IMG/VR virus record: IMGVR_UViG_3300014137_000003
DNA: 64,000 nt
Reading direction: 5' to 3' (one strand)
Source: a virus
Shown: one piece after another, positions 1 through 64,000 of the stretch
Layout: each line of letters begins with the position of its first letter
Numbering within the stretch: position 1 is the stretch's first letter
Notes under the pieces: generated by a model
Told to the model about the DNA's origin: nothing
Databases searched by the model: none
Seen by the model: the letters and a program-made list of their open reading frames with translations, nothing else
Program-made: the position numbers and the translations under genes

Positions 1-89
1 ACTTTCTTTAAGAAAGCAGAAGACTTAGAAATTTCACTCTAAGTGGTTTACTTGGTGCATACAGTTGTATGTACCTTTTGTTGTTGTTA

Positions 90-98
90 TGGTATAAT
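90..98 (+). promoter_or_regulatory. extended -10 promoter (TGGTATAAT)
   Basis: TGGTATAAT lies about 27 nt upstream of the ATG at 125. It belongs to the repeated TGGTAnAAT promoter family. Confidence 0.6.
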
Positions 99-124
99 AT
101 TTAAAAAGTATTAGGGGGTAGTCT

Positions 125-448
125 ATGGAAAAGATTAGTGGACGTCTTGCAGACGATAATAATTATACTCTTTCATTAGAGGACGGTCGTTTGAAGATGT
201 TAGTAGGTGTTGTTGAGTATGAGTTTAAGCTAGAAGATTTACTTGAATTCACTTGGGGTAACAATGCTTATGGTGAGTTTGCTATTCCTTTGAATATCCT
301 AAGTTCAGCGGTTAGGGGCAGGACTCTTTATCCAGCTTGTTTGAAAATTAGGGGATGGCTCTCTGATAAGACTTTGGAAGAGCTATTAAAATTTAAATTT
401 AAGAAAGAAAGACGTGGGGAAGATTATTTCCTCATTGGTAAATGGTGA
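125..448 (+). CDS. hypothetical protein
   Basis: 107-aa ORF. An AGGGGGTA SD-like box ends 5 nt before the ATG. Confidence 0.7.
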   Translation: MEKISGRLADDNNYTLSLEDGRLKMLVGVVEYEFKLEDLLEFTWGNNAYGEFAIPLNILSSAVRGRTLYPACLKIRGWLSDKTLEELLKFKFKKERRGEDYFLIGKW

Positions 449-993
449 TTTTTATGTATTTTAAAGTAACGAGTCATAGTGCGTTGAAGCGTTTGTATGA
501 TTATCTTGATGAGCGTTTCATTCCTAATATTGCTAGAGATAGTCTTTTATTGAACTTGTCTATGTCGGGAGATGCTATTACTTTCCCTTTGGTACTTAGC
601 CTTGGTGGTCTAAGCTTTAAGGTAGTAGAAGAGGGAAGCGTAGAAGAAGGCAGTCCTATCGTTGAGGTGCGTACCAAGGAAGTGTTTATCTCTTCGAATG
701 GGGTAACTCGCAAATTGCGTGACGGATTGGACATCTATCCTAAGTTTAAGCGTGCTGATTGGTACTCTGGAAAGGTTGCTTTCAAAATTGAAGACTTCGA
801 CACCTTGGAACAGTTTGTAGGCATCTTTGAACCAGGAGAAGTAAAAGATTTCCCAGAAACTTATAGCGGTAAAACTATTTACCTAACAGTTAAGGAGTCA
901 AATATCTCTTTTCATAAAGAGTTACCTCAAGGTATGCCATGTGTTACCTATCACTCAGGTTATACTTTCCCTAGTGCTTTAGAGGTGATGTAG
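442..993 (+). CDS. hypothetical protein
   Basis: 183-aa ORF whose start overlaps the upstream stop (ATGGTGA). An alternative ATG lies at 454. Confidence 0.65.
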   Translation: MVIFMYFKVTSHSALKRLYDYLDERFIPNIARDSLLLNLSMSGDAITFPLVLSLGGLSFKVVEEGSVEEGSPIVEVRTKEVFISSNGVTRKLRDGLDIYPKFKRADWYSGKVAFKIEDFDTLEQFVGIFEPGEVKDFPETYSGKTIYLTVKESNISFHKELPQGMPCVTYHSGYTFPSALEVM

Positions 994-994
994 T

Positions 995-1921
995 ATGGCT
1001 ACAAAGTTTGTAATTGATAAGGAATTATTTGACTTCTTAGAGTCAACTTATCACGAATGTGACCTCGGAATGGGTAATAATGGCATCGTCCATTTGTATA
1101 AAGTTCCAGGTGCTTCAATTACTATCTACAGGACTGGTACTCTTCTTATCCAAGGTAAGAAAGAAGAGAAGTATGCTCAACTTATTGGTGGGATGCTAAG
1201 TTCTAAGGCTATCCAGCCTAAATCGTCCAAGAAAGGGAAGGGTTCAAAGTCTTCGAAGGATAACCCTTTTAGTAATCAAGCTTTCATTATGGGTTCTGAC
1301 GAGGTTGGTAACAGCTCTTATACAGGGGGTATGACTGCAGCAGCGGTTTATGTTCCTAAGAAAGCCGTATCTCGTCTGCATGCTTTAGGGGTAGCGGACT
1401 CTAAGACCATCAGTGACGGTAGAGTGCTAAAACTTGCCGAAGAGGTTAAAAAGATTTGCCCTTATTTTGTTATGAGTTTATCTCCAAGGCAGTATAATAG
1501 GGCTATCGACAAGGGTTATAACCAAGTATCACTTAAAGTTTTTATGCATAATTACTGTGCATCTAAATTGCAAGAAGCTAATCCAGAACTTAAGTATCAA
1601 AATTATATTGTTGATGGGTTTACTCTTCAACCGTCATGGGATAAGTATGTTGCTAAGGAAAAGGAAAAATGTAGTGTTAAGGCTAGGTTGATTCCTCATG
1701 CTGAAGGTAAGTATTTGGCAGTAGCAGCAGCGTCTATCTTGGCTAGGGCAGCTTTTCTAGCTCAGATACAGTCTTTATCTACAGAGTCCGGTATTAACCT
1801 ACATCAGGGTGTTACTTCTCATGTTAGGGACGATGTACTAGCCATTAAATCACGTGGTTTTGATTTAAATGATTTTGTGAAACTACACTTTAAAAATACG
1901 AAAATGTGGGGGCTAAAATAA
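995..1921 (+). CDS. rnhC: ribonuclease HIII-like
   Basis: GSDEVG..YTGGMTAAAVYV, ADSK and HAEGKYLAVAAASILARAAFL match the RNase HII/HIII catalytic motifs. The N-terminal YRTGTLLIQGK region resembles the RNase HIII TBP-like domain, and the C-terminal KLHFKNT matches B. subtilis RnhC. Confidence 0.8.
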   Translation: MATKFVIDKELFDFLESTYHECDLGMGNNGIVHLYKVPGASITIYRTGTLLIQGKKEEKYAQLIGGMLSSKAIQPKSSKKGKGSKSSKDNPFSNQAFIMGSDEVGNSSYTGGMTAAAVYVPKKAVSRLHALGVADSKTISDGRVLKLAEEVKKICPYFVMSLSPRQYNRAIDKGYNQVSLKVFMHNYCASKLQEANPELKYQNYIVDGFTLQPSWDKYVAKEKEKCSVKARLIPHAEGKYLAVAAASILARAAFLAQIQSLSTESGINLHQGVTSHVRDDVLAIKSRGFDLNDFVKLHFKNTKMWGLK

Positions 1922-1924
1922 TTT

Positions 1925-2758
1925 ATGGATAACAGTTTGCAAGTTTTTATGGAGTTAGATACTCTAGTAGCTGAGGGGTATGCAGATGAACTAACTCCAG
2001 TAGAAGAGCACGGTGGTCACTTAGTCAAACGTGATGACTTGTACTCTGCTTTCGGAGCAATGGGGGGTAAAGCTCGTTCTTGTCAGTATTTGTGTGAGCA
2101 GGCTTTAAAAAGTGGTTTGAATGGGTTAGTAACTGCAGGTTCTAAGAAAAGCCCTCAAATTCAAATTGTTTCCTTTATCGCTAAGCATTATGGAGTTCCT
2201 TTCCATGCACATTGCCCTCAAGGTGAATTGGGTCAGGAGTTGGAGGTAGCTAAGGCTAATGGAGCTGAAATCTTTCAACACCGTGCAGGTTATAATAATG
2301 TAATTATTAGACGTGCTAAGGATGATGCAGAGGCTATGGGCTATGCGGAAATTCCTTTTGGTATGGAGTGTTGGGAGGCAGTATATCAGACAGCCTTGCA
2401 GGTTAAGTCTTTGGTAGAACCTTACAAGGAAGGTAAGTTCTCTCGTATTATCATGCCTATTGGCTCAGGTATGAGTTTGAGTGGTGTTCTTTGGGGCTTG
2501 CTCCATTGGGGTATCGATGTTCCCGTTGTAGGTGTTCAGGTTGGTGGTAAGTATGAGAAACGCTTACAAACCTATGCACCTGAAGATATGAACCTAACTA
2601 CTGTTAAATCTTCCTATGATTACCATAAATACTATGAAAACAACCAAATTGGTGACTTGAAGTTAGACCCTATCTATGAGGCTAAGTGTTTAGACTTTAT
2701 CGAAGAGGGTGATTTGCTATGGGTAGTAGGTGTTCGTGATGGGATTATTGAATCTTAG
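1925..2758 (+). CDS. PLP-dependent enzyme, ACC deaminase/D-cysteine desulfhydrase-like fold
   Basis: VKRDDL....GGKARS resembles the KRDDL..GGNKxRK lysine motif. The IGSGMSLSG glycine loop is typical of fold-type II PLP enzymes. Confidence 0.6.
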   Translation: MDNSLQVFMELDTLVAEGYADELTPVEEHGGHLVKRDDLYSAFGAMGGKARSCQYLCEQALKSGLNGLVTAGSKKSPQIQIVSFIAKHYGVPFHAHCPQGELGQELEVAKANGAEIFQHRAGYNNVIIRRAKDDAEAMGYAEIPFGMECWEAVYQTALQVKSLVEPYKEGKFSRIIMPIGSGMSLSGVLWGLLHWGIDVPVVGVQVGGKYEKRLQTYAPEDMNLTTVKSSYDYHKYYENNQIGDLKLDPIYEAKCLDFIEEGDLLWVVGVRDGIIES

Positions 2759-2779
2759 ATTATTGAAAGGTTACAAGTT

Positions 2780-3145
2780 ATGATTAAACGAAGCTTAGGT
2801 TTCTATGTTGCTTGTTTTATTGGGTTTCTCTTAGTGACTTCAGTGGTAGGAGGGGTACTTCAGCTAAGTGGTTATCTTAGTAAGGCGGAGTCCAATTACA
2901 CTAAGGAGTCTCGGTCTAGAATTATTAAGGAGTTCGCTAATGAGAATGCAGTTTACACCGTAACTAAACTTAACATGGAAGAACATGGTGGTATCTTAGA
3001 TAAGTACCACGAATACTTTGTAACTGTAGAAGACGGCTCAGGTAAAGCAAAAACTATTACGGTTGAAGCTGGCTTGTATTACTCCTTAAATGTTGGAGAT
3101 AAGGTAGATTATAAAGGAAATATTTTAAGTTCAAGCAAGGAGTAA
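2780..3145 (+). CDS. membrane-anchored protein
   Basis: 121-aa ORF with an N-terminal hydrophobic helix (FYVACFIGFLLVTSVVGGVL). Confidence 0.65.
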   Translation: MIKRSLGFYVACFIGFLLVTSVVGGVLQLSGYLSKAESNYTKESRSRIIKEFANENAVYTVTKLNMEEHGGILDKYHEYFVTVEDGSGKAKTITVEAGLYYSLNVGDKVDYKGNILSSSKE

Positions 3146-3152
3146 ATAAAAA

Positions 3153-3674
3153 ATGAAAAATTGGGATAAAACGCTTTTAGTTTTTAGTACATTTGTTTTA
3201 TTACATCTTGCAGTAATGCCATTTGTAGGTTACCTAACGGGTAGTGGAGAAATATCACTCTTTCTAGGTGTGGTGTTGGCTATTGTTTTTATATTCTCAG
3301 CCAAGCATATCTTGGATAGGGGGTATCTAAATAACCGCAAAGTAAAGGATGTTTTTATTGTAGTAGCTCTACTTTGCGTTGGAACTCTTGTATTCTACGC
3401 TAAGACTACTAAGACAGAAGTTACAACTACTTCTAAAACTAAGGTTGTCGATGCTAAAGTTACTACAGAGTATAGTTATATGTCCTTCTATAGAATGACT
3501 CTTTTATCTGATGGCGATGTTATCTCTCTAGAACATGTTAAGAATGGTGGAGATTTCTATTTGGGCGATAAAGTTCGTGGCATTAAGAACGTTACGAAGA
3601 CAACTCATACAACGAATGTCTTTGGGGTAAAAACTTCTCACGTTAGTAAGTATATTGAGTTAAAAGGTAAGTAA
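3153..3674 (+). CDS. membrane protein
   Basis: 173-aa ORF with three N-terminal hydrophobic segments. Confidence 0.65.
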   Translation: MKNWDKTLLVFSTFVLLHLAVMPFVGYLTGSGEISLFLGVVLAIVFIFSAKHILDRGYLNNRKVKDVFIVVALLCVGTLVFYAKTTKTEVTTTSKTKVVDAKVTTEYSYMSFYRMTLLSDGDVISLEHVKNGGDFYLGDKVRGIKNVTKTTHTTNVFGVKTSHVSKYIELKGK

Positions 3675-3675
3675 A

Positions 3676-3876
3676 ATGAAACTATCAAAAGCAGATGGAA
3701 AATATCTTTCAGAAGAAGGTTTCCTATCTTTGATTATAGGTGTTATCTTCTGTGTATCAGCTATTTTTAGTAGGTTTATGCTAGGAAGTAATACTTTGAC
3801 GACTTTATCCCTTATAGGAGTGGGGTATTTCTTTGGGAGTGGTATAACTTACCTAAAGATAGCTACTCGTAAATAG
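3676..3876 (+). CDS. small membrane protein
   Basis: 66-aa ORF with two hydrophobic helices. Its start abuts the upstream stop. Confidence 0.55.
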   Translation: MKLSKADGKYLSEEGFLSLIIGVIFCVSAIFSRFMLGSNTLTTLSLIGVGYFFGSGITYLKIATRK

Positions 3877-4054
3877 CTATCTTTTGGAGTCTTAGAAATT
3901 TTCGTTATTTTTATTGACAGTTAATTTTAGTATTAAATGCAATAGCTTAATTAGCTTTAATTTTTATAGGAATTCCTTAGATTTTTATCTAAGGTTTTAC
4001 TGGATTTATGGTACTTGGATCGTTGGTCTAGTACCTGTGCATAGGGGTGATTTA

Positions 4055-5554
4055 ATGGTAGTAGTAAATGTCAACCTTGGTATTGGGTATGCCTCAAGTG
4101 GGGTAGAGTACGCTCAAGCCTATCGTAGTAGGTTGTTAAAAAGTATGGGTAGAAAGCAAAAGAATGTTTTCTTAGATTTCATGCCCGATGATACGGTATA
4201 TGATATGGCTAGTAATTTGGGGATTCCGTCTGATTCGGTAGTATGGTTGTATGATTACTTTAGGGATTCCTTGGTTTCTAGCTCTGCTAAGAAATTGACA
4301 GACTTTGAAAAGGAGTGGGGTACTATTGATGAGTCTCGTTCTTCTGTATTCAGAAAGTATTTTGGAGATGAGAATGACTTTATCGTTGCTAATTTAAGTC
4401 GTTTTAACCCATCTTTTGTTACGTCTGTTGAGTATGTAAATGCTGGTTGTTTAGTCTTAAAAGAGTATTACTCTGAAAGCACTATTTATTGTAGGGAGCG
4501 TTTTACCCCTATTGATGGGGTAGCTACTCGGTATGTTAGGGAGTTCTATAATACAGATGGCACTCTTTACTTACAAGAGTTTATTGATGACACAAAAAAC
4601 TCAAGATTTCTCTATAAAGGAGAACTTTATCCAACAAAAGAAGCCTTATTTAAGTTAATGATGTCTAAAGTATTAACTAATAAGGATTTTGTACTACTTG
4701 ACCGTGCTAGTGGTACGGCTAAGGCTTTACTCTCTTTGAAGGATACTCTCAAATTTAAGTTGGGGGTAGTAGTTCATGCAGAGCATTTTGTTCCCGAAGG
4801 TACTAAGGATGGCAATATCCTATGGAACAACTTTTATGATTATGTTTTCCGTAATTCTGACAAGGTTAATGTCTTTATCTGTTCTACAGAGTTGCAGTCT
4901 GATATCTTGAAGAAGCAAATAAAACACTGCTATAATAAAGATATCGCAACTTATACTATTCCAGTGGGGTATCTTGAAGAGTTAAAAGGTAAAGATTTGG
5001 AAAGAGATTTAGCTAAGTTAGTCACTGTATCTCGTCTATCTAGTGAGAAGAACCTAGATATTCTTATTGAATCTCTTGCAACAGTAAAGGGTAAAGGTTA
5101 TGAATTTATTTTAGATATCTATGGTGAGGGTTCTGAGCGAATTAAGTTGGAGTCTCTAATTAAATCTAAAGGGTTAGAAGACTGTATCTTCTTAAAAGGT
5201 CACGTAGATGTATCAGATATCTATAAAGACTACTCATGTTATGTAAGTGCTTCTCAAGGGGAAGGTTTTGGTTTATCTTTAATGGAAGCAGTTGGCTCAG
5301 GTCTATTCCTAGTGGGGTATGATGTTAATTATGGAAACCCTACGTTCTGTAAGCAAAATGAGACAGGTTATCTAGTACCTTATGTAGAAGGTAAGCGAGA
5401 AGAAAATGTACTGTCACTTGCTGATGGTGTTGAGAAATATCTAGGCACTTATTTAACATTGCATAGGGGTAGTGTATATAACCTAGCTGAGGGGTATCTT
5501 AAAGATAAGGTAAAAGAATGTTGGAGGTCTTTGTTAAATGATAAGTCTATTTAG
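4055..5554 (+). CDS. gtfA: GtfA-like GT4 glycosyltransferase (O-GlcNAc transferase of serine-rich-repeat proteins)
   Basis: MVVVNVNLGIGYASSGVEYAQAYR, LGVVVHAEHF, ILWNNFYDY and EGFGLSLMEAVGSGL closely match streptococcal GtfA. The start is moved to the ATG at 4055, which follows an AGGGGTGA SD. The track start at 3914 adds 47 low-complexity residues. Confidence 0.85.
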   Translation: MVVVNVNLGIGYASSGVEYAQAYRSRLLKSMGRKQKNVFLDFMPDDTVYDMASNLGIPSDSVVWLYDYFRDSLVSSSAKKLTDFEKEWGTIDESRSSVFRKYFGDENDFIVANLSRFNPSFVTSVEYVNAGCLVLKEYYSESTIYCRERFTPIDGVATRYVREFYNTDGTLYLQEFIDDTKNSRFLYKGELYPTKEALFKLMMSKVLTNKDFVLLDRASGTAKALLSLKDTLKFKLGVVVHAEHFVPEGTKDGNILWNNFYDYVFRNSDKVNVFICSTELQSDILKKQIKHCYNKDIATYTIPVGYLEELKGKDLERDLAKLVTVSRLSSEKNLDILIESLATVKGKGYEFILDIYGEGSERIKLESLIKSKGLEDCIFLKGHVDVSDIYKDYSCYVSASQGEGFGLSLMEAVGSGLFLVGYDVNYGNPTFCKQNETGYLVPYVEGKREENVLSLADGVEKYLGTYLTLHRGSVYNLAEGYLKDKVKECWRSLLNDKSI

Positions 5555-6800
5555 TTATTATGATTCAGATGCTTGGGACTTGCATTACTCCTTGGAGGTT
5601 GATGGAGTTCATAATAGGACTTTGTCTTTGGATTTTAATGGTTTTCTGCCGAGTGATGTGGAGTCTCCTTGGGAGTCTTACCTTTACACTAGGGAGTTAC
5701 CTTTTAAACCTTTGCATGTGAATGATTTACCTCTACCACTGGGTGTAGAGTTGGAGTCTGAGGATGGTATCTTTTATCTCTATGGGGAGACTGGTATTGT
5801 TGGAAGGGTTTCTTTCTATGGGGAGTTGGTAGACCGTATTGTCAAGAGTGTCGATTATTTTGACACTAAAGGGCAACTTCTAGTTACCGAAAACTATTGT
5901 AACCGTGGATTTGTTTTCCGTAGGGACTACTATATTAGTGGTTCTTGGGTATCTAGTGTTTATTTTGATGACGAAGGTAAAGAGGTTATCTCTCACAACC
6001 TTTATACAGGGTATTTAATGGTAGGCTCTAAGTCTTACAGTAGCTTAAGCGAATTCTACTTGGGGTACTTGAAGGAACTTAACGAGCCTATCTTATTCAC
6101 AGAAGAAATGCTTGGCTTGGGTATTGTGGAAGGTTTGGGGTATAATCCTGAGAATGTTTTAGTGGTAACTGGTAGATACGATGACAATTTACCAGAAAAT
6201 ATTGTAGAGTTCGCTAAGACTGGTAAGGTTGTGTTTACTAACCGTTTCCAATATGATTCTACTAAAGAGGAGTACTCTAACTCAGGTTTTGCAGGTCTTA
6301 AGTTTAGAAAGGTTTCTGAGCTAGGTAGTCCTAATGATGTGGTAATTACTACTGACACAGACAATTTAGTTGGTATAGAAGAGTTAGTTCATGAATGTAA
6401 GAACACTCACTTCCATATTTTAGCAAGTACCTTGGTATCTAAGAAGTTAGAAAATCTAGGTAATCTGCCTAATGTCTCTGTATATCCATCTGCTAGTGAG
6501 GAGGATGTTACTTCATGCTTTGCTACAGCAGGTATTTTCCTAGATATCTCTACTGGTTCTACTGTATTCAATGCAAATAAGAGGGCTGTTGAGAACTCGA
6601 TGTTGCGGATTGGAGTATTGGGGGTATCTAGTGGCAAGCATATCACCAACGAGCTTTTGCACTCTAAAGACATGAAAGGGATTAGTAATATCCTTAATCT
6701 TGTGGCTGATGATAAGTCGGAACTAGCTGAATTGTATAAAAATCAAGAAACCTTGTTGGGGTATAACTCTTCAGAGTCTTTTAGTAGTTTTATTAAGTAG
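5538..6800 (+). CDS. gtfB: GtfB-like glycosylation partner/chaperone
   Basis: The N-terminus (MISLFSYYDSDAWDLHYSLEVDGVH....FNGFLP) resembles accessory-Sec GtfB. The gene overlaps the gtfA stop, as in gtfA-gtfB operons. Confidence 0.75.
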   Translation: MISLFSYYDSDAWDLHYSLEVDGVHNRTLSLDFNGFLPSDVESPWESYLYTRELPFKPLHVNDLPLPLGVELESEDGIFYLYGETGIVGRVSFYGELVDRIVKSVDYFDTKGQLLVTENYCNRGFVFRRDYYISGSWVSSVYFDDEGKEVISHNLYTGYLMVGSKSYSSLSEFYLGYLKELNEPILFTEEMLGLGIVEGLGYNPENVLVVTGRYDDNLPENIVEFAKTGKVVFTNRFQYDSTKEEYSNSGFAGLKFRKVSELGSPNDVVITTDTDNLVGIEELVHECKNTHFHILASTLVSKKLENLGNLPNVSVYPSASEEDVTSCFATAGIFLDISTGSTVFNANKRAVENSMLRIGVLGVSSGKHITNELLHSKDMKGISNILNLVADDKSELAELYKNQETLLGYNSSESFSSFIK

Positions 6801-6822
6801 CTTTGCGTTCAGGGGGTGTTTA

Positions 6823-6831
6823 TGGTAAACT
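6823..6831 (+). promoter_or_regulatory. extended -10 promoter (TGGTAAACT)
   Basis: Promoter-family member located 37 nt upstream of the ATG at 6868. Confidence 0.55.
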
Positions 6832-6867
6832 ATGTTATATAGATATAGTTTAGTGGAGGTTTTATAT

Positions 6868-7080
6868 ATGGATTTGAATGCAAGTGGAGAAAGTAACGGT
6901 AGCTTGGAAGGACGCAAACAGTTCTTAGCAGAACTTACAAAAATGTCTAGCAAGGTTTCTACTATGGATAAAGCAGTGCTACTATCTTTCGATCCAAAAG
7001 GTAAAGTAGATATCTCATCCTTTGGTTTTCATCCTTTGGAGTTGGCAGCAACTCTTGATGGTATCTCTAAAACAATCTGA
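6868..7080 (+). CDS. hypothetical protein (possible UGA read-through to 7203)
   Basis: The start is set at the ATG at 6868, after a GGAGG SD and downstream of the promoter. After the TGA at 7078 the frame stays open for 40 more codons. Confidence 0.55.
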   Translation: MDLNASGESNGSLEGRKQFLAELTKMSSKVSTMDKAVLLSFDPKGKVDISSFGFHPLELAATLDGISKTI

Positions 7081-7229
7081 GATGGCGTATTTCAAAGTCA
7101 AAATCCTGAAGAAGCATTAATTGCAGCCCGTAGGGATGTAGCCATAGCGTGTGGGGTACCTCCAGAAGAACTAGATAAACTTGAAGATGATGAATCTAAG
7201 TAGAAGAAAATAAATGAAGGTATTAAATT

Positions 7230-7823
7230 ATGAGTAAACAGTATTTAATTGTTAGTGAGCAGGTAGGTAGTTTCCTAGAGAATAAGTCCTACAAAACTCC
7301 TCGTGAAAAGGTTGCCTTTATGGCATCCATATATGAGGCTGAGAGGCGTGCTGAAGACCCTCTCGTTCTGAGCGATGGGGATTACGATATTATTATGCGT
7401 ATCCTAAACGGTGAGGAGTTCGTAGTTGATACAGGTAAATTTTATATCAATGTAGGAGCACCTATTAATCGTGAGGAGTTCTTGTGTACGGTAGAGGTTA
7501 CTTATGATGCTGAAGGTAACCGTCTAATTGAGTGGGGCTTAGATACTCTCGATAATGCCTTCCTCTTTAGGGAACAGGATTGGGAAACTCTTGTACCTGA
7601 AGGGTATCGTAGTGATATCTTTAAGGTTATGGAACGTCTTGCTTATTTGAGGAAGGAAGAGAAGGAAGAAAGTTTCTCTCCATTTAATCCTCCTGTTGTA
7701 GAAGAAGCAGACAATGAAGTAATTTCGTATGAGGAAGGCACTTCAGACGAAGATAGCAGTGAGAACACTCATCTTAGTGAGGAAGGAACTACCTCTCTTT
7801 TAAACCAGGAAATAATCCTTTAA
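7230..7823 (+). CDS. hypothetical protein, acidic C-terminus
   Basis: 197-aa ORF with an acidic, Ser-rich tail. Confidence 0.65.
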   Translation: MSKQYLIVSEQVGSFLENKSYKTPREKVAFMASIYEAERRAEDPLVLSDGDYDIIMRILNGEEFVVDTGKFYINVGAPINREEFLCTVEVTYDAEGNRLIEWGLDTLDNAFLFREQDWETLVPEGYRSDIFKVMERLAYLRKEEKEESFSPFNPPVVEEADNEVISYEEGTSDEDSSENTHLSEEGTTSLLNQEIIL

Positions 7824-7925
7824 CCTCGGTCTAGGGGTATGGATTTACCTAAGTGAACTTTTGGTAGTAATTAGCGTGGGTTAAGTGTATATAGCAGCTT
7901 TGTTAGGGTATGTACTTAACTATTT

Positions 7926-7931
7926 TAGAAT
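7926..7931 (+). promoter_or_regulatory. -10 box (TAGAAT)
   Basis: TTTTAGAATATTGTAT lies in a 180-nt gap upstream of 8003. Confidence 0.4.
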
Positions 7932-8002
7932 ATTGTATATTTTATTAGGGTATCTTACTTGGGCACCTTAAGCAATAATTAAAAGAATAAAGAGGAAAAA
8001 TA

Positions 8003-8965
8003 ATGAATAAAGTTAAGTTATTTTCAGGCGTAGTTTTGGCAACAACAGTTGCTAGTTTGGTGGGTAGTGTAGCATCTGCTGATATTCAGACAGATACAAT
8101 CAATGAGAAGTGGGGCAAACCTACTTTGGTTTACGGTAGTGACCTTACTGATGCACAGGTTGCAGAGACTAACAACGCTTTCGGTATCAAGAATATCGAT
8201 AACGTAAACCGTCAAATCACAACTTCGGACGACTTTAACAAATGGATGGGAACTACTGGTGAAACTCCAGCCCTTATTTCTTCAGCTTTGGTACAAAAGG
8301 CTGATAAAGGTAATGGTGTAAAAGTAAATATTAAAACTCCACAAAATATTACCAAAGTGACTACCTTGCAGTATCAAAATGCAGCTATTACGGCAGGAGC
8401 TAGTGATGTAAATATTGATATTGCTAGCCCTATTTCCGTAACAGGTGAATCCGCCTTAGTAGGGGTATCTAAAGCCTTAGAGGCAAATGGTCAGAAAGTA
8501 GATCCAAAACGTGCAGAAGTCGCTAACCAAGAGTTGTCTACTACTGCAAATATTGCTGACCAGAACAAAGATAACAAAAAATTCGACCCAGCAGCTCTTG
8601 ATTTGGCTTTAGCTCAAATTAAGACTGATTTGGCTGACTATAAAAACTCAAATGGTAAAACTGCAGACAACGCTAAAATTGAAGAAATCGTTAACAAGGC
8701 TTTGAAAGACAATGGTCTTGACCAAATCATTTCTGCTGACCAAGTTCAACAGCTTGTATCATTTGCTAATGCTTATCAAAATACTTCTGCCATTGACTCT
8801 AAAGAAGTGAAAAACCAGCTTGATAGTTTTGCAAAAAATGCTTACAATTCTTTGTCTGATAGCTACAAGAAAGTAATTGACGGTGATGGTGGTGGAATCC
8901 TTGATGGATTTGTATCATTCTTTAAGGGATTGTTTAATGGTATTGCTGATTTGTTTAAAAATTAA
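8003..8965 (+). CDS. secreted DUF1002-like protein
   Basis: Signal peptide MNKVKLFSGVVLATTVASLVGSVASA followed by WGKPTLVYGSDLT, which resembles Firmicute DUF1002 extracellular proteins. It has a canonical AGAGGA SD and only one GGGGTA copy. Confidence 0.7.
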   Translation: MNKVKLFSGVVLATTVASLVGSVASADIQTDTINEKWGKPTLVYGSDLTDAQVAETNNAFGIKNIDNVNRQITTSDDFNKWMGTTGETPALISSALVQKADKGNGVKVNIKTPQNITKVTTLQYQNAAITAGASDVNIDIASPISVTGESALVGVSKALEANGQKVDPKRAEVANQELSTTANIADQNKDNKKFDPAALDLALAQIKTDLADYKNSNGKTADNAKIEEIVNKALKDNGLDQIISADQVQQLVSFANAYQNTSAIDSKEVKNQLDSFAKNAYNSLSDSYKKVIDGDGGGILDGFVSFFKGLFNGIADLFKN

Positions 8966-8989
8966 GAAGCAATTAGGGGTAGTAGTATT

Positions 8990-9268
8990 ATGTTAGGTTT
9001 AGTAAAGGTAAATAAGCTCATGGACTTGCTATCTAAGGATATCGAGTCTCAGCTTTGTCCAGTGTATCATATCGTTAATCCTCAAACTAAAGAGGAAGAA
9101 TTCCAGTTAACTCCTAGTCATGATTGGGCACCTATGTTGATTCGTGTACGTGATGAGAGGGTTTATACGGCAGAGTCGGCTATTAGGGGTACTTTAGGAA
9201 GACTGGAAAGGCAAGGCTATTTGGTAGCATCAAGGGTGGAAGAGTTATGTCAACTAAAAGAAAATTAG
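8990..9268 (+). CDS. hypothetical protein
   Basis: 92-aa ORF with an AGGGGTAG SD upstream. Confidence 0.6.
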   Translation: MLGLVKVNKLMDLLSKDIESQLCPVYHIVNPQTKEEEFQLTPSHDWAPMLIRVRDERVYTAESAIRGTLGRLERQGYLVASRVEELCQLKEN

Positions 9269-9696
9269 TAATAGCAGTCCTAGTAACGTTGGTTTCAGCT
9301 TTAGGGTTGTTTCTTTACAGAGCTTATTCCGCAGCAGATTACTTTATATTTGCTGAACGCAATCAAAATACCAGTGTAGTTAAGTCCTTAGAAACCTTGG
9401 AATCTCGTAAGATTATTGTTCTTTACAAAAGGCACTGTAAGGTATGTAAGGCATGGGACGAAGAGGTAACTTCAACCTTAGAGCCTTATGATGCTTCTTA
9501 CTTGGATATGGAAGACGGTATTCCAGAAAATGTTTCTACTGTCTTAAGTACTCTGCATCAGGATGTGCATACACCTCTTGTCTTAGTGGTAAGTAGGGTA
9601 GGGGGTAGCTACCTTGTACAGTATAGTCGTACAGTTGATAGTAAGGACTCTTTAGAAGACTTGAAGAATTATCTAAGAAGTAATTTCACTTCTTAG
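9247..9696 (+). CDS. membrane-anchored thioredoxin-like protein (CxxC)
   Basis: N-terminal TM helix, then VLYKRHCKVCKAWD (a CxxC motif in a thioredoxin-like context). Confidence 0.55.
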   Translation: MSTKRKLVIAVLVTLVSALGLFLYRAYSAADYFIFAERNQNTSVVKSLETLESRKIIVLYKRHCKVCKAWDEEVTSTLEPYDASYLDMEDGIPENVSTVLSTLHQDVHTPLVLVVSRVGGSYLVQYSRTVDSKDSLEDLKNYLRSNFTS

Positions 9697-9727
9697 GTTT
9701 TTCTTATTTATAGGGGTATAAATCAGT

Positions 9728-9756
9728 TTGTAACTATCTTAAGAGTTTGGTAGAAT
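9728..9756 (+). promoter_or_regulatory. strong sigma-A-type promoter (TTGTAA-N14-TGG-TAGAAT)
   Basis: GTTTGTAACTATCTTAAGAGTTTGGTAGAAT. Nearly identical 30-nt copies occur at 15546 and 16962. Confidence 0.7.
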
Positions 9757-9785
9757 ATATTTATAGAAATTGGAGGTATATATTT

Positions 9786-10238
9786 ATGGGTTATAGTATT
9801 TTCTCTCATAAAAGTGAGTTGCTTGGACGTTCTGAGTTTACCTTAGCATATCTAAAGGATATCAATAATAAACTAAGTAACTTAAATGCTGATGGATGTG
9901 TCATTCAAAATGTAGAGTATGATAATGATGGTCGTTTTCTAATTCAGTATTTAACCCGTGACTCTGCAGAAGTTCTTAAAACAGTTGCGGAACATGAAGA
10001 AAAGGAACAAGCAATCATTAATTCTTTGGTTCGAGATTGCTCTAAAGCTTTGACTAATACTGTTTCTGAAGATGTTTATTGCAAAGTAGTAAACTATGGC
10101 AGTGGAGAAGTTTCAAAAGAGCTTTCTTCTAGCTTTTTCAAACGTTGGTATCGAGATATCCAAAGCATTAGCCGTGCTGACGGGTGCTTTGAGGTAGAGT
10201 TGGAGAATGGTGAAAAGTACGCTCTATCACGTTTGTAG
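9786..10238 (+). CDS. hypothetical protein
   Basis: The start is moved to the ATG at 9786 (GGAGG SD). The track start at 9747 lies inside the promoter. Confidence 0.6.
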   Translation: MGYSIFSHKSELLGRSEFTLAYLKDINNKLSNLNADGCVIQNVEYDNDGRFLIQYLTRDSAEVLKTVAEHEEKEQAIINSLVRDCSKALTNTVSEDVYCKVVNYGSGEVSKELSSSFFKRWYRDIQSISRADGCFEVELENGEKYALSRL

Positions 10239-10294
10239 TCTTAAGATATTATTTTAGGTAAGACCATTTATATTTTAATATGTGGTTAGTTTCG

Positions 10295-10384
10295 TTCACC
10301 GTAGCTCTTTTTAGGGTGAATTGGTGCTCTTTGCTCCTATTTAGGGGTTTAGGGCTTATGCAGGTTCGAGTCCCGTCGGTGGCG
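10295..10384 (+). pseudogene. degenerate tRNA-like element
   Basis: It has a T-arm (GCAGG TTCGAGT CCCGT, one A/C mismatch) and 6 of 7 acceptor pairs (TTCACCG/CGGTGGC). I could not fold a D-arm or a 7-nt anticodon loop. Confidence 0.25.
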
Positions 10385-10568
10385 TAGACTGTTAGGGTTT
10401 TACGGTCTTTAGGTCTTAGGGGGTAACCCGTTATAGTTTACCTTTTTCATATTGTTCCATAATAGACGAATATTTTGCCACTCTAAGACGGCTTTTCCTT
10501 GCTAGGTTTGAGGGGGTTGGATTCCCTCTAAGAGCTTTATAAATTTTTAAATAAAGGTGTTTGGTTTT

Positions 10569-10811
10569 ATGATCCGTGGTAGTTATGCGTGTGTAAAGTA
10601 CGCAAGAAATGTATCAAAAAGTAATTTCACTGCATTAGATTTAGTTCAGGAATGTAATGACAATTCTCTATGGGGTATCTCTTTAGAGGATTTATACTTG
10701 CAAACTGGTATCCTAGTTCCAAGGCTTAAGAAGTTTTTCAACTACTTGGCTATACCTAATGAGAAAGAGTTCTCATCTTTGCTTTCTGTTCGTAATCGTT
10801 ATGTTAGCTAA
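10569..10811 (+). CDS. hypothetical protein
   Basis: 80-aa ORF with a weak SD. The start is uncertain (10557 GTG or 10569 ATG). Confidence 0.4.
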   Translation: MIRGSYACVKYARNVSKSNFTALDLVQECNDNSLWGISLEDLYLQTGILVPRLKKFFNYLAIPNEKEFSSLLSVRNRYVS

Positions 10812-10856
10812 TCTATTGGTTATTAGGTTAGCTTTAATTGTATATAGGAGTTTTAA

Positions 10857-11522
10857 ATGCATAAAGAAAAGAAAATCCAGTACTCAAATTATAAGTATAG
10901 AGCTTATAAAAAGTTGAATAAGTTGTTCCTAGATAAACTTAAACAGCTTGGTATTACAGGGACTGAATCTGTTCTTCTAGATTTCCAGATAGAGTACTAT
11001 ATACCCAGTAATAGATATCGTGTTGTAGTATTTTATGGAGAAAGGGGTATTATTTGTACAATACCTTATACGGACTCCGATGAATATACAATTAGTATAG
11101 AAATAGGTAGAGGGGGATGTTGTTATGTAGGAAATAACTTCTCTAATAAAATGGAATCTTATCTAAAGGAGTTAATCAAATATAAGTTGCCAGATACTGT
11201 TGAGATTGTTAGGTTTTATGCAAATAACAATCAGATTTCTTATAGTTATATGACTAGGAGCTATATAGAACTTGAAAGAGGTAGGTCGGGGTATCCAGAA
11301 AAAGATAAGCCGAAACACTTAAAGCACGATTTTTCTAGTAAAATGGTCTCTTACCTAAAACAGCTACTAAAATATAAACTGCAAGAAAATGTTGAATATT
11401 TCTATTTTTATGCAGATTATTTTCGTATTGACTATAATAGTAAAGATAAAAACTGTGAGATTATTGAAAATGCTAGGTCAGGTCAACCAGAGAAAGGTGG
11501 GTTTAGCTTTTATATGGGGTAG
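10857..11522 (+). CDS. paralog-family protein (KxYxxYKxEAYxxL N-terminus, duplicated C-domain)
   Basis: N-terminus KIQYSNYKYRAYKKLNKL. An internal repeat (KMESYLKELIKYKLPDTVE / KMVSYLKQLLKYKLQENVE) ends each time in RSGYPEK / RSGQPEK. Confidence 0.7.
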   Translation: MHKEKKIQYSNYKYRAYKKLNKLFLDKLKQLGITGTESVLLDFQIEYYIPSNRYRVVVFYGERGIICTIPYTDSDEYTISIEIGRGGCCYVGNNFSNKMESYLKELIKYKLPDTVEIVRFYANNNQISYSYMTRSYIELERGRSGYPEKDKPKHLKHDFSSKMVSYLKQLLKYKLQENVEYFYFYADYFRIDYNSKDKNCEIIENARSGQPEKGGFSFYMG

Positions 11523-11534
11523 AAAGGTGTTCAG

Positions 11535-12005
11535 ATGAGTAATGTAAGGAAAATAAAATATTCAGATTATAAGTACGAAGCTTACAAACGTTTGAATAAG
11601 TTGGTTTTAGAACAGATGGAAGAAATTGTCACATCTAGGCTTCCAAAGGGGTATGTTGTAACGAGCCCTAATAATTTAGAATTTCAAATTCAGTATGATG
11701 TACCAGAAAATAGATATCGTATTGAAGGGTTCTATGAAAGATATCCAATTTGTTCACTATTTTGTATTGATGAACCTAGTTCATTCCATGCAGTAATGAA
11801 GTTTCCTAACTATCCTAAAGTAGGTGACGACTTCTTTGAGAAGATATTATCCCCTATAAAGAAGTTAATGAATTATAGCTTACAAGAGAATGTTGCATCT
11901 GTTAAGCTCTATGTAGATGACAGTCAGATTTATTATAGTCGCCTAAATAGTAGGGGTAGAGTTATAGAGTCAGGTAACTCAGGCTATTATAAGAGGGGTA
12001 ACTAA
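11535..12005 (+). CDS. paralog-family protein
   Basis: KIKYSDYKYEAYKRLNKL and IKKLMNYSLQENV..GNSGYYK parallel the sequence of 10857-11522. Confidence 0.7.
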   Translation: MSNVRKIKYSDYKYEAYKRLNKLVLEQMEEIVTSRLPKGYVVTSPNNLEFQIQYDVPENRYRIEGFYERYPICSLFCIDEPSSFHAVMKFPNYPKVGDDFFEKILSPIKKLMNYSLQENVASVKLYVDDSQIYYSRLNSRGRVIESGNSGYYKRGN

Positions 12006-12934
12006 TGCCATATAATGGGAAAATTACAAAAAGTATTTTAAGACCTTACTATCACAAGGCACTTGAGTACAAAGTTATTAAGGGTATCGCCCTTAAAGTT
12101 CTAGAAGAAAGTGACTTTTTTGATAAGACTGGTTTATCACCTGACAAGATTAGAATTTCTTTTGGTGACGATGGCACTTTTCCTAAATGGGAGACTCCAG
12201 TATTTGTTAATGGAGTTTGCGTATTTAGATTTAATGGACCTAGTATTGAAAGTTCAGGGCAATATAAGTTCCGTAGATGTCTTACAGACGAGGAGTTCTA
12301 TAAGTTTAGCGATAACTTAAAATTCCTTTTCATGGGTTCTAACACTAACACAATCCCTAAAGAGTTAGGTGGGGTGGTTAGTTATTGGGAAGTCACGGAA
12401 AGCTACTGTGAGTTTGTCGTTGAGGAGACTAGGTTCTTAAACAAAGATTGGGGTACTGAATTCCCCAACGTTTACGAGAAAGAACTTCCAAAGTATAAAA
12501 AGGAAGCTTTTGGGAAAATTGAAAAGGTAGTTAATGGTTTAATTACTAAGGCAGGTTTCACTCCTAGTAATAATCCTTACTATATGAACGGTAAGTTTAA
12601 GACGATTTTACGATATACCGACCCCAGCAATCAAAACAATAGTGGAAGTACTCGTAGTTTTGTTGTTTCTCTTGGGGTTGAGCAGTGCCTTGTCGTAAAT
12701 GGTAGGAGTGTCTATTGTGTAAATGGTTTTAAGTGCAACTTATCTGAGAAAGAGTACCGTACAATCTACAAGAACATAGAAATTCTACATAGGTTTGCAG
12801 GAGAGAAGGGTACTACAATAGAGTCCAAGATAGGTAAAATCACTAATTACTATCTTAGCAGTGATAAGACTAAGTTTACTGGTACTTTTGGTCATTACTT
12901 GGAGAGAGGCAGAGAGTACAAAGAAGTTAAATAG
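12005..12934 (+). CDS. paralog-family protein (two fused units)
   Basis: RPYYHKALEYKVIKGIALKVLEE at the N-terminus and a second unit starting with LPKYKKEAFGKIEKVV. Confidence 0.7.
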   Translation: MPYNGKITKSILRPYYHKALEYKVIKGIALKVLEESDFFDKTGLSPDKIRISFGDDGTFPKWETPVFVNGVCVFRFNGPSIESSGQYKFRRCLTDEEFYKFSDNLKFLFMGSNTNTIPKELGGVVSYWEVTESYCEFVVEETRFLNKDWGTEFPNVYEKELPKYKKEAFGKIEKVVNGLITKAGFTPSNNPYYMNGKFKTILRYTDPSNQNNSGSTRSFVVSLGVEQCLVVNGRSVYCVNGFKCNLSEKEYRTIYKNIEILHRFAGEKGTTIESKIGKITNYYLSSDKTKFTGTFGHYLERGREYKEVK

Positions 12935-12944
12935 GGGGTATCTA

Positions 12945-13472
12945 ATGACAAAAACAACTATTAAACCTTATCACTCTTACAAAAGAGAGGCTTATCAAGA
13001 GTTAGTTCGGTTCTTAACACCTCTCCTTGAAAGGGTTTCTCCTTTATACGAGTCTGTTAAGTTGGTAAATGGGGGAGAGTATAGTCTTAGGTTTAGCTTA
13101 ACAACCAAGTTTCAAAAAGATTTCTCACCTAGGCTCTTGAATGTTACTATAACAGGTTCCAGACGCTCTGCCCAGCTGCTTCAGATTTTATTAGATTCTG
13201 AGGAATGGGTTGTATTAGTAAACTCAGGAAACGGTCAAAGACCTAATAAGGTTAAACTAACTGCGTCAGAGTTCTCGTTTATACTTAAGAGGTTCTACGA
13301 GTTGGCTAGAGTGGGAGAAGTAATCCCTAAGACTTTGCATAGCTTTGTAGCTAACTGTTATTCTTCTCAGGTATCTTACTTTAATAGCGATACTACATTA
13401 TCCGTGGTAGCTTATGCGAGTGAAGGGGACTTAGCCTACTACGGGGGTATCAGCCCTTATGTCTTAAAATAG
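12945..13472 (+). CDS. paralog-family protein
   Basis: The start is moved to the ATG at 12945 after an AGGGGGTA SD. N-terminus TIKPYHSYKREAYQELVRFL. Confidence 0.7.
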   Translation: MTKTTIKPYHSYKREAYQELVRFLTPLLERVSPLYESVKLVNGGEYSLRFSLTTKFQKDFSPRLLNVTITGSRRSAQLLQILLDSEEWVVLVNSGNGQRPNKVKLTASEFSFILKRFYELARVGEVIPKTLHSFVANCYSSQVSYFNSDTTLSVVAYASEGDLAYYGGISPYVLK

Positions 13473-13505
13473 GGGGTTGGTAGTTTATAAAGAAAGGAGC
13501 AAATA

Positions 13506-13616
13506 GTGGAAAATTTAAAGCAACGATTTGAATCAGAGGCGTTCAAAGATGATTTTAAATTCTATACAATTTTTATCGTAGTTGCAACAATCTTAGTCCC
13601 TTGCCATTATCTATAG
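13506..13616 (+). CDS. small hydrophobic peptide (36 aa)
   Basis: GTG start 7 nt after AGGAG. It contains a C-terminal TM-like segment (FYTIFIVVATILV). It is too short for the ORF track. Confidence 0.35.
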   Translation: MENLKQRFESEAFKDDFKFYTIFIVVATILVPCHYL

Positions 13617-13664
13617 TGGGTATCTAACTGATTTGTTGCATTCAGTTTCAGGAGAAACTACAGT

Positions 13665-13811
13665 ATGGAAGTAGATGATGATTTGACTGTTAAGGAGATA
13701 TTTATGAAAGAGAACAACCTCGGATTTAAACTTGCAATGACAGCTTGGGTATCAGTAAGCGTTCTGATGACTTTAGGATTTATTGTAAACATTGTGTTTG
13801 CAATTAGGTAA
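13665..13811 (+). CDS. small membrane peptide
   Basis: AGGAG SDs precede both in-frame ATGs (13665 and 13704). TM segment AWVSVSVLMTLGFIVNIVFAI. Confidence 0.35.
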   Translation: MEVDDDLTVKEIFMKENNLGFKLAMTAWVSVSVLMTLGFIVNIVFAIR

Positions 13812-13820
13812 GGAGCTTAA

Positions 13821-13943
13821 ATGACTGAATATAATAAGTTAGCGAAAGAATGTTTGAATAAGTACCCAAATCGAAAAATTAACGTATTTATGAATCCCAA
13901 CATAGTTGGGAGTGTGAATTGGCTTGGGATATTTGATGATTAG
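13821..13943 (+). CDS. small hypothetical protein (40 aa)
   Basis: ATG 5 nt after AGGAG. Confidence 0.35.
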   Translation: MTEYNKLAKECLNKYPNRKINVFMNPNIVGSVNWLGIFDD

Positions 13944-13960
13944 GATTAGAAAGGATTTAT

Positions 13961-14407
13961 ATGTCAACTAAAACAAAACCGTACTTCAAGTACAAACAAC
14001 AAGCCGTTCAAAGTATTTTAGATTTAGCGTGGAAACTTCTAACAGAGGCGAATGTTCCAAAACAATATCCAAACATTGTTAGGGAAGAACTGGAAGTGTA
14101 CCATGAGAGAGGTGAAATGAATGCTGATGAACTTGAAATTAGCTGGCGTGGTCATACGTTATTGGTTATCAGTACTGCTTCAGGTGAAGTGAAGTCGTCA
14201 AGTAACTTGAATATTCGTAATACAATCACCAAAGAAGAGTGGCTTATCTTATTCAAAGCTGAAAAAGATATTTTCAGATACGGTGAAGGCATAAGTATTG
14301 CTTGGTACTTCAAGTGTGCCGTTGAAGAATGGTATGGAAATGAAAATGAATTAGCTTTCAGAGCAGGCTCACGTTGGTTACGATATGCGAAAGCGAAGGG
14401 GATCTAA
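13961..14407 (+). CDS. paralog-family protein
   Basis: N-terminus KTKPYFKYKQQAVQSILDLAWKLLTE. Confidence 0.7.
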   Translation: MSTKTKPYFKYKQQAVQSILDLAWKLLTEANVPKQYPNIVREELEVYHERGEMNADELEISWRGHTLLVISTASGEVKSSSNLNIRNTITKEEWLILFKAEKDIFRYGEGISIAWYFKCAVEEWYGNENELAFRAGSRWLRYAKAKGI

Positions 14408-14422
14408 GTCAAATGGGTAATT

Positions 14423-14869
14423 ATGAAAGAAGAAACAAAGAAACAAGCGTCTAAAAGAGCAAACTACTGGAGATATAGATTGTATAAATTCCAAGAGCTC
14501 CACCCTGTATTAAGTAAGCGTGAAGATTCTAAAATGGAGTTCACAGACGTCTCTAAGATGCTAGCTCTAGGGGTATCTATTGAGATTGGAACTTATAATG
14601 CCATTTATTCTTGGTCAAGCGTCAAATCTAACGAGATGTATAACAAAGTAACCGTTAAACAAGAAGGGGTATCAAACCCTTACATTTTAATCTTTATCGG
14701 TGAACCTTATGAAGACCAAAGTAAGTCTTTCCTATTTGACAATAAAGACGAAGCAACTCAATGGTTACTAAAGCGTATGCATAGTTGGTGCAAAAGGAAG
14801 CCAACATTTACTGACCCTTTTACTGATGCTATGAAGATGTGTCTAGCAATGGTTCAAAATCTAGCTTGA
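14423..14869 (+). CDS. hypothetical protein
   Basis: 148-aa ORF. Confidence 0.6.
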   Translation: MKEETKKQASKRANYWRYRLYKFQELHPVLSKREDSKMEFTDVSKMLALGVSIEIGTYNAIYSWSSVKSNEMYNKVTVKQEGVSNPYILIFIGEPYEDQSKSFLFDNKDEATQWLLKRMHSWCKRKPTFTDPFTDAMKMCLAMVQNLA

Positions 14870-14895
14870 ATTAAGTTGTTTTTAGTAGGGTAGTA

Positions 14896-14904
14896 TGTTA
14901 AAAT
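14896..14904 (+). promoter_or_regulatory. extended -10 promoter (TGTTAAAAT)
   Basis: Lies in the gap upstream of 15002. Confidence 0.45.
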
Positions 14905-15001
14905 AATATTATTAGGTTAGAAAATCTTCTAACTTAAAATAACTTTTCTTCAGGTGTGCTTTAAGCACCTTGAAGTAGATTTCTTATAATGGAGGATTTC
15001 A

Positions 15002-15460
15002 ATGAAAATCAAAAGCATGTCGAAACGTATTCTTTCAACTGTAGCTTTGGGGGTATTAACTGTCTCAGCTCTCTCAGTAGTTGAATCTGTTAAAGCGGAT
15101 GTTTACTATAATCCGAGCACCTCTTATAACCGTTACGGTGTGGGTGGCGATAATAACGATTACATCGAAAACACCACAGTTGATGGTAATCACCTAAGCT
15201 ACAACACTAACTTTGAACTGTTCAACTTCAAATGGGAGTACAAACGTAGTGATGGTAGCATCGTTCGTTATTGGGAAGCTAAGAAAGACGCATCAGTTAT
15301 TCAAGATGAGTCACGATACTCTTTAAATAACATCAATCGTCGTGTTTACGACTTTGACTCTTATGGGTATCAGCTACCTGAAGGAACTGACTTCTCAGCT
15401 AAAACCTTTATCGGTGAGCAAAATGTAGATGCCCACACGGTTTATCGTTATTGGAAGTAA
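15002..15460 (+). CDS. secreted protein
   Basis: Signal peptide MKIKSMSKRILSTVALGVLTVSALSVVESVKA. GGAGGA SD. Confidence 0.7.
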   Translation: MKIKSMSKRILSTVALGVLTVSALSVVESVKADVYYNPSTSYNRYGVGGDNNDYIENTTVDGNHLSYNTNFELFNFKWEYKRSDGSIVRYWEAKKDASVIQDESRYSLNNINRRVYDFDSYGYQLPEGTDFSAKTFIGEQNVDAHTVYRYWK

Positions 15461-15502
15461 AACAAATTAGTTGTCTGTATTAACATCGAAAAGGTGTTCT
15501 TG

Positions 15503-15531
15503 GTAGTTAGGGTAGAACCTAACTATCTTTT
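15503..15531 (+). terminator. hairpin terminator
   Basis: TAGTTAGG / CCTAACTA 8-bp stem followed by TCTTTT. Confidence 0.5.
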
Positions 15532-15545
15532 GTGCTTTAAGGAGT

Positions 15546-15574
15546 TTGTAACTATCTTAAGACTTTGGTAAAAT
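15546..15574 (+). promoter_or_regulatory. strong promoter (TTGTAA-N14-TGG-TAAAAT)
   Basis: Second copy of the GTTTGTAACTATCTTAAGA.TTTGGTA box. It drives tRNA-Arg and the downstream genes. Confidence 0.7.
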
Positions 15575-15641
15575 AGTTATATAAGTTAGTTCGGTAATAC
15601 TAACTTATAACTCCTTCCCTTGGGGGTATTTACCCCTTTTA

Positions 15642-15713
15642 GCACCCTTGGTCTAATGGATATGACAGAGGACTTCTAATCCTTTAATACTGGTTCGATT
15701 CCAGTAGGGTGTA
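15642..15713 (+). tRNA. tRNA-Arg (anticodon TCT)
   Basis: Hand-folded cloverleaf with acceptor GCACCCT/AGGGTGT (G1:U72), anticodon arm GAGGA-CTTCTAA-TCCTT and T-arm CTGG-TTCGATT-CCAG. Confidence 0.8.
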
Positions 15714-15741
15714 TAGTTATAAAACTAAGGAGAAACAATCT

Positions 15742-16134
15742 ATGAGCAATTTACAACAAGGAGTACCAAAAACAAAGAAGGGTTATCTCTTATTTTCTAG
15801 ACCAAGTGAAGACTTTGGTATGTCAGCTAGTGTACCTCTTATTTATTATGGTAGTGTAGTTTCTCAGGCGAATGGTCAACCGATTGTTGGTATGTCGAGA
15901 AGTCCAATTGTCATTAAATCTAAGAAGGCTTTAGAAGACACAATTGAACTGTTACAGGGGAGTGGTTTGCTATCTCTATATTCGTATCTTACTGTAAGTG
16001 AGGTTCTGTATCAAAGAGTTTACTTCCCAAAGGTAAATAAATTCGGTAAACCTAAAGAAATGCTAGGTGATCGATTGATTGAGGTGCTTTCTGAAACACG
16101 TTTAGACAAACCACTTCCGAATTGGAAATTTTAA
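15742..16134 (+). CDS. hypothetical protein
   Basis: The start is moved to the internal ATG after AAGGAG. The track start at 15709 overlaps the tRNA. Confidence 0.6.
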   Translation: MSNLQQGVPKTKKGYLLFSRPSEDFGMSASVPLIYYGSVVSQANGQPIVGMSRSPIVIKSKKALEDTIELLQGSGLLSLYSYLTVSEVLYQRVYFPKVNKFGKPKEMLGDRLIEVLSETRLDKPLPNWKF

Positions 16135-16160
16135 GGGTTTGTAGGATAGAGGGATAACTC

Positions 16161-16454
16161 ATGACAGAAAATATTAAATTATTATCTATAGAACAAAGCC
16201 AAGCTATTAAGATGCTTGAGTCTGAAGAACTAGCTAAGCAGATTGAGACTTCTGAGCTATTATCTGCTGAGAATTACTTTTCAGCTTTCTCTTGGTATTG
16301 CGAAGAGTGTGGTGAACATAATGAGAGCGACCTTCGTTCAGGTTGTGAGATTGAGTGTGAGCACTGTGGTACTTACTGTCCAGATGTAGATGATGACACT
16401 TATAAACTAGCCGAGTTGGTTTATTCTCAGCTAGTTAAGCGTGGGGAGTATTAA
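16161..16454 (+). CDS. zinc-ribbon protein
   Basis: CEECGEH...CEIECEHCGTYC cysteine pairs. Confidence 0.6.
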   Translation: MTENIKLLSIEQSQAIKMLESEELAKQIETSELLSAENYFSAFSWYCEECGEHNESDLRSGCEIECEHCGTYCPDVDDDTYKLAELVYSQLVKRGEY

Positions 16455-16467
16455 AGGGGTATGTTAA

Positions 16468-16887
16468 ATGACAGATAGAGTAGTAAAACCTTACTATAGG
16501 TATAAACAAGAAGCTTATGGTAAACTTAGGGAATTAGCAGTTCGCTTACTTAAGGAGTCGGACTATTATATCAGGTCTGGGAATTCGGAAGATACTCCTA
16601 TTACCGTAGGTAGTAACCTGAAAGATTGGGTAAATGGAACGGTAAACTTTTACATTAAAGACCAGTGGGTATTATCTATTGTTGGTACTAAGGTTTCAGG
16701 TTTGGCTAGTTGCAGTCCGAGAGGTTCTTTAACTCTCTTGGAAGTCAAGGTTCTTAAAAATAACGTAGAGAAGTTATTCCGTCATGTCTCTAGCACTTTG
16801 GGAGCCCCTATCGTCCAGTGGATGGTTACTGAGGATTATTGTAAGTTTATCTCTAGTAACGGTACACGTTACATCAATAAGGGTTAG
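16468..16887 (+). CDS. paralog-family protein
   Basis: N-terminus VVKPYYRYKQEAYGKLRELAVRLLKE. Confidence 0.7.
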   Translation: MTDRVVKPYYRYKQEAYGKLRELAVRLLKESDYYIRSGNSEDTPITVGSNLKDWVNGTVNFYIKDQWVLSIVGTKVSGLASCSPRGSLTLLEVKVLKNNVEKLFRHVSSTLGAPIVQWMVTEDYCKFISSNGTRYINKG

Positions 16888-16915
16888 ACTAAGTCTTTCC
16901 TTTATCTTTAAAAGT

Positions 16916-16947
16916 ACACAACTGGGTTTCCTCTTAGTTGTGTTTTC
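16916..16947 (+). terminator. rho-independent terminator
   Basis: ACACAACT / AGTTGTGT 8-bp stem followed by TTTT. Confidence 0.65.
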
Positions 16948-16961
16948 TCCTTTAATTGAGT

Positions 16962-16990
16962 TTGTAACTATACTAAGAGTTTGGTAAACT
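16962..16990 (+). promoter_or_regulatory. strong promoter (TTGTAA-N14-TGG-TAAACT)
   Basis: Third copy of the 30-nt promoter box, followed by ATTAGTAT. Confidence 0.7.
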
Positions 16991-17020
16991 ATTAGTATGG
17001 GTTATCTCGTGGGGTATTTT

Positions 17021-17416
17021 ATGAACAATTTCAACGTAAGTTTACTAGCTAATATCAGTTCCCAAAAGGGTACTAATTGTAATGTTATGGCTGATATTTT
17101 CAAATTCATGCTAGTAAAGGAAGGAAGTTATTTGGATGAGCTTATCTCTGTATCTTTCGTACCTATTCATGGGGTAAGTCTAGTAAATCAGCCATGCTAC
17201 AGAAAAGGTGAATATTTATATTCCCTTATAGTTACTGGTACAGCTAGTAGTTCTACTGCCCTTAAGTTAGGGAAAATTTTAGTTAAAGTACTAGATGATT
17301 TTACGGAAAAATATGGTACTTGTTACTTCTTGTATAGTATGTTTGTTGAGAGGGAAGACAAAAAAGATTTATGCGTTCAATCTAGTCAAGAAAGGGTATT
17401 TTATGACAAACACTAA
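17021..17416 (+). CDS. hypothetical protein
   Basis: The start is set at the ATG at 17021 after a GGGGTA SD. The ATG at 16997 falls at the predicted transcription start. Confidence 0.55.
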   Translation: MNNFNVSLLANISSQKGTNCNVMADIFKFMLVKEGSYLDELISVSFVPIHGVSLVNQPCYRKGEYLYSLIVTGTASSSTALKLGKILVKVLDDFTEKYGTCYFLYSMFVEREDKKDLCVQSSQERVFYDKH

Positions 17417-17519
17417 CCTAATTACTAAATACATCAAACAGGATGGTTCAATTATTCATGTTATGAATACACTTCTCGCAGAGGTCTGTCTTACTGAACG
17501 AGAATTGGAGATGGTATAA
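17403..17519 (+). CDS. small protein (38 aa), N-terminal paralog of 17519-17815
   Basis: It shares KY.K.DG..I and L.AEVC motifs with the next gene. Confidence 0.35.
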   Translation: MTNTNLITKYIKQDGSIIHVMNTLLAEVCLTERELEMV

Positions 17520-17815
17520 TGGCTAAATATACGAAATATGACGGAACTCCTATTGAGGTAGATGCTCAGACCGAGTTGGTATATACTCGTTGGATTTCTC
17601 TTATCGGTGAGTTTGCTCGTTTTAGGAATTCAGGTAGGTTTCCTTTTTGGTCTGATGGGGTATATCTTCGCAAGAGCGATTTTCCTAGCTCTAATGCAGG
17701 GTTTAAACGTTTCTTGAAGTACACAATGCCACGCCATTATGATATTTACTGTACTGAGAAGTATAAAGTTACACCTATGAGTCAGCTTATTGCTGAGGTT
17801 TGTAGGAACGCTTAG
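17519..17815 (+). CDS. hypothetical protein
   Basis: 98-aa ORF whose ATG overlaps the upstream stop. Confidence 0.6.
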   Translation: MAKYTKYDGTPIEVDAQTELVYTRWISLIGEFARFRNSGRFPFWSDGVYLRKSDFPSSNAGFKRFLKYTMPRHYDIYCTEKYKVTPMSQLIAEVCRNA

Positions 17816-17825
17816 GGGGTATAAG

Positions 17826-18296
17826 ATGTCAGAAAAGTTTGTAAAGGGTGAAGAATTGGTTCACCCAGAACGTTATACAAAGAACAAGATTGAATCTTGG
17901 GACTTCACTCTGCAGTCTCTATTCCCTCATACTATTGCAACGGTAGTTGAGTATGTAATTCGCTATAAACATAAGGGTGGGTTACAGGACTTAGAGAAGG
18001 CAATTAACTGGACAAAGAAGGCTAGTCAGTCTTATCAGTATATTAGGTTATGTAGACCTAGGGAGCTTACTAGGATTGAATACTTTAAGAGTGTACCTTT
18101 TGTAGATGAAACTAACTTCCCAGACCTCTCATGGGAACAGCTTTTGATTCTACAGCACGCTCAAATGTTAACATTCTACTTAGATAACGAAGAGAAGTTT
18201 AACAGTTATATTGCTAAAATCTTAGAATCACTTGAGAAGCTTGTGGAAATGGAAAAAGAGAAAGAAGGTAGTGGTAATGATTTCAATGAAAAGTAA
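17826..18296 (+). CDS. DUF3310-like protein
   Basis: ERYTKNKIESWDF....YVIRYKHKGGLQDLEKAINW fits my recollection of the DUF3310 pattern (KY..R...KG...DL.KA). It is a paralog of 23466-23894. Confidence 0.6.
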   Translation: MSEKFVKGEELVHPERYTKNKIESWDFTLQSLFPHTIATVVEYVIRYKHKGGLQDLEKAINWTKKASQSYQYIRLCRPRELTRIEYFKSVPFVDETNFPDLSWEQLLILQHAQMLTFYLDNEEKFNSYIAKILESLEKLVEMEKEKEGSGNDFNEK

Positions 18297-18597
18297 GTTT
18301 AAGGTGTTATACCCAGCTATACTGATTGAATGGGTACTAGCAACAGGTTTGGGGTATCTCTCAACCTTGGTGCAGATGACGATTTTTAAATTAGTCTGCG
18401 AGGATGTTTCTCTTATCTTGTTTATTGTAAGTTATCTTCAGGTATTGATTATCTTATTTTCTTTTAATCATAAAGAAAAGACAGGTTTTCGTCAACTAAT
18501 GACTTATACTTTTGAAGAGGTTTTTAGGATAACTACACCTAGATCTTATAAACGTGCAATTGCCCTAGATAAGGAGAAAGAAGAAAATGGAATTTAG
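18277..18597 (+). CDS. membrane protein
   Basis: Two or three hydrophobic helices. The start is chosen at an internal ATG. Confidence 0.5.
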   Translation: MISMKSKFKVLYPAILIEWVLATGLGYLSTLVQMTIFKLVCEDVSLILFIVSYLQVLIILFSFNHKEKTGFRQLMTYTFEEVFRITTPRSYKRAIALDKEKEENGI

Positions 18598-18943
18598 TAC
18601 AGTAATGCTTATTCTTGGTTGTGCGTCTATCTTTAGGTTGGGAATTAACTATGCAGTCGCACTAATTGTTAGAGTTGCTTTAGACAAGTTTTATGAGGAT
18701 AAATTTAGGCAACTAAATAAGTACATGGTTAGGAAAGCCCTTTACAAGATTGTTATGTCTATGTGTTATGTTACTGTTTATAACGTAGTCAGCTCTTTAA
18801 ACTACCCAGTTCAGCAATCGTTATTGTTGATGGGTATGCTTGGTTTAGTGGAGTTAACGGTGTTTGCTTACTATGACCGCCCTAGCTATGGGTATGCACA
18901 GCTAAAACAACTCCTTGGAGCTTTGAGATGGGTACTAGTTTAG
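18587..18943 (+). CDS. membrane protein
   Basis: 118-aa ORF with several hydrophobic segments. Confidence 0.55.
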   Translation: MEFSTVMLILGCASIFRLGINYAVALIVRVALDKFYEDKFRQLNKYMVRKALYKIVMSMCYVTVYNVVSSLNYPVQQSLLLMGMLGLVELTVFAYYDRPSYGYAQLKQLLGALRWVLV

Positions 18944-18952
18944 GGGTAGTAG

Positions 18953-19501
18953 ATGTTTAAGTGTTTTAGAAGAAACAAAGAAATTACTTTTGACTCTTTA
19001 AGTACTCACAAGTTACGTTTAACTTGTTTTTCGGTAAATTTAGACGTTTTAGAAAAGTATGTAAATGGGTATTACTCTAGACGTGGAGTTCTTTATAGAG
19101 AAGGTAGTTACGAGTTGGTTTGTGAGGAACGTTCTTCCTTTAAGACTAAACTAGTTTGCCGTAGTGTAGACGGTTTTGAAGGTTTAGATCCCGAATTGCA
19201 TGTTGTTATAGATAAAGATGTGGAAGGTGAGTTAAAAGTTACTGTTACTTATAAAGATATTACTCTTCTTTTTGGGACTCCGTGGTCTAAATCTGTAACT
19301 ATATCTACTGATATAGATAGTCTTGAGAAGTTAGAGCATGAGTTCTATAAACTTCATAAATTAGGTATGTATGAGGTTTATGATTTGTTCATTGATTTTT
19401 CAGCTAGTCTGAGGGGGTTCTTACAAATCTCAGATGAAGAGTATAAGGAACTTCTAGAAAAGAAGACGAAAGAGTTGTGGGTTAGGAAAGAAGGTAAATA
19501 A
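18953..19501 (+). CDS. hypothetical protein
   Basis: 182-aa ORF with an AGGGGTAG SD. Confidence 0.6.
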   Translation: MFKCFRRNKEITFDSLSTHKLRLTCFSVNLDVLEKYVNGYYSRRGVLYREGSYELVCEERSSFKTKLVCRSVDGFEGLDPELHVVIDKDVEGELKVTVTYKDITLLFGTPWSKSVTISTDIDSLEKLEHEFYKLHKLGMYEVYDLFIDFSASLRGFLQISDEEYKELLEKKTKELWVRKEGK

Positions 19502-19543
19502 TGGTAGTACTGGGGTACGTTAACAAGTGTTAGGGGATGGCAA

Positions 19544-19810
19544 ATGATTATTATAGGGTTGTTTTGGTTTAGTTTGACGGGGTACTTATTTTTCATGAAG
19601 CACACCCCTGAGTTCATGTACTACGCTCAGTTATCTGAAAGGCAGATTAATTCAGCAATGGTGTTTAACTTAGCTTATGCAGTGTTATCTTGTCTAGTTT
19701 TAGTTTTATTGGGTAGGCTAGGTTTTGGGAATATACTAGAGCCATTAGCTTTGGTCTTGATGGTTATTGGTGCTTTACTTTCCCTCTATCCTCTATTGAG
19801 GAAGAGTTAG
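19544..19810 (+). CDS. membrane protein
   Basis: 88-aa ORF with three hydrophobic helices. Confidence 0.55.
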   Translation: MIIIGLFWFSLTGYLFFMKHTPEFMYYAQLSERQINSAMVFNLAYAVLSCLVLVLLGRLGFGNILEPLALVLMVIGALLSLYPLLRKS

Positions 19811-19865
19811 TTAGAAATATTAAATGTAGGGTAAGTTAAACTAAGAATTTATATTATTTATTATT

Positions 19866-19887
19866 CCCCTCGTTGTAGGGGTATTTT
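19866..19887 (+). terminator. hairpin terminator
   Basis: CCCCT-CGTTGT-AGGGG followed by TATTTT. Confidence 0.45.
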
Positions 19888-20022
19888 ATATTCAAGGAGT
19901 TATTCTACCAAAGTATGTAGTTAATGCAAGAGATTTCTTAGTCTTATCCTCAGGACGTACTTTCACAGAATCTAAGAAGTTAGAAAACTAGGCGAGATTA
20001 CCTTGCTTTAAACTTTAGTAAG

Positions 20023-20031
20023 TGTTAAAAT
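20023..20031 (+). promoter_or_regulatory. extended -10 promoter (TGTTAAAAT)
   Basis: Followed by AAGTATTAT. Lies upstream of 20144. Confidence 0.5.
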
Positions 20032-20143
20032 AAGTATTATAGTGATGTGGTAGACCTCCTATATAGTTTATCTTTATAGGATTGGAAGTCTTTCAAATAA
20101 ACTATAAGTATTTAGAAAGCATCGAATGTTAAGGGGTATCTAA

Positions 20144-20377
20144 ATGTCAGAAGTTTCTATAGAACAGCGTGTTTCTTACTGGAAGAATAAAATAGGTATT
20201 GGTTCTGTATGGTTATTACAGAGTTTCAATACTCGCAAAGCTACAGTTGAGAGAGTATATTTCGACCTTAATTGTGGTTCAGTTGTAGTAGATTACACTT
20301 TAGAGGATTGTCCGCAAGCTATTCAGACTGCGGAAGTAGAGTATTTTCTAAACTACATTGTTCAGTGTAGGGCATAG
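20144..20377 (+). CDS. hypothetical protein (paralog of 26231-26467)
   Basis: It shares W....GSVWL.Q......TV..V.......V.YT..D.P and F.NYIV with the 26231 ORF. Confidence 0.6.
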   Translation: MSEVSIEQRVSYWKNKIGIGSVWLLQSFNTRKATVERVYFDLNCGSVVVDYTLEDCPQAIQTAEVEYFLNYIVQCRA

Positions 20378-20400
20378 CAACGCAAGAAAGGAGAGAGTAT

Positions 20401-20739
20401 ATGAAAGTAATCAAACGTAACGGAACGAAAGTCGACTTTGAAGCAATTAAAATTTATAATGCAATGTATAAGGCAGCACGTTCAGTTTATGCAGTAAATG
20501 ACGACTTAGCTAATACTTTATACCGTATCGCTCGAAGTATTGAAGCACAGCTATTAGAAAGTAAAACAGAAGTAGTTACTATTTCTATGATACAGGCTTT
20601 GGTAGAAGAGAAACTGCTATCTGAGGGGTACCTTCACATTGCAGAGCATTACATCTCTTATCGTTTACAGCGTGATATTGAGCGTACTGACTATAAGGAT
20701 AAGGTTATTGTTAGGTTAAAGTTGGAACAAATTAGGTGA
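20401..20739 (+). CDS. stand-alone ATP-cone domain protein
   Basis: MKVIKRNGTKVDFEAIKIYNAM matches the ATP-cone signature (VIKRdG..e.Fd..KI) of NrdR, NrdA and NrdD N-termini. Confidence 0.7.
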   Translation: MKVIKRNGTKVDFEAIKIYNAMYKAARSVYAVNDDLANTLYRIARSIEAQLLESKTEVVTISMIQALVEEKLLSEGYLHIAEHYISYRLQRDIERTDYKDKVIVRLKLEQIR

Positions 20740-20913
20740 GGTGTTATATGAAAGAGGTAAAACCTTCGGTTTATTGGCAGTTTTTTCAACTATTGTGTTA
20801 GGTCTAGGATTTGTTCTTTGTAAGAAGGAACAAAAATAAAGATAAGTCAAGTATTTAGCTTAGATTTAGTGGCAAGTTGGCTTTTTAGTCTGTTTGCTTT
20901 TCTTTTTCCATTT

Positions 20914-20922
20914 TGTTAAAAT
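20914..20922 (+). promoter_or_regulatory. extended -10 promoter (TGTTAAAAT + ATTAGTAT)
   Basis: Promoter-family member upstream of 20949. Confidence 0.6.
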
Positions 20923-20948
20923 ATTAGTATATAAAGGAGGATTTTGTA

Positions 20949-21209
20949 ATGAAATTATTATTTCCAGAACATGGTAGGTATACTAAAAAGGGAGTCCTCG
21001 GTTTTTATAATGAAAAGGAAAACTGGGTTCACTTAATTTACCCAGACAAGATGGATAACCCCTTTTTAGGTGGTGGTTTGCTGGATGATTCCATAGATAG
21101 GTTTACTAAAGAGACTGGTATTAATGTTTCTTTCACTCCAGTGGGTTCTAGGTATGGGTTGAGTGATGACAGGGAAACCTTGGGGTATTACGAAGAGGTG
21201 CTTGTATGA
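20949..21209 (+). CDS. hypothetical protein
   Basis: 86-aa ORF with an AAGGAGG SD. Confidence 0.55.
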   Translation: MKLLFPEHGRYTKKGVLGFYNEKENWVHLIYPDKMDNPFLGGGLLDDSIDRFTKETGINVSFTPVGSRYGLSDDRETLGYYEEVLV

Positions 21210-21277
21210 TTGCGTCTGCTAGAAATAAGAAGTAACCCTTATTTACAGACTATTTATCTCACTCCCAACTAACTAGT

Positions 21278-21643
21278 ATGTATAACTCTTTAGCTAGGAT
21301 GCCCTATAAAGACCCTAGAATAGTTTATACTAATCTGCATTTAATTTTAGAGATTACTTTAAAGAAAATAGCAATATATCATGGCTTTGAGGTTTCTGTT
21401 ACTTCTCATAGGATTGGTGACTCTTTACTGAAATTAAAAGAAGTTGAGCCTTTTGTTAAAGATATGTGGTCATTTCTACAAGGTCATGGGTTATTAAGGT
21501 ATTTGCAACGTTTTCCTTATGATTCTCTTAGATTTAACTCTAAAGAGCCTATACCTCCTATACCTATGGATGTATTCTTTGTAATTACAAGAAATTCATT
21601 AAGAAGGTTAGAGTACATAGAAAAAGAATCGTTAACATTATAG
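21278..21643 (+). CDS. hypothetical protein
   Basis: 121-aa ORF with no clear SD. Confidence 0.45.
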   Translation: MYNSLARMPYKDPRIVYTNLHLILEITLKKIAIYHGFEVSVTSHRIGDSLLKLKEVEPFVKDMWSFLQGHGLLRYLQRFPYDSLRFNSKEPIPPIPMDVFFVITRNSLRRLEYIEKESLTL

Positions 21644-21675
21644 TCTTAAATTAAGTTGAATTAGCTTATCTAATT

Positions 21676-21684
21676 TGGTAAACT
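21676..21684 (+). promoter_or_regulatory. extended -10 promoter (TGGTAAACT + ATTAGTAT)
   Basis: Promoter-family member upstream of tRNA-Met. Confidence 0.6.
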
Positions 21685-21778
21685 ATTAGTATAGTAGCTT
21701 AGGCTACTAGGGTAGGATGCATTTAATACGTGTAAGAGTCATGGTGGAAGTGTCTAAAGCGTCCTACCTTTTCTATTT

Positions 21779-21852
21779 GTACCTTTAGCTTAGTTGGTTA
21801 AAGCCCTCGGCTCATAACCGAGTCACCGTAGGTTCGAGTCCTGCAAGGTACA
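21779..21852 (+). tRNA. tRNA-Met or Ile2 (anticodon CAT)
   Basis: Acceptor GTACCTT/AAGGTAC, D-arm GCTT-AGTTGGTTA-AAGC, anticodon arm CTCGG-CTCATAA-CCGAG and T-arm GTAGG-TTCGAGT-CCTGC. It does not look like an initiator (1-72 paired, no GGG/CCC anticodon stem). Confidence 0.85.
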
Positions 21853-21878
21853 TAATTTTAAGAAATGAGGTATTCTAG

Positions 21879-22367
21879 ATGGGAATTGTGAATCCAGTAT
21901 TTGTGAATCCAGCAAAAACTTATGATTTTGATACACATAGGTTAAGTGTAAATGAGGTTAGACTTACCTCTGCACATGGTAGCTCTGATGGAGTTGTTCG
22001 TGTATCTTTAGCCGTATATGGAGAGGTGGTAGCCAAGGGTGGATTTCTTGCGAAACTAGGTATGAAACCTAAGCCTCAAAAGTATTCTCTTTCTCTTGGG
22101 TATAGGGTATCTTTCGACAACCAAGTAGTTTCAGACTACTCCTTTGTAGGGTTAGATGTAGGAAAAGTACAGGAAGACAGTAAGTACTTAGTACGAAGTT
22201 CCTCTCTAGAGAAATTAGTATCTAAGGGTATTAAGACTACTAAAAGTTTTGCATTAGTTACAGAAAGTTTTAATGTAATTAAACCTAACCTTTATTCAGA
22301 TATTATGCTCTATACAAAAAGAATGGCTACTAGTCGCAAAGGGAGGGAATCTCCTTGGAACAAATAA
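21879..22367 (+). CDS. hypothetical protein
   Basis: 162-aa ORF. Confidence 0.6.
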   Translation: MGIVNPVFVNPAKTYDFDTHRLSVNEVRLTSAHGSSDGVVRVSLAVYGEVVAKGGFLAKLGMKPKPQKYSLSLGYRVSFDNQVVSDYSFVGLDVGKVQEDSKYLVRSSSLEKLVSKGIKTTKSFALVTESFNVIKPNLYSDIMLYTKRMATSRKGRESPWNK

Positions 22368-22774
22368 CTTTACAAAGCTACCATAATAGGTTAGATTGTC
22401 TATTAACTGAAGGTACTTTATCTGATTTGCTTGAGTTTTTGGGTATGCAGTATTTTGAAGGAAGTAGGCAAGAAGGTAATGAGAACCGTGACGTTTATGA
22501 ATTCGTTGATAAGGGTACTATGGCGATAGAGGTTCTATTGAATGAATCCAAGGTTCGCTTTTGGAGTAACTTCTCTAGTTGGATGAGCCTACCTAATAAT
22601 GACAATTTTTGGTCACTATTATTTGATGGGTATCCTAAATTAGTAAAAAGGCTAATAGAGTTACTAGATAAAGAGTACTCATACTTAGGTTCTCTGTCTT
22701 ATGAGGTACGGTTAGATGGTAAGTTTAATGAATTCAAGAAGGAATACTTAGAGTTGAATAACTCTAAATCATGA
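22355..22774 (+). CDS. hypothetical protein
   Basis: TTG start 7 nt after GGGAGGG. Confidence 0.5.
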   Translation: MEQITLQSYHNRLDCLLTEGTLSDLLEFLGMQYFEGSRQEGNENRDVYEFVDKGTMAIEVLLNESKVRFWSNFSSWMSLPNNDNFWSLLFDGYPKLVKRLIELLDKEYSYLGSLSYEVRLDGKFNEFKKEYLELNNSKS

Positions 22775-22796
22775 TAAGAAGTTTTAGGAGGTTTAT

Positions 22797-23105
22797 ATGC
22801 AAAGGCAATACATCGTAATGAATGGTTATGGAAATAATGGAATTATAACTACTTACTTAGTAGACGTAGAACGTAGGGTACGTTGGTTTAACAATAAGGC
22901 AAGAGAAACTGGCTTAAATTTGCGTATTCGACTAACAGGAGACTCAGAAGAGTATGCATACTATGCAGAATTGATTTTGCCTAATAAATCTAAGATTCCT
23001 TTTCTTATCCGTCCGGATTACGGTTGGGGTATGTATGGAAGGACAGACTTTTCTAAAGAAGCTATGGAGTGGTATTATCAGGCTTGGTACTTGTGGAAAT
23101 CTTAA
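22797..23105 (+). CDS. hypothetical protein
   Basis: 102-aa ORF with an AGGAGG SD. Confidence 0.6.
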   Translation: MQRQYIVMNGYGNNGIITTYLVDVERRVRWFNNKARETGLNLRIRLTGDSEEYAYYAELILPNKSKIPFLIRPDYGWGMYGRTDFSKEAMEWYYQAWYLWKS

Positions 23106-23114
23106 TTTTAAGTT

Positions 23115-23147
23115 GTAAGTAGTTTGCTCTGAAGACTACTTGCTTTT
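23115..23147 (+). terminator. rho-independent terminator
   Basis: GTAAGTAGT / ACTACTTGC 9-bp stem followed by TTTT. Confidence 0.65.
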
Positions 23148-23172
23148 CTATTGGAAAGAGTGGGTTATAGGT

Positions 23173-23430
23173 ATGAAAGACAAAGACAATTATAAGTCAA
23201 CAATGTGCGTCAAGCTGAATCACCCAGAAGCTTCAACGGTATTTAATGTTATCTGTACTAAGGAGCAAGAAAACTTTCTAAAGTTCTTAGCAAGTATTTC
23301 TACTAATGTTTCTATGAATAGGTATGAACCTACAATGAGTGTGGCTGAGGGGGTAGGGAACTGCGAAAGTGATACTTTAAACGGTACTAAGAAGGCTTTT
23401 ATCTTCGATGCAACAATGTTGGAGGAGTGA
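23173..23430 (+). CDS. hypothetical protein
   Basis: The start is moved downstream of the terminator hairpin. Confidence 0.5.
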   Translation: MKDKDNYKSTMCVKLNHPEASTVFNVICTKEQENFLKFLASISTNVSMNRYEPTMSVAEGVGNCESDTLNGTKKAFIFDATMLEE

Positions 23431-23465
23431 GAAGTATCTTGCTTACTAACGAAGTGGAGGTAATC

Positions 23466-23894
23466 ATGAAAGAAAAATTCGTAAAAGACGAAGAACTAGT
23501 AAATCCAGAACGGTATATGCAAAATAAGATTGAAGCTTGGGATTTTGCCATTCAAAGTCTCTTTCCTTACCCTCTAGGGGTAGTTTCTAAGTATGTAATT
23601 CGTCATAGACATAAGGGTGGTAAACAAGACTTAGAAAAGGCTCTTATTTGGGCTAAGAAAGCTAAGGAATCTTATAAGTATATTTCTTTGAGTTGTCCTA
23701 GTGGTATTATTTACTTTGAAGAGGTACCTAAGGCAAGTGTAGAGAACTTTCCAGACCTTGGTGACGAGGAGATTTTAATATTAAAACTTTTACAAGAGGT
23801 TACTTCTCGTCTAAGGGAGGAGGAGATGTTCGAAGGAGTAATGTCTCACATTATTAAAATATTAGAGGGAATGATAGAAAACTTCCCTAGTTAG
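23466..23894 (+). CDS. DUF3310-like protein (paralog of 17826-18296)
   Basis: MKEKFVKDEELVNPERYMQNKIEAWDF...YVIRHRHKGGKQDLEKALIW. GGAGG SD. Confidence 0.6.
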   Translation: MKEKFVKDEELVNPERYMQNKIEAWDFAIQSLFPYPLGVVSKYVIRHRHKGGKQDLEKALIWAKKAKESYKYISLSCPSGIIYFEEVPKASVENFPDLGDEEILILKLLQEVTSRLREEEMFEGVMSHIIKILEGMIENFPS

Positions 23895-23918
23895 TAGAAG
23901 ATTATTGAAGGTTTTATT

Positions 23919-24305
23919 ATGAGAACTGTTAGGTTAGTTGAGGGTATATCGGAGCTTGGTACAAACATTCGGACAATTTTAGAGTATTTGGCTTTGAATG
24001 GTGAACATTTTGTAACATTCGTTCTTCGTGACCCTCTAGGTGAGATTTTAGTGTACAACCATTTATCTATGAAGGATGATGGTAGTATCGTAAGCAAGGT
24101 AATGCTGAGGGAAGAGGAAGAACCAGAAGAAAGTTCTACTGTCGAACCTACCTTATTGATGTTTAAGGGTGTTATTGCTTACTCTAAGGAAATTCCCCCG
24201 TCAGAGAAGTTTAAAGATACTTTCTCTAGTAAGTGGGATGAGATTGTTGCGGTTACTGATTTGAATGTTAGTGTTAATAGGTGGCGACAAGCCAATATCT
24301 TGTAG
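23919..24305 (+). CDS. hypothetical protein
   Basis: 128-aa ORF. Confidence 0.6.
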   Translation: MRTVRLVEGISELGTNIRTILEYLALNGEHFVTFVLRDPLGEILVYNHLSMKDDGSIVSKVMLREEEEPEESSTVEPTLLMFKGVIAYSKEIPPSEKFKDTFSSKWDEIVAVTDLNVSVNRWRQANIL

Positions 24306-24335
24306 GGGGTATTAAAGATAGCTTAAGTTTTATTA

Positions 24336-24376
24336 GAATATGCGAGTAGTTTGTTACGCAGACTGCTTGCATATTC
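24336..24376 (+). terminator. long hairpin (terminator or processing site)
   Basis: GAATATGC / GCATATTC outer stem that continues inward with G:U pairs. There is no clean U-tract. Confidence 0.4.
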
Positions 24377-24386
24377 TGTAAGTCTT

Positions 24387-24395
24387 TGCTAAAAT
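24387..24395 (+). promoter_or_regulatory. extended -10 promoter (TGCTAAAAT)
   Basis: Lies 54 nt upstream of the tmRNA 5' end. Confidence 0.6.
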
Positions 24396-24448
24396 AGATG
24401 TATAGTTTGTTAGGGGTATCTCCTTGCTAGGCTATAAGATATTATTTA

Positions 24449-24830
24449 GGGGTCGTCTTGGATTCGACAGGCGACTGAGATTAAGAACTTCACTCCGAGT
24501 GGTGACGTAATCACCAAACTTAAATATAACTGCAAACACAGTTCAACCTGTTGAGATGGCAGCCTAACAAGTCTCCCTCGACTTGTATGTCTGTCTAATC
24601 AACACAAGTAAATTACCGATTAAGGTGAGCGACTATCTGTAAGTAACGGTGCAGTGGTAGCTATAAACCACGTTACTCGCTAGAAGGGGTATCTCAGCCC
24701 TCTAGTTAAATACGAGATATAGCTTTAGGGTTTGTGCATTTACCTAAGGTCGAATGTTTAAATGTAGCAGAGTGCTATAGAGTTTTTAGTTGAGGTTGTT
24801 TGGACGTGGGTTCGAAACCCACCGGCTCCA
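24449..24830 (+). ncRNA. ssrA: tmRNA (SsrA), tag ANTVQPVEMAA
   Basis: The 5' end GGGGTCGTCTTGGATTCGACAGG and 3' end GGACGTGGGTTCGAAACCCACCGGCTCCA form an alanine-type acceptor with G3:U70. The tag ORF (GCAAACACAGTTCAACCTGTTGAGATGGCAGCCTAA) spans 24532-24567. Confidence 0.9.
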
Positions 24831-24833
24831 TTA

Positions 24834-24906
24834 GGCTTGATAGCTCAATTGGTAGAGCAGTGGACTCTTAATCCACGGGTTGTAGGTTCGAGCCCTACTC
24901 AGGTCA
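24834..24906 (+). tRNA. tRNA-Lys (anticodon CTT)
   Basis: Acceptor GGCTTGA/TCAGGTC, D-arm GCTC-AATTGGTA-GAGC, anticodon arm GTGGA-CTCTTAA-TCCAC and T-arm GTAGG-TTCGAGC-CCTAC. Confidence 0.85.
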
Positions 24907-25335
24907 TGGCTGATGTTGTAATATCAACATTCCAGCTAGTAAATTCCTTTTGCCTAAGAAGTACAATTTCTAAGCAATAAAAAGCACTGGCAATATCTGT
25001 CTGATTGTACTGGGCAGATGTCTAAAAACTTGTTGGTTAAAAGGTTCTCCAACATACGATACCAGGAGGCGTTAGAGGTATCATTTCAGGCTTAGTACCT
25101 CGATAAGGGGTAGTAAGTCATAGCTAATACTTAGGTATTAGTGAACCTTTATAGAATAACGAGTAAATAAGTGCAACTTGAGAGGTCGTTGCAGGTACAG
25201 CCAGGAAACCTTTTAAATAGTAGCCCTTAGGATAGACACTGTGTAAGTCGAGAATTGATCAGCTCGCAATCAGATGATTCTATCTGAAAGTAGTTGGCAG
25301 GGGTGAGAGCTTGTTGTTTTATAGGGGTATTCTTA

Positions 25336-25408
25336 TCCACCATAGCTCAGTTGGTAGAGCACCTGACTGTTAATCAGGTTGTCACAGGTTCGAGACCTGT
25401 TGGTGGAG
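25336..25408 (+). tRNA. tRNA-Asn (anticodon GTT)
   Basis: Acceptor TCCACCA/TGGTGGA, anticodon arm CCTGA-CTGTTAA-TCAGG and T-arm ACAGG-TTCGAGA-CCTGT. Confidence 0.9.
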
Positions 25409-25535
25409 TTCAGTAAAAATCTTCCCAGATATTTCCCTTTTACTGAAGCTAATCGTATAATTATCGATAAGACGACAGGAATACGGTTAGTCAGACCTAG
25501 CTAGGCAAGTCTAATTGTTTAGCTAGGTTTATTAT

Positions 25536-25677
25536 TGGGGTATAGCCAAGTGGTAAGGCAGTAAGAGAACTGTGGAACGGAGGTTCGAATCCTCTCAAGA
25601 CGACTAGGTCGTGCTTGTAGCCAAGGGGTAAGGCTCACAGCTACTTATGACCGTGGGTTCGAATCCCACTACCTCGA
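25536..25677 (+). ncRNA. composite double-tRNA-like RNA (permuted tRNA body nested in the anticodon loop of another)
   Basis: Four mutually consistent helices: 25536-42 with 25670-76 (7 bp), 25561-65 with 25644-48 (5 bp), 25570-74 with 25636-40 (5 bp perfect), and 25596-602 with 25610-17 (7 bp plus a bulge). It also has two D-arms and two GGTTCGAATCC T-arms with tRNA-exact spacing. Confidence 0.6.
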
Positions 25678-25731
25678 TAGTTCAGTCCTTGTAAAGTGGT
25701 CTGTAACTACTTTGCTAAGTATCCTCTAATG

Positions 25732-25740
25732 TGGTAAACT
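25732..25740 (+). promoter_or_regulatory. extended -10 promoter (TGGTAAACT)
   Basis: Upstream of 25813. Confidence 0.55.
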
Positions 25741-25812
25741 TACAGTATCATAGTTAGGGGTATTCTATATTTCTAACAGTTAAGACTAGTAATTTATCTG
25801 AGAGGTGTACTA

Positions 25813-26175
25813 ATGGAAGTTCTATTAGGTAAGACTAAGTTAAGTGGTAATGCAAGAACTGTCTCTATGAAAACAACAATACCTTTGGTAGTTCAAGAGA
25901 ATTTGCATGTAACTGAAGGTCAAGAAATTTTCCTTTATTTTAAGGAAGGACGTGTTTATCTTGAGATTTCTAAGAAGGATGAATCCTCTTATGGGCTTGG
26001 CAAGGATATTTGTTTCCTAGGAAGTAAAACTTTAGTAAATCAAGGTTCTGTGCTTGCATTTTCTTTCGCTAATGTGCTAAGAGAGGTTTTGATGTTATCT
26101 ATTGGTGACTACCTTGGTTATTACTTTAGTGAGGGTAGAATTTATATTAAAAAGTATGAAGAGGGTTTTAGTTGA
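25813..26175 (+). CDS. tandem AbrB/SpoVT-like (swapped-hairpin) DNA-binding protein
   Basis: Two repeats of the pattern ..IP..V.E.L.V.EGQEIFLYFKEGRVYLE / ...VLREVL.LSIGDYLGYYFSEGRIYIKK, which is typical of AbrB/MazE-type domains. Confidence 0.5.
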   Translation: MEVLLGKTKLSGNARTVSMKTTIPLVVQENLHVTEGQEIFLYFKEGRVYLEISKKDESSYGLGKDICFLGSKTLVNQGSVLAFSFANVLREVLMLSIGDYLGYYFSEGRIYIKKYEEGFS

Positions 26176-26230
26176 TTCTCTAGGACTTGTTAACTTATAG
26201 GGGTAAGCCTTGGAATAGGGGGTATTTAAA

Positions 26231-26467
26231 ATGGAAAAACAAACAATTCAAGAACAATTAGACCATTGGAGAAGGTTACTTCCAGTAGGTTCAGTGTGGC
26301 TTACTCAACAACTCTCTTGTAGGTTTGTAACAGTCAAGGGCGTTCATTATAGTTTATTTCCTAATTGTATTATGGTGCAGTACACTAGAGATGATGCACC
26401 TGACACAGTTTATCAAGAGATGGTAGGTGCTTTCTACAACTATATTGTAAGTAAACAAGTTAGATAA
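26231..26467 (+). CDS. hypothetical protein (paralog of 20144-20377)
   Basis: 78-aa ORF with an AGGGGGTA SD. Confidence 0.6.
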   Translation: MEKQTIQEQLDHWRRLLPVGSVWLTQQLSCRFVTVKGVHYSLFPNCIMVQYTRDDAPDTVYQEMVGAFYNYIVSKQVR

Positions 26468-26480
26468 GGTAGTAGGTTAG

Positions 26481-26540
26481 GTAGGTTACTATTTTGAAGA
26501 TGGCAAGATCTTTATTAAGAAGTACGTTGAAGAAGATTAG
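26481..26540 (+). pseudogene. remnant of an AbrB-like gene 3' end
   Basis: It translates to VGYYFEDGKIFIKKYVEED*, parallel to LGYYFSEGRIYIKKYEEGFS* at the end of 25813-26175. A stop lies immediately upstream. Confidence 0.5.
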
Positions 26541-26568
26541 CAAGTAGTTTGCCTTAGTTATCGATGTA

Positions 26569-26577
26569 TGGTATACT
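26569..26577 (+). promoter_or_regulatory. extended -10 promoter (TGGTATACT)
   Basis: Upstream of a structured leader and tRNA-Glu. Confidence 0.55.
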
Positions 26578-26751
26578 ATATGTATAGTATTTATTAGTAG
26601 TTATATTCTAGCTGAGCGTTTAGGGGTAACGACTACCAAACGTCTGTTAGCATATTCGTCTATATGGGAGTTGGGGTCGCCCGAACAAAAAAGAACACGG
26701 TTGCGAAAGTCAAATCTGTCTGCGGAAAAGCAGAGGCTTACCCTACAATGA

Positions 26752-26823
26752 GCACTGTTGGTCAAGTGGTTAAGACACTGCCTTTTCACGGCAGTAACAG
26801 GAGTTCGATTCTCCTACAGTGTA
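26752..26823 (+). tRNA. tRNA-Glu (anticodon TTC)
   Basis: Acceptor GCACTGT/ACAGTGT (G1:U72), anticodon arm CTGCC-TTTTCAC-GGCAG and T-arm AGGAG-TTCGATT-CTCCT. Confidence 0.85.
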
Positions 26824-26825
26824 TT

Positions 26826-26896
26826 GTCGATAAGGTAGCATAGCCTTACCTCTGGTATCTGGGTAAGGAGATGTCGGTTCATATCCGACTAAAGTT
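26826..26896 (+). ncRNA. tRNA-like fragment (T-arm plus long hairpin)
   Basis: T-arm GTCGG-TTCATAT-CCGAC and a 7-bp hairpin CCTTACC/GGTAAGG with an 11-nt loop. No acceptor pairing was found. Confidence 0.25.
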
Positions 26897-26929
26897 TTGC
26901 TTGATGGTGTAAGCGACAAATTTAAATAT

Positions 26930-27003
26930 CGGGAAGTAGCTCAGCTTGGTAGAGCACTTGCTTTGGGAGTAAGGGGTCGCAGGTTCGAATCCTGTCTTCC
27001 CGA
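26930..27003 (+). tRNA. tRNA-Pro (anticodon TGG)
   Basis: Acceptor CGGGAAG/CTTCCCG, D-arm GCTC-AGCTTGGTA-GAGC, anticodon arm CTTGC-TTTGGGA-GTAAG and T-arm GCAGG-TTCGAAT-CCTGT. Confidence 0.9.
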
Positions 27004-27266
27004 TGGCAAAAGATTGTATTTGAAGTAATTCATTGCATTTCGGCTTAATAGCTTGGGTAAGGTTGTTAAGTCATTAGGTGCAAGCATAATGTGCAACCGT
27101 TATGTGAGTGCTTTAGTTCCTTAATTACAAGGACGCCTAAGTGAAGGGTTAATATTCACTAACGCTCCTCAGCGATACGAGGTGACGACAACGGTTCGAT
27201 TAATAGCTAAATTTAGTCAGATAAGGTTGTTGAGATTTAATGCATTGTGTAGATGTTATCCCCTTT

Positions 27267-27275
27267 TAGTATAAT
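27267..27275 (+). promoter_or_regulatory. -10 box (TAGTATAAT)
   Basis: Lies within the RNA-island spacer. Confidence 0.4.
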
Positions 27276-27426
27276 TTAGATTCGTACCTTTCTTTCTATA
27301 GGTAACTCTCTACAAACGGTTTAGGGTAAGTAAAAAGCCGTTCATTAAATCAATATAAAACCCAGTTGCAAAAACGATATTGACATCTCCTTAATGTCTT
27401 AAATTACTTACTTTTTATCGTTTTTA

Positions 27427-27577
27427 GCTTGTGTGGTGGAATTAAGAAGACACATGGGACAGTGCTATAGCTAGGGTATCCTAGTGAGTTGCCATGCTCG
27501 CCAAACCCCATAAAGTACCGAATTAACGGTCGCCTCAGTAAATGGCAGGCTTGCGGGTGCAACTCCCGTCACAAGTG
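27427..27577 (+). ncRNA. 151-nt tRNA-like RNA with a large internal insertion
   Basis: 7-bp acceptor GCTTGTG/CACAAGT (G1:U72), an atypical T-arm GCGGG-TGCAACT-CCCGT, and about 75 extra nt containing hairpins (CTAGG-GTAT-CCTAG, ACCG..CGGT). Confidence 0.35.
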
Positions 27578-27590
27578 TTAGGAGGGTATC

Positions 27591-27938
27591 ATGCAGAGAG
27601 AAGATTTGAAAGAGTTTCTAGGATGGTTTTTAATTAACTTAGTGGCGTTTGTTAATTCTTGCTTTATTGGTTTCTTGTTCTTTATGCTTACTTATAAGTT
27701 ACATGTTCATTTTGGGTTTCCAGAGCCTAGTGTTAACGGATTAGTTCTTCTAGTTTGTTTAAATAGTGTCTTTTTCAAACTTAAGTTAGAATTAGAGTTA
27801 GAGGAATCAGAACTTTCCACCAAAGAGGTTCTATCTCAGACTGTTAGTAGGACTTTGTTTATGGTTTGTATCCTAGTTGTAATCTTTAATATTGATACTG
27901 CTTTTAGTTTTCTTCAAAATGCAATTGGAATAGATTGA
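27591..27938 (+). CDS. membrane protein
   Basis: 115-aa ORF with several hydrophobic helices. AGGAGGGTA SD. Confidence 0.55.
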   Translation: MQREDLKEFLGWFLINLVAFVNSCFIGFLFFMLTYKLHVHFGFPEPSVNGLVLLVCLNSVFFKLKLELELEESELSTKEVLSQTVSRTLFMVCILVVIFNIDTAFSFLQNAIGID

Positions 27939-27961
27939 TTACTCAACTTGCATTATATTCA

Positions 27962-28045
27962 GCACCCATGGCGGAACAGGCAGACGCTCAGGACTTAAAA
28001 TCCTGTGTCCAGAGGGACGTCCGAGTTCGAGTCTCGGTGGGTGTA
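27962..28045 (+). tRNA. tRNA-Leu (anticodon TAA), type II
   Basis: Acceptor GCACCCA/TGGGTGT (G1:U72), anticodon arm CAGGA-CTTAAAA-TCCTG, a long variable arm and T-arm CCGAG-TTCGAGT-CTCGG. Confidence 0.85.
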
Positions 28046-28326
28046 TGTGGTTAGAGGTTATCCCAGTATAAAACCTCAAGGTTTATAGATCATTGCGTAC
28101 TCCTTTGGGGAGGAGAGGAGCTCTACTCTCGCTAAATTGAGCAGTCGGTTTGGTTTCTTTTTGTGGGGACATATTTACATATCTCTTAATAATATATGCA
28201 GAATGTTATTAGTCCTCCTAGCTAGGGGTTCCTAAGGGTAATGATAGTAACAGGAAAAGGACGAGGGGGTTATATGGGGTATTTTAGCTATTTACTTCCA
28301 GTAATCTGAAGTGGGTTTGCATTCCA

Positions 28327-28337
28327 TGGTGTAGAAT
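28327..28337 (+). promoter_or_regulatory. promoter (TGGTGTAGAAT)
   Basis: The same box occurs at 59367. It lies directly upstream of the tRNA-like RNA at 28354. Confidence 0.5.
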
Positions 28338-28353
28338 CTCCTAGCTACACGGT

Positions 28354-28458
28354 ACTTGGGTAGTGATGAGGTGCAATTCCTTATCATGAATCGGAAAGCG
28401 TGACAGCGTACCTATCTTTAAGGGGTAGGTGATGAGGGTTCGAGCCCCTCTCCAAGTA
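28354..28458 (+). ncRNA. 105-nt aberrant tRNA-like RNA
   Basis: Acceptor ACTTGGG/TCCAAGT (7 bp), T-arm GAGGG-TTCGAGC-CCCTC, an internal 9-bp hairpin with a T-loop-like GGTGCAATTCC, and a second hairpin with a 9-nt loop (ATCTTTAAG). Confidence 0.35.
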
Positions 28459-28562
28459 TAGCTCACCGCTGAGAAGTAGCGAGCATTCGTCTAGTTATCT
28501 GTCTAGCTAGGCATGAAAAAGCTAAAAAGTAAAATGAAGAAAGAAAAAAAGGTTAAAAATTT

Positions 28563-29651
28563 ATGGCATTTAATAAACTTAAACCACGTCAAGTGGACCC
28601 AGAACACTTGAAAGCTATTGCAGAACAAGCAAAAGCTCAACGCTTTTATCAATCTGTTCCTAAATCAGAAGATCCAGATAACTATCCAGTGTTTAGTATT
28701 TCTCAAGAAAACAACCTTATCTACGTTCCAAACTTTGTTGTAGAGAACGAAGAAGGTATGGAAGAACTTCGCATGGATAAGCCTTTCTTGTATTCTGTAA
28801 AAGATGGCAGTCAATTCTTGAAACTTCGTTCACCTGAGGGTATCGTAGACGAAGCTCTTGGTCTTGATGGTTCTGATCCTATTGCAGACGCTTTCCAATT
28901 GGTAACAGAGTTGGCACAGAAAGAGGCAGCACGCCACTTGGTTGCTAATGGTTTCCAAGCAGACGATCAGTCAGACGAAGCTCGTAAACTTACTTCTCAT
29001 ATCTATGGAGGTCGTATCATCAAACAAAAACAACGTACTTATACGTTCCCGATTGTTGTGTTTGAGCGTACTTCTGAAGAAAAGAGTGGACGTAAGACTT
29101 ACAAACTCGTTCTTGACGAAAATGGTAAACCTAAATACCAAGTTATGTGGTATTCAATTTCTGAAAACCTTTACAATGATACTGGTAAATGGAAAGAAGA
29201 GCTTAACAACCGTTCTGAAGAGTACGGGGAAGACTTCCTTACTCCAGCAGGTCTCTTCTTCCAAATCAAAGGGGATTACACTCGTAAACCTAATGAAGAA
29301 TGGTCAGCCTTTAATGCAGCTCGTAAATTCGCAGTTGTTATGTCAAACCCACCAAAAGAAATTGCTGATCTTGGGGATGAATTCCTTGACGAATTGGACA
29401 AGGCAGCTGAAGATTGGACTCCAGAAAAAGCAATCGAAATGGTTATCGCAAACCACTTCTATTCAGTTGAAGATTTGCGTGTAGAACTTGATCGTTTGAT
29501 TCAACCAGTTAAAGATAAACTTGCTTTGCTTGAGCTTGGTGAGGGTACTACTGAACCAGCCAAAGCTATTGCAACAACGGCAGCTCCTAAGGGGCAACAA
29601 GCCTTGGCAAGTCTTGATGACGACGATATCGACGATCCTAACGACGAATAA
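28563..29651 (+). CDS. abundant acidic-tailed protein, candidate ssDNA-binding protein
   Basis: 362-aa ORF with codon usage biased toward C-ending codons and a C-terminal DDDDIDDPNDE tail. It has its own terminator and lacks GGGGTA. The functional call is speculative. Confidence 0.7.
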   Translation: MAFNKLKPRQVDPEHLKAIAEQAKAQRFYQSVPKSEDPDNYPVFSISQENNLIYVPNFVVENEEGMEELRMDKPFLYSVKDGSQFLKLRSPEGIVDEALGLDGSDPIADAFQLVTELAQKEAARHLVANGFQADDQSDEARKLTSHIYGGRIIKQKQRTYTFPIVVFERTSEEKSGRKTYKLVLDENGKPKYQVMWYSISENLYNDTGKWKEELNNRSEEYGEDFLTPAGLFFQIKGDYTRKPNEEWSAFNAARKFAVVMSNPPKEIADLGDEFLDELDKAAEDWTPEKAIEMVIANHFYSVEDLRVELDRLIQPVKDKLALLELGEGTTEPAKAIATTAAPKGQQALASLDDDDIDDPNDE

Positions 29652-29667
29652 TCTTCTCGTAAATAAT

Positions 29668-29700
29668 GACAGTGTAGGGCAGAGTGCACTGTCTTTTTTA
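29668..29700 (+). terminator. rho-independent terminator
   Basis: GACAGTG / CACTGTC stem followed by TTTTTT. Confidence 0.75.
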
Positions 29701-29709
29701 TTTTCTTTG

Positions 29710-29718
29710 TGGTAGAAT
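29710..29718 (+). promoter_or_regulatory. extended -10 promoter (TGGTAGAAT)
   Basis: Lies immediately after the terminator and upstream of the GTG at 29753. Confidence 0.65.
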
Positions 29719-29752
29719 ATATTTAAGATTATTAGGTTTTGGAGGTTGTTTC

Positions 29753-30484
29753 GTGAGGATTTACTATTTAAGCGACATGCATATAGAAAGCCCTGAGGGG
29801 TATCTATACGATTTAGAGGGGATATTACCTTTAGAAGAAAACCACGGGAAAGACTGGGTAGTAGTTGCAGGTGATATTTCTTCGAGTCCTTCTGTTGTTA
29901 GGGATATTCTAGGTTATTTAGCGTCTAAGTTCGCTCATGTTTTCTTTGTGATGGGTAATCATGAATATCGAAATGATTCCCCCTCAACTTACAAGAGTAC
30001 TGAAAAACTATATAAGGCTTTGTTATCTAGTATTAGTAACTTACACTTCTTAAATAATGAGGTGGTTGAAGTTGACGGTCTTACTGTTGCAGGTTCAACT
30101 TATTGGTATGAGTTGGCTGATAATTATAGTAAGGCTTGGTGGAAAACTTTTTCTAATGATTATGTTTATGTACACCGTGATTGGGATGACTCAAACAGAC
30201 ATCACGACCGTGACTTCAAGTTCTTGCAAAGTCTAAAGGATAGGAAGATTGACTTACTAGTAACTCACTTCCCACCGAAGAGCTTTAGAAAAGAGCGTAT
30301 AGAGGACCTAGAACTTCCCCCTATTAAAGATAGTGGTGTTCGTCCTCGTTACTGGATTTGTGGACATGAGCATGTATGTTGCGATGAGGACTTTAATGGT
30401 TCTAGGGTTCTAATGAACCCAGTGGGGTATCAAGATGAAGATACTTCTTATGTTGCAAGGTATGTGGACATTGAACCTATGTAG
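29753..30484 (+). CDS. calcineurin-like metallophosphoesterase
   Basis: Motifs YYLSDMHIE, VVAGDISS, VMGNHEY, VTHFPP and CGHEH. The start is moved to a GTG after GGAGG because the track start precedes the promoter. Confidence 0.8.
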   Translation: MRIYYLSDMHIESPEGYLYDLEGILPLEENHGKDWVVVAGDISSSPSVVRDILGYLASKFAHVFFVMGNHEYRNDSPSTYKSTEKLYKALLSSISNLHFLNNEVVEVDGLTVAGSTYWYELADNYSKAWWKTFSNDYVYVHRDWDDSNRHHDRDFKFLQSLKDRKIDLLVTHFPPKSFRKERIEDLELPPIKDSGVRPRYWICGHEHVCCDEDFNGSRVLMNPVGYQDEDTSYVARYVDIEPM

Positions 30485-30522
30485 TTTTTAGGTATATCAG
30501 TTAAATAAAAATGGAGGTATAT

Positions 30523-31695
30523 ATGTCAAAGGGTATGTCTAAAATTCTTGGGTTAGAGCTTAAGAATTTTATGTCTATCAAAGAAGCTAAGTTAGTCTTT
30601 GATGAGACAAATATTATTAACCTTAAGGGTTATAACGATAGTGGTAAGTCTGCTATCACACGGGCTTTAGATGTTTTGTTGTTTGATTCTTATAAGCGAG
30701 CTCAGAAAAACTTTATCACCCACGGAGAGCATTATTTCCGTATTAAGTTGCACTTCGATGATGGCGTAACTATTGTGCGTGACAAGTATTTGAATGGCTC
30801 TAGTTTATATGAAATGTATTCCGAGGGTAGTCTCATCTTTAGCACTAAGGTGGGAAACACTTTAACTCAAGTTAAAGATGTCCCTCTTGAAATTAAAGAA
30901 TACTTGGCTATGACGGAGACCTCACAAGGTAATTACCTTAATAGCCAGTCTATTTATGACAAACAGTTTCTTATTCAAACGTCAGGTTCTGAGAACGTAG
31001 AACTCTTGAATGGGGTACTGAAGCTAAAAGAAACTGGTCTAGCAACCACTGCTATTAAGAACGATATTAATCAGTTATCTTCTAGTATTAATGGTATTTT
31101 AGCAGATATTGAGGCTATCAAAACTTCTCTTGAACGTTATGAAGATTTAGACGAAGACTTTATTCTCTTACTTTCTGACTTAGATAGTAAGTATGATGAA
31201 GTTGAACGTAAATACAATCGTCTAGCAGAACTAGAGGATTTACTTGTAGACATCTCTGAGTTGCCGGAGGGTGTTCCTGAGTTGTCTATGATTGACGGTT
31301 CTCTCTATTCTTCCTTGTTAGGGGTAGCTGAATCTGTAGAGGAGTTAGCTAAAATCAAGGAAATTCCTAATGTAGACAAGATTGACTATAATTTTTACCT
31401 TGATTTACTTAAATTATGGGAGTTGCAAAATTCTTATAAAAACGTCGACACTCTAATTTTGGATATTCCACTAATTGATTTTGGTATATTAAATTCCTTG
31501 AAAATTCTAGGGAATAGCTTTGAAGAATTGGTAGAAATTTCAAACATTATTAGTTCCCTTAGTGGTAGGGCTGAAGAGCTAGAAAATGAAAGTTCTGAGA
31601 TTCAGGAGTATGCTCGTGAGAATGGAATTTCTATTAGTAAGTGTGACAATTGTGGTGCTTTAGTTCAGGGTGTTGCAGGTCATGTGCATTTGTAA
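30523..31695 (+). CDS. Rad50/SbcC-like ATPase, N-terminal half (Walker A plus coiled coil)
   Basis: LELKNFMSIKEAKLVF....LKGYNDSGKSAITRALDVLLF, then a long coiled coil ending in CDNCGALV. Confidence 0.7.
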   Translation: MSKGMSKILGLELKNFMSIKEAKLVFDETNIINLKGYNDSGKSAITRALDVLLFDSYKRAQKNFITHGEHYFRIKLHFDDGVTIVRDKYLNGSSLYEMYSEGSLIFSTKVGNTLTQVKDVPLEIKEYLAMTETSQGNYLNSQSIYDKQFLIQTSGSENVELLNGVLKLKETGLATTAIKNDINQLSSSINGILADIEAIKTSLERYEDLDEDFILLLSDLDSKYDEVERKYNRLAELEDLLVDISELPEGVPELSMIDGSLYSSLLGVAESVEELAKIKEIPNVDKIDYNFYLDLLKLWELQNSYKNVDTLILDIPLIDFGILNSLKILGNSFEELVEISNIISSLSGRAEELENESSEIQEYARENGISISKCDNCGALVQGVAGHVHL

Positions 31696-31733
31696 TGTAA
31701 TTACTTAATATTAGAAAGTTTAGGTGTTATAAA

Positions 31734-32075
31734 GTGAAATTTAAAATCTTTAAGATGACTATTCGTGTTTATGACTTGGCAGTTTTCTTGTTCTTAGTGG
31801 GGTATTTCTTCCATAAGCCTTTCCGAGAATTGTTTGATAGTAGTCCTTATCTTGTAAAGGCTTTGGCTTGGTTATTAGTTGTTCTTTTCTTTTACTATTC
31901 TTGTGCATCTTGGTATCATGTAATCAAGAAGTCTATGATTAATGTACTTAAAAAAGAAGAGTCAGAAGCCTTAGAAGAAGAGAACTACGAAGAAGGCAAG
32001 TATTGTGATTTTGTTGCAGGCTCTGATGAAGGCGAAGGAACTGGCGTAGAATCTGTCGAAGAGACTAAAGAGTAG
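31734..32075 (+). CDS. membrane protein with acidic tail
   Basis: GTG start, two hydrophobic helices and an EEE-rich C-terminus. Confidence 0.5.
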   Translation: MKFKIFKMTIRVYDLAVFLFLVGYFFHKPFRELFDSSPYLVKALAWLLVVLFFYYSCASWYHVIKKSMINVLKKEESEALEEENYEEGKYCDFVAGSDEGEGTGVESVEETKE

Positions 32076-32085
32076 GAGGTAGCTA

Positions 32086-33120
32086 ATGTCAATATTTAGT
32101 CCAGAACAACACTACCGTATCGATGGTAAGGGTGGTGTTGGTATCTTTGGGGATACCCATTATTCGGCTATCTTCCAGGGAGCTCATAAGAACTATCAAG
32201 AAGAAAACCTTGACTCTATGGCTCGTATGATTGAAATCGTAAAAGAAGAGAAGTTTGATGCCGTAGTCTTGTTAGGGGACTTGATTGGGGTATCTGAACG
32301 GAACATTCGTGACTTACGTTTCCTTTTGGAGGTTACTGTATGGTTGCAGACTCTAAATAACCTAACTAATGGAAATGTATTTGTAGTTAGGGGTAACCAT
32401 GACATTGGAGACTTCCCTCAGTTTGAGTATTTCAAGGGTGTAGGGTTGATTAAGACCCCTACAGAAGTAGACCATTATGTAGATGATGTACTTATGGTTC
32501 GTTATCATTTTGTGGGGTATGGCGAGGAGAAACGTCCTCTTCGTTATGAGGGGGTAGAAGATGGTGTCCATCAAATTGTGTTTGGTCACAACGATTATTC
32601 TATCTCTGGGGTAACTAACTGGTACTATTCTAAGAATGGAGTCGAGATGTCAACTCTTGGTAACTTTGAGCATGTATCTTGGGTTATCAGTGGGCATATT
32701 CATCACCCTAGCCCAGATATCTATTCTCAAACAATTGGTAGCAATGAGGTATTCTTATTCTACCCAGGAGCGGTAAGTCGTGTAAGCTCTAGTGAACAAT
32801 ATAATGATTGTTTCTACTTCAAGCTTTTCTATAACGAGGACGAAGGTGGCTTTGACTATGAGATTAAAAACTTCGGTCTTAAGCCTGCTAGTGAAGTTTT
32901 TCTACAATCTAAGCTAGATGAAGAGAACCAAGAAGCCTTAGAAGAAGAGCTTGAGCGTAAGGAGTCTAACAAGCGTTTAACGGAAATTCTGAACGAGGCT
33001 ATGGGGTACAGGATTGTAACTGGGGATATGATGAAACAGATTGATAGTTTCCCTCACGCATCAGATGAGGCGAAGTCCTTAGCTAAGCAGTATTTACAAA
33101 ATGCAATAGATATGGTATAA
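32086..33120 (+). CDS. Mre11/SbcD-like nuclease
   Basis: Phosphoesterase motifs GIFGDTHYS, VVLLGDLIG, VVRGNHD and SGHIHH. Confidence 0.8.
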   Translation: MSIFSPEQHYRIDGKGGVGIFGDTHYSAIFQGAHKNYQEENLDSMARMIEIVKEEKFDAVVLLGDLIGVSERNIRDLRFLLEVTVWLQTLNNLTNGNVFVVRGNHDIGDFPQFEYFKGVGLIKTPTEVDHYVDDVLMVRYHFVGYGEEKRPLRYEGVEDGVHQIVFGHNDYSISGVTNWYYSKNGVEMSTLGNFEHVSWVISGHIHHPSPDIYSQTIGSNEVFLFYPGAVSRVSSSEQYNDCFYFKLFYNEDEGGFDYEIKNFGLKPASEVFLQSKLDEENQEALEEELERKESNKRLTEILNEAMGYRIVTGDMMKQIDSFPHASDEAKSLAKQYLQNAIDMV

Positions 33121-33121
33121 T
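33113..33121 (+). promoter_or_regulatory. extended -10 promoter (TGGTATAAT + AGTATAT)
   Basis: Overlaps the end of the nuclease gene. Confidence 0.55.
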
Positions 33122-33170
33122 AGTATATAGAAATTGTTTGTGGGTATCCACTAGAAGAAGGAGAAGAGAT

Positions 33171-33944
33171 TTGACAGATTTAGTACAACGCATTAAGGCA
33201 GTCAATGCTGAAAGTGAAAAAGTAAATAAAAGTTCCGTAGAAGCTCAAGCTAAACGTAAGTTGCTTCTACAACAGATTTCCGAAAAGGTATCTGCCTTTG
33301 AGGAAATGTATGGTATTAGTTTTCCGAGTATTAACAACTTAGAGGAGTTTGGTGCTTTTCTAAAGGATTTGCTCGATACACAGGAATCTAAATTGCAAGA
33401 ACAAGTTGAACGAGCTGAAAAGGTTATTGGGTTGATTAACTCAGGTAATATCGAAGAGGCTCAACAACTCTTGGGGTATAAACCTAAAGAAGTTCACCCT
33501 CTAAATAATGAGAAAGTTGCAGAGGATGTAGTAGAAGAAGTTAAGGAGGTTGCGAAAGAGGTACTCGAAGAAGACCTCCCTACTGAAGAAGTTCCAACAA
33601 CCCCTCAAGAAGTTGAAGTCCTCGAAGACCTTGACGGTGGTACTGACGAAGAGGAAGTTCGAGAGGTAGTAAAACCTACTAAACGTCCTCGTAAGCGTTC
33701 GGTTGCTACTACAAACTTCGATATGAACGAAGGTGGGGTATCTTTGGATGACCTTGATAGTGTTGCAGGTGAAGAGGCTAATGACTTTGCCACTGACTCT
33801 ATTGTAGAAGAGGAAGTCACAGAAGTTAAACGTCCTATTCGTCGTCGACGTCCACGAATCGTTAATTCAGACGAAGAAACTAGCACAATTTCTACAAGTA
33901 CTGCACCTATTAAAACTGGTGGTGAATTTAACTTTGGGGATTAA
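33171..33944 (+). CDS. acidic protein with two KRP(R/I)R basic boxes
   Basis: TTG start 7 nt after AAGGAG. It contains the repeats EVREVVKPTKRPRKRS and EVTEVKRPIRRRRPRI. Confidence 0.55.
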   Translation: MTDLVQRIKAVNAESEKVNKSSVEAQAKRKLLLQQISEKVSAFEEMYGISFPSINNLEEFGAFLKDLLDTQESKLQEQVERAEKVIGLINSGNIEEAQQLLGYKPKEVHPLNNEKVAEDVVEEVKEVAKEVLEEDLPTEEVPTTPQEVEVLEDLDGGTDEEEVREVVKPTKRPRKRSVATTNFDMNEGGVSLDDLDSVAGEEANDFATDSIVEEEVTEVKRPIRRRRPRIVNSDEETSTISTSTAPIKTGGEFNFGD

Positions 33945-33959
33945 GGGGGTATAGTATAA

Positions 33960-35102
33960 ATGGCACATTTTTTCCTAGATTACGATAATTTGGTTTATTT
34001 GTTGGACAATGCAACGTCTGTAACTTCTGACTCAGCCCTTAAGGATGCTGATAAGACTGTCTTCTTCCTTATTAAGGATGAGGGTGAAAGTATTGCAGTA
34101 GCTAAAAACTCCGACTTGTTCATTCGTGTTAAGTTTATTCCAGAGCTTGTAAAAGAGGCTGGAAATGTTCAGGTAAACTCATCAGAACTTAGCAAAATCT
34201 TGGGTACTTTCTCTAACTTGAGTAGGACTCGTGTTGAATCTATCGAGTTCAAAGTTCATAAATCTAAGGTACAGGTAATTGTTCATGAGTCTGCTCTTGA
34301 TGAAGATTACCAAGACTTTGCAGGGGATACCTCTTATAGTCTTGATAGTATCAACATTAAGGAGAAGACTCTCCAAGACATTAGCGTTGAGTTTGACGAT
34401 GAAAATGCAGTAGACGTTGACTCAATGGAATTGGATATTGTCCTTTCCACTTTGCTACCTATCATGGATAGCAAGAAAGGTCTTAACAACAACCAAATTC
34501 ACTTTGCTAGCGATCAAATCTTTGTAATGGATAACCGTTCTCAAATCTTCTATAAGAATATCCTACCTGAAGTATTCAGTAATTCATCATTCCGTTACAC
34601 TTCTGTAGCTTATATGCGTAAGCTTATTCAAACGTCTAACCACTTGCGTGTAGTAATTAGTGGTAACAAGTTTGCTATCCGTTCTGAGAGTGGTGAGGTT
34701 GAAGCGTATATCAACCAACTAGGGGTACGTTTCAACTATAAACCAACGCTTGAGAAAATCACCAAAGAAAATGGTATCATTTTGGACCGTGCGTTCCTTA
34801 AGGATATTATCCGACGCCTTTCAATTATGGGTAGTGACCCTAAAGTCTCTATTCAAGAAGACGGTGTTCATATCACTACAGAAAGTTTCTCTCGTGTAAT
34901 TCCTATTAGTAATTCTAAAGGTAATGTGGAAGGTATGGAGTTTAAGGTTAACTCTTCATTGCTTGCATCTATGATTATTGGAGATGACTCAGTAATGAGT
35001 AATAACTTGTTCCTTTATCTCGAACCTGTGAAACCTCGTGGTATTCAGTTAACTATCTCGGACGATAGTGGAGCGTTCTTGTCTAATACTAAGGTATCTT
35101 AA
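33960..35102 (+). CDS. hypothetical protein (size and context compatible with a DnaN-like sliding clamp; unverified)
   Basis: 380-aa ORF in the replication module. I recognised no diagnostic motif. Confidence 0.6.
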   Translation: MAHFFLDYDNLVYLLDNATSVTSDSALKDADKTVFFLIKDEGESIAVAKNSDLFIRVKFIPELVKEAGNVQVNSSELSKILGTFSNLSRTRVESIEFKVHKSKVQVIVHESALDEDYQDFAGDTSYSLDSINIKEKTLQDISVEFDDENAVDVDSMELDIVLSTLLPIMDSKKGLNNNQIHFASDQIFVMDNRSQIFYKNILPEVFSNSSFRYTSVAYMRKLIQTSNHLRVVISGNKFAIRSESGEVEAYINQLGVRFNYKPTLEKITKENGIILDRAFLKDIIRRLSIMGSDPKVSIQEDGVHITTESFSRVIPISNSKGNVEGMEFKVNSSLLASMIIGDDSVMSNNLFLYLEPVKPRGIQLTISDDSGAFLSNTKVS

Positions 35103-35131
35103 CTATCTGATTTAGTAGAAAGGAAATCTTA

Positions 35132-35824
35132 ATGGGGGTATATGCAACAACCATCACTTCGCTAAAGCGTGACTTAGTCGAAAAGGGGCGATTAGAGTCT
35201 CGTTTAGAGAAGCGACGTGAAGAAATTAAAGAGCAAAAACAAGAGTATGAGGACTTGGTGGCAGCTTCTAAGCTTATCTCAGCAGTAGCTGACAAACAGT
35301 CTTTGGATACTCTCGACTATATTACTGGTGTTATCAATAAAACTCTAGGAGAGTTGTTTAAGTCTGACACTCGACGTATCTTCTTGAAGAAACAGATGCA
35401 CGCAGGTCGATACGCTCACCTTAAGGTTCTACTTACAGATGCTGATGGTACTGAGTATGACATGATGTTGCAGTCTGGTACAGGTTTGCGACAAGTTATT
35501 TCATTCTTGTTCTGTATCTGCTTAATTCAAATTTCAGGTGGTCGTAAGCTATTCATTCAGGACGAGCTCTTAGGGGGTACTCACGGAGCAGCGAAAGAAG
35601 TGCTTAAGCAAATCATTAAAATCTTCGCTCAAGACTTCCAGTTTATCATGATTGAGTACGGCTTTGATGACCTAGGTAAAATCTATAGCGTAGAGAAACC
35701 TAATAAGTATGCTAATGTTTATGACCTTAGTGGTAAGGAATACGACCCGAAAGCAGTATTCTTGTTTACGGATGGTATAAGTTCTGCTGAAGGCAATATT
35801 GATTTAGCTGAAGTAGAAGAATAG
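35132..35824 (+). CDS. Rad50/SbcC-like ATPase, C-terminal half (signature and Walker B)
   Basis: A coiled-coil N-terminus, then QSGTGLRQVISF (signature-like) and KLFIQDELLGG (Walker B and D-loop). Confidence 0.6.
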   Translation: MGVYATTITSLKRDLVEKGRLESRLEKRREEIKEQKQEYEDLVAASKLISAVADKQSLDTLDYITGVINKTLGELFKSDTRRIFLKKQMHAGRYAHLKVLLTDADGTEYDMMLQSGTGLRQVISFLFCICLIQISGGRKLFIQDELLGGTHGAAKEVLKQIIKIFAQDFQFIMIEYGFDDLGKIYSVEKPNKYANVYDLSGKEYDPKAVFLFTDGISSAEGNIDLAEVEE

Positions 35825-35834
35825 GTTGAAAATT

Positions 35835-35855
35835 GGCTCCATTAGGAGTCTTTTT
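35835..35855 (+). terminator. rho-independent terminator
   Basis: GGCTCC-ATTA-GGAGTC followed by TTTTT. Confidence 0.6.
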
Positions 35856-35933
35856 CTTTGTAAGGGGTAGATTCGAATATTGTATTTTCTGTAGAGTTTA
35901 TATATTATTTCCCGTAAGGAGGGTACTAATTTT

Positions 35934-37466
35934 ATGTCTTATGTTTATGATAAAGTAGTTACTTCATTAGGTGGCAAACCCTTAGTAAGTAGTACCAAAG
36001 AAGGTATAACTGTAAAGGGTTGGTCGCCTAATATGTTTAAGAGGGTAGCCATCTTGACGGATGGTATTGTAGTAGAGTATCATGGTAGTGTCTCTCGTAG
36101 TCGTGTTATACCTTTTAATATAGAAGATGTTAGTAAGGATTTAGCCCAAGGAGCTAAGTATAAGAACCCACTTCGTCCTCTTTTTGAGTTCAAGGCTTTG
36201 TCTTGTTTGGAAGAGTTATTAGTTTCTAGCTCTTTAGTAACTGATAAGATGGTAAATAACTTTATTTCCACTATCTCTGATACGCACAGGCTTAGGCGAG
36301 TAGGGGTACTCCCTATGGAAGTTAAGACTTCCGACATTTCTTCTCTTATTGAAAAGTGTAATGCTCAGGAAGGTGGCAAACATTTACTTCTTTCTGATTT
36401 TATAAATGGTAGCACTAAGATTTCAACTCACAATGAAGACTACTACACAAAATACTATCTACGTCCTACATTGTATGAGTTAGATAAGCCAGGTGGTAGT
36501 TTACGGAAGTATTTTGATAATGTAAAAGCTGAAGTCCTTTCTAAAAGAACTGAAAGCAACAAAGTTTCTCTAGTAAATTCTTACATTGAATACGATAAAA
36601 AGAATATTCGCTTTTGGAATAGTGTTGTTGATTTCTTAAACAATAAAGAAAATCCTACAAAGTATCCTAAGCTTTATACAACTTTGAAGGCTCATTCTGT
36701 TGCAAATAGTGGTTGTTATCTTGAGGGGCTTAAGGACTACTTTAGCTCACGTGGTACTAGCGACCCAATCTATAAGGTCTATAAAATCTTGGGGTATCTA
36801 GACACTAAGGGTTCTAGTAAACCTAACTCTGAGGCTAAAGGTTTCTTAAGAAAGATGGAATCTGTTGCAAATAATTCTTACACTTCTGTCTTAGAAGTAA
36901 TTAAGAAAGACAGCAATGGTTTATTAGGCAATCTTAAGTTACCTAAAGACTCTAGTCGCACTTACATAGTGATGTCAGTACTTGAGATTTTGAATTCCGA
37001 AACTGTCGGTACTGACAACAAAAAGGTCAAATCAGAATTCCGAGACTCTGAAGTAGAAGATGATGCAACTAAAGTTGCTAACGAAGAGTTGAAAGCTAGT
37101 ATCAAGAATTCTTTACCCGAGAGCCTAATGGTAGGGTTGTTTGACTTATGGGAGTCTCTACAAGATAGTTATAAGGAAACAGCAGGTATGCTCTTAACGG
37201 CAAAAGAAAGAGATTTCGATAAGAGGTTCTCTGAAAAGTCTTTGAGTGAGTTAGGTTTGCAACGTCATGCTGAAACCCTATCTCTATTGGGGTATTGTGG
37301 GGGTAGTGATTCCCTAGAAGGCTTGGTTGACTTATCGTTTACCGATGCTTTAAGCAGTCTCTGTCATATGGTAACGAGGGGTAGCTTAGCTGAGTTGCGT
37401 GCTGAGCCTTGGAAGAATCTTTCAGACACTGACAAATGTAGTTATATTATTGGGAGGATTAACTAG
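35934..37466 (+). CDS. hypothetical protein
   Basis: 510-aa ORF with an AGGAGGGTA SD. Confidence 0.65.
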   Translation: MSYVYDKVVTSLGGKPLVSSTKEGITVKGWSPNMFKRVAILTDGIVVEYHGSVSRSRVIPFNIEDVSKDLAQGAKYKNPLRPLFEFKALSCLEELLVSSSLVTDKMVNNFISTISDTHRLRRVGVLPMEVKTSDISSLIEKCNAQEGGKHLLLSDFINGSTKISTHNEDYYTKYYLRPTLYELDKPGGSLRKYFDNVKAEVLSKRTESNKVSLVNSYIEYDKKNIRFWNSVVDFLNNKENPTKYPKLYTTLKAHSVANSGCYLEGLKDYFSSRGTSDPIYKVYKILGYLDTKGSSKPNSEAKGFLRKMESVANNSYTSVLEVIKKDSNGLLGNLKLPKDSSRTYIVMSVLEILNSETVGTDNKKVKSEFRDSEVEDDATKVANEELKASIKNSLPESLMVGLFDLWESLQDSYKETAGMLLTAKERDFDKRFSEKSLSELGLQRHAETLSLLGYCGGSDSLEGLVDLSFTDALSSLCHMVTRGSLAELRAEPWKNLSDTDKCSYIIGRIN

Positions 37467-40400
37467 TGGCATATATTAAAGAAGTCCTTAGTGGCATTAA
37501 ACAATTAAATTCGCCTAACGAGGTCAAATCTATCGTAGTAGGTAAGGATTTTGTTTATCTACGAAAACACAAAGACGATGACCCTCAACCCAGTTTATTT
37601 ATACCGTTTGACCCTAGTTTGGTAGGTAGTGACGACCCTTTATTCTTCATGGACGAGAGGACCTATGGTACTGCCGAGGAGCTCTTTGTTTATGAGGGGT
37701 ATTCGCATTCTCCGATTATTGAGAGCTATATGCATAAGGCTACTGAAGAAAGGGCACGTCTATCTACTTTAATTATTGGTAGTAAAGAAGAGATTGATAC
37801 TTGTGCTAGTGGGGTAGATGCAGGGGCTAGTATAGAGGACTTAGGTTATTCTTATGCTAGATCGATTGTAGATTTCTCTCATATCTATCCTTTACAGCCC
37901 GAGCATTACTCTTGGGATGCCGTTGAGGGTCTTGAGTACTTTAGGGGAGTAGAGGAGCTTGTCGCCAACACGTATGGTACTGCTGAGGGTGAAGATGATT
38001 CTAGGGGTACTGAGGAAGTATCCGACGAGGACTTGGACGGTGTTGGGGGTACTAAAGAGCTAGATTCGGAAGAAGTAGAAGAAAGTACCCCTACAGCTGA
38101 TGATTATACCATCCAAGATGCCGTTGAGTACTATGCACCGCATATTGATACGGTAGTTTCTGATATTGTTTCTAACTACACAAAACTATTTAAAGCGGGG
38201 TATCAACTTAAGAGACCTGTTGGTGTTCTTGGTGAGCAGGGTGACTCGGGTAAACTTATGACTTTGAGTGGTAGTTCACAGACCTTTACGAAACCTAACC
38301 CAGTTATTCGTGCTTTATATCAGCTTACGGTTGCTGAATATAATTTGACGATACTTCCTTATCGTTCGGTTGACCATATCGCATCTATCATCGTAAACGG
38401 GGTAACTCCTGATGGGGCAACTATTTCTCCAGATACTCGATTGTACTTCCCTTATAAGATGCTAGAGTTTGCTTACGGTAGGAAGACACCTAAAGCAACT
38501 GAGGGTGGTAAAACTAACTATCCTAAGCACTCTGAAAAGTTGAACTGGGACGCTTATGCTAGTGAGGTAGACGAGAACTTACGTCAGGTTACTAGGGGTA
38601 TCGTTGCTAAAATTTTAGGAAACTTTGAAGACGTAGATTATTTTGATGCTAAGGTTGAGTCTAGTATTACTGAATCCTTAACTCGCTTTAAGGATGTGTT
38701 TACTACTTGTATTCTTGTAGGCGAGTTTCCTCTTATCAAAGGTTTACCATCCTTGTTAAAAGTTAGAACTCTTTTACCTTTTGAATTACATAATAATCAT
38801 AACGTAGCAACCGAGGCTATGAGGGTAGGTATTTCTTCTTTGGGAACCGATCCGTTTGAGGGTATTCCTATTCATGATGGGGTATATCACATGTACACCC
38901 ATGAGTATAATCACTCTTTAGCTAACAGTAAGCCAATGTATGCCTATCATGCAGCTAAATCTCTTAAAGAGTCAGGACACGAAGTAAATTATAAGAATAT
39001 GATTATCGGTCTTGGCTTGGATGATTCTATCTTGCAGAATGGTAGTGGTAATGTTAACCTCGTACCTAATATGAGCCACTTCTTAGTAGCAGGCTCTAGG
39101 GCAGGTAAGGGTGTTGACAGTATGGCAAAACTAGCAGCAGCACTTAAGTCAGGTAAACCTGTCTTTTACTTAGATAATAAGCCCGATATTGGTGCAGTTC
39201 TGTTAGATATTGAACCTAATGCCTTTGTTGTAAATGGTCAGTTGGTTACATCATCTGTCGATGGTGGTACTAATATTGGTGGTCACTTTATGGGTAGCTC
39301 AGCATTAGCTAATGTTAACCCTCAAGGTGTTCCGTCTTACTTATACAATTCTAGTGATGCCCTATTTAGGGGTAGGTCTTACAGTCAGTTGGGGGCAGTG
39401 TTCTACGCAAGAGCTTTGCAGTTGATTATGCTTATTACTTACTTTAGGACTCTAGACGATATTTCAGCTAAGATAGACTTAGGTGATAAGTCTAATGGTA
39501 TCGTTGCTTTCTTCGATGAGTTTAACGTAACACAGGATTCAGGTCTTGGACCTTTAATGCAAAAGATTTACTTCAACTATGCTAGAACAGATTATGCTGA
39601 GGCTGAGCGTAACGCCCAAGAGACTGGTAAGAAAAACTCTGTAAGGAAACCTAGTCAAAATGCCTATTGGGGTACTGCCTTTACTGAGTCCTTAAAGAAT
39701 ACGGCTATGATGTTAGCTGATGGTACTAAAGCAGGTTACATGAACGGGGAAGCAGCAGCGTCTGATATTTTTATTGTAGGTCAGGACTTACCAGATGTTA
39801 TTGAGTCTGCAGAAGATTTCGATGACTTCTTCCCAACTCACCGTGGTAAGAACACAGAACGTGCACAGTTTGCTAGTGGTAAAGGTAGTGGTAAGACTCA
39901 ACCTCTCGTTCCTTTAGTATCACCAGGTGGAGCTGATATCTTTGTGGGGTATAACCTTAAGCACTCAAATTACTTGAATCAGTCTCGTGGTTTCGCAAAA
40001 GACAAACTAGACAAAGATGCTCGTTTATTTGCTTATATTCCTACTTATAATAGGGGTACTAAGAAACAAATTGAAAGTGGTAACGAAGAGTTCGCTAGAA
40101 ATGTTCCTACTTATTATAAACCTCTCTTACTTTTAGCTGATGCTGATATGGATAAGTATTTTGTTAAGAATGCTATGTCCTATGCTATTGAGTCGGGTAT
40201 TGACGCTGAGTCTATTATCTTAGACAATGCTCAAGAGGATGAACAAGGTAACCCAATAAAATTTGAAAAACGTCAGTTTAGCGATAATAAGGGGCATAAG
40301 TATACAACAGAATATAGAATTCACCCAGCAGTAGGTTTTAAAGATTATTTAAATTATATTGGTATGGATGATTCTAGTATCTCTAGTTCCTTAAAAGCAG

Positions 40401-41812
40401 CAAGTAATATGGCTCAGCGTGTTGTATCTGCTCTAGGTTATGAGGGTACTTGGAGGGACTTCGTACAGGATTTGCGTCCAGAGTATATGCTCCATGCAAA
40501 TAATGTATTAGAATCCCTTAGAACTGGTAAACGTTTATCGGATTTGAATGCTAAAACATTCTCGGAGTTTAGGGAGGGGTATCCAGAAGCCTTCACAGTT
40601 TCCGATATTTCTCGATTAGGAGAGGAGACTGGTGAGTCTGATGTATCCTATGAAGATATTGACTTTGCAAGTTTAGGTAAAGCAGTCTATGCTAATTCTG
40701 AAAATGCATCAGCGGATGAAGTAGAGGAAATCTTCAAACAAGATGGCTTATTGGATGACATTGACCTAGGTAATGAGCATGATATTTATGATAATGCTCA
40801 AAGTGTTCAGTTCTCTCAAGAGGATCGCCTTAAGGATTTAACCATTTCGGATATTCAAAACCTTACTCCTAACGAGCAAAAAGCTATCTATGATATGCTT
40901 ATTGAAGGTTTAAAGAACAAGCCCGATATTGAAAATCCTAATGACGAACAACTAGGTTATGGTAAGCTAGGGGTAGCCTATGATAACTATGGTAGAGCTT
41001 ACAAGATTGACACATCTCAAGTAGATAAGACTTCTTCGGTTTATGATGATGTTATTCTAGACGATAATATCTCTAAACTAGACGGAAGTGTACATGAGGT
41101 TTCTTATCAGGCTCTAGTTAAAACTATAACAGAAAAGGCAGTAGCAGTAGCCAAAACTGGTGGTGGTTTTAAGACTATATCTGTTCTTGGTGGTGCTTTA
41201 GTTATCAATGAGGTAATGATTGGTCTCAAAATCCCTGAGAACCTTTTAGGTGGCTTACCAAGTAATGTAGCTGATGACATTAGAAGTGGTAGACTAGCTA
41301 AGTACTTTAATTGGAGGCTATTGCGTAGAAGTGGAGTAGTTACTTTGAAGGTAGATTCCTCTAGGTTTGTCTTTACAGAAATCTCAGAGGGTATGGGGTA
41401 TTCTAAGAACTTTAATGTTCAACAGTTATTTGAAGACTTACCAAGACTTCAAAAGTTTGTAGTAGGAAGCGAAGAATACACTAGAGCACGTGTTAATTCT
41501 ATTGCAAGAAACCAGGAAGAAGACCCCTTCTACCAACCTCGTAGGGCAGAGCAAGCTTACAGACTCTCTCAAGCTTGGTTAGGTAGTAAGAGGTTGGCAT
41601 CTTGGCAACGTGCTAATGATGTTTGGAAACGTAAAGACTTGGGTACTTTCCGTAAAGTCTTAAGTACGGTAGGTAATACAACTCTTGCAGGTGCTAGTGG
41701 GGCTACGGAAGCTACTGGTTGGGCTGGACGCAAACTCTTTAGAAGCGTAGGTCGTGCAGCTAGTGAGTTTAAGTCTATGCTTGATGACTCCAAGAACTTA
41801 GGAAAGAAATAG
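37466..41812 (+). CDS. very large P-loop NTPase-containing protein
   Basis: 1448-aa ORF with central LVAGSRAGKGVDS (Walker A-like) and IVAFFDEFNV (Walker B-like). It may be FtsK/HerA/TraG-like, but this is unverified. Confidence 0.7.
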   Translation: MAYIKEVLSGIKQLNSPNEVKSIVVGKDFVYLRKHKDDDPQPSLFIPFDPSLVGSDDPLFFMDERTYGTAEELFVYEGYSHSPIIESYMHKATEERARLSTLIIGSKEEIDTCASGVDAGASIEDLGYSYARSIVDFSHIYPLQPEHYSWDAVEGLEYFRGVEELVANTYGTAEGEDDSRGTEEVSDEDLDGVGGTKELDSEEVEESTPTADDYTIQDAVEYYAPHIDTVVSDIVSNYTKLFKAGYQLKRPVGVLGEQGDSGKLMTLSGSSQTFTKPNPVIRALYQLTVAEYNLTILPYRSVDHIASIIVNGVTPDGATISPDTRLYFPYKMLEFAYGRKTPKATEGGKTNYPKHSEKLNWDAYASEVDENLRQVTRGIVAKILGNFEDVDYFDAKVESSITESLTRFKDVFTTCILVGEFPLIKGLPSLLKVRTLLPFELHNNHNVATEAMRVGISSLGTDPFEGIPIHDGVYHMYTHEYNHSLANSKPMYAYHAAKSLKESGHEVNYKNMIIGLGLDDSILQNGSGNVNLVPNMSHFLVAGSRAGKGVDSMAKLAAALKSGKPVFYLDNKPDIGAVLLDIEPNAFVVNGQLVTSSVDGGTNIGGHFMGSSALANVNPQGVPSYLYNSSDALFRGRSYSQLGAVFYARALQLIMLITYFRTLDDISAKIDLGDKSNGIVAFFDEFNVTQDSGLGPLMQKIYFNYARTDYAEAERNAQETGKKNSVRKPSQNAYWGTAFTESLKNTAMMLADGTKAGYMNGEAAASDIFIVGQDLPDVIESAEDFDDFFPTHRGKNTERAQFASGKGSGKTQPLVPLVSPGGADIFVGYNLKHSNYLNQSRGFAKDKLDKDARLFAYIPTYNRGTKKQIESGNEEFARNVPTYYKPLLLLADADMDKYFVKNAMSYAIESGIDAESIILDNAQEDEQGNPIKFEKRQFSDNKGHKYTTEYRIHPAVGFKDYLNYIGMDDSSISSSLKAASNMAQRVVSALGYEGTWRDFVQDLRPEYMLHANNVLESLRTGKRLSDLNAKTFSEFREGYPEAFTVSDISRLGEETGESDVSYEDIDFASLGKAVYANSENASADEVEEIFKQDGLLDDIDLGNEHDIYDNAQSVQFSQEDRLKDLTISDIQNLTPNEQKAIYDMLIEGLKNKPDIENPNDEQLGYGKLGVAYDNYGRAYKIDTSQVDKTSSVYDDVILDDNISKLDGSVHEVSYQALVKTITEKAVAVAKTGGGFKTISVLGGALVINEVMIGLKIPENLLGGLPSNVADDIRSGRLAKYFNWRLLRRSGVVTLKVDSSRFVFTEISEGMGYSKNFNVQQLFEDLPRLQKFVVGSEEYTRARVNSIARNQEEDPFYQPRRAEQAYRLSQAWLGSKRLASWQRANDVWKRKDLGTFRKVLSTVGNTTLAGASGATEATGWAGRKLFRSVGRAASEFKSMLDDSKNLGKK

Positions 41813-41840
41813 GTAAACAGTTTGCTTATTTCTTAAGTTT

Positions 41841-41850
41841 TGGGTAAAAT
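41841..41850 (+). promoter_or_regulatory. promoter (TGGGTAAAAT + AGTATTAT)
   Basis: Upstream of the J-domain gene. Confidence 0.5.
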
Positions 41851-41888
41851 AGTATTATAAAAATTAGTTAGAAAGTTGGTATTTCGAG

Positions 41889-42131
41889 ATGGCTACGAGT
41901 AACCCATATCGAGTATTAGGTGTTAGTCCTAGTACGTCTTACGAAGAGGCTAAGCGTATCTATCGTAGGAAGGTTAAGAACCTCCACCCCGATTTAGGGG
42001 GCGACGCTAAGTTGATGATGGAAGTCAAGGAGGCTTGGGATTATCTCAATGCTAATCGAGATACTATGCTTGGTCAAACTAGCTCAGTCGGGGTAACCCA
42101 CAAATCACTTTTTGAAATTTTAGATAAATAG
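41889..42131 (+). CDS. J-domain (DnaJ-like) co-chaperone
   Basis: NPYRVLGVSPSTSYEEAKRIYRRKVKNLHPDLGGD contains the HPD motif. Confidence 0.85.
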   Translation: MATSNPYRVLGVSPSTSYEEAKRIYRRKVKNLHPDLGGDAKLMMEVKEAWDYLNANRDTMLGQTSSVGVTHKSLFEILDK

Positions 42132-42141
42132 GAGTAATAAA

Positions 42142-42603
42142 ATGGCAGTAAATTTCCCAGAAAACGTAACTTTGGTTAAATCACCTATGGTGAAAATGAA
42201 GTGGCAAGCAAATCGCTTTGTAACACAAAACGGTTTCTTCCTACACGGTGCAGTTATTGAGTATAAGCACCCAGAAACTGGCAACCTTACAGGGGTAGCT
42301 TTCCCAGGAAACGGTAAAGCAGTTGTATTCTCAAATCCAGATGGTACAAACAAGACTGGACGTCAAGTAATGACTATCGTTAACAAGATTGCAAAGGAAA
42401 ACAAAGACCTTGTAGCTCAAGGTGATTTCCCAACAACCTTTATCACAGACTATCAAGAAGCCTTTGAAATCTATGATAACGGTCATCGTTCCGATAACTT
42501 CCTCCCAGAGTACTGGTCTGCAGACTTGACTGATGAAGATATTGCGGATATCGAAGCTCGCCTAGAAGATCTTAAATCTTTCGACGAACAGGAAGAAGTT
42601 TAA
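42142..42603 (+). CDS. hypothetical acidic-tailed protein
   Basis: 153-aa ORF with host-like codon usage and its own terminator. Confidence 0.7.
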   Translation: MAVNFPENVTLVKSPMVKMKWQANRFVTQNGFFLHGAVIEYKHPETGNLTGVAFPGNGKAVVFSNPDGTNKTGRQVMTIVNKIAKENKDLVAQGDFPTTFITDYQEAFEIYDNGHRSDNFLPEYWSADLTDEDIADIEARLEDLKSFDEQEEV

Positions 42604-42609
42604 ATTTGA

Positions 42610-42636
42610 AAGGTTGGGTTTCCAACCTTTTCTTTT
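42610..42636 (+). terminator. rho-independent terminator
   Basis: AAGGTTGG-GTTT-CCAACCTT followed by TTCTTTT. Confidence 0.8.
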
Positions 42637-42654
42637 ACACTGGAGGGTGGTACT

Positions 42655-43101
42655 GTGGCATTAGTAAAAGTATATACGGTACAACCTTTGTGGGTAGCTT
42701 TGGCTATAATGAAAGGTAACTATGTACCGAAATTAGATAAAAGTTTTGCAGCTGAGCATGAATTATTTATGGATGCTTATTTGGACATGCGTAGTTCTTA
42801 TGTAAGGATGTGTGGAATTCCTTTCTTAGAAAATGAAACGGGCTTATGGGGGTATCCTTCTGCGAATATTATCGATAAGTCCAAATTAAAGCCTGACGAG
42901 GTTTTATGTGAGGTAACTATAAATGAAGATTTCTTACTCGAAAGCTCTTTCGATGTATGGGAATCTATTCTTGACGGTACTCGCAATGTGTATGTTCACA
43001 ATAGAGAATTATTCTTTCCAAAAGAAGGACTTAAACAGGTTTATTTCTCTTCTGCAATTGTTGAAAATCTAGAAATTATGAAAACTCCTATTTTTTATTA
43101 A
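42655..43101 (+). CDS. hypothetical protein
   Basis: GTG start after GGAGGG. Confidence 0.55.
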   Translation: MALVKVYTVQPLWVALAIMKGNYVPKLDKSFAAEHELFMDAYLDMRSSYVRMCGIPFLENETGLWGYPSANIIDKSKLKPDEVLCEVTINEDFLLESSFDVWESILDGTRNVYVHNRELFFPKEGLKQVYFSSAIVENLEIMKTPIFY

Positions 43102-43125
43102 CATATAAAATGGGGGTTAAATAGA

Positions 43126-43149
43126 CTAGCCTAAATAGGCTAGTTTTTT
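43126..43149 (+). terminator. rho-independent terminator
   Basis: CTAGCCT-AAAT-AGGCTAG followed by TTTTTT. Confidence 0.8.
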
Positions 43150-43181
43150 AGTTGAATAGGTTATATTTTTATCTAAGATTT

Positions 43182-43190
43182 TGGTATAAT
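43182..43190 (+). promoter_or_regulatory. extended -10 promoter (TGGTATAAT + GAGTATAT)
   Basis: Upstream of 43270. Confidence 0.6.
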
Positions 43191-43269
43191 ATGAGTATAT
43201 GAATCGTTGGTTTAGCTCTTATTTATAGGGGCTGAATTTTACTTATTCTAGTAGAGAGGAGTTTATTTA

Positions 43270-44343
43270 ATGGTAGAAAGTTTAGTCGACATTGCGTATC
43301 GACGTTTAAAAAAGAGAGAAGAATACGAATCTAGACATGGTAGTGGTAGTTATCGTCGTAAAGTATTGGAGCCCTTTTTAGGTAAGCACGTAGCCGTGCA
43401 GGGTTGGGTAGCAGCTATCTATATTGAGGGGGAGCTTTACCGTGTAACTTTGCGTGATGTTATCATTCAGGGAAGGGAATTAGACCACATTAACTTTAAT
43501 TTGTCTGGGGATAGCAAATATTTGCAAACAGTAATCGACGCATTACGTTGTCATGCTGTAATTAAAATGAAAGCAGGTATTAAAAGTTATCGTAGTGGGT
43601 CTAGAAGTACTTTTGGGCTTGCTGAGGTTACTTATGTTGAGTTATTTAGAAAAGGCGAAGAGGCACCTATTACTTGTGGTGTCACTCCTTACTTTACCAG
43701 TATGGGGTATAATCAAATCTTTAAGTGGAGGAACTTTCGTAGAGAGGGCTTTAGTTACTATAACTTGTGTGATGTAGTATTAATAGAAGAATCGTACTTG
43801 GGGTATCTTGAAAGATTACTATCTTGTAGTCAAGGGATTAGGATGCGACGTTATACTGAGGGTGAGTTAGCTATTGTAGGGGAGTATAAGTCTAAGAACC
43901 CTTATACACGCTCTCGTATTCTTCAAGAGTCCTTAGAAAATAAGGGTAATCTTGAGTACCTCTGTTATTTACAGTATGAGCGTTCTGTTGAGGAGCTTAG
44001 AGTGGGCTTGGATGTAGCAGATATACATTCTTTCTCATCATATCAATCTAAGCAATATGTGGAAATGCTTAGGACGTTAGGAGATTGGGTTCCTATTCCT
44101 ATGAAGAATGAAGTTTTCAACGATAAGACTGGTGTTCCTTTTGTGTTGAAGTTACGTCATCGAATGTCATACTCTATTATTTACCCTAGTATCTGTGAGG
44201 ATGCCTCTTATCTAAATAGTGTGGAGAACTTGAAGAAGTTGTTTGAGGACTTTAGAATCCCTAGTGGGGCACGTGTTAGCGTATATAACCCTGTCTTAAA
44301 TCGTTTTGCTGAAATCAATAGTGAGGTAGTTTTGAATGGTTAA
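43270..44343 (+). CDS. hypothetical protein
   Basis: 357-aa ORF with a GAGAGGAG SD. Confidence 0.65.
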   Translation: MVESLVDIAYRRLKKREEYESRHGSGSYRRKVLEPFLGKHVAVQGWVAAIYIEGELYRVTLRDVIIQGRELDHINFNLSGDSKYLQTVIDALRCHAVIKMKAGIKSYRSGSRSTFGLAEVTYVELFRKGEEAPITCGVTPYFTSMGYNQIFKWRNFRREGFSYYNLCDVVLIEESYLGYLERLLSCSQGIRMRRYTEGELAIVGEYKSKNPYTRSRILQESLENKGNLEYLCYLQYERSVEELRVGLDVADIHSFSSYQSKQYVEMLRTLGDWVPIPMKNEVFNDKTGVPFVLKLRHRMSYSIIYPSICEDASYLNSVENLKKLFEDFRIPSGARVSVYNPVLNRFAEINSEVVLNG

Positions 44344-44344
44344 A

Positions 44345-44497
44345 ATGTTATATCCTATAAACAGTAAGGTTTCTAAAGATATTGTAACTGCTCGTTTTGT
44401 TGCAGAAGTGGATGGAAAGGTTCGTACAGTATCTGATATCTTTACTTTGGAACAGTGGAACAAATTATGCTCTGGGCAAACTGTTCAGATTGCATAG
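44345..44497 (+). CDS. small hypothetical protein (50 aa)
   Basis: It fills the gap between 44343 and smpB. The ATG overlaps the upstream TAA. Confidence 0.35.
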   Translation: MLYPINSKVSKDIVTARFVAEVDGKVRTVSDIFTLEQWNKLCSGQTVQIA

Positions 44498-44524
44498 TTA
44501 TCTTTAGAAGTCTAGGAGAAGCTT

Positions 44525-44959
44525 ATGCTATTAGTTAAGAATAGGAAGGCTTATCATGATTACTCTGTACTCCGTACCTTGGAGTGTGGGGTTGTTTTGG
44601 TAGGTAGTGAAGTTAAATCGCTAAAGGCTCATCACGGAGTCCTCAAAGGTTCTTGGGGGTATATTTCTAACGAAGAAGTGTTCTTAAAGGGGGTACACAT
44701 TCCGAAATGGGGTACGTCTGTTTGGAACCATGAAGAAGAAAGAGACCGTAAATTACTCCTACATAAAAAGGAAATTAAGGGTTTAGCGAAAGACTTGTCT
44801 CTTGGCGATGGGTTAACTCTTGTACCTTTAGAGCTTAAAGTTGTAAAAGGTCGAATAAAGTGCACTCTTGGCTTGTGTAAAGGTAAGAAAAACTATGATA
44901 AGCGTCAAGCTCTGAAAGAAAGAGACATCAAACGTAGTCTAGAAAGGTTAGTTAGGTAG
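44525..44959 (+). CDS. smpB: SmpB (tmRNA-binding protein)
   Basis: NRKAYHDYSVLRTLECGVVLVGSEVKSLK, RDRKLLLHKKEI and GLCKGKKNYDKRQALKERD align with E. coli SmpB (NKRARHEY...GWEVKSLR, RTRKLLL, GVAKGKKQHDKRSDIKERE). Confidence 0.9.
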   Translation: MLLVKNRKAYHDYSVLRTLECGVVLVGSEVKSLKAHHGVLKGSWGYISNEEVFLKGVHIPKWGTSVWNHEEERDRKLLLHKKEIKGLAKDLSLGDGLTLVPLELKVVKGRIKCTLGLCKGKKNYDKRQALKERDIKRSLERLVR

Positions 44960-44963
44960 TCTT

Positions 44964-45587
44964 ATGGCAGAGTTTCGTAGATATAATTATTCTAAAAAGA
45001 GACCAGGAAGTGATAATCCTATTAACCCTGACTTAGTACCTTATTTATCTTGTGTGGATACTCCTTTTACCCTTATTGGGGTATCTGTAAGAAACATTCT
45101 TTCTAGCACAGAATATAGTGCTATGGTTAGAGATTGTAAAAAAAGGGCTAGAAACAACTGTGAACTTTGTGGTAGGTATGTAGCTCGTACCAAAGAGGAT
45201 TTTATCCATTCACAAGAGCTTTATGATAAAGACCTATCTAAAGGCATTTTCAAGTATAAAGGTTTAATTGGTTTATGTAAAGATTGCTTTTATATGTTTA
45301 ATCCATATATAATGAACTTGGACTTAGAAAACCTTGTTATTAAGCCTAAGTATGTGTATAGGTTACGGCAGACTAGGGAATCGATGCTTTCCTCTTTTGG
45401 TTTTAGGGGTGTAGATTTGCCTAGGAAGAAGGTGTTTGTCTTTGAATATAGGGGGTATCAATATATAAATGATTCTATACCCTCTATTTTAGATAGGGCT
45501 TTGGGGGCAGGTGTTAGGGTTCTCCCCATGCGAAAAGACTTTATGGCAATACACCCAGACTTATATTATCATAAGCCTTTATCTTAG
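44964..45587 (+). CDS. hypothetical Cys-pair protein (degenerate HNH/zinc-finger-like)
   Basis: CELCGRY...H....GLCKDCF. Confidence 0.55.
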   Translation: MAEFRRYNYSKKRPGSDNPINPDLVPYLSCVDTPFTLIGVSVRNILSSTEYSAMVRDCKKRARNNCELCGRYVARTKEDFIHSQELYDKDLSKGIFKYKGLIGLCKDCFYMFNPYIMNLDLENLVIKPKYVYRLRQTRESMLSSFGFRGVDLPRKKVFVFEYRGYQYINDSIPSILDRALGAGVRVLPMRKDFMAIHPDLYYHKPLS

Positions 45588-45618
45588 TTTAAGTCCCTTT
45601 TACTTTTATAGAAGCTTT

Positions 45619-45627
45619 TAGTAAAAT
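45619..45627 (+). promoter_or_regulatory. -10 box (TAGTAAAAT)
   Basis: Upstream of the HU-like gene. Confidence 0.5.
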
Positions 45628-45662
45628 ATACTTATAAAATATTTCGTAGGAGGTTTTAGTTA

Positions 45663-45941
45663 ATGGTAACTAAAAAGGATATTGTTTCCGAAGTATCGGC
45701 AGAGCTTGGTATTACGAAGGTGGAAGCTAATCGAACTTTTGATACAATCTTTAAGACAATTATGGATTACGTTTCTGATGGTGAAAAGGTACAAATCAAG
45801 GATTTCGGTAATTGGGAAGCTCGTTATCGTTCTGCTCGTAATGGTCGAAACCCACAAAATGGGGCACCGATTCGTATTGAAGAACGTCTTACTCCTGTAT
45901 TTAAGCCAGGAAAAGCCTTTAAAGAACAAGTTAATAAGTAG
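45663..45941 (+). CDS. hup: HU/IHF-family DNA-binding protein (TF1-like)
   Basis: DIVSEVSAELGITKVEANRTFDTIF...FGNWEARYRSARNGRNPQNGAPIRIEERLTPVFKPGKAFKEQV matches the HU signature (GFG.F..R.R.AR.GRNP.TGE.I.I......F.PGK.LK). Confidence 0.9.
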   Translation: MVTKKDIVSEVSAELGITKVEANRTFDTIFKTIMDYVSDGEKVQIKDFGNWEARYRSARNGRNPQNGAPIRIEERLTPVFKPGKAFKEQVNK

Positions 45942-45958
45942 ATCATTTGTATGCAGCT

Positions 45959-45978
45959 GACTAGGTAACTGCCTAGTC
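45959..45978 (+). terminator. hairpin (weak terminator or processing site)
   Basis: GACTAGG-TAACTG-CCTAGTC. The U-tract is poor. Confidence 0.35.
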
Positions 45979-45985
45979 CTTATAT

Positions 45986-46057
45986 GCCCTCATAGTATAA
46001 CGGAGAGTACACAGGTTTCCTAAACCTATGATGGGGGTTCGATTCCCTCTGAGGGCA
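45986..46057 (+). tRNA. tRNA-Arg (anticodon CCT)
   Basis: Acceptor GCCCTCA/TGAGGGC, anticodon arm CAGGT-TTCCTAA-ACCTA (one C/A mismatch) and T-arm GGGGG-TTCGATT-CCCTC. Confidence 0.8.
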
Positions 46058-46121
46058 TTCTACTAGTTAAGGCTAGTGGAAGACTGACTTTCTGCTGAAG
46101 TCGATGGTAACTCCTTAGTAT

Positions 46122-46147
46122 CCAGTGCAGAGGTGCACTGGTTTTTT
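46122..46147 (+). terminator. rho-independent terminator
   Basis: CCAGTGCA-GAGG-TGCACTGG followed by TTTTTT. Confidence 0.85.
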
Positions 46148-46149
46148 AG

Positions 46150-46410
46150 TTTAATTATACAGAAATTATTTTATATCTTTAGGTATTAACTATTTAGGAG
46201 GTAGGTTTTATACTTAGTGTAATCTCTTGTAGTTTAGTATTAGATTGTTATTATTTCTTTTTAGGAATTACTTTAGTATCTTAGTATAATCTATCTTATT
46301 CTTGTTTACTTTTTAGTAGTTCTTTCCTATTAGATTTCTTTTCTTTCTATATTAAATCCTTTTGTATTCTCCTTATATATTACTAGCCTATTTAGGAATT
46401 GCTTTATTAT
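46150..46410. other. AT-rich, T-skewed non-coding tract (candidate DNA-unwinding region)
   Basis: About 260 nt with no ORF. It contains two copies of TTAGGAATT(A/G)CTTTA(G/T)TATCTT, at 46261 and 46392. Confidence 0.35.
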
Positions 46411-46413
46411 CTT

Positions 46414-46660
46414 TGTGGTAATTGGGTGTACTTTTGGTAGGATTTGTGGTATTATGGTTAGTGATTTAGATGTGGTATTTTATGTGGTAATCTCGTCCGT
46501 CTTGGGTGGGGGTATCTATTTTAAATCCGTTTTAGGGCTTGTTTGGGGCGTTTTAGCGAATAAAAATATGGGGGTAGGGGGTGTATGTCCTTGCTTGCGT
46601 ATTGTGGTTTTGTGGCTCGAAAATAGCGTGTATTTGTGGGTTTATTGTGGGTTATTATTG
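46414..46660 (+). repeat. G+T-rich tract with TGTGGTAWT / TGTGG iterons
   Basis: TGTGGTAAT at 46414 and 46483, TGTGGTATT at 46445 and 46471, and further TTGTGG copies at 46603-46655. There is almost no C or A on the + strand. Confidence 0.55.
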
Positions 46661-46719
46661 CTTATTAATCTACTATATCTATTTGTACTTAGTTGAATAT
46701 AGGAATTAGGAGTCAAAAT

Positions 46720-47337
46720 ATGGCTAACTTTTTTAGAACCTTAGATACTTCTATTAAAGATTGCTCTAGTAGTGGAGATGTTGCATCTTTGGCTATCCTA
46801 GAACGATTGAAGATGTATTTAAGTACTGGTAACTTTAGCTCTTATAGTAGGGCAAAGGAACTTATTTCTGTTAATGGCTTATCGTGGAAGGAAGCTAGTT
46901 ATGTACTAAAAATAAAGCCCGACACGGTGAAACGTGCAAGATATGCTTTGTCGGAAGAGGTTTGGAATATTGTAGGAAAAGACTTTTTCGACCGTCTTAA
47001 GGAAGGGGACTTAGCTTATTGTGATTCTATCGTTGAGTCTCTCCACGTGGAGGAGATTGTTTCCCCTATCCCTTTAGATGTTTCTAAGCTTATTAGGTCT
47101 TTGGCTAGTGAGGAAGACCTTAATAGTATAGGTAGCGTAACCGAGTTGTCTGCCTATTCGAAGGAGTTGGACTTTCTAGTTGGGATTAGCGAACCTATGG
47201 TTAGGGCAAAGGTATCTAACCTAGATATTGGTAGGCTCTTAGCATTACTAGGCATTTTGGATGGAAGCCTTGGTAATCCTCATATTAGGGTGGCGATTAA
47301 CGAACATATTCTAGGGAAAGCAGGAGATTTATTATGA
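46720..47337 (+). CDS. hypothetical protein, possible HTH/sigma-region-4-like regulator
   Basis: The start is moved to the ATG after AGGAG. The segment SWKEASYVLKIKPDTVKRARYALSEEV looks like a helix-turn-helix. Confidence 0.5.
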   Translation: MANFFRTLDTSIKDCSSSGDVASLAILERLKMYLSTGNFSSYSRAKELISVNGLSWKEASYVLKIKPDTVKRARYALSEEVWNIVGKDFFDRLKEGDLAYCDSIVESLHVEEIVSPIPLDVSKLIRSLASEEDLNSIGSVTELSAYSKELDFLVGISEPMVRAKVSNLDIGRLLALLGILDGSLGNPHIRVAINEHILGKAGDLL

Positions 47338-48548
47338 TTCATATTAGTGAACTATATAAAAAGGATTATTTTGAGACTGTAAGTGAATATCGTTTCGCTT
47401 TATCATTTGCTATGGAGTGTGCTAGACGTGGCGATATCCTCTCGGTAGATGGGGTACGCAGTCAGGCAGACTTGAATTCTCGTGTGCATGCAGGCTACAA
47501 AAATTATCTAATGGATAATAATTTAGTTGTAGGATTTAGTAGCAAAGAAGAAGACATCTACCCTTACGAAGAACAGAATTACTCTTTCCTTAGTAAAGAT
47601 AATCTTTTTGAAGACAACGGTGAGTATCTCTATTGGGATATGGACTGGGGCTTGGAAGTGTTAGGTAGACTCTTCTATAAGCACGCAGGGGTAGGTGATA
47701 TTCCTTACTTGTTGGAGTTCCTAGTAGCTCGTCATCTCTACGATGTCCTAACTGGGAAAGAAACTCGCAAACTCTATATTAAGTTAACTATGCAACTATC
47801 TTCTACTTTCTCTAGCTATTTGGACTTGGTTTCTCTTTATAATTCTTGTCCTAACCTAGCAGAGTATGTAGAGATTGTACTGCATGAGCGTTCTTCTGTA
47901 GACCTTAAACTTTCCTTATTTAAGTATGATTCTAATAACTTAGGATTTAATAAGGAGTATACGGTGGAGGAGAAAATGAACTTCTTACAACTAAATAGGT
48001 TTACCGAAGGTATGGTACTTATTCTCTTTGATAGAAAGGGTATTAACACTTCTAATGACTTGGGAAGTATCGAGATGGCTCATTTAGTTCGTCTTGATGA
48101 AGTTGTAGACGGTAAGCTTTACCTAACCCAGTTAAGGGGTACTCGAACCTATGAGGAGACTGCTAAAGACTTCCTCATGATTCCCGAAAAGAACCGTGCA
48201 CTTTATTATGACTTATTAGATAAGTCTGATTCTGTCCATGGTTCTATGGTAGTAGACTTACGAGAGTGTGGGGTAGGAAGTCGATTTTACCGTGAGAAAC
48301 ACTTGTTAGATTCTATCTCAACTACGGATATGGTTCGTAAGTTAGTTTCTAACAATGGGAAAATCTTTGAACAAGAGATGACTGAAGCTGAAGCTATCTT
48401 CTATACCCTTATGCAAAACGACGCTCCTATAGACGCTGATTTATATAGAGATTATTATTTTGGTGGCGGAGAAGCTATTTGGGATTCCCTAGACCATGAT
48501 GGTTTTAACTCTCCTTATGACTTTATTAAGGATGAGCTTAATTTCTAG
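47334..48548 (+). CDS. hypothetical protein
   Basis: 404-aa ORF overlapping the upstream stop by 4 nt. Confidence 0.65.
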   Translation: MIHISELYKKDYFETVSEYRFALSFAMECARRGDILSVDGVRSQADLNSRVHAGYKNYLMDNNLVVGFSSKEEDIYPYEEQNYSFLSKDNLFEDNGEYLYWDMDWGLEVLGRLFYKHAGVGDIPYLLEFLVARHLYDVLTGKETRKLYIKLTMQLSSTFSSYLDLVSLYNSCPNLAEYVEIVLHERSSVDLKLSLFKYDSNNLGFNKEYTVEEKMNFLQLNRFTEGMVLILFDRKGINTSNDLGSIEMAHLVRLDEVVDGKLYLTQLRGTRTYEETAKDFLMIPEKNRALYYDLLDKSDSVHGSMVVDLRECGVGSRFYREKHLLDSISTTDMVRKLVSNNGKIFEQEMTEAEAIFYTLMQNDAPIDADLYRDYYFGGGEAIWDSLDHDGFNSPYDFIKDELNF

Positions 48549-48561
48549 TTTAAGTTTAGAT

Positions 48562-48715
48562 TTCCGAATACTTTATTAGGTTTTCCGAAAATATTTTTAG
48601 TTTTCTGAAATATAGGTTATGTTTTCCGAAAGTTATTTTATGTTTTCCGAAAGTTGGTTTATACTTTCTGATTTTTAGTTCCAGTAGGCTGAAAGTTTGT
48701 ATTCAGTCTTCCGAA
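48562..48715 (+). repeat. array of 8 TTTTCCGAAA-type iterons with about 21-bp phasing
   Basis: TTCCGAA or TTCTGAA cores start at 48562, 48583, 48603, 48624, 48645, 48666, 48687 (degenerate) and 48709. Confidence 0.8.
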
Positions 48716-48750
48716 ACTAATTAGTTAGAATTATGAAAGAATGGTGAGTT

Positions 48751-50889
48751 ATGGCAGATTTATTAAAAGACCTAGAAAACTTTACTTCGAATTTGGAAGA
48801 GGTAAAACCAAAGAAGGAAGTAGTTGGTACAGGTTATGTAAAGAAAAAGGACACTGCTAGTGAGCGGTTCCTAGAACGTGTCACGGAAAAGGGGTACGAC
48901 TTAACTGAGCTTGAAGGAGCCCTTAAGACTTGGGGCAACCAGTTGGTTCTATCTTGTGCAGGAAGTGGTAAAACTACTTTTACAGTAATGAAAATTTTGT
49001 ATGGAACTCGTACTGGTAAGTTAACTCAAAAGGTAGAAGTTAATGGAAATACTGTACGAACTATGGCACGGATTTGGGTTTCTACCTTTTTGAATAGTGG
49101 TGCTAGGGAGTTGGAGTACGAAGTAGCCAAGTGGAATAAGAAAATGGGGTATGTTGATACTTCTAAATCAATAAAGTTTTCCACTATCCATGCAGAGTTT
49201 AAGTCTGTATTGAATGCTTGTGGTATTAGCACTAGCTTTATCGATGCTAAGGCTAACACTACTGCTCTACGCAACATCGTAAAACGATTTGGAGTAAGAG
49301 CTAATGGTAAGTTCCTTAATTCTGAACAGTTGTCTGATTTAGAGGGTGCATTGACTTATACTCGTAATAAACTTGATGGTAAACGTTATACCCACCAAGT
49401 TTATACTGACCTAGGTCTTACCTCAATTGAGATTGATGCTATTCTAAATGATTGGTATAAGGCACGTAAGGCAGCTGGCAAAATGGACTTTGAGGACTTG
49501 CAAGATATCCTCTATAACAAGTTGTTTGTAGAGGAAGACCAGAACATTATTGATTGTGTTTCAGACCGTTATGACTTCTTGTTTATTGACGAATTCCAAG
49601 ATACTTCCCAAAAGCAGTATGCTATCTTAAAAGTTTATATGCAGTATGCTAAGCAAACGGTAGTTGTAGGTGATGACGACCAAACTATCTACTCTTGGAG
49701 GGGTAGTGACCATAAGATTATTACTGAGACATTTATTAATGACTTTAGTCCTAAAATCTCTAAGCTCTCTACTAACTATCGATGCCCAGCAAATATTGTA
49801 AACGCTATTGTTCCTAGTATTGAACGCAATACTGAACGTTTAGAGAAGTCTATTAAGGCAAGCAAAGAAGGTGGGGAGGTTCGTCTTGGGGTATTCCCAT
49901 CTTACAATGCTATGGTTAAGAAATTGAATGAATTGGTTTATCAAGATATTTCAGACCGTATGAATGTAGCTATTATCTGTCGTGAGAATAGTGATGGGTT
50001 GTTGCCAGCTATGATGCTAGATAGGGATGGAAGGTTCTCTTTTAGTATTAGTGGGGAGGGTATGTCCCTAAACTCTTACATGGTTCAGCAAGCTAAGAAT
50101 GTTGTACGTTTGGTTAGCGAGAAAGCTACAAATGGTGTTGCATCTGCTCTTAAACAACTAACTTACTCTACTTGGGAAGTTGATTCTCTTATGTCAGCAC
50201 TTAAGAATAGTGGGGAAAGTATTTGGAATGTTCCTATGGACGAAGTTTCTTATTCTTGTCCTAGTCTATCAGGTATTCTCTCTGAGTGGAGAAATGTTTA
50301 CAGGGGTGTAACAGAAGGTAAGATGTCTGAAATGGGTTTGTTGGAATATCTTCTTTCTTACTATCATAACTTTGTTTATGAGAAGGAAAACACTTACAAC
50401 ATGAGAATGCGTTCTATCCTATCTTCTTTTGTAGTGCTTGTTAGGTCTGATGGTTTTGAATCTGCGTCTGAGTTCCTTTATGAGCTGAACGAAATGAATT
50501 TACGTTTACAAAGCCGAGTGAAGCTGAATAACGTAGATATTCGGATTGTTACTGTACACGAATTTAAAGGTAAGGAAGTAGATTCGGGGTATCTTTGGAA
50601 TGACTCTGTTGATGTCTTTCCTCATAAAAAGGCTGAAACTCAAGAAGAGCTTGAAGAAGAAAGGCGTAACCACTATATTGGTTGTACACGTCCTAAGAAA
50701 CGTTTGACCCTTATGACTATCCAAGGTAAGGAGGGTATGTTTATCTCGGAGATGGACTTATCTAACGCAATCCGTGTAGATAGTGTTTCTGGTATTAAAG
50801 GTTCATTAAAAGGTAAAGAAGATAGCGAAGAAGCTAGGAATAGACGTAGGCTTTTGGGAGAGTCAGCGGGTGTAGGTTTTGAAGAATAA
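48751..50889 (+). CDS. UvrD/Rep/PcrA-type SF1 helicase
   Basis: Helicase motifs CAGSGKT (I), FIDEFQDTS (II), VGDDDQTIYSWRG (III), TNYRC (IV), VHEFKGKE (V) and IGCTRPKKRL (VI). Confidence 0.9.
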   Translation: MADLLKDLENFTSNLEEVKPKKEVVGTGYVKKKDTASERFLERVTEKGYDLTELEGALKTWGNQLVLSCAGSGKTTFTVMKILYGTRTGKLTQKVEVNGNTVRTMARIWVSTFLNSGARELEYEVAKWNKKMGYVDTSKSIKFSTIHAEFKSVLNACGISTSFIDAKANTTALRNIVKRFGVRANGKFLNSEQLSDLEGALTYTRNKLDGKRYTHQVYTDLGLTSIEIDAILNDWYKARKAAGKMDFEDLQDILYNKLFVEEDQNIIDCVSDRYDFLFIDEFQDTSQKQYAILKVYMQYAKQTVVVGDDDQTIYSWRGSDHKIITETFINDFSPKISKLSTNYRCPANIVNAIVPSIERNTERLEKSIKASKEGGEVRLGVFPSYNAMVKKLNELVYQDISDRMNVAIICRENSDGLLPAMMLDRDGRFSFSISGEGMSLNSYMVQQAKNVVRLVSEKATNGVASALKQLTYSTWEVDSLMSALKNSGESIWNVPMDEVSYSCPSLSGILSEWRNVYRGVTEGKMSEMGLLEYLLSYYHNFVYEKENTYNMRMRSILSSFVVLVRSDGFESASEFLYELNEMNLRLQSRVKLNNVDIRIVTVHEFKGKEVDSGYLWNDSVDVFPHKKAETQEELEEERRNHYIGCTRPKKRLTLMTIQGKEGMFISEMDLSNAIRVDSVSGIKGSLKGKEDSEEARNRRRLLGESAGVGFEE

Positions 50890-50895
50890 TTAGTT

Positions 50896-50944
50896 TTCCG
50901 AAAGTATTTTTTAGGTTTCCGATTTCGAATTTTAGAAGTCCGAA
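50896..50944 (+). repeat. 3 further TTCCGAA-type iterons, 21-bp phased
   Basis: Cores at 50896, 50917 and 50938, immediately downstream of the helicase stop. Confidence 0.7.
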
Positions 50945-50986
50945 GCCTTTTCGACTATAAGTAGGATTGTTTTTATGTTTATTTTA

Positions 50987-50995
50987 TGTTAAGAT
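50987..50995 (+). promoter_or_regulatory. extended -10 promoter (TGTTAAGAT + CTAGTAT)
   Basis: Upstream of 51024. Confidence 0.5.
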
Positions 50996-51023
50996 GCTAG
51001 TATTGAAAGTATGAGGTTTAGTT

Positions 51024-51908
51024 ATGTACTTTAAAGGAAGTCGTGTAACTTTAGAATCTATTAGTTCTCAGTTTAGGGGGTATTCCTTGGACATACAGGA
51101 CGAGGTTCGTTCTATGGTTATGGATAACTTAGATTTGTCTAAGTGGATAGACGTTTGTAAGGATAACCCTTACCGTCTATATCAGATTAGGTTAGGAAGT
51201 AAGGAGGGATTGGACCCTCGGTTCTTCACTATCCTAGATGGTTCTGTAATTTATAGGATTCGTAGCTTGGCAGCTACTGGTTTTAATGTGGGAGAGTTGC
51301 TCTCTTATGTAGGTGTGGGCTTTACTAAGGAGCAGTGGTTTTATATTATCTCTTGGGCAGAGCGTGGCTTGTTAGACTTTAGGTTAGCCCTTGTAAGGAC
51401 TCCTTTCTCTATGTGGGGTTTCATTGATAAGGGTCTTAGGAATAACTTGCCTATGTGGTTGTTCACTAGTGGTAAGAAATACAGTGACACCTTTATGCAT
51501 AGTGTTCTTACTTTGATGTCTAATGGGCAGTCTGCCGAGACATTCTTAAATTATCCGTGGAATGATAAAACATTAAAATTATTGGCAGAATTCTCTTACC
51601 GTAGATGGTTTAATAATATAGTAGGCTTGGTAGATTATTTTATCCCTTACGATTTTTTAGTCTCTGTAGGGGAGTTAGCTAAAGAAGGTTTAATTGATAA
51701 AGATTTATTTAAGACTGGTTATGATGGAGATACTGGAAGCTGTTATTATCTATATCAGTCATATCATTTAGAAGCTATCTTGCGTTGTGTCATGCAGGGG
51801 TATGATTATAGCAAGTTAAAGGATTATAACCTTTCAGGTTCAGAGGTAGACACTATCTTGAAAGAGATAGAGTTAAACTCTAAGCGTTCTTTCCGAGGTA
51901 GATTGTAA
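51024..51908 (+). CDS. hypothetical protein
   Basis: 294-aa ORF. Confidence 0.65.
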   Translation: MYFKGSRVTLESISSQFRGYSLDIQDEVRSMVMDNLDLSKWIDVCKDNPYRLYQIRLGSKEGLDPRFFTILDGSVIYRIRSLAATGFNVGELLSYVGVGFTKEQWFYIISWAERGLLDFRLALVRTPFSMWGFIDKGLRNNLPMWLFTSGKKYSDTFMHSVLTLMSNGQSAETFLNYPWNDKTLKLLAEFSYRRWFNNIVGLVDYFIPYDFLVSVGELAKEGLIDKDLFKTGYDGDTGSCYYLYQSYHLEAILRCVMQGYDYSKLKDYNLSGSEVDTILKEIELNSKRSFRGRL

Positions 51909-51935
51909 AAATATTAGGAGATAGGGGTACTTATT

Positions 51936-52184
51936 TTGAAGGAGAAAGACTTTATAAAATCTTTAAAGGAAGTATGTGATGCATTCGAGCATTCTAAATC
52001 TCTATTAAATTCTTTATTAGATAATTTTGATGAAATGCAACTTGAGATGCAGTATTCTCTCCCTTACTCCGAAGATGAGTATGGTATAGTTATTTCAGAA
52101 TATGCTACTTATTCGGTAGATTGCCCTCATAAATTAAAGGAAATTGTTTCTGCCATGAAGGTAGATGGTTTATTGGAGGATTAG
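51936..52184 (+). CDS. hypothetical protein
   Basis: TTG start after an AGGGGTA SD. Confidence 0.5.
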   Translation: MKEKDFIKSLKEVCDAFEHSKSLLNSLLDNFDEMQLEMQYSLPYSEDEYGIVISEYATYSVDCPHKLKEIVSAMKVDGLLED

Positions 52185-52185
52185 T

Positions 52186-53721
52186 ATGTCTTATTTAGAG
52201 AAGCCCCTTAAAGGAATAGACTTTTTTATAGATACTGTTCAAGATTTGAAAAGTATGAAGAAAGAAGATAGACCCCCTGTCTTGGTATATGGAGACCCTG
52301 ACATTGATGGTCTTGTTTCTATGCGTGAATTCTTACTTTTCCTGGAGAAGGAGTTAGAAGATGAGTCAATTCCTTACTATGTAAATAATAATCGCTCTCA
52401 TGGGTTCTTTATCCCTCCCGAGAAGCTTAAGGGGTACTATGTTTTCTGTGTAGATTTCTCTATCGAACAGGATAAGATGGATGAACTTGTAGCTAATGGG
52501 GTTAATATTGTTTCTGTTGATCACCATGAGTGTCAAGAGTCCTTTATTTCTTCTTATGAATATGAAGAAGAGGAAATTAAAGGGGTTATCACAGACTCCG
52601 ACGGTGCTTTTGGTTTTGTTATAAACAACCAGTATCCTTTTGAAGACCCCGAATGGACCTTTCAGTCAGGTATGGGTGTTCTTTATCATTGTATTGGTGA
52701 GTATTATAGACAGGTGTATGACAGTACAGAGTACCTAGACAACAAGACTACACGTGCTTTGGTTGGTCTTACGTTGTTATCCGATGTTCGAAATATTGAA
52801 ATGCCAGAAGCTAGGCAATTCCTTGATGCCTTGTACACTCATCCAAATGAAGGGTATATCGGTTATTTAATTGAGTCCGTTCTTAGTAAGGATTATACCT
52901 TTGGTTTACCTTGCATGGATAGGAACTTTGTAGATTACACTTTCTCGCCCAAGGTAAACTCTCTGTTTAGGTTTAATCGAAAGGACTTGGCTTGTGCGTT
53001 TATCTTGGGGTATGGATATCCTTTAGAAGACTACCAGACACTTCAAAGGGAGTTTGTAGAGTATTTGGAGGGTAATATAACTAAGAAAGAGTACCCAAAT
53101 ATTACTTTTATCGAGATACCATCAACTGGTTTATCCGAAGAGGAGAAGTCTTATGTAACTAATTTTGTAGGTTTATTAGCTAGTAGGTATGTTAGTTCTA
53201 GTAATGTAGTTATTGCCTACTATTCAGATGATGGTGTTTATGGAAGGGCTTCCTTTAGGGGTAGCATCCAAAGTATCGATTTCCGAAGAGAGCTTAATAA
53301 ACTAGGTCTTGACGGAAGAGGTCACGCTAGTGCTTATGGTATTTTAAACTTTCAGCCTAGTGAACAACTCTTTGAGTCTTTAAGTAAAAGGTGTACAGAG
53401 TTGTTTGCGGATGTAAAAGAGGGGGTAATCTTTAGGGATGTACCTCACTTGTCTCTATGGATAAAAACTCCATCTAAGGGGTATAGAACCTCAAAAGAGA
53501 ATTGCTACTTATTAAATCATCATCGTATTTATTTGCATTATACTGGTGATTTTTCACGTATTGAGAAGAAACGTGGAAATGATAGATACTCAATTTACTC
53601 TGTTGATGGTATTGAGGTTAAGTGTTTCAACAATGAGTTAACTTTTGAGAACGGTCTTATTTTGCCCATGCTAGAAAAGGGTAGACCTGTTCTGCAACTA
53701 GCTCGGTTTATCGATGAGTAG
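52186..53721 (+). CDS. DHH-family phosphoesterase (RecJ-like)
   Basis: VLVYGDPDIDGL (DHH motifs I and II) and SVDHHE (motif III). The start is moved to the ATG after GGAGGA. Confidence 0.75.
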   Translation: MSYLEKPLKGIDFFIDTVQDLKSMKKEDRPPVLVYGDPDIDGLVSMREFLLFLEKELEDESIPYYVNNNRSHGFFIPPEKLKGYYVFCVDFSIEQDKMDELVANGVNIVSVDHHECQESFISSYEYEEEEIKGVITDSDGAFGFVINNQYPFEDPEWTFQSGMGVLYHCIGEYYRQVYDSTEYLDNKTTRALVGLTLLSDVRNIEMPEARQFLDALYTHPNEGYIGYLIESVLSKDYTFGLPCMDRNFVDYTFSPKVNSLFRFNRKDLACAFILGYGYPLEDYQTLQREFVEYLEGNITKKEYPNITFIEIPSTGLSEEEKSYVTNFVGLLASRYVSSSNVVIAYYSDDGVYGRASFRGSIQSIDFRRELNKLGLDGRGHASAYGILNFQPSEQLFESLSKRCTELFADVKEGVIFRDVPHLSLWIKTPSKGYRTSKENCYLLNHHRIYLHYTGDFSRIEKKRGNDRYSIYSVDGIEVKCFNNELTFENGLILPMLEKGRPVLQLARFIDE

Positions 53722-53847
53722 CCCTTTGTTAGATTTATTTATATCTGCTCTAGTAATCTCCGAATATAGGAATTTTAAGTTAGGTAAATATGTTTTTAGA
53801 GTAGTTACTACTAAAACTTAAGTTCCTTTTACTTAAAGTTCAGGGTT

Positions 53848-53856
53848 TGTTATAAT
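53848..53856 (+). promoter_or_regulatory. extended -10 promoter (TGTTATAAT + AGTAGTAT)
   Basis: Upstream of 53890. Confidence 0.6.
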
Positions 53857-53889
53857 AGTAGTATCAAAAATATTAGTAGGAGAAAAAAG

Positions 53890-54087
53890 ATGGAGTATCC
53901 AGAACTACAACACCAATTTTATGTGACTTTCCCAGAATTTGTAATGAAGATTGTTTTGGCATTCATTGTGTTTGCTATTATTAAGAGGTTGCTTGAGAGT
54001 AAACGATTTGTTCGAATTCTTTGTCGTTTTGTGCTACTTATTCCAGTTCTACTAGTAGCTATTATTATTCACGTAACGAAACACTAA
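53890..54087 (+). CDS. small membrane protein
   Basis: 65-aa ORF with two hydrophobic helices. Confidence 0.5.
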   Translation: MEYPELQHQFYVTFPEFVMKIVLAFIVFAIIKRLLESKRFVRILCRFVLLIPVLLVAIIIHVTKH

Positions 54088-54096
54088 TCCAGTTAA

Positions 54097-54130
54097 AGGT
54101 TCCAGGGCTTAAAGTCACTGGACCTTTTTT
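54097..54130 (+). terminator. rho-independent terminator
   Basis: AGGTTCCAG / CTGGACCT stem (one bulge) followed by TTTTTT. Confidence 0.7.
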
Positions 54131-54138
54131 AGCTATTT

Positions 54139-54147
54139 TGGTAAAAT
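54139..54147 (+). promoter_or_regulatory. extended -10 promoter (TGGTAAAAT)
   Basis: Upstream of the actin-like gene. Confidence 0.6.
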
Positions 54148-54235
54148 AGAAGTTAAAGAGTTTATATTTTGATTTCTGAGAGTTAGAGTATAGACTTCTA
54201 AAAGTAGTAGTATCTACATAATGGAGGAATTAATT

Positions 54236-55393
54236 ATGCGTGAAGTAAATGCAACCCTTATTGTCGACTTAGGTAATAGCGAGACAAGGGTTATGGTTCA
54301 GTCAGGTCTTGGTAGGAACGGTTTGGTACGCCAGCGTATGTCTTTGGTAAGCAATAAATATGCGTCCTTACGAGAGGGGTACGAAGTTCCAGAAACTTAC
54401 ACAGAAGAGAACTCATCTATTCTAAGAACTAAGGATGGAGAGTTGTTTGCAAATGGATTGCTTGTAGAACGTGAGTTTTCGGTAGCACCTTTACGTCCAA
54501 CAAACTTGGAGAAAAAGCACGAAAGTAAGGTAACTATGATTACAATTCAACGTGCTTTCTTAGAGGGGTATAAATTGCTCTCTCAAATGTACCGAACATC
54601 TATGTCAAACCTTGACGTTACTTGGAAGGTAGTTTATTTGCTACCACCAAATGATATTTCTGAGGGTGCTAAGGTACTGTACGAAAAGATTGTAGGTCTT
54701 AAAACTCTTGAGTTTGTATTGCCTGAGTTTTCTGTTGATTTAAAAATCGAGGGTGCTAAAGTTTACCCAGAAGGGTTTGCAGCCTATATTGGAACTCTTA
54801 TGCGTAAAGGTAAAACTATCAATGAAGAGTTTAAAGGTTTGCTTGAATCAACAACCCTTATTGTTGACATCGGTGCAGGAACTACGGACTTCTTCGTGGT
54901 AGAGGGGATGGACACCATTGACTCTACTAAATCAACAATTCAAATTGGGGGTAACAACGTAACAGCATCTCTACGTCAACGAATGGCGAGTGCAGGTCTT
55001 AGTCTAACTGATAAGGTTATTGAGAAAGGTGTTCGCACTGGATATGTGAAAGATGGTGCTAAAACAATCAAAGTTGTTAAGGCTTTGGTGGCAGCAAAAC
55101 AGGACACTGCAAGCGTTCTTTTGGGTTCCATTATCTCTTATTTGGAAAGTGCTAACTATAACATTCGTACCATTGAAAATCTCCTTGTAGTTGGAGGTGG
55201 TAGTATCCCTAGTGATATCGAGGGTGTTAAGTCTCTGTCTGAGTATGTAGTAGAACGCTTAAAAGATTTTGCTCCTAACATTCAGTTGGTAAACTTGCCT
55301 AAAGAATATAAAGGTGAAGATACTACTGGTGGGGAGTTGAATCCTCGATTGTTAAACATTCTAGGTGCAGGGGTACTAGCAGAAATGGGGTAA
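54236..55393 (+). CDS. actin-like ATPase (ParM/Alp family)
   Basis: Phosphate-1 motif LIVDLGNSETRV, phosphate-2 motif LIVDIGAGTTDF and adenosine motif LLVVGGGS. The start is at the ATG after GGAGGA. Confidence 0.8.
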   Translation: MREVNATLIVDLGNSETRVMVQSGLGRNGLVRQRMSLVSNKYASLREGYEVPETYTEENSSILRTKDGELFANGLLVEREFSVAPLRPTNLEKKHESKVTMITIQRAFLEGYKLLSQMYRTSMSNLDVTWKVVYLLPPNDISEGAKVLYEKIVGLKTLEFVLPEFSVDLKIEGAKVYPEGFAAYIGTLMRKGKTINEEFKGLLESTTLIVDIGAGTTDFFVVEGMDTIDSTKSTIQIGGNNVTASLRQRMASAGLSLTDKVIEKGVRTGYVKDGAKTIKVVKALVAAKQDTASVLLGSIISYLESANYNIRTIENLLVVGGGSIPSDIEGVKSLSEYVVERLKDFAPNIQLVNLPKEYKGEDTTGGELNPRLLNILGAGVLAEMG

Positions 55394-55396
55394 TTT

Positions 55397-57100
55397 ATGT
55401 CATTAGTTGTAATTACTGGTGGACTTAGTAGGGAACAGTTATCTTTTATTGAGGAAGCCGTAAACCAATCGTTTGGTACAGGGGTAGTTACAATAAAAGA
55501 GTATTCTCTAGACGATATTTCCTTGGTAAAAGAATTACGCTTGGGTATTAAGGACTCAAGTGTGATTTCTGTATATCTTGGTAGTTTTTCTAGTGTTAAG
55601 GCACTTGAAAAGTCTCGTTCTATGCTAGAGAATTCGGGCAAGTTCTTGGAGGTCTTGTCTACAGAAGCTCTTGTAGAATACCTCAACAAAGAATATGGGG
55701 TATCTATTGAATATACTCCAGAACCTAGCACTGAGGTTGTTGTTGAGACTGCTCCTAGTATTGATGTTGAAGAAATTGAATCTTTTCGACGTTTACTTAA
55801 GGCTAAGGATGGCACTATTGAAGCTTTGGAGTTGCAGATTGCAGAACAGAAAGAATATTACGAAAAGCTCCTTTCGGGTATTGCTGAGTCTAATAAGGAC
55901 TCTCAAGTTTCTGAGGAAGATTTGTCTGAACTTCAACAACAGATTTCTTCTCTTACTGCAGACAATGAGGCTCTTTCTAAAACTAACAAAACCCTGAAAT
56001 ACGATATAGAAGTTATAAAAGAACAGAAGTCTGAACTTTCTTCTAAGTTTAATAGTGCGGATGCGTTATCTCGTAGTCAGAAAGACCTTATTAAAGAGCT
56101 TAAAGGTAAACTTGCTGATGCTAAAAGTAATCAAGTTGATGTCACCTCATATAAAGAAAGGATTTCTGAGTTAGAGTCTGAGTTGGGAACTTCTAAGGCT
56201 AGGGTTTCTGACTTGAACACCAAGGTTTCTGACTTGCAAGGCTCTGTGGGTGAGAAGGATTCTCGTATTACCGAATTGGAAGGTATTGTAGATAAGAAAG
56301 ACTCTCGTATTGCCGAGTTGGAAGCCAAAGTGGGTAGATTGACTTCTGACCTTGAAGACGAACGAAGAAATGTTACTACTCTTAATAAGCGTTTGATATC
56401 AGGTGGAAGTATGGAACCCCAAGTTATTGAAAAGGAAAACTCTTTCGACTTACCTCAAAGCCTTGAACAGCAGGTATGGGGTAGTTTGTGGGATAGTTCT
56501 CGTATTGGTTTCAAGAATATTACTTTTTTGTTTGCAGGTACTGGCGATTCCCATCGTGAAGCTTATCTCTATGCAGAGAAGAAGTTGTCTTCTACGCCTA
56601 GAGGGGGTATCTTCTATGATTTATCTACAGAGTCTGTTGCCGACTATCGTTTTGGTGTAAGGCGTGGTCATGAAGTAAGTAAATGGTATAAAGACTCTAA
56701 CGAAAACTTGAAGAGTTACTTATCTAAAACTAAGTACCCAGATGTTTATGTGTTAGGTACGTTTAGGGGTAGTCTTAATGAAATGTCTCATTTCACTCTT
56801 GACTTGTATAGTAGGTTAAGTTATTTAGATTCCTTGAATGTAAGTGTTGTAGTTTATGGAGGAGACATTAGTTCTTACTTCGGCAGGAACTTGATGTCGT
56901 CTGCTTTGTATGGTAGTCGTGTAGAAGTAGTTTGTAGGAGTTTAGGGACTTCTGCTAGGTCTATGTATTTTCATTCTCAGTTGGTAGGTGGTTCTTCTAA
57001 GGCTAGATATTACCTAGTCGGTAATTTGGATGATATGTCTAGGAAAGTATTTAAAGTAGCTCGGAGGGATGGCTTTAGTTGGGAGGTGCTAGATGCCTAA
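55397..57100 (+). CDS. coiled-coil protein (candidate partner or adaptor of the actin-like ATPase)
   Basis: 567 aa with a central heptad-rich region and short tandem repeats (VSDLNTKVSDLQ; KDSRITELEG / KDSRIAELEA). The gene starts 4 nt after the stop of the actin-like gene. Confidence 0.7.
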   Translation: MSLVVITGGLSREQLSFIEEAVNQSFGTGVVTIKEYSLDDISLVKELRLGIKDSSVISVYLGSFSSVKALEKSRSMLENSGKFLEVLSTEALVEYLNKEYGVSIEYTPEPSTEVVVETAPSIDVEEIESFRRLLKAKDGTIEALELQIAEQKEYYEKLLSGIAESNKDSQVSEEDLSELQQQISSLTADNEALSKTNKTLKYDIEVIKEQKSELSSKFNSADALSRSQKDLIKELKGKLADAKSNQVDVTSYKERISELESELGTSKARVSDLNTKVSDLQGSVGEKDSRITELEGIVDKKDSRIAELEAKVGRLTSDLEDERRNVTTLNKRLISGGSMEPQVIEKENSFDLPQSLEQQVWGSLWDSSRIGFKNITFLFAGTGDSHREAYLYAEKKLSSTPRGGIFYDLSTESVADYRFGVRRGHEVSKWYKDSNENLKSYLSKTKYPDVYVLGTFRGSLNEMSHFTLDLYSRLSYLDSLNVSVVVYGGDISSYFGRNLMSSALYGSRVEVVCRSLGTSARSMYFHSQLVGGSSKARYYLVGNLDDMSRKVFKVARRDGFSWEVLDA

Positions 57101-57791
57101 GGTTGGTATTATGGCAGATGTGTCATCGGAGGTTTTTGAGGACGTAGTATCACCGGCAAAGTCTGAGAAACGTTTCAATAAGCTAGTCTCTAACTTGCTA
57201 GAGACTTACCACTCTAATGATACAGTGCGTGCAATTGTTGATGGAAAAGCAGAAGAAAGCCATATCCAAGGTCTTTCATTTCTACAAGAACAACTAGCCC
57301 AAGCAACTAACTCGGTAAATACTATGGGTATTTATGGCGATTCTTTGCAGATGTCTTTGGATTCTGCAAAAGAGGAGTTCTCCGATGTAGCTGACACCGA
57401 GAAGAAGGGCAGTGGGGTATCTACGGATAGTGCTGATTTCGAGTTGTTCAAGAAGGAAATCTTAGAGTCACAACAGTCATTTATGGATAGAATGGAATCT
57501 ATGCTATCCTCTGTATTAGGTGGCTCTAATAATGTAACTCCTAATCAAACTGTATCTAAGCCTTTAGAGGATGTAGTTAAGGAAGTTACCCCTAAGGAGA
57601 CTACTTCTAAGAAAGAAGACTCCTTTGCACCTATTGTAAGTTTGCCTAGTACCTTAGGAGGAGACTCAGAAGAAGAATCTTCAAACCTTTTCGAGGTAGT
57701 AGAAGACGATAGTAGCTCTGCTGATGTTAGTGGTACAGACGTCTTAGCAAGTTTAGTAGGTGACAGCAATAGTTTTAGTTTTGGAGGATAG
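57093..57791 (+). CDS. acidic Ser-rich protein
   Basis: 232-aa ORF overlapping the upstream stop. Confidence 0.6.
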   Translation: MPKVGIMADVSSEVFEDVVSPAKSEKRFNKLVSNLLETYHSNDTVRAIVDGKAEESHIQGLSFLQEQLAQATNSVNTMGIYGDSLQMSLDSAKEEFSDVADTEKKGSGVSTDSADFELFKKEILESQQSFMDRMESMLSSVLGGSNNVTPNQTVSKPLEDVVKEVTPKETTSKKEDSFAPIVSLPSTLGGDSEEESSNLFEVVEDDSSSADVSGTDVLASLVGDSNSFSFGG

Positions 57792-57796
57792 AATGA

Positions 57797-59320
57797 ATGG
57801 GTAAGCTCAGTAAAGGTGAACAGCCTACTGGTTTTGTAAAATATAAACAAAAGGTTACTAAGGCAGGTTTCCTTAAGAAGTTTGGCTATCTCCTAGTAGG
57901 AGTAGGGGTATCTTCTGCCTTGGCAGGTGCAGGTATTGTATTCTATAAGACGCAAGTCCAGTACCCAAGTGCTATAAAGGTAGAAGAAAAGAACACTGGT
58001 AGGTATGCCTTAAGCGTTTATCAAAAATATTTGAATGACTACGCTACTAAAGGTTTAGAAAAAACCACAGGCTCTAAATACTTATCTAGCGAAGGTAAAC
58101 TACAGAATGGTAATGACGCTAGGGTTGGTTTCATTAAGTCTGTACTTTCTACTGTTAAGTATGAACCTATGAAAACCAACAAACTGAATAAGTATGGTTC
58201 TGATTACTATGTGTATGGTAGTAAAAATAAGACTGTAAAGGGAGAGTCTTTAGTTAACTTTGGTGAAGCCGTTAAGGTTTCTTATATTGATTACTCTAAA
58301 CTAAATTTCGATGCTAGGGTAGTTAATGACATGATAACTGAAGCAGGAATCAAGCAAACAGACAAGGATTTCGTAGATAAAATTACTGATTTGTTTGCTA
58401 CCTATATTAGTAACAATGTAGATAAGCTACCTATCAAAACGGAATCTAGGGTAGTTACTTTAGACAAGGACGGTAAGGGCTTTAAAGTTAATTCTGAAGA
58501 AGACGAGTACTTAGACAAGTTATTATTCTCTAGTAAGGATTTCTATGACGCCTTAGATAGATTTAGTCTTCTTGCTCAACAAGGTAGCGAAGTTGAATCT
58601 AAAGAACATAAGGACTGGTCTTCTAAGAGTGTGGAAGAACGTGCTAATTATACGGAACCTTATAAGTGGGAGAAGTATAGGTTTATTGGAAAATCTTGGG
58701 TAGGTTTCTACAACATACTAAAGGAAAATAAGCAAGACGCTGACTCTTATGTGTTCCCCAAAGGAGGGGGTACCCTTGATGACCCAGCGGACTTAAACAC
58801 TCCTATCTTAACAAGTGTAATTGTTAAGGGCGAGGACGGTAAAGACAAAGAAATCCCTATCAAGGTTAGTTTGCTTAAGGTTTCTTATGGTAGTGATGCT
58901 ATTAAGGACATTATGAAGGCAGATATCCGAAATCGTGGCTTGGATCCAAATTCTAGTACGAAGTACATTTATACTAAGTGGCGTATTGAGAATCTATCTT
59001 CAGAGTCTATAAGGGTAGACTCTAATAGTGCCTTAGCCGATAAGGAAGGTAATGTTTCTGCTAAGACTGGGGTTATGTATGGTTTAGATGATTATGCTGA
59101 CCTTAAGCCTTACCAGTACACGGAGTTAGAGGACTGGTACTCATCAACAGAGTTAACCGAGAAATATCTTGTATGGGGTAAGGACTTTGATAAGCGTGTT
59201 CCTTTAGTTTGGTTTAAGGCACTTAGGGGTACTGGAGACAAAGTAAAAGTTCCTAACGACCCTATTGAGACTAAGGACATTTCTTCAGTTAAGAACGAGG
59301 AAGGTAAAGAAAAGGATTAA
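57797..59320 (+). CDS. membrane-anchored extracytoplasmic protein
   Basis: Single N-terminal TM helix (FGYLLVGVGVSSALAGAGIVFY) followed by a 450-aa soluble domain. Confidence 0.65.
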   Translation: MGKLSKGEQPTGFVKYKQKVTKAGFLKKFGYLLVGVGVSSALAGAGIVFYKTQVQYPSAIKVEEKNTGRYALSVYQKYLNDYATKGLEKTTGSKYLSSEGKLQNGNDARVGFIKSVLSTVKYEPMKTNKLNKYGSDYYVYGSKNKTVKGESLVNFGEAVKVSYIDYSKLNFDARVVNDMITEAGIKQTDKDFVDKITDLFATYISNNVDKLPIKTESRVVTLDKDGKGFKVNSEEDEYLDKLLFSSKDFYDALDRFSLLAQQGSEVESKEHKDWSSKSVEERANYTEPYKWEKYRFIGKSWVGFYNILKENKQDADSYVFPKGGGTLDDPADLNTPILTSVIVKGEDGKDKEIPIKVSLLKVSYGSDAIKDIMKADIRNRGLDPNSSTKYIYTKWRIENLSSESIRVDSNSALADKEGNVSAKTGVMYGLDDYADLKPYQYTELEDWYSSTELTEKYLVWGKDFDKRVPLVWFKALRGTGDKVKVPNDPIETKDISSVKNEEGKEKD

Positions 59321-59334
59321 ATATCTAGTGAAAG

Positions 59335-59358
59335 GCAACCCAGTGTGGTTGCTTTTTT
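59335..59358 (+). terminator. rho-independent terminator
   Basis: GCAACC-CAGTGT-GGTTGC followed by TTTTTT. Confidence 0.8.
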
Positions 59359-59366
59359 ATTATCCA

Positions 59367-59377
59367 TGGTGTAGAAT
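59367..59377 (+). promoter_or_regulatory. promoter (TGGTGTAGAAT + ATTAGTAG)
   Basis: Lies directly after the terminator. Confidence 0.6.
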
Positions 59378-59407
59378 ATTAGTAGTTATTAGAAAAGGAG
59401 TTAACTT

Positions 59408-60181
59408 ATGTACACGCCAGAAATTTTATTATCAGAATTGCAATCTGCTAACCCAACGCAAAAAGCTATAGATATTGCAAGTATTTTATTCTTAGTAACT
59501 TCCTATACGTACAGGAACTCAGAGTCTCCTTGCGTACAACCAGATAACTATGGAGACATGCAAGACTTTTCTTACATTTCTTTCGACAGAAAACTTCGTA
59601 TTAGAGAAGTCTTTACAAAAGAAGGCAATCGTGTTTTAGTGTTCTCATATTTCAATCCTTTATATGAGAAACATGAAGTGGCTTCTATCAAGTTCAAAGG
59701 GTTTCCTATAGAAGACCGCTATACTCTACCTTTCTCTTACTTATATCAAAAGGAATTACAGATTTGGGAAGATAACGGTCTAGTTCCTTATGCAGATATT
59801 TCAGATATGCTTCGTAAAGCTCCATGTACTCCTAACCAACCAACCTTGCGTAGTGGTGCAGTTGTTTCAGATAAATTCTATAACCGCATTGTATCAGTGG
59901 GTCAGTTAGCAAATATCTTAGGTCATATGCTTGGGGAGTGGGGAGACTTTTACGATATCTCTTCAACAGTTTCGTATATAGAGAAGATGTACGACGACCG
60001 CATTTCTGTTTATGACCTTAAATTGGGAGAATGTGGTGTTATGCCAACATTACCTACTATCGGTGGGGGGGGGGGACAGAAGGTGCAATTGATACAGAGA
60101 CCCTCCCTCATGTTATTGCTTCTTCGAAGCACATTCACTACACCGAAGATGGTAGGTCTGTGGAAATGCTTTGGGACTTAG
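59408..60181 (+). CDS. hypothetical protein interrupted by a G11 tract (frame uncertain after 60075)
   Basis: The ORF reads through 11 consecutive G (60065-60075). The -1 frame downstream (to 60198) looks more protein-like. Confidence 0.5.
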   Translation: MYTPEILLSELQSANPTQKAIDIASILFLVTSYTYRNSESPCVQPDNYGDMQDFSYISFDRKLRIREVFTKEGNRVLVFSYFNPLYEKHEVASIKFKGFPIEDRYTLPFSYLYQKELQIWEDNGLVPYADISDMLRKAPCTPNQPTLRSGAVVSDKFYNRIVSVGQLANILGHMLGEWGDFYDISSTVSYIEKMYDDRISVYDLKLGECGVMPTLPTIGGGGGQKVQLIQRPSLMLLLLRSTFTTPKMVGLWKCFGT

Positions 60182-60223
60182 AACCGAAGGAGGGCTAGGC
60201 TATATAGTAATGTATTGAAGTAG

Positions 60224-60247
60224 GGCAACCAGTTAGGTTGCCTTTTT
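60224..60247 (+). terminator. rho-independent terminator
   Basis: GGCAACC-AGTTA-GGTTGCC followed by TTTTT. Confidence 0.8.
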
Positions 60248-60257
60248 ACTATCATTT

Positions 60258-60266
60258 TGCTAAAAT
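60258..60266 (+). promoter_or_regulatory. extended -10 promoter (TGCTAAAAT + ATTAGTAT)
   Basis: Upstream of 60295. Confidence 0.6.
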
Positions 60267-60294
60267 ATTAGTATAAATATTCGAGGTATATGAA

Positions 60295-61590
60295 ATGAGT
60301 AAAGAATATAAATTAGACCAGTTGAAGAAAGACAAAGTATATAATGAAACACTTTTGTCTCTATGGTCAGGTAGTGCAACTTATCAAGATTTACTGGCGA
60401 CTGCTATGCCAACTATGGGGTATGAGTTACGTCAGCATAATGATTGCTTTATGGATTTGGGACAGAACGAAAAAGAGTCCAATAAAGTAATCCAGTTACA
60501 CGGTAAAAACCAGTCTTTGGTGCTTTGGTACGCTGAGGGGTATGAGGGTGCTGAATATCTTATTTCTATTTTGGTTACTAAGGAGGGAACTACTCTAGAC
60601 TTTAGTCTCTATAATCATGAAAATAAGAAGTTAATGAAGTATCTAGAAGAGTTAACAACCAAAGAATTATACAATGCAGGGGATTCTGTTTTTGATAAGT
60701 TAGCTGAACTAATTACTTCAGAACGTTCTCCTTTGGAAGAGAAGATTGGGTTATTCGATTACACTCTTAATAGTTCTGATTTCCTTAGGATTTTAGGAAT
60801 TCTTAAGAATGACCCTGAAAATACAACTACTGAAATTGAACTGGCTGTAGTTGATATTTATGAACTCTTAAAGGGTGAAAGCAACAAAGAAATTTGTATC
60901 CCCGTAAATGTAGAAGAGGGTGAACCAGAGATTAGTCCTTATCTTCCTAAACTAACTTCTTTTGTTAACCAGTCAGAATCTTTTAGGTACAAAGAACAAG
61001 TTCACTGGTTTGTAAAGCATTATAATGACTCATACTCAGATGGTACTCGTATTATCTTATCTAAAGATTTAAAAGATATTGAAGTCTATGACGATAAGGG
61101 ATTATGTTATCGTGTACCAATTCAAAAAGAAGGAAGTGATTATGACTTCTCTAATACTTTAGGGTTTATTGTTCCTTTAGCAGAGCATGCAAATGAGTTG
61201 TACTCTAGGTTGGGTGACCTTGAAGGGGTTAAATTTATCGATGCTGAAGTACTACCAGATAAAGTTAAACTTTCTTTTGAGAAAACAACTGACTGGAGAT
61301 TTAATAAGAAGGTAACTGGAGCTCTTTACTTCGATTTAAGTCTTTCTCTCCATGGTTTCACTTTCCAAACAGAGCTAAAGGGCGGCTCTGTAACTCTACA
61401 GCTTAAAGATGGTGAAGTTTTAACCTTACCGTACCAACCTATGAAGTTTTCTAAAACTATTGATAGTTATGAAACTGAAGTAGCGGAAAATTTCAACAGG
61501 GGTATGGATTACATGGAAACTGTTACTCTTGAGGACTTACTCCGTAACAATAACCTATTAGCAGACACAGATAAGGGGTGGATGGATTGA
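60295..61590 (+). CDS. hypothetical protein
   Basis: 431-aa ORF. Confidence 0.65.
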   Translation: MSKEYKLDQLKKDKVYNETLLSLWSGSATYQDLLATAMPTMGYELRQHNDCFMDLGQNEKESNKVIQLHGKNQSLVLWYAEGYEGAEYLISILVTKEGTTLDFSLYNHENKKLMKYLEELTTKELYNAGDSVFDKLAELITSERSPLEEKIGLFDYTLNSSDFLRILGILKNDPENTTTEIELAVVDIYELLKGESNKEICIPVNVEEGEPEISPYLPKLTSFVNQSESFRYKEQVHWFVKHYNDSYSDGTRIILSKDLKDIEVYDDKGLCYRVPIQKEGSDYDFSNTLGFIVPLAEHANELYSRLGDLEGVKFIDAEVLPDKVKLSFEKTTDWRFNKKVTGALYFDLSLSLHGFTFQTELKGGSVTLQLKDGEVLTLPYQPMKFSKTIDSYETEVAENFNRGMDYMETVTLEDLLRNNNLLADTDKGWMD

Positions 61591-61835
61591 GTTCTATTAG
61601 ATTATTAGCAGACTTTTGGATTTTAATTATTTCTGTGATTGCTTTTATCTTACAATTTTATTGTTGGAGATACCTAATTAAATCTAGAAAAAACGACTTT
61701 TCGTATTCAGGTCACGATACTGTATGGTTTGAATGTTCTACTTCTAGCTTAATACGGTCTATACTAGGTATAGAAGTAGGGGTAGCTATCTTTGGTGTAT
61801 GTTTTCTATACTTGATGGTTAGGTATTTGCATTAA
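61578..61835 (+). CDS. membrane protein
   Basis: Non-ATG start overlapping the upstream gene. Two hydrophobic helices. Confidence 0.45.
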   Translation: MDGLSSIRLLADFWILIISVIAFILQFYCWRYLIKSRKNDFSYSGHDTVWFECSTSSLIRSILGIEVGVAIFGVCFLYLMVRYLH

Positions 61836-61875
61836 ACTTGTAGTATAGAAGGTTTAAGAAAGAAGGATAAAACTT

Positions 61876-62169
61876 ATGAGAAAACGAAAAAGACCTAGAA
61901 ACAATATAGATTCAGTGGGTGTCGACATAGAGACTTTCGCCAATACTTATGTAGTAACTAGACCTAACGGTAAAGTTCGGGACTATCCTCAAAGTAGGGC
62001 TGTTACAGTTACACCAGGGTCTAAGCATGGTCGATACTATACCAATGGAAACGTGACTGCAACCTCTCTAGAAACTGACCTTAATCAGGTTATAATCCCA
62101 AGAAGCACGGCTTTCTCAAAGATAAAAAGAGTTGTAGCTTGGCTAGGAGGAGAACATCACCCTAGATGA
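61876..62169 (+). CDS. hypothetical basic protein
   Basis: 97-aa ORF with N-terminus MRKRKRPRN. Confidence 0.5.
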   Translation: MRKRKRPRNNIDSVGVDIETFANTYVVTRPNGKVRDYPQSRAVTVTPGSKHGRYYTNGNVTATSLETDLNQVIIPRSTAFSKIKRVVAWLGGEHHPR

Positions 62170-62282
62170 AGAGGTTGAATTTGACCTAGGTAACGGCATT
62201 GATTTAGTGAAGTAGGTATATTTATTTTGATTCTTGTTAGAGTAGTTTCTTCATGAGCCTTGCTTTCGACCTTTGCATTCGG

Positions 62283-62288
62283 TATAAT
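62283..62288 (+). promoter_or_regulatory. -10 box (TATAAT)
   Basis: CGGTATAATAATTATAGT upstream of 62315. Confidence 0.5.
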
Positions 62289-62314
62289 AATTATAGTCTC
62301 TTTTAGGGGGTTTT

Positions 62315-62644
62315 ATGTATAGTGCTTTAAATGAGAAGCATCTAAATTACTTAAGGAGTAAGGAGGGTGCTTATTATGAAACATGCCTTGCTCTAGCAAC
62401 TAAGTTAGCTAAAAGCAGGGAAATTAAGGTAGTTGACCTCTATGGAGTTCAGCTATCGATTAGGGGTATAAATGATGATATCGTTATCTTGTATAATACT
62501 AGCAGAAATTCTGTAAAGATTTATAAGTATGTAGGTGGATCTTACAAACTAGTCGAAGAAGGAATTAAGCTTAGCTTCAACTTAGGGGTATCTACCTTGA
62601 GTGAGGAGTTATTAAAATTAGACAGGGTTTGGGAAGTTAAATAA
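62315..62644 (+). CDS. hypothetical protein
   Basis: 109-aa ORF with an AGGGGGTT SD. Confidence 0.55.
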   Translation: MYSALNEKHLNYLRSKEGAYYETCLALATKLAKSREIKVVDLYGVQLSIRGINDDIVILYNTSRNSVKIYKYVGGSYKLVEEGIKLSFNLGVSTLSEELLKLDRVWEVK

Positions 62645-62663
62645 TGGAAGGAGCAATAAGTAT

Positions 62664-63552
62664 ATGTCATACTTAAACACTCCAGCAGATGAAGTTTCGA
62701 AAGAAGAAATCTTCGCCAATGAAGATAACTATCATCGCTGGAATTATTTATCGATTGAACCAGTTTCTACTGGTTACGAAGAGGATTTACCAGAAATCCA
62801 CAAATACACTAAAGAGATGTATGACTCTTTAGGGGATGGTACTGGTCGCAAGACAAAAGAACAGCAAGAGATGATTGAGAAGGTAAGGGCGATTTACCGT
62901 AAGAAAAATATCTTACCTATCAATTATTACTCGCTCTTAGGGGTGCAGCAAGAAATTCATAGATGTATTGGTTACGAGGCAACCTTTGACGGTGATACCG
63001 TTAATACAGGTGCAGGGGTTGGTACAGGACTTTGTAATTTCTTCTTCCCTAATCTGTATGATACGGCAAGTATTCAAGATGAGGATAAGAAGAAAGATGG
63101 TGCTGACACTCTTTACGGTAAGTTTATGAATGACAAGTACCTTGACAGGGCTATTCAGTTCTGCTTTGGGTATAAGGACGGGGATGCAGTTCCATCCTAC
63201 GTTATGGGTGGTCTTCGATTAGTAGGTTCGGCACCTAGTAATTTCCGTCCTATGAATGCACAGGCTATTTATGAGCGGTTCTGCCCAGAGAATGGGGTAA
63301 TCTTTGATACCTCTAGTGGCTTTGGTGGTCGCTTGGTAGGTGCGTTGACGTCTAAGAAGAATTTCACTTATGTAGGAACTGACCCTAACATGGAGTCTAT
63401 GTACAACACGCATCGAATAGCAGAAGCTATTGAGGGTGTTACTGGAAGAACTGGCTCTTACGAGTTGCATTGTTGTGGTTCTGAGCTTGATGACCTTATG
63501 GAAAAAGAGTCATGGGCTGATTTCCATTTCAGTTCGCCACCTTATTTTGAGT
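62664..63552 (+). CDS. DNA methyltransferase (N6-A or N4-C type), exon 1
   Basis: Motif I VIFDTSSGFGGRLVG, then YVGTDPN, then motif IV FSSPPYF, which is followed at once by a stop. The remaining catalytic and target-recognition regions are missing. Confidence 0.7.
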
Positions 63553-64000
63553 AATTGAGCTCCGTATCTCTGGTGACAGGGGTATGTCCTTACAAGCGTT
63601 AAACACTAGGAAGTCCTTAAAGCCCTACTGCTAAAACAGAGTTGGAAACGACAAATGGTAAAGTAGCGAAAGCGGAAAGAAGAGTAGGGATACCAATAAG
63701 CTGAAATAAAAGCTATAACTATTCTTGGTTATGGTGCTAAGTTGGTGTAAATAGGGTATTTAGTTACGAACCTCTAAGGCAAATTAGCTATGAGGCACGT
63801 TCATCGACTAGGTTCTTGGAAGGAACCGACCGGAAGGTCTTAATGTAGCCTAGCAAGTGCAGGCGAAAAATGCTTGGGCTTTGTTTATAAGCAAAGTTTA
63901 ACACATAGTCACGTCTTACATCGTAAGGGTGTAAGCTACTGAAATAGTAGGGTTAGGGGTAACGTCCTAGCAAAGATCGTTAGAAAATTATGGCGAACAT
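63553..64000 (+). mobile_element. putative group I intron (5' part, continues beyond the window)
   Basis: A P1-like pairing joins exon GAGU (63549-52) to GCUC (63559-62) with a U:G at the splice site. The intron starts with AATTGAG, as I recall for the T4 td intron. GNRA hairpins occur at 63666-73 and 63828-39. More than 440 nt follow with no ORF. Confidence 0.55.

Follow-up and report, generated by a model that had tools for sequence, protein, structure and literature searches.

A probable phage genome of about 180-195 kb encodes both SmpB and tmRNA

Huge phages have been reported to carry tmRNAs and SmpB, and large putative plasmids with similar translation genes are described in the same study (Al-Shayeb et al. 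2020, Nature 578:425, PMC7162821). At least eight of the genomes deposited with that work annotate an SsrA-binding protein, and the SmpB described here matches 67 GenBank phage records by tblastn, including all Lak megaphages and two uncultured phages of 630-640 kb. A profile scan of IMG/VR places SmpB relatives on at least 443 contigs. The view expressed in the original prediction for this locus, that a phage SmpB is seldom reported, is therefore not borne out, and the pairing of SmpB with a tmRNA is not new, because it is already on record for huge phages. Full-text literature searches turned up no functional work on any phage SmpB.

Cellular smpB genes commonly lie close to ssrA, which is found within 10 kb at 45 of 80 cellular loci and usually directly after smpB. 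The same order is seen at 29 of the 84 SmpB loci fetched from IMG/VR, where smpB is followed directly by ssrA at a prophage edge; this is an artefact of host flanks, with ssrA about 50-600 nt past smpB and near a contig end, and some GenBank 'phage' matches, StauST398-5 among them, are organized likewise. The remaining fetched loci are mostly internal to contigs of 100-500 kb and have no adjacent tmRNA. Similarly, in LR756502 and Lak-B1 the SmpB gene is 5-16 kb from a tRNA array, and no tmRNA occurs within 20 kb on either side of it. A dispersed arrangement of the two genes is thus typical of large phages.

Phage-encoded tmRNAs are also described in the absence of a protein partner. Phage G carries a tmRNA, with SmpB unmentioned in the paper describing it (PMC12484599), and a marine methylophage has a tmRNA without SmpB (PMC9004378). 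Mycobacteriophage DS6A has a tmRNA-like gene lacking a CDS that is reported to inhibit the endogenous tmRNA, as cited in PMC11915505.

Here, we describe a phage-like element of about 180-195 kb that we consider likely, from its gene and RNA sequences, to encode a complete and functional trans-translation pair for use in a Bacillota-type host. The element is a well-supported further example of the known phage pairing of SmpB and tmRNA rather than a new category. It adds a well-documented virus equipped with both the protein and the RNA of bacterial ribosome rescue, with selection, RNA covariation and linkage across lineages, to a published record that consists of a single sentence, and at about 185 kb its genome is smaller than those of the 'huge phage' class. 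The window analysed is a stretch of 64,000 nt of IMGVR_UViG_3300014137_000003, to which all coordinates refer, and the genes around smpB are as follows.

41889..42131, + strand: J-domain protein, 80 aa (Pfam DnaJ, E=2.8e-9)
44514..44518, + strand: Shine-Dalgarno AGGAG, 6 nt 5' of the smpB ATG, as read from the sequence
44525..44959, + strand: smpB, 144 aa with an ATG start; SsrA-binding protein SmpB (OB-like core, then a basic C-terminal helix)
44964..45587, + strand: 207-aa ORF whose start lies 4 nt past the smpB stop; weakly similar to HNH endonucleases (phrog_5200, E=4.9e-7)
45663..45941, + strand: HU-type DNA-binding protein, 92 aa (Pfam Bac_DNA_binding, E=8.7e-29)
45985..46058, + strand: tRNA-Arg(CCT), 1 kb 3' of smpB and kept in all related loci

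The 144-aa product had been predicted to align with bacterial SmpB along its length, and a profile search agrees: the Pfam SmpB family PF01668 matches it at E=4.3e-47 and 160.1 bits (cut-off 27 bits) over profile positions 2-141 of 143. Both NCBIfam equivalogs exceed their curated cut-offs, with PRK05422 scoring 160.4 bits against 130 and TIGR00086 scoring 157.5 bits against 119.1, and SmpB chains in the PDB are matched with E-values down to 1e-30. The four segments quoted in the original prediction are all found in the translation: NRKAYHDY at residues 6-13, GSEVKSLK at 27-34, RDRKLLLHKKEI at 73-84 and KGKKNYDKRQALKERDIKR at 119-137. The neighbouring J-domain and HU genes are likewise as predicted, and the HNH-like ORF is probably co-transcribed with smpB.

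Structure prediction leads to the same assignment. An AlphaFold (AF2) model built from an alignment of 25 sequences has a pLDDT of 84.8 and shows an OB-like barrel followed by a C-terminal helix at residues 126-143. The significant Foldseek matches to this model are SmpB structures only (7ljp, 1p6v, 2czj and 4v8q; TM 0.75-0.90, core rmsd 1.1-1.9 A), including SmpB bound to the tRNA-like domain of tmRNA.

Alignment with 120 cellular SmpBs reveals that the phage protein retains every column that is 100% invariant, among them (in E. coli numbering) N17, A20, Y24, G33, L36, G38, E40, K42, L90, L91, K124, G128, the hinge G132, K133 and K138, together with the equivalent of the nearly invariant E31. 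The E. coli and T. thermophilus reference sequences and the 120 database homologs give identical columns. The equivalents of E31, L91 and K124 in the phage protein are E20, L78 and K112, which we take, from what is known of E. coli and T. thermophilus, to form the tmRNA-binding surface, with G132 as the hinge. The tail motif G-K-K-x-[YH]-D-K-R is present as G120-K-K-N-Y124-D125-K126-R127, corresponding to E. coli G132...[Y/H]136-D137-K138-R139, and every tail and hinge residue that tagging requires is retained. There are also lineage-specific substitutions at positions conserved in at least 92% of SmpBs: tyrosine is replaced by tryptophan at residues 44 and 62, and ELKV occupies positions 103-106, where K-x-Y-F is usual. 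The ORF is a bona fide full-length SmpB that is selectively maintained.

The second component, which had been predicted to lie 20 kb from smpB, is a complete tmRNA whose 3' end is 19.7 kb upstream of the smpB start.

24449..24833, + strand: ssrA, a one-piece tmRNA (ARAGORN; Rfam RF00023)
24532..24567, + strand: tag frame (ARAGORN coding part 84-119), GCA-AAC-ACA-GTT-CAA-CCT-GTT-GAG-ATG-GCA-GCC-TAA
21778..28458, + strand: tRNA island around the tmRNA, with Met-CAT, Lys-CTT, Asn-GTT, Glu-TTC, Pro-TGG and two Leu-TAA

RF00023 matches the tmRNA at 103.9 bits (gathering score 47) and covers model positions 1-374. ARAGORN reports the tag as ANTVQPVEMAA*, and the GCA resume codon is preceded, as is usual, by U(-5)A(-4). 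CCA is not encoded, the 3' end reading ...GGCTCCA and then TTA; the same is true of the tRNAs, none of nine encoding CCA. The tRNA-Lys(CTT) begins 3 nt past the tmRNA 3' end. A Pfam search of the region beside the tmRNA (positions 12-24 kb of the window) for genes of translation or RNA repair yielded DUF3310 only.

Eight tmRNA sequences from three lineages were aligned over 389 columns, and 98.4% of cells form standard pairs. The acceptor stem is invariant, and the G3:U70 pair (columns 3/383), the alanine identity element, is GU in every sequence. In the T arm (columns 362-378) five of seven pairs are invariant and pairing is 98%, with one sequence differing at two loop-adjacent pairs. The alignment contains nine compensatory pairs, compared with 3.5+/-1.3 in shuffles (none of 500 reaching nine) and 0-2 in slid controls. 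Of the pseudoknots PK1-PK4, PK1 has one compensatory pair in favour of its hairpin stem; the central region aligns to RF00023 at low posterior probability, and pseudoknots lie outside what RNAalifold can draw. The tag varies little across the three lineages (AKTVQPVEMAA, ANTVQPARMAA and AKTVQPVGMAA), and its frame also contains the synonymous changes GCA>GCT, CAA>CAG and CCT>CCA, a pattern that indicates selection on the peptide itself. The tmRNA is, on these comparisons, complete and under selection.

The two genes also travel together. IMGVR_UViG_3300008274_000007, a contig of 180,840 bp, carries both, its SmpB being 98% and its tmRNA 98.7% identical to those in the window. The wider distribution was followed with a highly conserved gene situated midway between the two.

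33960-35102: gene encoding a 380-aa protein, called the linker gene here for its position

More than 100 near-identical variants of this gene are present in public assemblies, on contigs clustering at 180-195 kb, and the lineage is accordingly an abundant one. A second lineage, in which the linker gene is 90% identical, is found on contigs of 175-180 kb. Inspection of 10 kb on either side of the linker gene shows the tmRNA and SmpB at three loci of lineage 2, and both are also present in single 21-kb loci of two other lineage-1 assemblies. SmpB and tmRNA genes are co-retained in two diverged lineages.

Between these lineages the SmpB proteins are 82.6% identical, and the dN/dS ratio of smpB is 0.078 (dN 0.135, with dS of 1.72 being saturated). 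This constraint is tighter than for most of 16 neighbouring genes; the genes flanking smpB are just 58-72% identical between lineages, and the HNH-like ORF has 65% amino acid identity. These values indicate that smpB is under strong purifying selection in both lineages that carry it. The tRNA content beside the tmRNA differs by lineage, and the tmRNA is constant.

Among the systems outlined above, the element resembles the huge phages (Lak, LR756502/LR745206) in being a large virus-classified genome with SmpB, a tmRNA and many tRNAs, and in having SmpB near a tRNA array and apart from the tmRNA. The element differs in its size of about 180-195 kb, just under the 200-kb threshold, in an SmpB that is 39-47% identical to those of huge phages, and in that selection, covariation and co-retention are documented here, whereas Al-Shayeb et al. 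2020 (PMC7162821) give the pairing one sentence.

With the bacterial systems of E. coli, T. thermophilus and B. subtilis the element shares the SmpB fold, the tmRNA-binding face, the hinge glycine and the DKR tail. Its tmRNA is likewise in one piece and has G3:U70 and a T arm; the resume codon is GCA, and the last two residues of the tag are AA. Unlike in those systems, the pair belongs to a mobile element and its two genes are separated by 19.7 kb, the tag terminates with MAA, CCA is not encoded and the tmRNA abuts a tRNA gene. Phage G, the methylophage and DS6A are similar in having the tmRNA in or near tRNA genes, but the element also encodes the protein partner, and the form in DS6A is reported to have no tag frame. 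An ssrA-integrated prophage or genomic island also brings smpB and ssrA into 'viral' database contigs, but there the two are adjacent host genes at contig ends, and here they are internal, dispersed and part of the element.

In the reading that we favour, the tmRNA would be transcribed within the tRNA island and its 3' end processed jointly with the abutting tRNA-Lys. CCA would be added by the host CCA-adding enzyme, because the tmRNA encodes none, and host AlaRS would charge the RNA with alanine through the invariant G3:U70. Phage SmpB would then bind the tRNA-like domain, and host EF-Tu would bring the complex to ribosomes that have stalled at the end of truncated mRNAs, where the SmpB C-terminal tail (GKKNYDKR and the basic helix) would probe the empty mRNA channel. 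Translation would resume on the tag frame, add A-NTVQPVEMAA and stop at UAA, releasing the ribosome and marking the product for host proteases that recognise AA-COOH. The last step is an assumption, because the tag ends atypically in MAA. The likely benefit would be a larger capacity for ribosome rescue in infected cells, at a time when more mRNA is broken or host components run short. What the sequences show is the identity, integrity and linkage of the two genes and purifying selection on both; every biochemical step, the reliance on host AlaRS, EF-Tu and proteases, and any gain in fitness are inferred.

The strongest competitor, which we regard as unlikely although it deserves serious consideration, holds that the tmRNA is the core component and works mainly with host SmpB, phage smpB being a non-essential dosage booster or an HNH-spread cassette with no cognate link to it. 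It draws on a third, more remote lineage (L241; 178-kb contig IMGVR_UViG_7000000673_000020), which was found, as was the tmRNA of the 180,840-bp contig, among at least 120 IMG/VR matches to the tmRNA 5' end. L241 keeps a tmRNA of 78% nucleotide identity despite flanking proteins that are 33-87% identical, and two 8-mer peptide scans, both run to completion, detected no SmpB ortholog in it; a search of 5.8 billion proteins also returned no SmpB between 83% and 54% identity. Retention of the tmRNA where SmpB is undetected suggests that SmpB is accessory in this group, a booster rather than an obligate partner. The position of smpB in a locally fast-evolving patch beside the HNH-like ORF points the same way, as do LR756502 and Lak-B1, in which SmpB has no tmRNA nearby. 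However, the absence in L241 is from pattern scans alone on a 178-kb contig, and in both lineages with smpB the low dN/dS of 0.08 is accompanied by a tmRNA that is always present alongside. Two clades with SmpB and tmRNA and one apparent tmRNA-only clade offer a natural comparison for asking how a phage benefits from encoding SmpB itself.

A more elaborate version of a functional pair, which we think rather improbable, is that it constitutes a semi-orthogonal, phage-tuned rescue system, in which SmpB, with its unusual substitutions on an otherwise conserved surface, would prefer the phage tmRNA and the lineage-conserved tag A[NK]TVQP..MAA would give rescued products another fate than the host tag does, as a counter-defence module. 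Ribosomes could then go on cycling even with host trans-translation overloaded or put out of action, for instance by phage-induced mRNA decay or by defences that cleave RNA (anticodon nucleases, HEPN RNases or CoCoNuT-type systems with SmpB-like sensor domains). The suggestions in the original prediction that the pair belongs to a 'host-mimic' set used for takeover, acts against defence systems and is specific as a 'cognate' pair are likewise purely speculative.

The nature of the element itself bears on what the pair is for. Related contigs cluster at 175-195 kb and have the same gene order with start points that differ between assemblies, so the genome, a common one of about 180-195 kb (close to 185 kb), is probably circular or circularly permuted. 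All of the sizeable ORFs are on one strand, GC content ranges over 34-41% and GC skew is positive throughout. Most of the proteins are ORFans. Genes recognized in the window include those for SbcC/SbcD-like proteins, a UvrD-type helicase, a DHH/RecJ-like protein, RNase HII, GtfA/GtfB-like glycosyltransferases and a ParM/MreB-like protein (phrog_691, E=4e-19).

Neighbouring sequence was reached through four related loci upstream of the window and two downstream. Upstream are a 1220-aa PolA-type polymerase (phrog_17, E=6.5e-96), with 25-28% identity at best to those of sequenced phages, a split NAD-ligase, a DnaB-like helicase and a primase. Downstream are an FHA/PP2C/kinase triad, a variable Ig-domain protein of about 980 aa, an MPTase-PolyVal gene and a ParB-like gene (E=3e-41). 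The element has a replisome of its own. The element has no megablast match among 50,697 phage records, and a 1448-aa ORF has no tblastn match among phages. In a test of the 380-aa linker protein for a capsid fold, the AlphaFold model had a pLDDT of 35.6 and was unusable because the alignment is shallow. Recoding of TGA as a sense codon in the host, suspected when one of 28 stops in long ORFs was TGA, was ruled out: TGA is the stop of 14 of 75 ORFs, and translation with table 4 gives no meaningful ORF extension.

We conclude that the element is very probably a phage. The main alternative, that it is instead a large plasmid or phage-plasmid and not a lytic phage, with the pair serving plasmid maintenance or host fitness, seems improbable, notwithstanding the ParM/MreB-like and ParB-like genes and the remark on plasmids with translation genes by Al-Shayeb et al. 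2020 (PMC7162821). It is also favoured by the fact that PHROGs and Pfam searches of the approximately 120 kb examined found no capsid, portal or terminase, the genes that turned up outside the window being of replication, repair and partition. Yet the remaining 65 kb or so leaves room for a virion module, and no conjugation genes were seen in the same 120 kb. Moreover, the element contigs are listed in IMG/VR, there are many matches to phage-only PHROG families and to DUF3310, the downstream part includes the MPTase-PolyVal gene, and the genes are strictly one-stranded with a tRNA island.

Interference with host trans-translation, in which the pair would act as a decoy titrating host tmRNA, SmpB or proteases, is very unlikely. 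DS6A, as cited in PMC11915505, supplies a precedent, and the lineage-specific SmpB substitutions at conserved positions also speak for it. Here, however, an intact tag frame is conserved with synonymous changes and has a canonical resume context, and the tail and hinge residues for tagging are all kept, features that a pure decoy could do without. Finally, an origin of both genes in host chromosomal DNA, through a prophage flank at ssrA or a mis-binned contig, is hardly credible even though such flanks are real elsewhere (29 of 84 IMG/VR loci and StauST398-5), because the genes are 19.7 kb apart deep within contigs of about 185 kb, lie among ORFans and phage-type replication genes, and have as their nearest cellular relatives a reference-genome SmpB of 53% identity and tmRNAs similar at the universal ends only.

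With one genome taken for each of 185,579 prokaryotic species, that 53% match is the best obtained, which argues that the smpB described here is not a chromosomal copy; the closest matches come from uncultured Bacilli, Clostridium, Megamonas and Veillonella. Identity to any cellular SmpB found is at most 54%, and no reference bacterial genome holds the element. The host is probably a low-GC bacterium of Bacillota type. No close match to a cellular donor of the tmRNA was found, similarity among the cellular tmRNAs compared being confined to the universal ends, with 70-73% identity over the first 90 nt or so to uncultured Bacilli-type MAGs. The tag terminus MAA differs from the usual LAA, VAA or FAA. 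The Bacilli-type MAGs nearest to the tmRNA are also those that supply the best cellular SmpB matches.

The tmRNA lies within an island of tRNA genes (window 21778-28458) whose content varies between lineages, the tmRNA being its constant member when the window is compared with the second-lineage loci L316 and L317 and with L241, a 178-kb contig of a third, more distant lineage. The second-lineage island carries additional tRNAs for Ser, Tyr and Lys (TTT), and that of L241 an additional Trp tRNA. In the window, a possible further member, perhaps a degenerate copy, was reported by ARAGORN only and did not reach the Rfam gathering threshold:

28389-28458, second tRNA-Leu(TAA), 70 nt

None of the nine tRNAs encodes CCA, and neither does the tmRNA. 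The 5′ end of tRNA-Lys(CTT) lies only 3 nt (TTA) past the tmRNA 3′ end (window 24830-24834) and, with so short a gap, RNase P cleavage at this tRNA would be expected to delimit the 3′ trailer of the tmRNA. The spacer is approximately 100 nt in the second lineage, where the adjoining tRNA is Lys(TTT) (L316:997-1100).

L241 retains a tmRNA with 78% nucleotide identity and the tag AKTVQPVGMAA; no SmpB ortholog was found for it by peptide-pattern scans and a large protein search, and L241 may represent a tmRNA-only lineage. The association of SmpB with a tRNA island recurs in two published huge phages, LR756502.1 and Lak-B1 (MK250020.1), where dense arrays of nine and 18 tRNAs, respectively, are located 5-16 kb downstream of smpB, and where tmRNA is absent within ±20 kb of smpB. 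Among cellular sequences, the best SmpB matches (52-53%) are to three uncultured Bacilli-type MAG contigs (L015, L017 and L021). These contigs also rank highest for the tmRNA, although the resemblance is weak (70-73% across the initial ~90 nt), a coincidence that may point to a shared donor or host clade. The tags that they encode, GNRNNLVPSFA and GNRNNLVPTYA, bear no relation to that of the phage.

Two ORFans of 380 and 230 aa (window 33960-35824) are exceptionally conserved: more than 100 variants share 99% identity, lineages are 90-95% identical to one another, and the 230-aa ORFan gene has a dN/dS of 0.026. For the 380-aa protein, the arrangement of secondary-structure elements would be compatible with a sliding clamp, the structural model itself being unusable. 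For one near-identical variant of this protein, P0141, the listing names a contig of 528,835 bp, roughly threefold longer than usual, which might reflect misassembly of a concatemer or integration of a copy; the three places given by look-up of P0141 are all on ordinary contigs of 53-180 kb.

Several other genes of the element were recognized, in the window and in related loci reaching downstream of it (L012 and L328):

window 3914-6800, GtfA/GtfB-like glycosyltransferase pair
window 54221-57100, ParM/MreB-like actin homolog adjoining a 567-aa coiled-coil protein
within L012:5558-13492 and L328:6193-14084, FHA protein, PP2C phosphatase and 655-aa Ser/Thr kinase in a row, followed by a strain-variable Ig-domain (Big_13) protein of 944-994 aa and an MPTase-PolyVal protein
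L328:17715-18506, ParB-like protein (E=3e-41), downstream of the ParM/MreB-like gene

Glycosyltransferases of the GtfA/GtfB type glycosylate serine-rich adhesins of Gram-positive cocci, and the pair may be a clue to the host or to modification of a phage protein. The ParM/MreB-like, coiled-coil and ParB-like genes form a predicted segregation-type gene set within this virus-classified element. Upstream of the window, in the related locus L097, an NAD-dependent DNA ligase is apparently split into N- and C-terminal ORFs, and a 497-aa HNH/ParB-like ORF and two ORFans are situated between the ligase halves (L097:970-2238, 3120-4610, 6872-7804).

What the first reader, a model, noticed from the sequence alone, without database searches (positions are those of the whole stretch)
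48562..50944. 21-bp-phased TTTTCCGAAA iterons bracket the UvrD-like helicase gene
Upstream of the helicase gene, eight copies of (G)TTTTCCGAAA(G)T (core TTCCGAA or TTCTGAA) start at 48562, 48583, 48603, 48624, 48645, 48666, 48687 (degenerate) and 48709. The spacing is 20-22 bp, or two helical turns, which places all sites on one face of the DNA.

Three more copies with the same 21-bp phasing (50896, 50917, 50938) follow the helicase stop codon. A single similar site (CTCCGAAT) lies at 53757-53764, ahead of the next promoter.

Such phased iterons are typical of replication origins or of cooperative repressor or activator binding. Their position on both sides of a helicase gene, just downstream of the GT-rich and AT-rich tract at 46.15-46.7 kb, makes an origin or replisome-loading function plausible.
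Basis: seen in the sequence. Interest (0 to 1): 0.65.

Follow-up and report, generated by a model that had tools for sequence, protein, structure and literature searches.

The report
Phased protein-binding repeat array before helicase
A uncultured ~180-kb phage carries eight same-direction copies of a 13-bp motif spaced exactly two DNA turns apart in front of its helicase gene; relatives keep the array but change the motif, so it is almost certainly a docking platform for a phage DNA-binding protein, though its role (gene control, replication start or DNA segregation) is unresolved.

Summary
Window 48556-48722 holds eight oriented units (TAGnTTTCYGAAA) at 20-22 bp spacing, and three more lie at 50889-50951. 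No other 160-bp stretch of the window approaches this lag-21 self-similarity (0.61 against 0.29 +/- 0.045).

The array is the local form of a family-wide feature. Relatives with 88-64% and 47% helicase identity carry a clear 21-bp-phased array between the orphan ~405-aa gene and the UvrD-like helicase, and so does the 35% clade. The 60% relative (L128) has only a weak one. The motif differs by lineage: TTCYGAAA, TTTAGAAA or TGATGTCAT.

In the window's clade the same motif also sits just downstream of the sigma70-type -10 of the actin-like (ParM-like) gene, and in some relatives of the 294-aa gene. In the 60% relative a different motif (TTTAGAAC) occurs at both the helicase and actin-like loci.

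My best reading is a phage-encoded, co-evolving protein coating one DNA face as an operator array for the helicase/actin-like genes, possibly doubling as centromere or origin. The candidate binder is the 205-aa sigma4/LuxR-type HTH protein.

Origin function is neither shown nor excluded: there is no skew switch, DnaA-box cluster or recognisable initiator. "Bracketing" of the helicase holds only in the closest relatives, and the 53758 site is not conserved.

The parts
48556..48722 (+). Main array. Eight oriented ~21-bp units with consensus TTtAGnTTTC(C/T)GAAAgt. Units start at about 48556, 48577, 48597, 48618, 48639, 48660, 48681 (degenerate) and 48703. The array fills the gap between the stop of the 404-aa gene (48548) and the helicase start (48751).
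   Evidence: All three + strand frames contain stops, so it is non-coding.
48726..48731 (+). Putative -10 hexamer TAGAAT of a weak helicase promoter. It lies 8 bp after the last unit, so that unit occupies the -35 region. The position is inferred, not mapped.
   Evidence: Sequence read. The geometry motif-8 bp-TAGAAT/TAGAAG is kept in L122, L130 and L129.
50889..50951 (+). Second array of three units: TTAGTTTTCCGAAAG, TTAGGTTTCCGATTT and TTAGAAGTCCGAAGC. It starts at the helicase stop codon.
   Evidence: Conserved in L001 and L122 only.
50967..50995 (+). Predicted promoter of the 294-aa gene, TTGTTT-17 bp-TAAGAT preceded by TG (extended -10). It lies downstream of the three-unit array.
   Evidence: Read from the sequence. 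It was not listed by the consensus scan, because the combined hexamer match is below that scan's threshold.
54139..54147 (+). Extended -10 (TGGTAAAAT) of the predicted promoter of the actin-like gene. A terminator-like hairpin precedes it.
   Evidence: (54119-54147, TG present). The layout is conserved in 11 lineages.
54168..54184 (+). Conserved single copy of the motif (TTTGATTTCTGAGAGTT), about 20-30 nt downstream of the -10 of the actin-like gene.
54191..54204 (+). Variant unit TAGACTTCTAAAAG, 22 bp after the previous one. It is part of a TTAGAnnTCTAA-like palindrome that is conserved in relatives.
46720..47337 (+). 205-aa protein, first gene of the operon, and the candidate array binder. 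It has a sigma-70 region 4 / LuxR(GerE)-type helix-turn-helix at residues ~48-75.
   Evidence: sub-threshold Pfam hits in several orthologues; GerE best E 2.8e-5. One search shows it is the fastest-evolving neighbour and that the recognition helix tracks the motif clade. Structure evidence is weak.
47334..48548 (+). 404-aa orphan protein, found immediately upstream of the array, or with one small ORF between (L127), in every lineage. It is an alternative candidate binder or initiator.
   Evidence: Searches give no annotation. It forms 88 clusters in 1.8 billion representatives, mostly of about 400 aa. Synteny. hhalign to the L222 counterpart gives E 1.7e-4.
48751..50889 (+). UvrD/PcrA-like SF1 helicase, 712 aa.
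   Evidence: PF00580 E 1e-30, PF13361 E 1e-19; phrog_1967.
51024..51908 (+). 294-aa all-alpha helical-repeat protein of unknown function. In several lineages its gene is preceded by motif copies.
   Evidence: pLDDT 90.9. Searches give no significant structural match; the best natural PDB hit is a TALE protein at E 0.6.
54221..55393 (+). Actin-like (ParM/MreB-like) protein, followed by a 567-aa coiled-coil protein.
   Evidence: PF21522 E 3.7e-11; phrog_691, partition protein, E 4e-19.

Best explanation
The array is a cis-acting DNA platform for a phage-encoded, sequence-specific DNA-binding protein.

The sites are oriented ~13-bp units (TAG-N3-TTCYGAAA) repeated head-to-tail every 21 bp. That is two turns of B-DNA, so bound proteins line up on one face and can contact each other. 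The result would be an extended nucleoprotein complex about 170 bp long. It would cover the whole gap between the orphan 404-aa gene and the UvrD-like helicase gene, including the -35 region of the helicase's weak promoter.

The same protein would also bind one or two phased units placed just downstream of sigma70-type -10 elements in the leader of the actin-like gene. In several relatives it would do the same at the 294-aa gene.

The most likely primary role is therefore a cooperative operator array. It would time or repress the helicase and actin-like genes, and in some lineages the 294-aa gene. It would do so by occluding the helicase promoter and by blocking read-through from the upstream operon. 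This is how centromere-binding global regulators of plasmids work (omega of pSM19035, ParR, AlpA of prophage CGP3). Like them, the array may double as the attachment site for the actin-like segregation system, or as a replication origin.

The best candidate binder is the 205-aa sigma4/LuxR-type HTH protein encoded two genes upstream.

Shown here:
- The array, its phasing and its orientation.
- Its conservation, with motif turnover between lineages.
- The shared motif at other loci.

Inferred only:
- That it acts on DNA rather than RNA.
- The identity of the binder.
- The promoter positions.
- The repressive direction of regulation.
For: 1. The array is non-random and unique in the window. It is absent from a further 30 kb of the same genome.

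2. Selection acts on cores and on register, not on spacers.
- The 97% twin differs only in spacers.
- In seven lineages with 88-64% helicase identity, information content is concentrated in TAG and TTCYGA, and spacers are near zero.
- Spacings stay at 20-22 bp or multiples of that.

3. Architecture is shared across the family while the motif is lineage-specific.
- L127 (47% identity) has six TAGAA units exactly 21 bp apart at the same position.
- L222 and L223 (35% identity, 48% GC) have 7-8 TGATGTCAT units at 21 bp, and this motif occurs nowhere else on that strand in 18 kb.
- Self-identity at lag 21-22 or 42-43 ranks among the four highest lags in all 10 lineages first examined.
- L128 (60% identity) has only a weak array, and L126's periodicity is partly coding.

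4. The motif is shared with other promoters.
- A copy lies 18-45 nt after the extended -10 of the actin-like gene in most of 11 lineages; it is degenerate in L124/L216/L217 and L219. L128 carries its own motif there instead.
- Copies lie between the -10 and the ribosome-binding site of the 294-aa or helicase genes in L123, L124, L125 and L129, and in L127 with its own motif.

5. The two loci co-vary. In L128 the 8-mer TTTAGAAC occurs four times in 14 kb: two upstream of the helicase and two upstream of the actin-like gene. This argues for a phage-encoded factor rather than a host factor.

6. Candidate binder.
- Orthologues of the 205-aa protein hit Sigma70_r4, Sigma70_r4_2 and GerE HTH models.
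- It is the fastest-evolving neighbour, at 38-41% identity where the helicase is at about 72%.
- Its recognition helix (T/S)VKRxR is invariant within the TTCYGAAA clade and differs outside it.

7. In L222 a terminator-like hairpin precedes the main array, placing the array in promoter DNA rather than in a read-through transcript.

8. Precedents from the literature.
- Omega binds arrays of 7-10 repeats overlapping three promoters, and these arrays are also the centromeres (PMC9499535).
- AlpA of prophage CGP3 binds repeated alpS sites in the promoter of its actin-like operon (PMC5539076).
Against: - No binding, transcription-start or expression data exist. All promoters are consensus predictions, and the scan finds no more promoter-like sites than shuffled sequence does.
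- Eight to ten sites is more than most operators need and is typical of origins and centromeres.
- In the window the three-unit array lies upstream of the 294-aa gene's promoter, not over it.
- In the 35% clade no copy of the array motif was found at the actin-like gene. The regulon pattern is therefore shown only for the window's clade and L128.
- The HTH assignment rests on sub-threshold Pfam hits and a mediocre model (pLDDT 62) with no significant Foldseek match.
- The HTH gene's own upstream region has no motif copy.
- All sites lie on the transcribed strand in the sense orientation, so an RNA-level role is not excluded.
Confidence: 0.45

Rival explanations
1. Iteron-type replication origin. 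The array would be bound by a phage initiator, either the orphan 404-aa protein or the 205-aa HTH protein, or both. The initiator would melt nearby DNA and load a helicase, as in lambda O/ori or the P1/F RepA-iteron origins. The extra copies near other promoters would be secondary regulatory sites of the initiator.
For: - Six to ten direct repeats at a two-turn (21 bp) spacing is the classical iteron layout.
- Lineage-specific motifs with conserved architecture are what initiator-iteron co-evolution gives.
- The array adjoins the same two orphan genes (one extra small ORF in L127) and a helicase, and a RecJ-like gene follows.
- In the window, a second cluster after the gene recalls P1 incC/incA. 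This comparison is from my own knowledge.
- No DNA polymerase or other replication gene was recognised in the parts of the ~84 kb that were annotated (about 42-64 kb of the window and 10 kb beyond it). The phage may therefore depend on recruiting host enzymes.
Against: - GC skew is +0.11 to +0.28 in every 2-kb bin of the window, with no switch at 48.6 kb. This is a weak argument, because all genes are on one strand.
- There is no DnaA-box cluster.
- No distinct AT-rich unwinding element adjoins the array. The array is 27.7% GC, and the lowest-GC DNA (21-22%) is at 46.14-46.4 kb.
- No neighbour matches any Rep, O, DnaD or replisome-organiser family.
- The bracketed gene is an SF1 UvrD-like helicase, not a known initiator.
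- Conserved motif copies in the leaders of other genes are unusual for pure iterons.
- The array shrinks to 3-5 dispersed units in some relatives.
Confidence: 0.25
2. Centromere (parC/alpS-like) of the actin-like segregation system. An adaptor protein would coat the arrays and couple phage DNA to ParM-like filaments, and the copies in the leader of the actin-like gene would give autoregulation.
For: - The actin-like gene and a following coiled-coil gene are found in nearly every lineage examined that carries an array, down to 35% helicase identity. None was seen in the L221 locus.
- The array motif is present in the actin-like gene's leader in the window's clade (degenerate in a few members) and co-varies with it in L128.
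- Known type II centromeres, and alpS of prophage CGP3, are short direct repeats bound cooperatively. They also regulate the operon (PMC5539076; titles).
Against: - The main array is 5.5 kb from the actin-like gene, whereas parC and alpS sit directly at the operon promoter.
- No ParR-like ribbon-helix-helix or other small DNA-binding gene flanks the actin-like gene. The neighbours are a 65-aa membrane protein and a 567-aa coiled-coil protein.
- No motif copy was found at the actin-like gene in the 35% clade.
- There is no evidence that this phage is maintained as a plasmid: no related element was found in 185,579 species genomes.
Confidence: 0.15
3. RNA-level element. The units would be read in the mRNA, in the intercistronic region and the 5' leaders, by an RNA-binding protein that controls translation or stability of the helicase, 294-aa and actin-like messages. 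One possible reader is the 294-aa helical-repeat protein, acting autogenously.
For: - Every copy is in the sense orientation on the transcribed strand. The centre base is a pyrimidine in 41 of 45 cases.
- Single copies lie between predicted -10 elements and ribosome-binding sites, which places them in leaders.
- No terminator separates the 404-aa gene from the array in the window.
- The 294-aa gene is itself preceded by copies.
- Its product is a confident helical-repeat fold of unknown function.
Against: - The 21.0-bp period equals two turns of B-DNA in lineages with unrelated motifs. RNA recognition gives no reason for this.
- There is no significant RNA structure (z = -1.6) and no Rfam match.
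- In L222 a terminator-like hairpin precedes the array.
- The L222 clade has the array but no 294-aa gene between the helicase and the DHH-domain (RecJ-like) gene.
- The TALE similarity is not significant (E 0.6, TM 0.28).
Confidence: 0.07
4. Binding sites of a host global regulator. Candidates are CodY of Firmicutes (box AATTTTCWGAAAATT) or XerS (the difSL left arm contains TTTCCGAAA). Either would couple phage gene expression or recombination to host state.
For: - The core TTTC-N-GAAA is shared with the CodY box. This comparison is from my own knowledge.
- The unit at 48599 has only 3 mismatches out of 15 to that box.
- The difSL sequence ATCTTTCCGAAAAACTGTAATTTTCTTGACA contains the core (PMC2965235).
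- Strong Shine-Dalgarno sites and extended -10 promoters suggest a Gram-positive host.
Against: - Most units have 4-5 mismatches to the CodY box, two of the downstream units have 8, and their centre base is C or T rather than A or T.
- No site in the window comes within 9 mismatches of the full difSL.
- The motif changes with phage lineage, and does so in concert at two loci. This is not expected for one conserved host factor.
Confidence: 0.04
5. A functionless tandem duplication (minisatellite) in an intergenic spacer.
For: - Tandem 21-bp units can arise by slippage.
- L122 differs from the window by a 42-bp (two-unit) insertion.
Against: - Cores are conserved while spacers have diverged.
- The register is maintained down to 64% helicase identity.
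- Arrays with other motifs occupy the same place in distant clades.
- The motif is reused at unlinked promoters.
Confidence: 0.03

Closest known systems
Omega (RHH ParB) and parS heptad arrays of plasmid pSM19035
   Same: Arrays of 7-10 contiguous non-palindromic short repeats overlap the promoters of several operons (replication control, partition and the regulator itself). One protein binds them cooperatively and acts both as global repressor and as centromere-binding protein (PMC9499535). In the phage, one motif likewise occurs as a long array at a replication-type gene and as short arrays at the partition-type (actin-like) gene.
   Different: - The omega repeat is 7 bp and contiguous, in mixed orientation. 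Here the units are ~13 bp on a 21-bp pitch and all face one way.
- Omega's partner ATPase is a Walker ParA, not an actin-like protein.
- No ribbon-helix-helix protein was found here; the candidate binder is an HTH protein.
- Binding was not tested.
AlpA/AlpC/alpS of Corynebacterium glutamicum prophage CGP3, and ParR/ParM/parC of plasmids
   Same: A phage or plasmid actin-like ATPase is paired with a repeated DNA site bound by an adaptor. In these systems the site lies in the operon's promoter region. In CGP3 the system is needed for efficient phage DNA replication (PMC5539076).
   Different: - alpS (TTAAnnG) and parC lie directly upstream of the actin-like operon. Here only 1-2 units do, and the 8-unit array is 5.5 kb away, in front of the helicase.
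- No adaptor gene was recognised next to the actin-like gene.
Iteron origins (lambda ori/O protein; P1 and F plasmid replicons)
   Same: Four to nine direct repeats of ~19 bp lie about two helical turns apart. Their sequence is lineage-specific and co-evolves with the initiator. In P1 and F, clusters lie on both sides of a gene. This comparison is from my own knowledge.
   Different: - The flanked gene is an SF1 UvrD-like helicase, not a Rep initiator.
- No Rep, O or DnaA-box, AT-rich element or skew signature was found.
- Motif copies in the leaders of other genes are not a feature of those origins.
CodY box of low-GC Gram-positive bacteria
   Same: Both share a TTTC-N-GAAA core inside an A/T-rich context.
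   Different: - The units have 3-5 mismatches out of 15 (8 in two of the downstream units), the wrong centre base and a fixed orientation.
- They have a 21-bp array geometry.
- The motif changes with phage lineage.

Membership tests
Iteron-type replication origin | Three or more direct repeats of ~17-22 bp spaced about two helical turns apart | tested here: met
   Eight units at 20-22 bp. Lag-21 self-identity is 0.61 against 0.29 +/- 0.045.
Iteron-type replication origin | An adjacent gene encodes a recognisable initiator (Rep_3/RepA, lambda O, DnaD-like organiser) that binds the repeats | tested here: not met
   Neither the 404-aa, 205-aa, 294-aa proteins nor the helicase matches an initiator family in Pfam, PHROGs or PDB. 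An unrecognised initiator cannot be excluded.
Iteron-type replication origin | A flanking AT-rich unwinding element and/or DnaA boxes | tested here: not met
   The array is 27.7% GC with no separate AT-rich block. The minimum (21-22% GC) is at 46.14-46.4 kb. DnaA-box matches number 17 against 18 expected, and none is intergenic near the array.
Iteron-type replication origin | Replication initiates at the site | not testable with these tools
   This needs marker-frequency, 2D-gel or autonomous-replication assays. GC skew shows no switch, but it is uninformative with all genes on one strand.
Type II (ParMRC / AlpACS) partition locus | Actin-like ATPase gene present | tested here: met
   The product of 54221-55393 matches PF21522 (E 3.7e-11) and phrog_691, partition protein (E 4e-19).
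Type II (ParMRC / AlpACS) partition locus | The repeat array lies at the promoter of the actin-like operon | tested here: inconclusive
   One canonical and one variant unit, 22 bp apart, lie after the -10 of the actin-like gene, and the canonical copy recurs, sometimes degenerate, in 10 related lineages. The 8-unit array is 5.5 kb upstream.
Type II (ParMRC / AlpACS) partition locus | A small DNA-binding adaptor (ParR/AlpA-like) is co-transcribed with the ATPase | tested here: not met
   The neighbours are a 65-aa hydrophobic protein, a 567-aa coiled-coil protein and a 232-aa protein, none with DNA-binding hits.
Multi-operon operator array of a centromere-binding global regulator (omega type) | The same repeat motif overlaps or adjoins the promoters of two or more operons | tested here: met
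   The motif lies at the helicase, 294-aa and actin-like gene upstream regions. Promoters are predicted only.
Multi-operon operator array of a centromere-binding global regulator (omega type) | Ribbon-helix-helix regulator that binds the repeats | tested here: not met
   No ribbon-helix-helix protein was found. The candidate is a sigma4/LuxR-type HTH protein supported by sub-threshold hits. Binding is untested.
CodY regulon site | 15-bp box AATTTTCWGAAAATT with few mismatches, independent of phage lineage | tested here: not met
   The units have 3-5 mismatches (8 in two of the downstream units) and a C/T centre base. The motif is replaced in concert at two loci in L128, and by other motifs in L127 and L222.
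XerS/difSL recombination site | 31-bp site with two arms around a 6-bp centre | tested here: not met
   Nothing in the window comes within 9 mismatches of difSL. The sequence is taken from PMC2965235.

The most novel reading that the evidence does not exclude
The array could be the origin and segrosome of a previously undescribed phage replication-segregation system.

In this reading an orphan initiator, made of the 404-aa protein with the 205-aa sigma4-like HTH protein, polymerises head-to-tail on 21-bp iterons. It recruits an SF1 UvrD-like helicase instead of a DnaB-type helicase. The same nucleoprotein complex is captured by the phage's actin-like filaments, and single sites provide feedback control of the actin-like gene.

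Such a system would be shared by a large family of 170-260-kb uncultured phages, and its specificity would change by initiator-iteron co-evolution.
Probability: 0.15. Interest if true: 0.8.

Novelty: new variant of a known kind. Interest (0 to 1): 0.5.

Why it matters
Phased direct-repeat arrays are the hallmark of the three cis-acting functions that matter most for an extrachromosomal genome: starting replication, attaching to a segregation motor, and timing gene expression.

This array is deeply conserved, while its motif turns over between lineages. It sits at a fixed place in an abundant but uncultured family of 170-260-kb phages seen only in metagenomes. The family has no cultured relative (helicase under 31% identical to any GenBank phage).

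The array is flanked by two conserved orphan genes and shares its motif with the promoter region of a phage actin-like gene. That gives a concrete handle on three things:
- a DNA fragment of about 200 bp;
- three candidate proteins;
- natural specificity variants for swap experiments.

With these, one can work out how these phages start or organise DNA replication and what their actin-like system does.

If the array turns out to be only an operator, it is still a clean example of rapid regulator-operator co-evolution, with two-turn phasing kept in nearly every lineage examined.

Tried and rejected
- **Close cultured relatives.** Megablast of 46-54 kb against GenBank phages gave nothing. tblastn of the helicase gave at most 31% identity. 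No annotation could be borrowed.
- **Pattern scan of IMG/VR.** Scanning for two TTTCCGAAA copies 20-22 bp apart returned a mixed bag. It included unrelated 20-22-bp tandem arrays that happen to contain the 9-mer (L003, L075, L076, L083, L107, L115; an 11-bp array in L009), coding repeats, and a large family of human-associated contigs with two copies. This is selection by the pattern itself, so it is not evidence of a shared binder.
- **RNA element.** Folding gave z = -1.6, and Rfam found only the tRNA.
- **CodY box and difSL.** Rejected on mismatches and on lineage-specific motif change.
- **DnaA boxes.** At chance level.
- **GC skew.** Flat and positive, so uninformative.
- **Structure route to the binder.**
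  - The 205-aa model is mediocre (pLDDT 62). Foldseek gave nothing below E = 1, only scattered LuxR/FixJ/sigma4/Spo0A hits.
  - The 294-aa model is excellent (pLDDT 90.9) but has no significant match in PDB or BFVD.
  - The 404-aa family (88 clusters) has no Pfam, PHROG or PDB match even with a 43-sequence profile.
- **Prophage or plasmid copies.** A search of 185,579 species genomes found none closer than 29% identity. Host and lifestyle stay unknown.
- **L126 (50% relative).** Its 21-bp TTAGAA periodicity lies in an uncalled 45-codon ORF encoding a Leu-Glu heptad repeat. I do not count it as an array.
- **The 53758 CTCCGAAT site.** Not conserved, and treated as chance.

Full report
**What is in the window**

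All ORFs of 110 aa or more except one lie on the + strand. The window carries a tmRNA and nine tRNA genes. The genome has 37.5% GC.

It is 97% identical to part of a 180,840-bp IMG/VR contig. No cultured phage is related at the DNA level. The helicase is at most 31% identical to any GenBank phage protein.

The gene order around the finding is as follows:
- tape-measure gene;
- DnaJ-like, SmpB and HU-like genes, then a tRNA;
- about 0.65 kb of non-coding DNA (46.06-46.72 kb);
- 205-aa gene;
- 404-aa gene;
- the array;
- UvrD-like helicase (48751-50889);
- a short array;
- 294-aa gene;
- RecJ-like DHH protein;
- 65-aa membrane protein;
- actin-like (ParM-like) protein;
- 567-aa coiled-coil protein.

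**Check of the observation**

Core starts are 48562, 48583, 48603, 48624, 48645, 48666, 48687/8 (degenerate) and 48709, with spacings of 21, 20, 21, 21, 21, 21 and 22 bp. Three more copies lie at 50896, 50917 and 50938, and the last is weak.

- TRF finds this as the only period-21 array in 64 kb.
- TTTCCGAAA with up to one mismatch is twice as frequent as in shuffles, because of these clusters.
- A weight matrix scores 16 or more at only one other place, a site inside a gene.
- It finds no intergenic copy in 30 kb more of the same genome.
- The lag-21 self-identity of 48541-48700 (0.61) is about seven standard deviations above the window mean.
- The array has stop codons in every + frame, so it is not coding.

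**Anatomy of the unit**

Forty-one units from seven lineages give T2, A4, G5, then three weakly constrained bases, then T8, T9, C10, Y11, G12, A13, a14, a15. The spacer positions carry almost no information.

The C, G and A positions of the core were part of the pattern used to collect the sites, so they are invariant by construction. The TAG and the T run were not part of that pattern.

The core looks palindromic (TTTC-N-GAAA), but the sites are oriented. An unbiased count of TTCNGA in the arrays gives a centre base of C 23, T 18, A 3 and G 1. Elsewhere in the window the count is T 36, A 24, C 14 and G 6. A symmetric dimer site would show C and G equally often. These are therefore head-to-tail direct repeats, one per two helical turns.

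**Relatives**

Helicase homologues form a large metagenomic family on contigs of 130-260 kb. I fetched loci at 88, 83, 74, 73, 72, 64, 60, 50 and 47% helicase identity. A profile scan of IMG/VR added loci at 72, 65, 46 and 35%. Synteny of the module is conserved throughout.

In all lineages from 88 to 64% identity the gap between the ~405-aa gene and the helicase carries TTCYGA(A) units. Their spacers have diverged, but their spacing is still 20-22 bp or multiples of it. L122 has two extra units, a 42-bp insertion.

Further out the motif changes but the architecture stays:
- L127 (47%) has TAGAA units at 7810, 7831, 7852, 7873, 7894 and 7915, exactly 21 bp apart.
- L222 and L223 (35%, 48% GC) have 7-8 TGATGTCAT units at 21-bp spacing. 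This motif occurs nowhere else on that strand in 18 kb.
- Their two upstream genes are remote homologues of the 205-aa and 404-aa genes (hhalign E about 1e-4).
- The DHH, actin-like and coiled-coil genes follow the helicase there too.
- Self-identity at lag 21-22 or 42-43 ranks among the four highest lags in all ten lineages tested first.

One caveat applies. In L126 the periodic TTAGAA lies in an uncalled 45-codon heptad-repeat ORF, so it is not counted as an array.

The downstream three-unit cluster is present only in the window, its twin and L122. "Bracketing" the helicase is therefore not a conserved property.

**The same motif elsewhere**

The actin-like gene is preceded in the window and ten relatives (the 60% relative L128 differs; see below) by a terminator-like hairpin and then an extended -10 (TGGTAAAAT, TGGTAGAAT or TATAAAAT). 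A motif copy follows 18-45 nt later, clear in most and degenerate in L124/L216/L217 and L219. It is at window 54168-54184. A variant unit lies about 22 bp further on, then the ribosome-binding site.

In L123, L124, L125 and L129 a copy lies between a -10-like hexamer and the ribosome-binding site of the helicase or the 294-aa gene. L127 has its own motif in that position.

In the window, L122, L130 and L129 the last unit of the main array is followed after 8 bp by TAGAAT or TAGAAG. That puts the unit at the -35 position of a weak promoter.

In L128 (60%) the motif is replaced by TTTAGAAC. Its four copies in 14 kb are two upstream of the helicase and two upstream of the actin-like gene. This concerted change argues that one phage-encoded factor reads both loci.

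**Candidate binders**

*205-aa protein.* It gives sub-threshold hits to Sigma70_r4_2. Among 11 orthologues, 4 hit Sigma70_r4_2, 3 hit Sigma70_r4 and 1 hits GerE (E 2.8e-5). Further orthologues hit GerE and Sigma70_r4.
- It is the fastest-evolving gene of the neighbourhood.
- Its putative recognition helix is (T/S)VKRxR in every member of the TTCYGAAA clade.
- Outside that clade the helix reads VKAKR, VRVHK or IRDRL.
- The AlphaFold model is only moderate, and Foldseek found nothing significant.

*404-aa protein.* It belongs to a narrow family of 88 clusters, mostly of about 400 aa, with no detectable relative of known function.

*294-aa protein.* It folds with high confidence (pLDDT 90.9) into an all-alpha helical repeat without significant structural neighbours. 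The best natural PDB hit is a TALE protein at E 0.6. Its gene is missing between the helicase and the DHH-domain (RecJ-like) gene in the 35% clade, which still has an array.

**Interpretation**

The following points make a DNA-protein assembly site very likely:
- a two-turn phasing kept in lineages with unrelated motifs;
- the head-to-tail orientation of the units;
- conservation of cores but not spacers;
- reuse of the motif at other loci.

Which process it serves cannot be settled in silico.

*Regulation.* The promoter-proximal copies, mostly at or after the predicted -10, favour a repressor or timer role for the helicase, 294-aa and actin-like genes. The long array would act as a cooperative version that also blocks read-through from the 205/404 operon. 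This matches the logic of centromere-binding global regulators. Omega of pSM19035 binds arrays of 7-10 repeats overlapping three promoters, and these arrays are also its centromeres (PMC9499535). AlpA of prophage CGP3 binds repeated alpS sites in the promoter of its actin-like operon and is needed for efficient phage replication (PMC5539076).

*Origin.* This role remains a serious rival because of the iteron-like geometry, the initiator-like co-evolution and the constant pairing with two orphan genes and a helicase. It lacks every accessory signature I could test: skew, DnaA boxes, an AT-rich element and a recognisable initiator.

*Centromere alone.* This is weakened by the 5.5-kb distance from the actin-like gene and by the lack of an adaptor gene.

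*RNA-level role.* This is not excluded, since all copies are in the sense orientation and in transcribed positions. It has no positive support, and it is hard to reconcile with the exact two-turn period and with the terminator preceding the array in L222.

*Host CodY or XerS.* Both are rejected.

**Verdict**

The specific origin or replisome-loading claim is unproven.

This is a new variant of a known kind of element, in an uncharacterised phage family. Interest is moderate and would become high if it proves to be an origin or segrosome with an orphan initiator.

Noticed in passing
window 46060-46720; also L128 1520-2100, L222 5555-5713, L126 13309-14709: A long non-coding tract lies upstream of the 205-aa gene. 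It starts with a very AT-rich part (21-22% GC at 46.14-46.4 kb). A strongly G+T-rich part follows, with few A or C on the + strand and repeated TGTGGT-like words. Similar G+T-rich non-coding tracts occur in relatives, including the 35% clade and a 1.4-kb one in L126. It could be the real origin (for example R-loop prone), a promoter cluster or a non-coding RNA.
   Followed up: partly
window 24449-24830, 44525-44959, 41889-42131, 45663-45941: The phage encodes its own tmRNA (tag ANTVQPVEMAA), an SmpB homologue, a DnaJ-domain protein and an HU-like protein, plus nine tRNAs. That amounts to a complete trans-translation pair carried by a virus.
   Followed up: partly
L126 7671-7808: At the place where other lineages have the array, the 50% relative has an uncalled 45-codon ORF. 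It encodes a Leu-Glu heptad (leucine-zipper-like) peptide whose TTAGAA codons recur every 21 bp. This raises the question of whether the arrays and a coiled-coil micro-ORF are evolutionarily related.
   Followed up: no
window 51024-51908: The 294-aa protein is predicted with pLDDT 90.9 as an all-alpha repeat built of ~26-aa helix-turn units (pattern h10-x-G-[LFY]-[DNS]-x3-[FL]). It has no significant match in PDB or BFVD, so it may be a new helical-repeat fold family.
   Followed up: partly
L122 7833-7916 against window 48618-48660: The 88% relative has a 42-bp (two-unit) insertion, and its units alternate strictly between TTCCGAAAC and TTCTGAAAC. Lag-42 self-identity is as high as or higher than lag-21 in several lineages. 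The functional repeat may therefore be a pair of units (four helical turns).
   Followed up: no
window 54183-54204 and equivalent positions in L122, L129, L125, L218, L219: A conserved near-palindrome, TTAGA-NN-TCTAA (for example TAGACTTCTAA), lies in the leader of the actin-like gene, downstream of the canonical motif copy. It suggests that TTAGA is a separate recognition half-site. TTAG(A) also starts the units in the window's clade, in L127 and in L128.
   Followed up: partly
L211 12516-15916 (about 2-5 kb beyond the window's 3' end in the same phage): A cluster of an FHA-domain protein, a PP2C phosphatase and a Hanks-type Ser/Thr protein kinase. This is a phage-borne phospho-signalling module.
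   Followed up: no
L005, L006, L012, L014, L018, L023 and about 40 other IMG/VR loci: A large family of human-associated viral contigs carries ATTTCCGAAAC-N9-TTTTTCCGAAAC followed by GTTACAGGG...TAATAATGCC. It is often within 200 bp of a contig end. It is unrelated to this phage and may be an attachment or packaging site.
   Followed up: no
L107 2486-2590; L115 1055-1180; L003 (minus strand, around 11205-11273): Unrelated viral contigs have 4-6 perfect tandem units of 20-21 bp that also contain TTTCCGAAA (for example GTGTATTTTTCCGAAAGTTAT x5 in L107, very like the window's unit). I could not tell whether this reflects a widespread binder class or selection by my search pattern.
   Followed up: no
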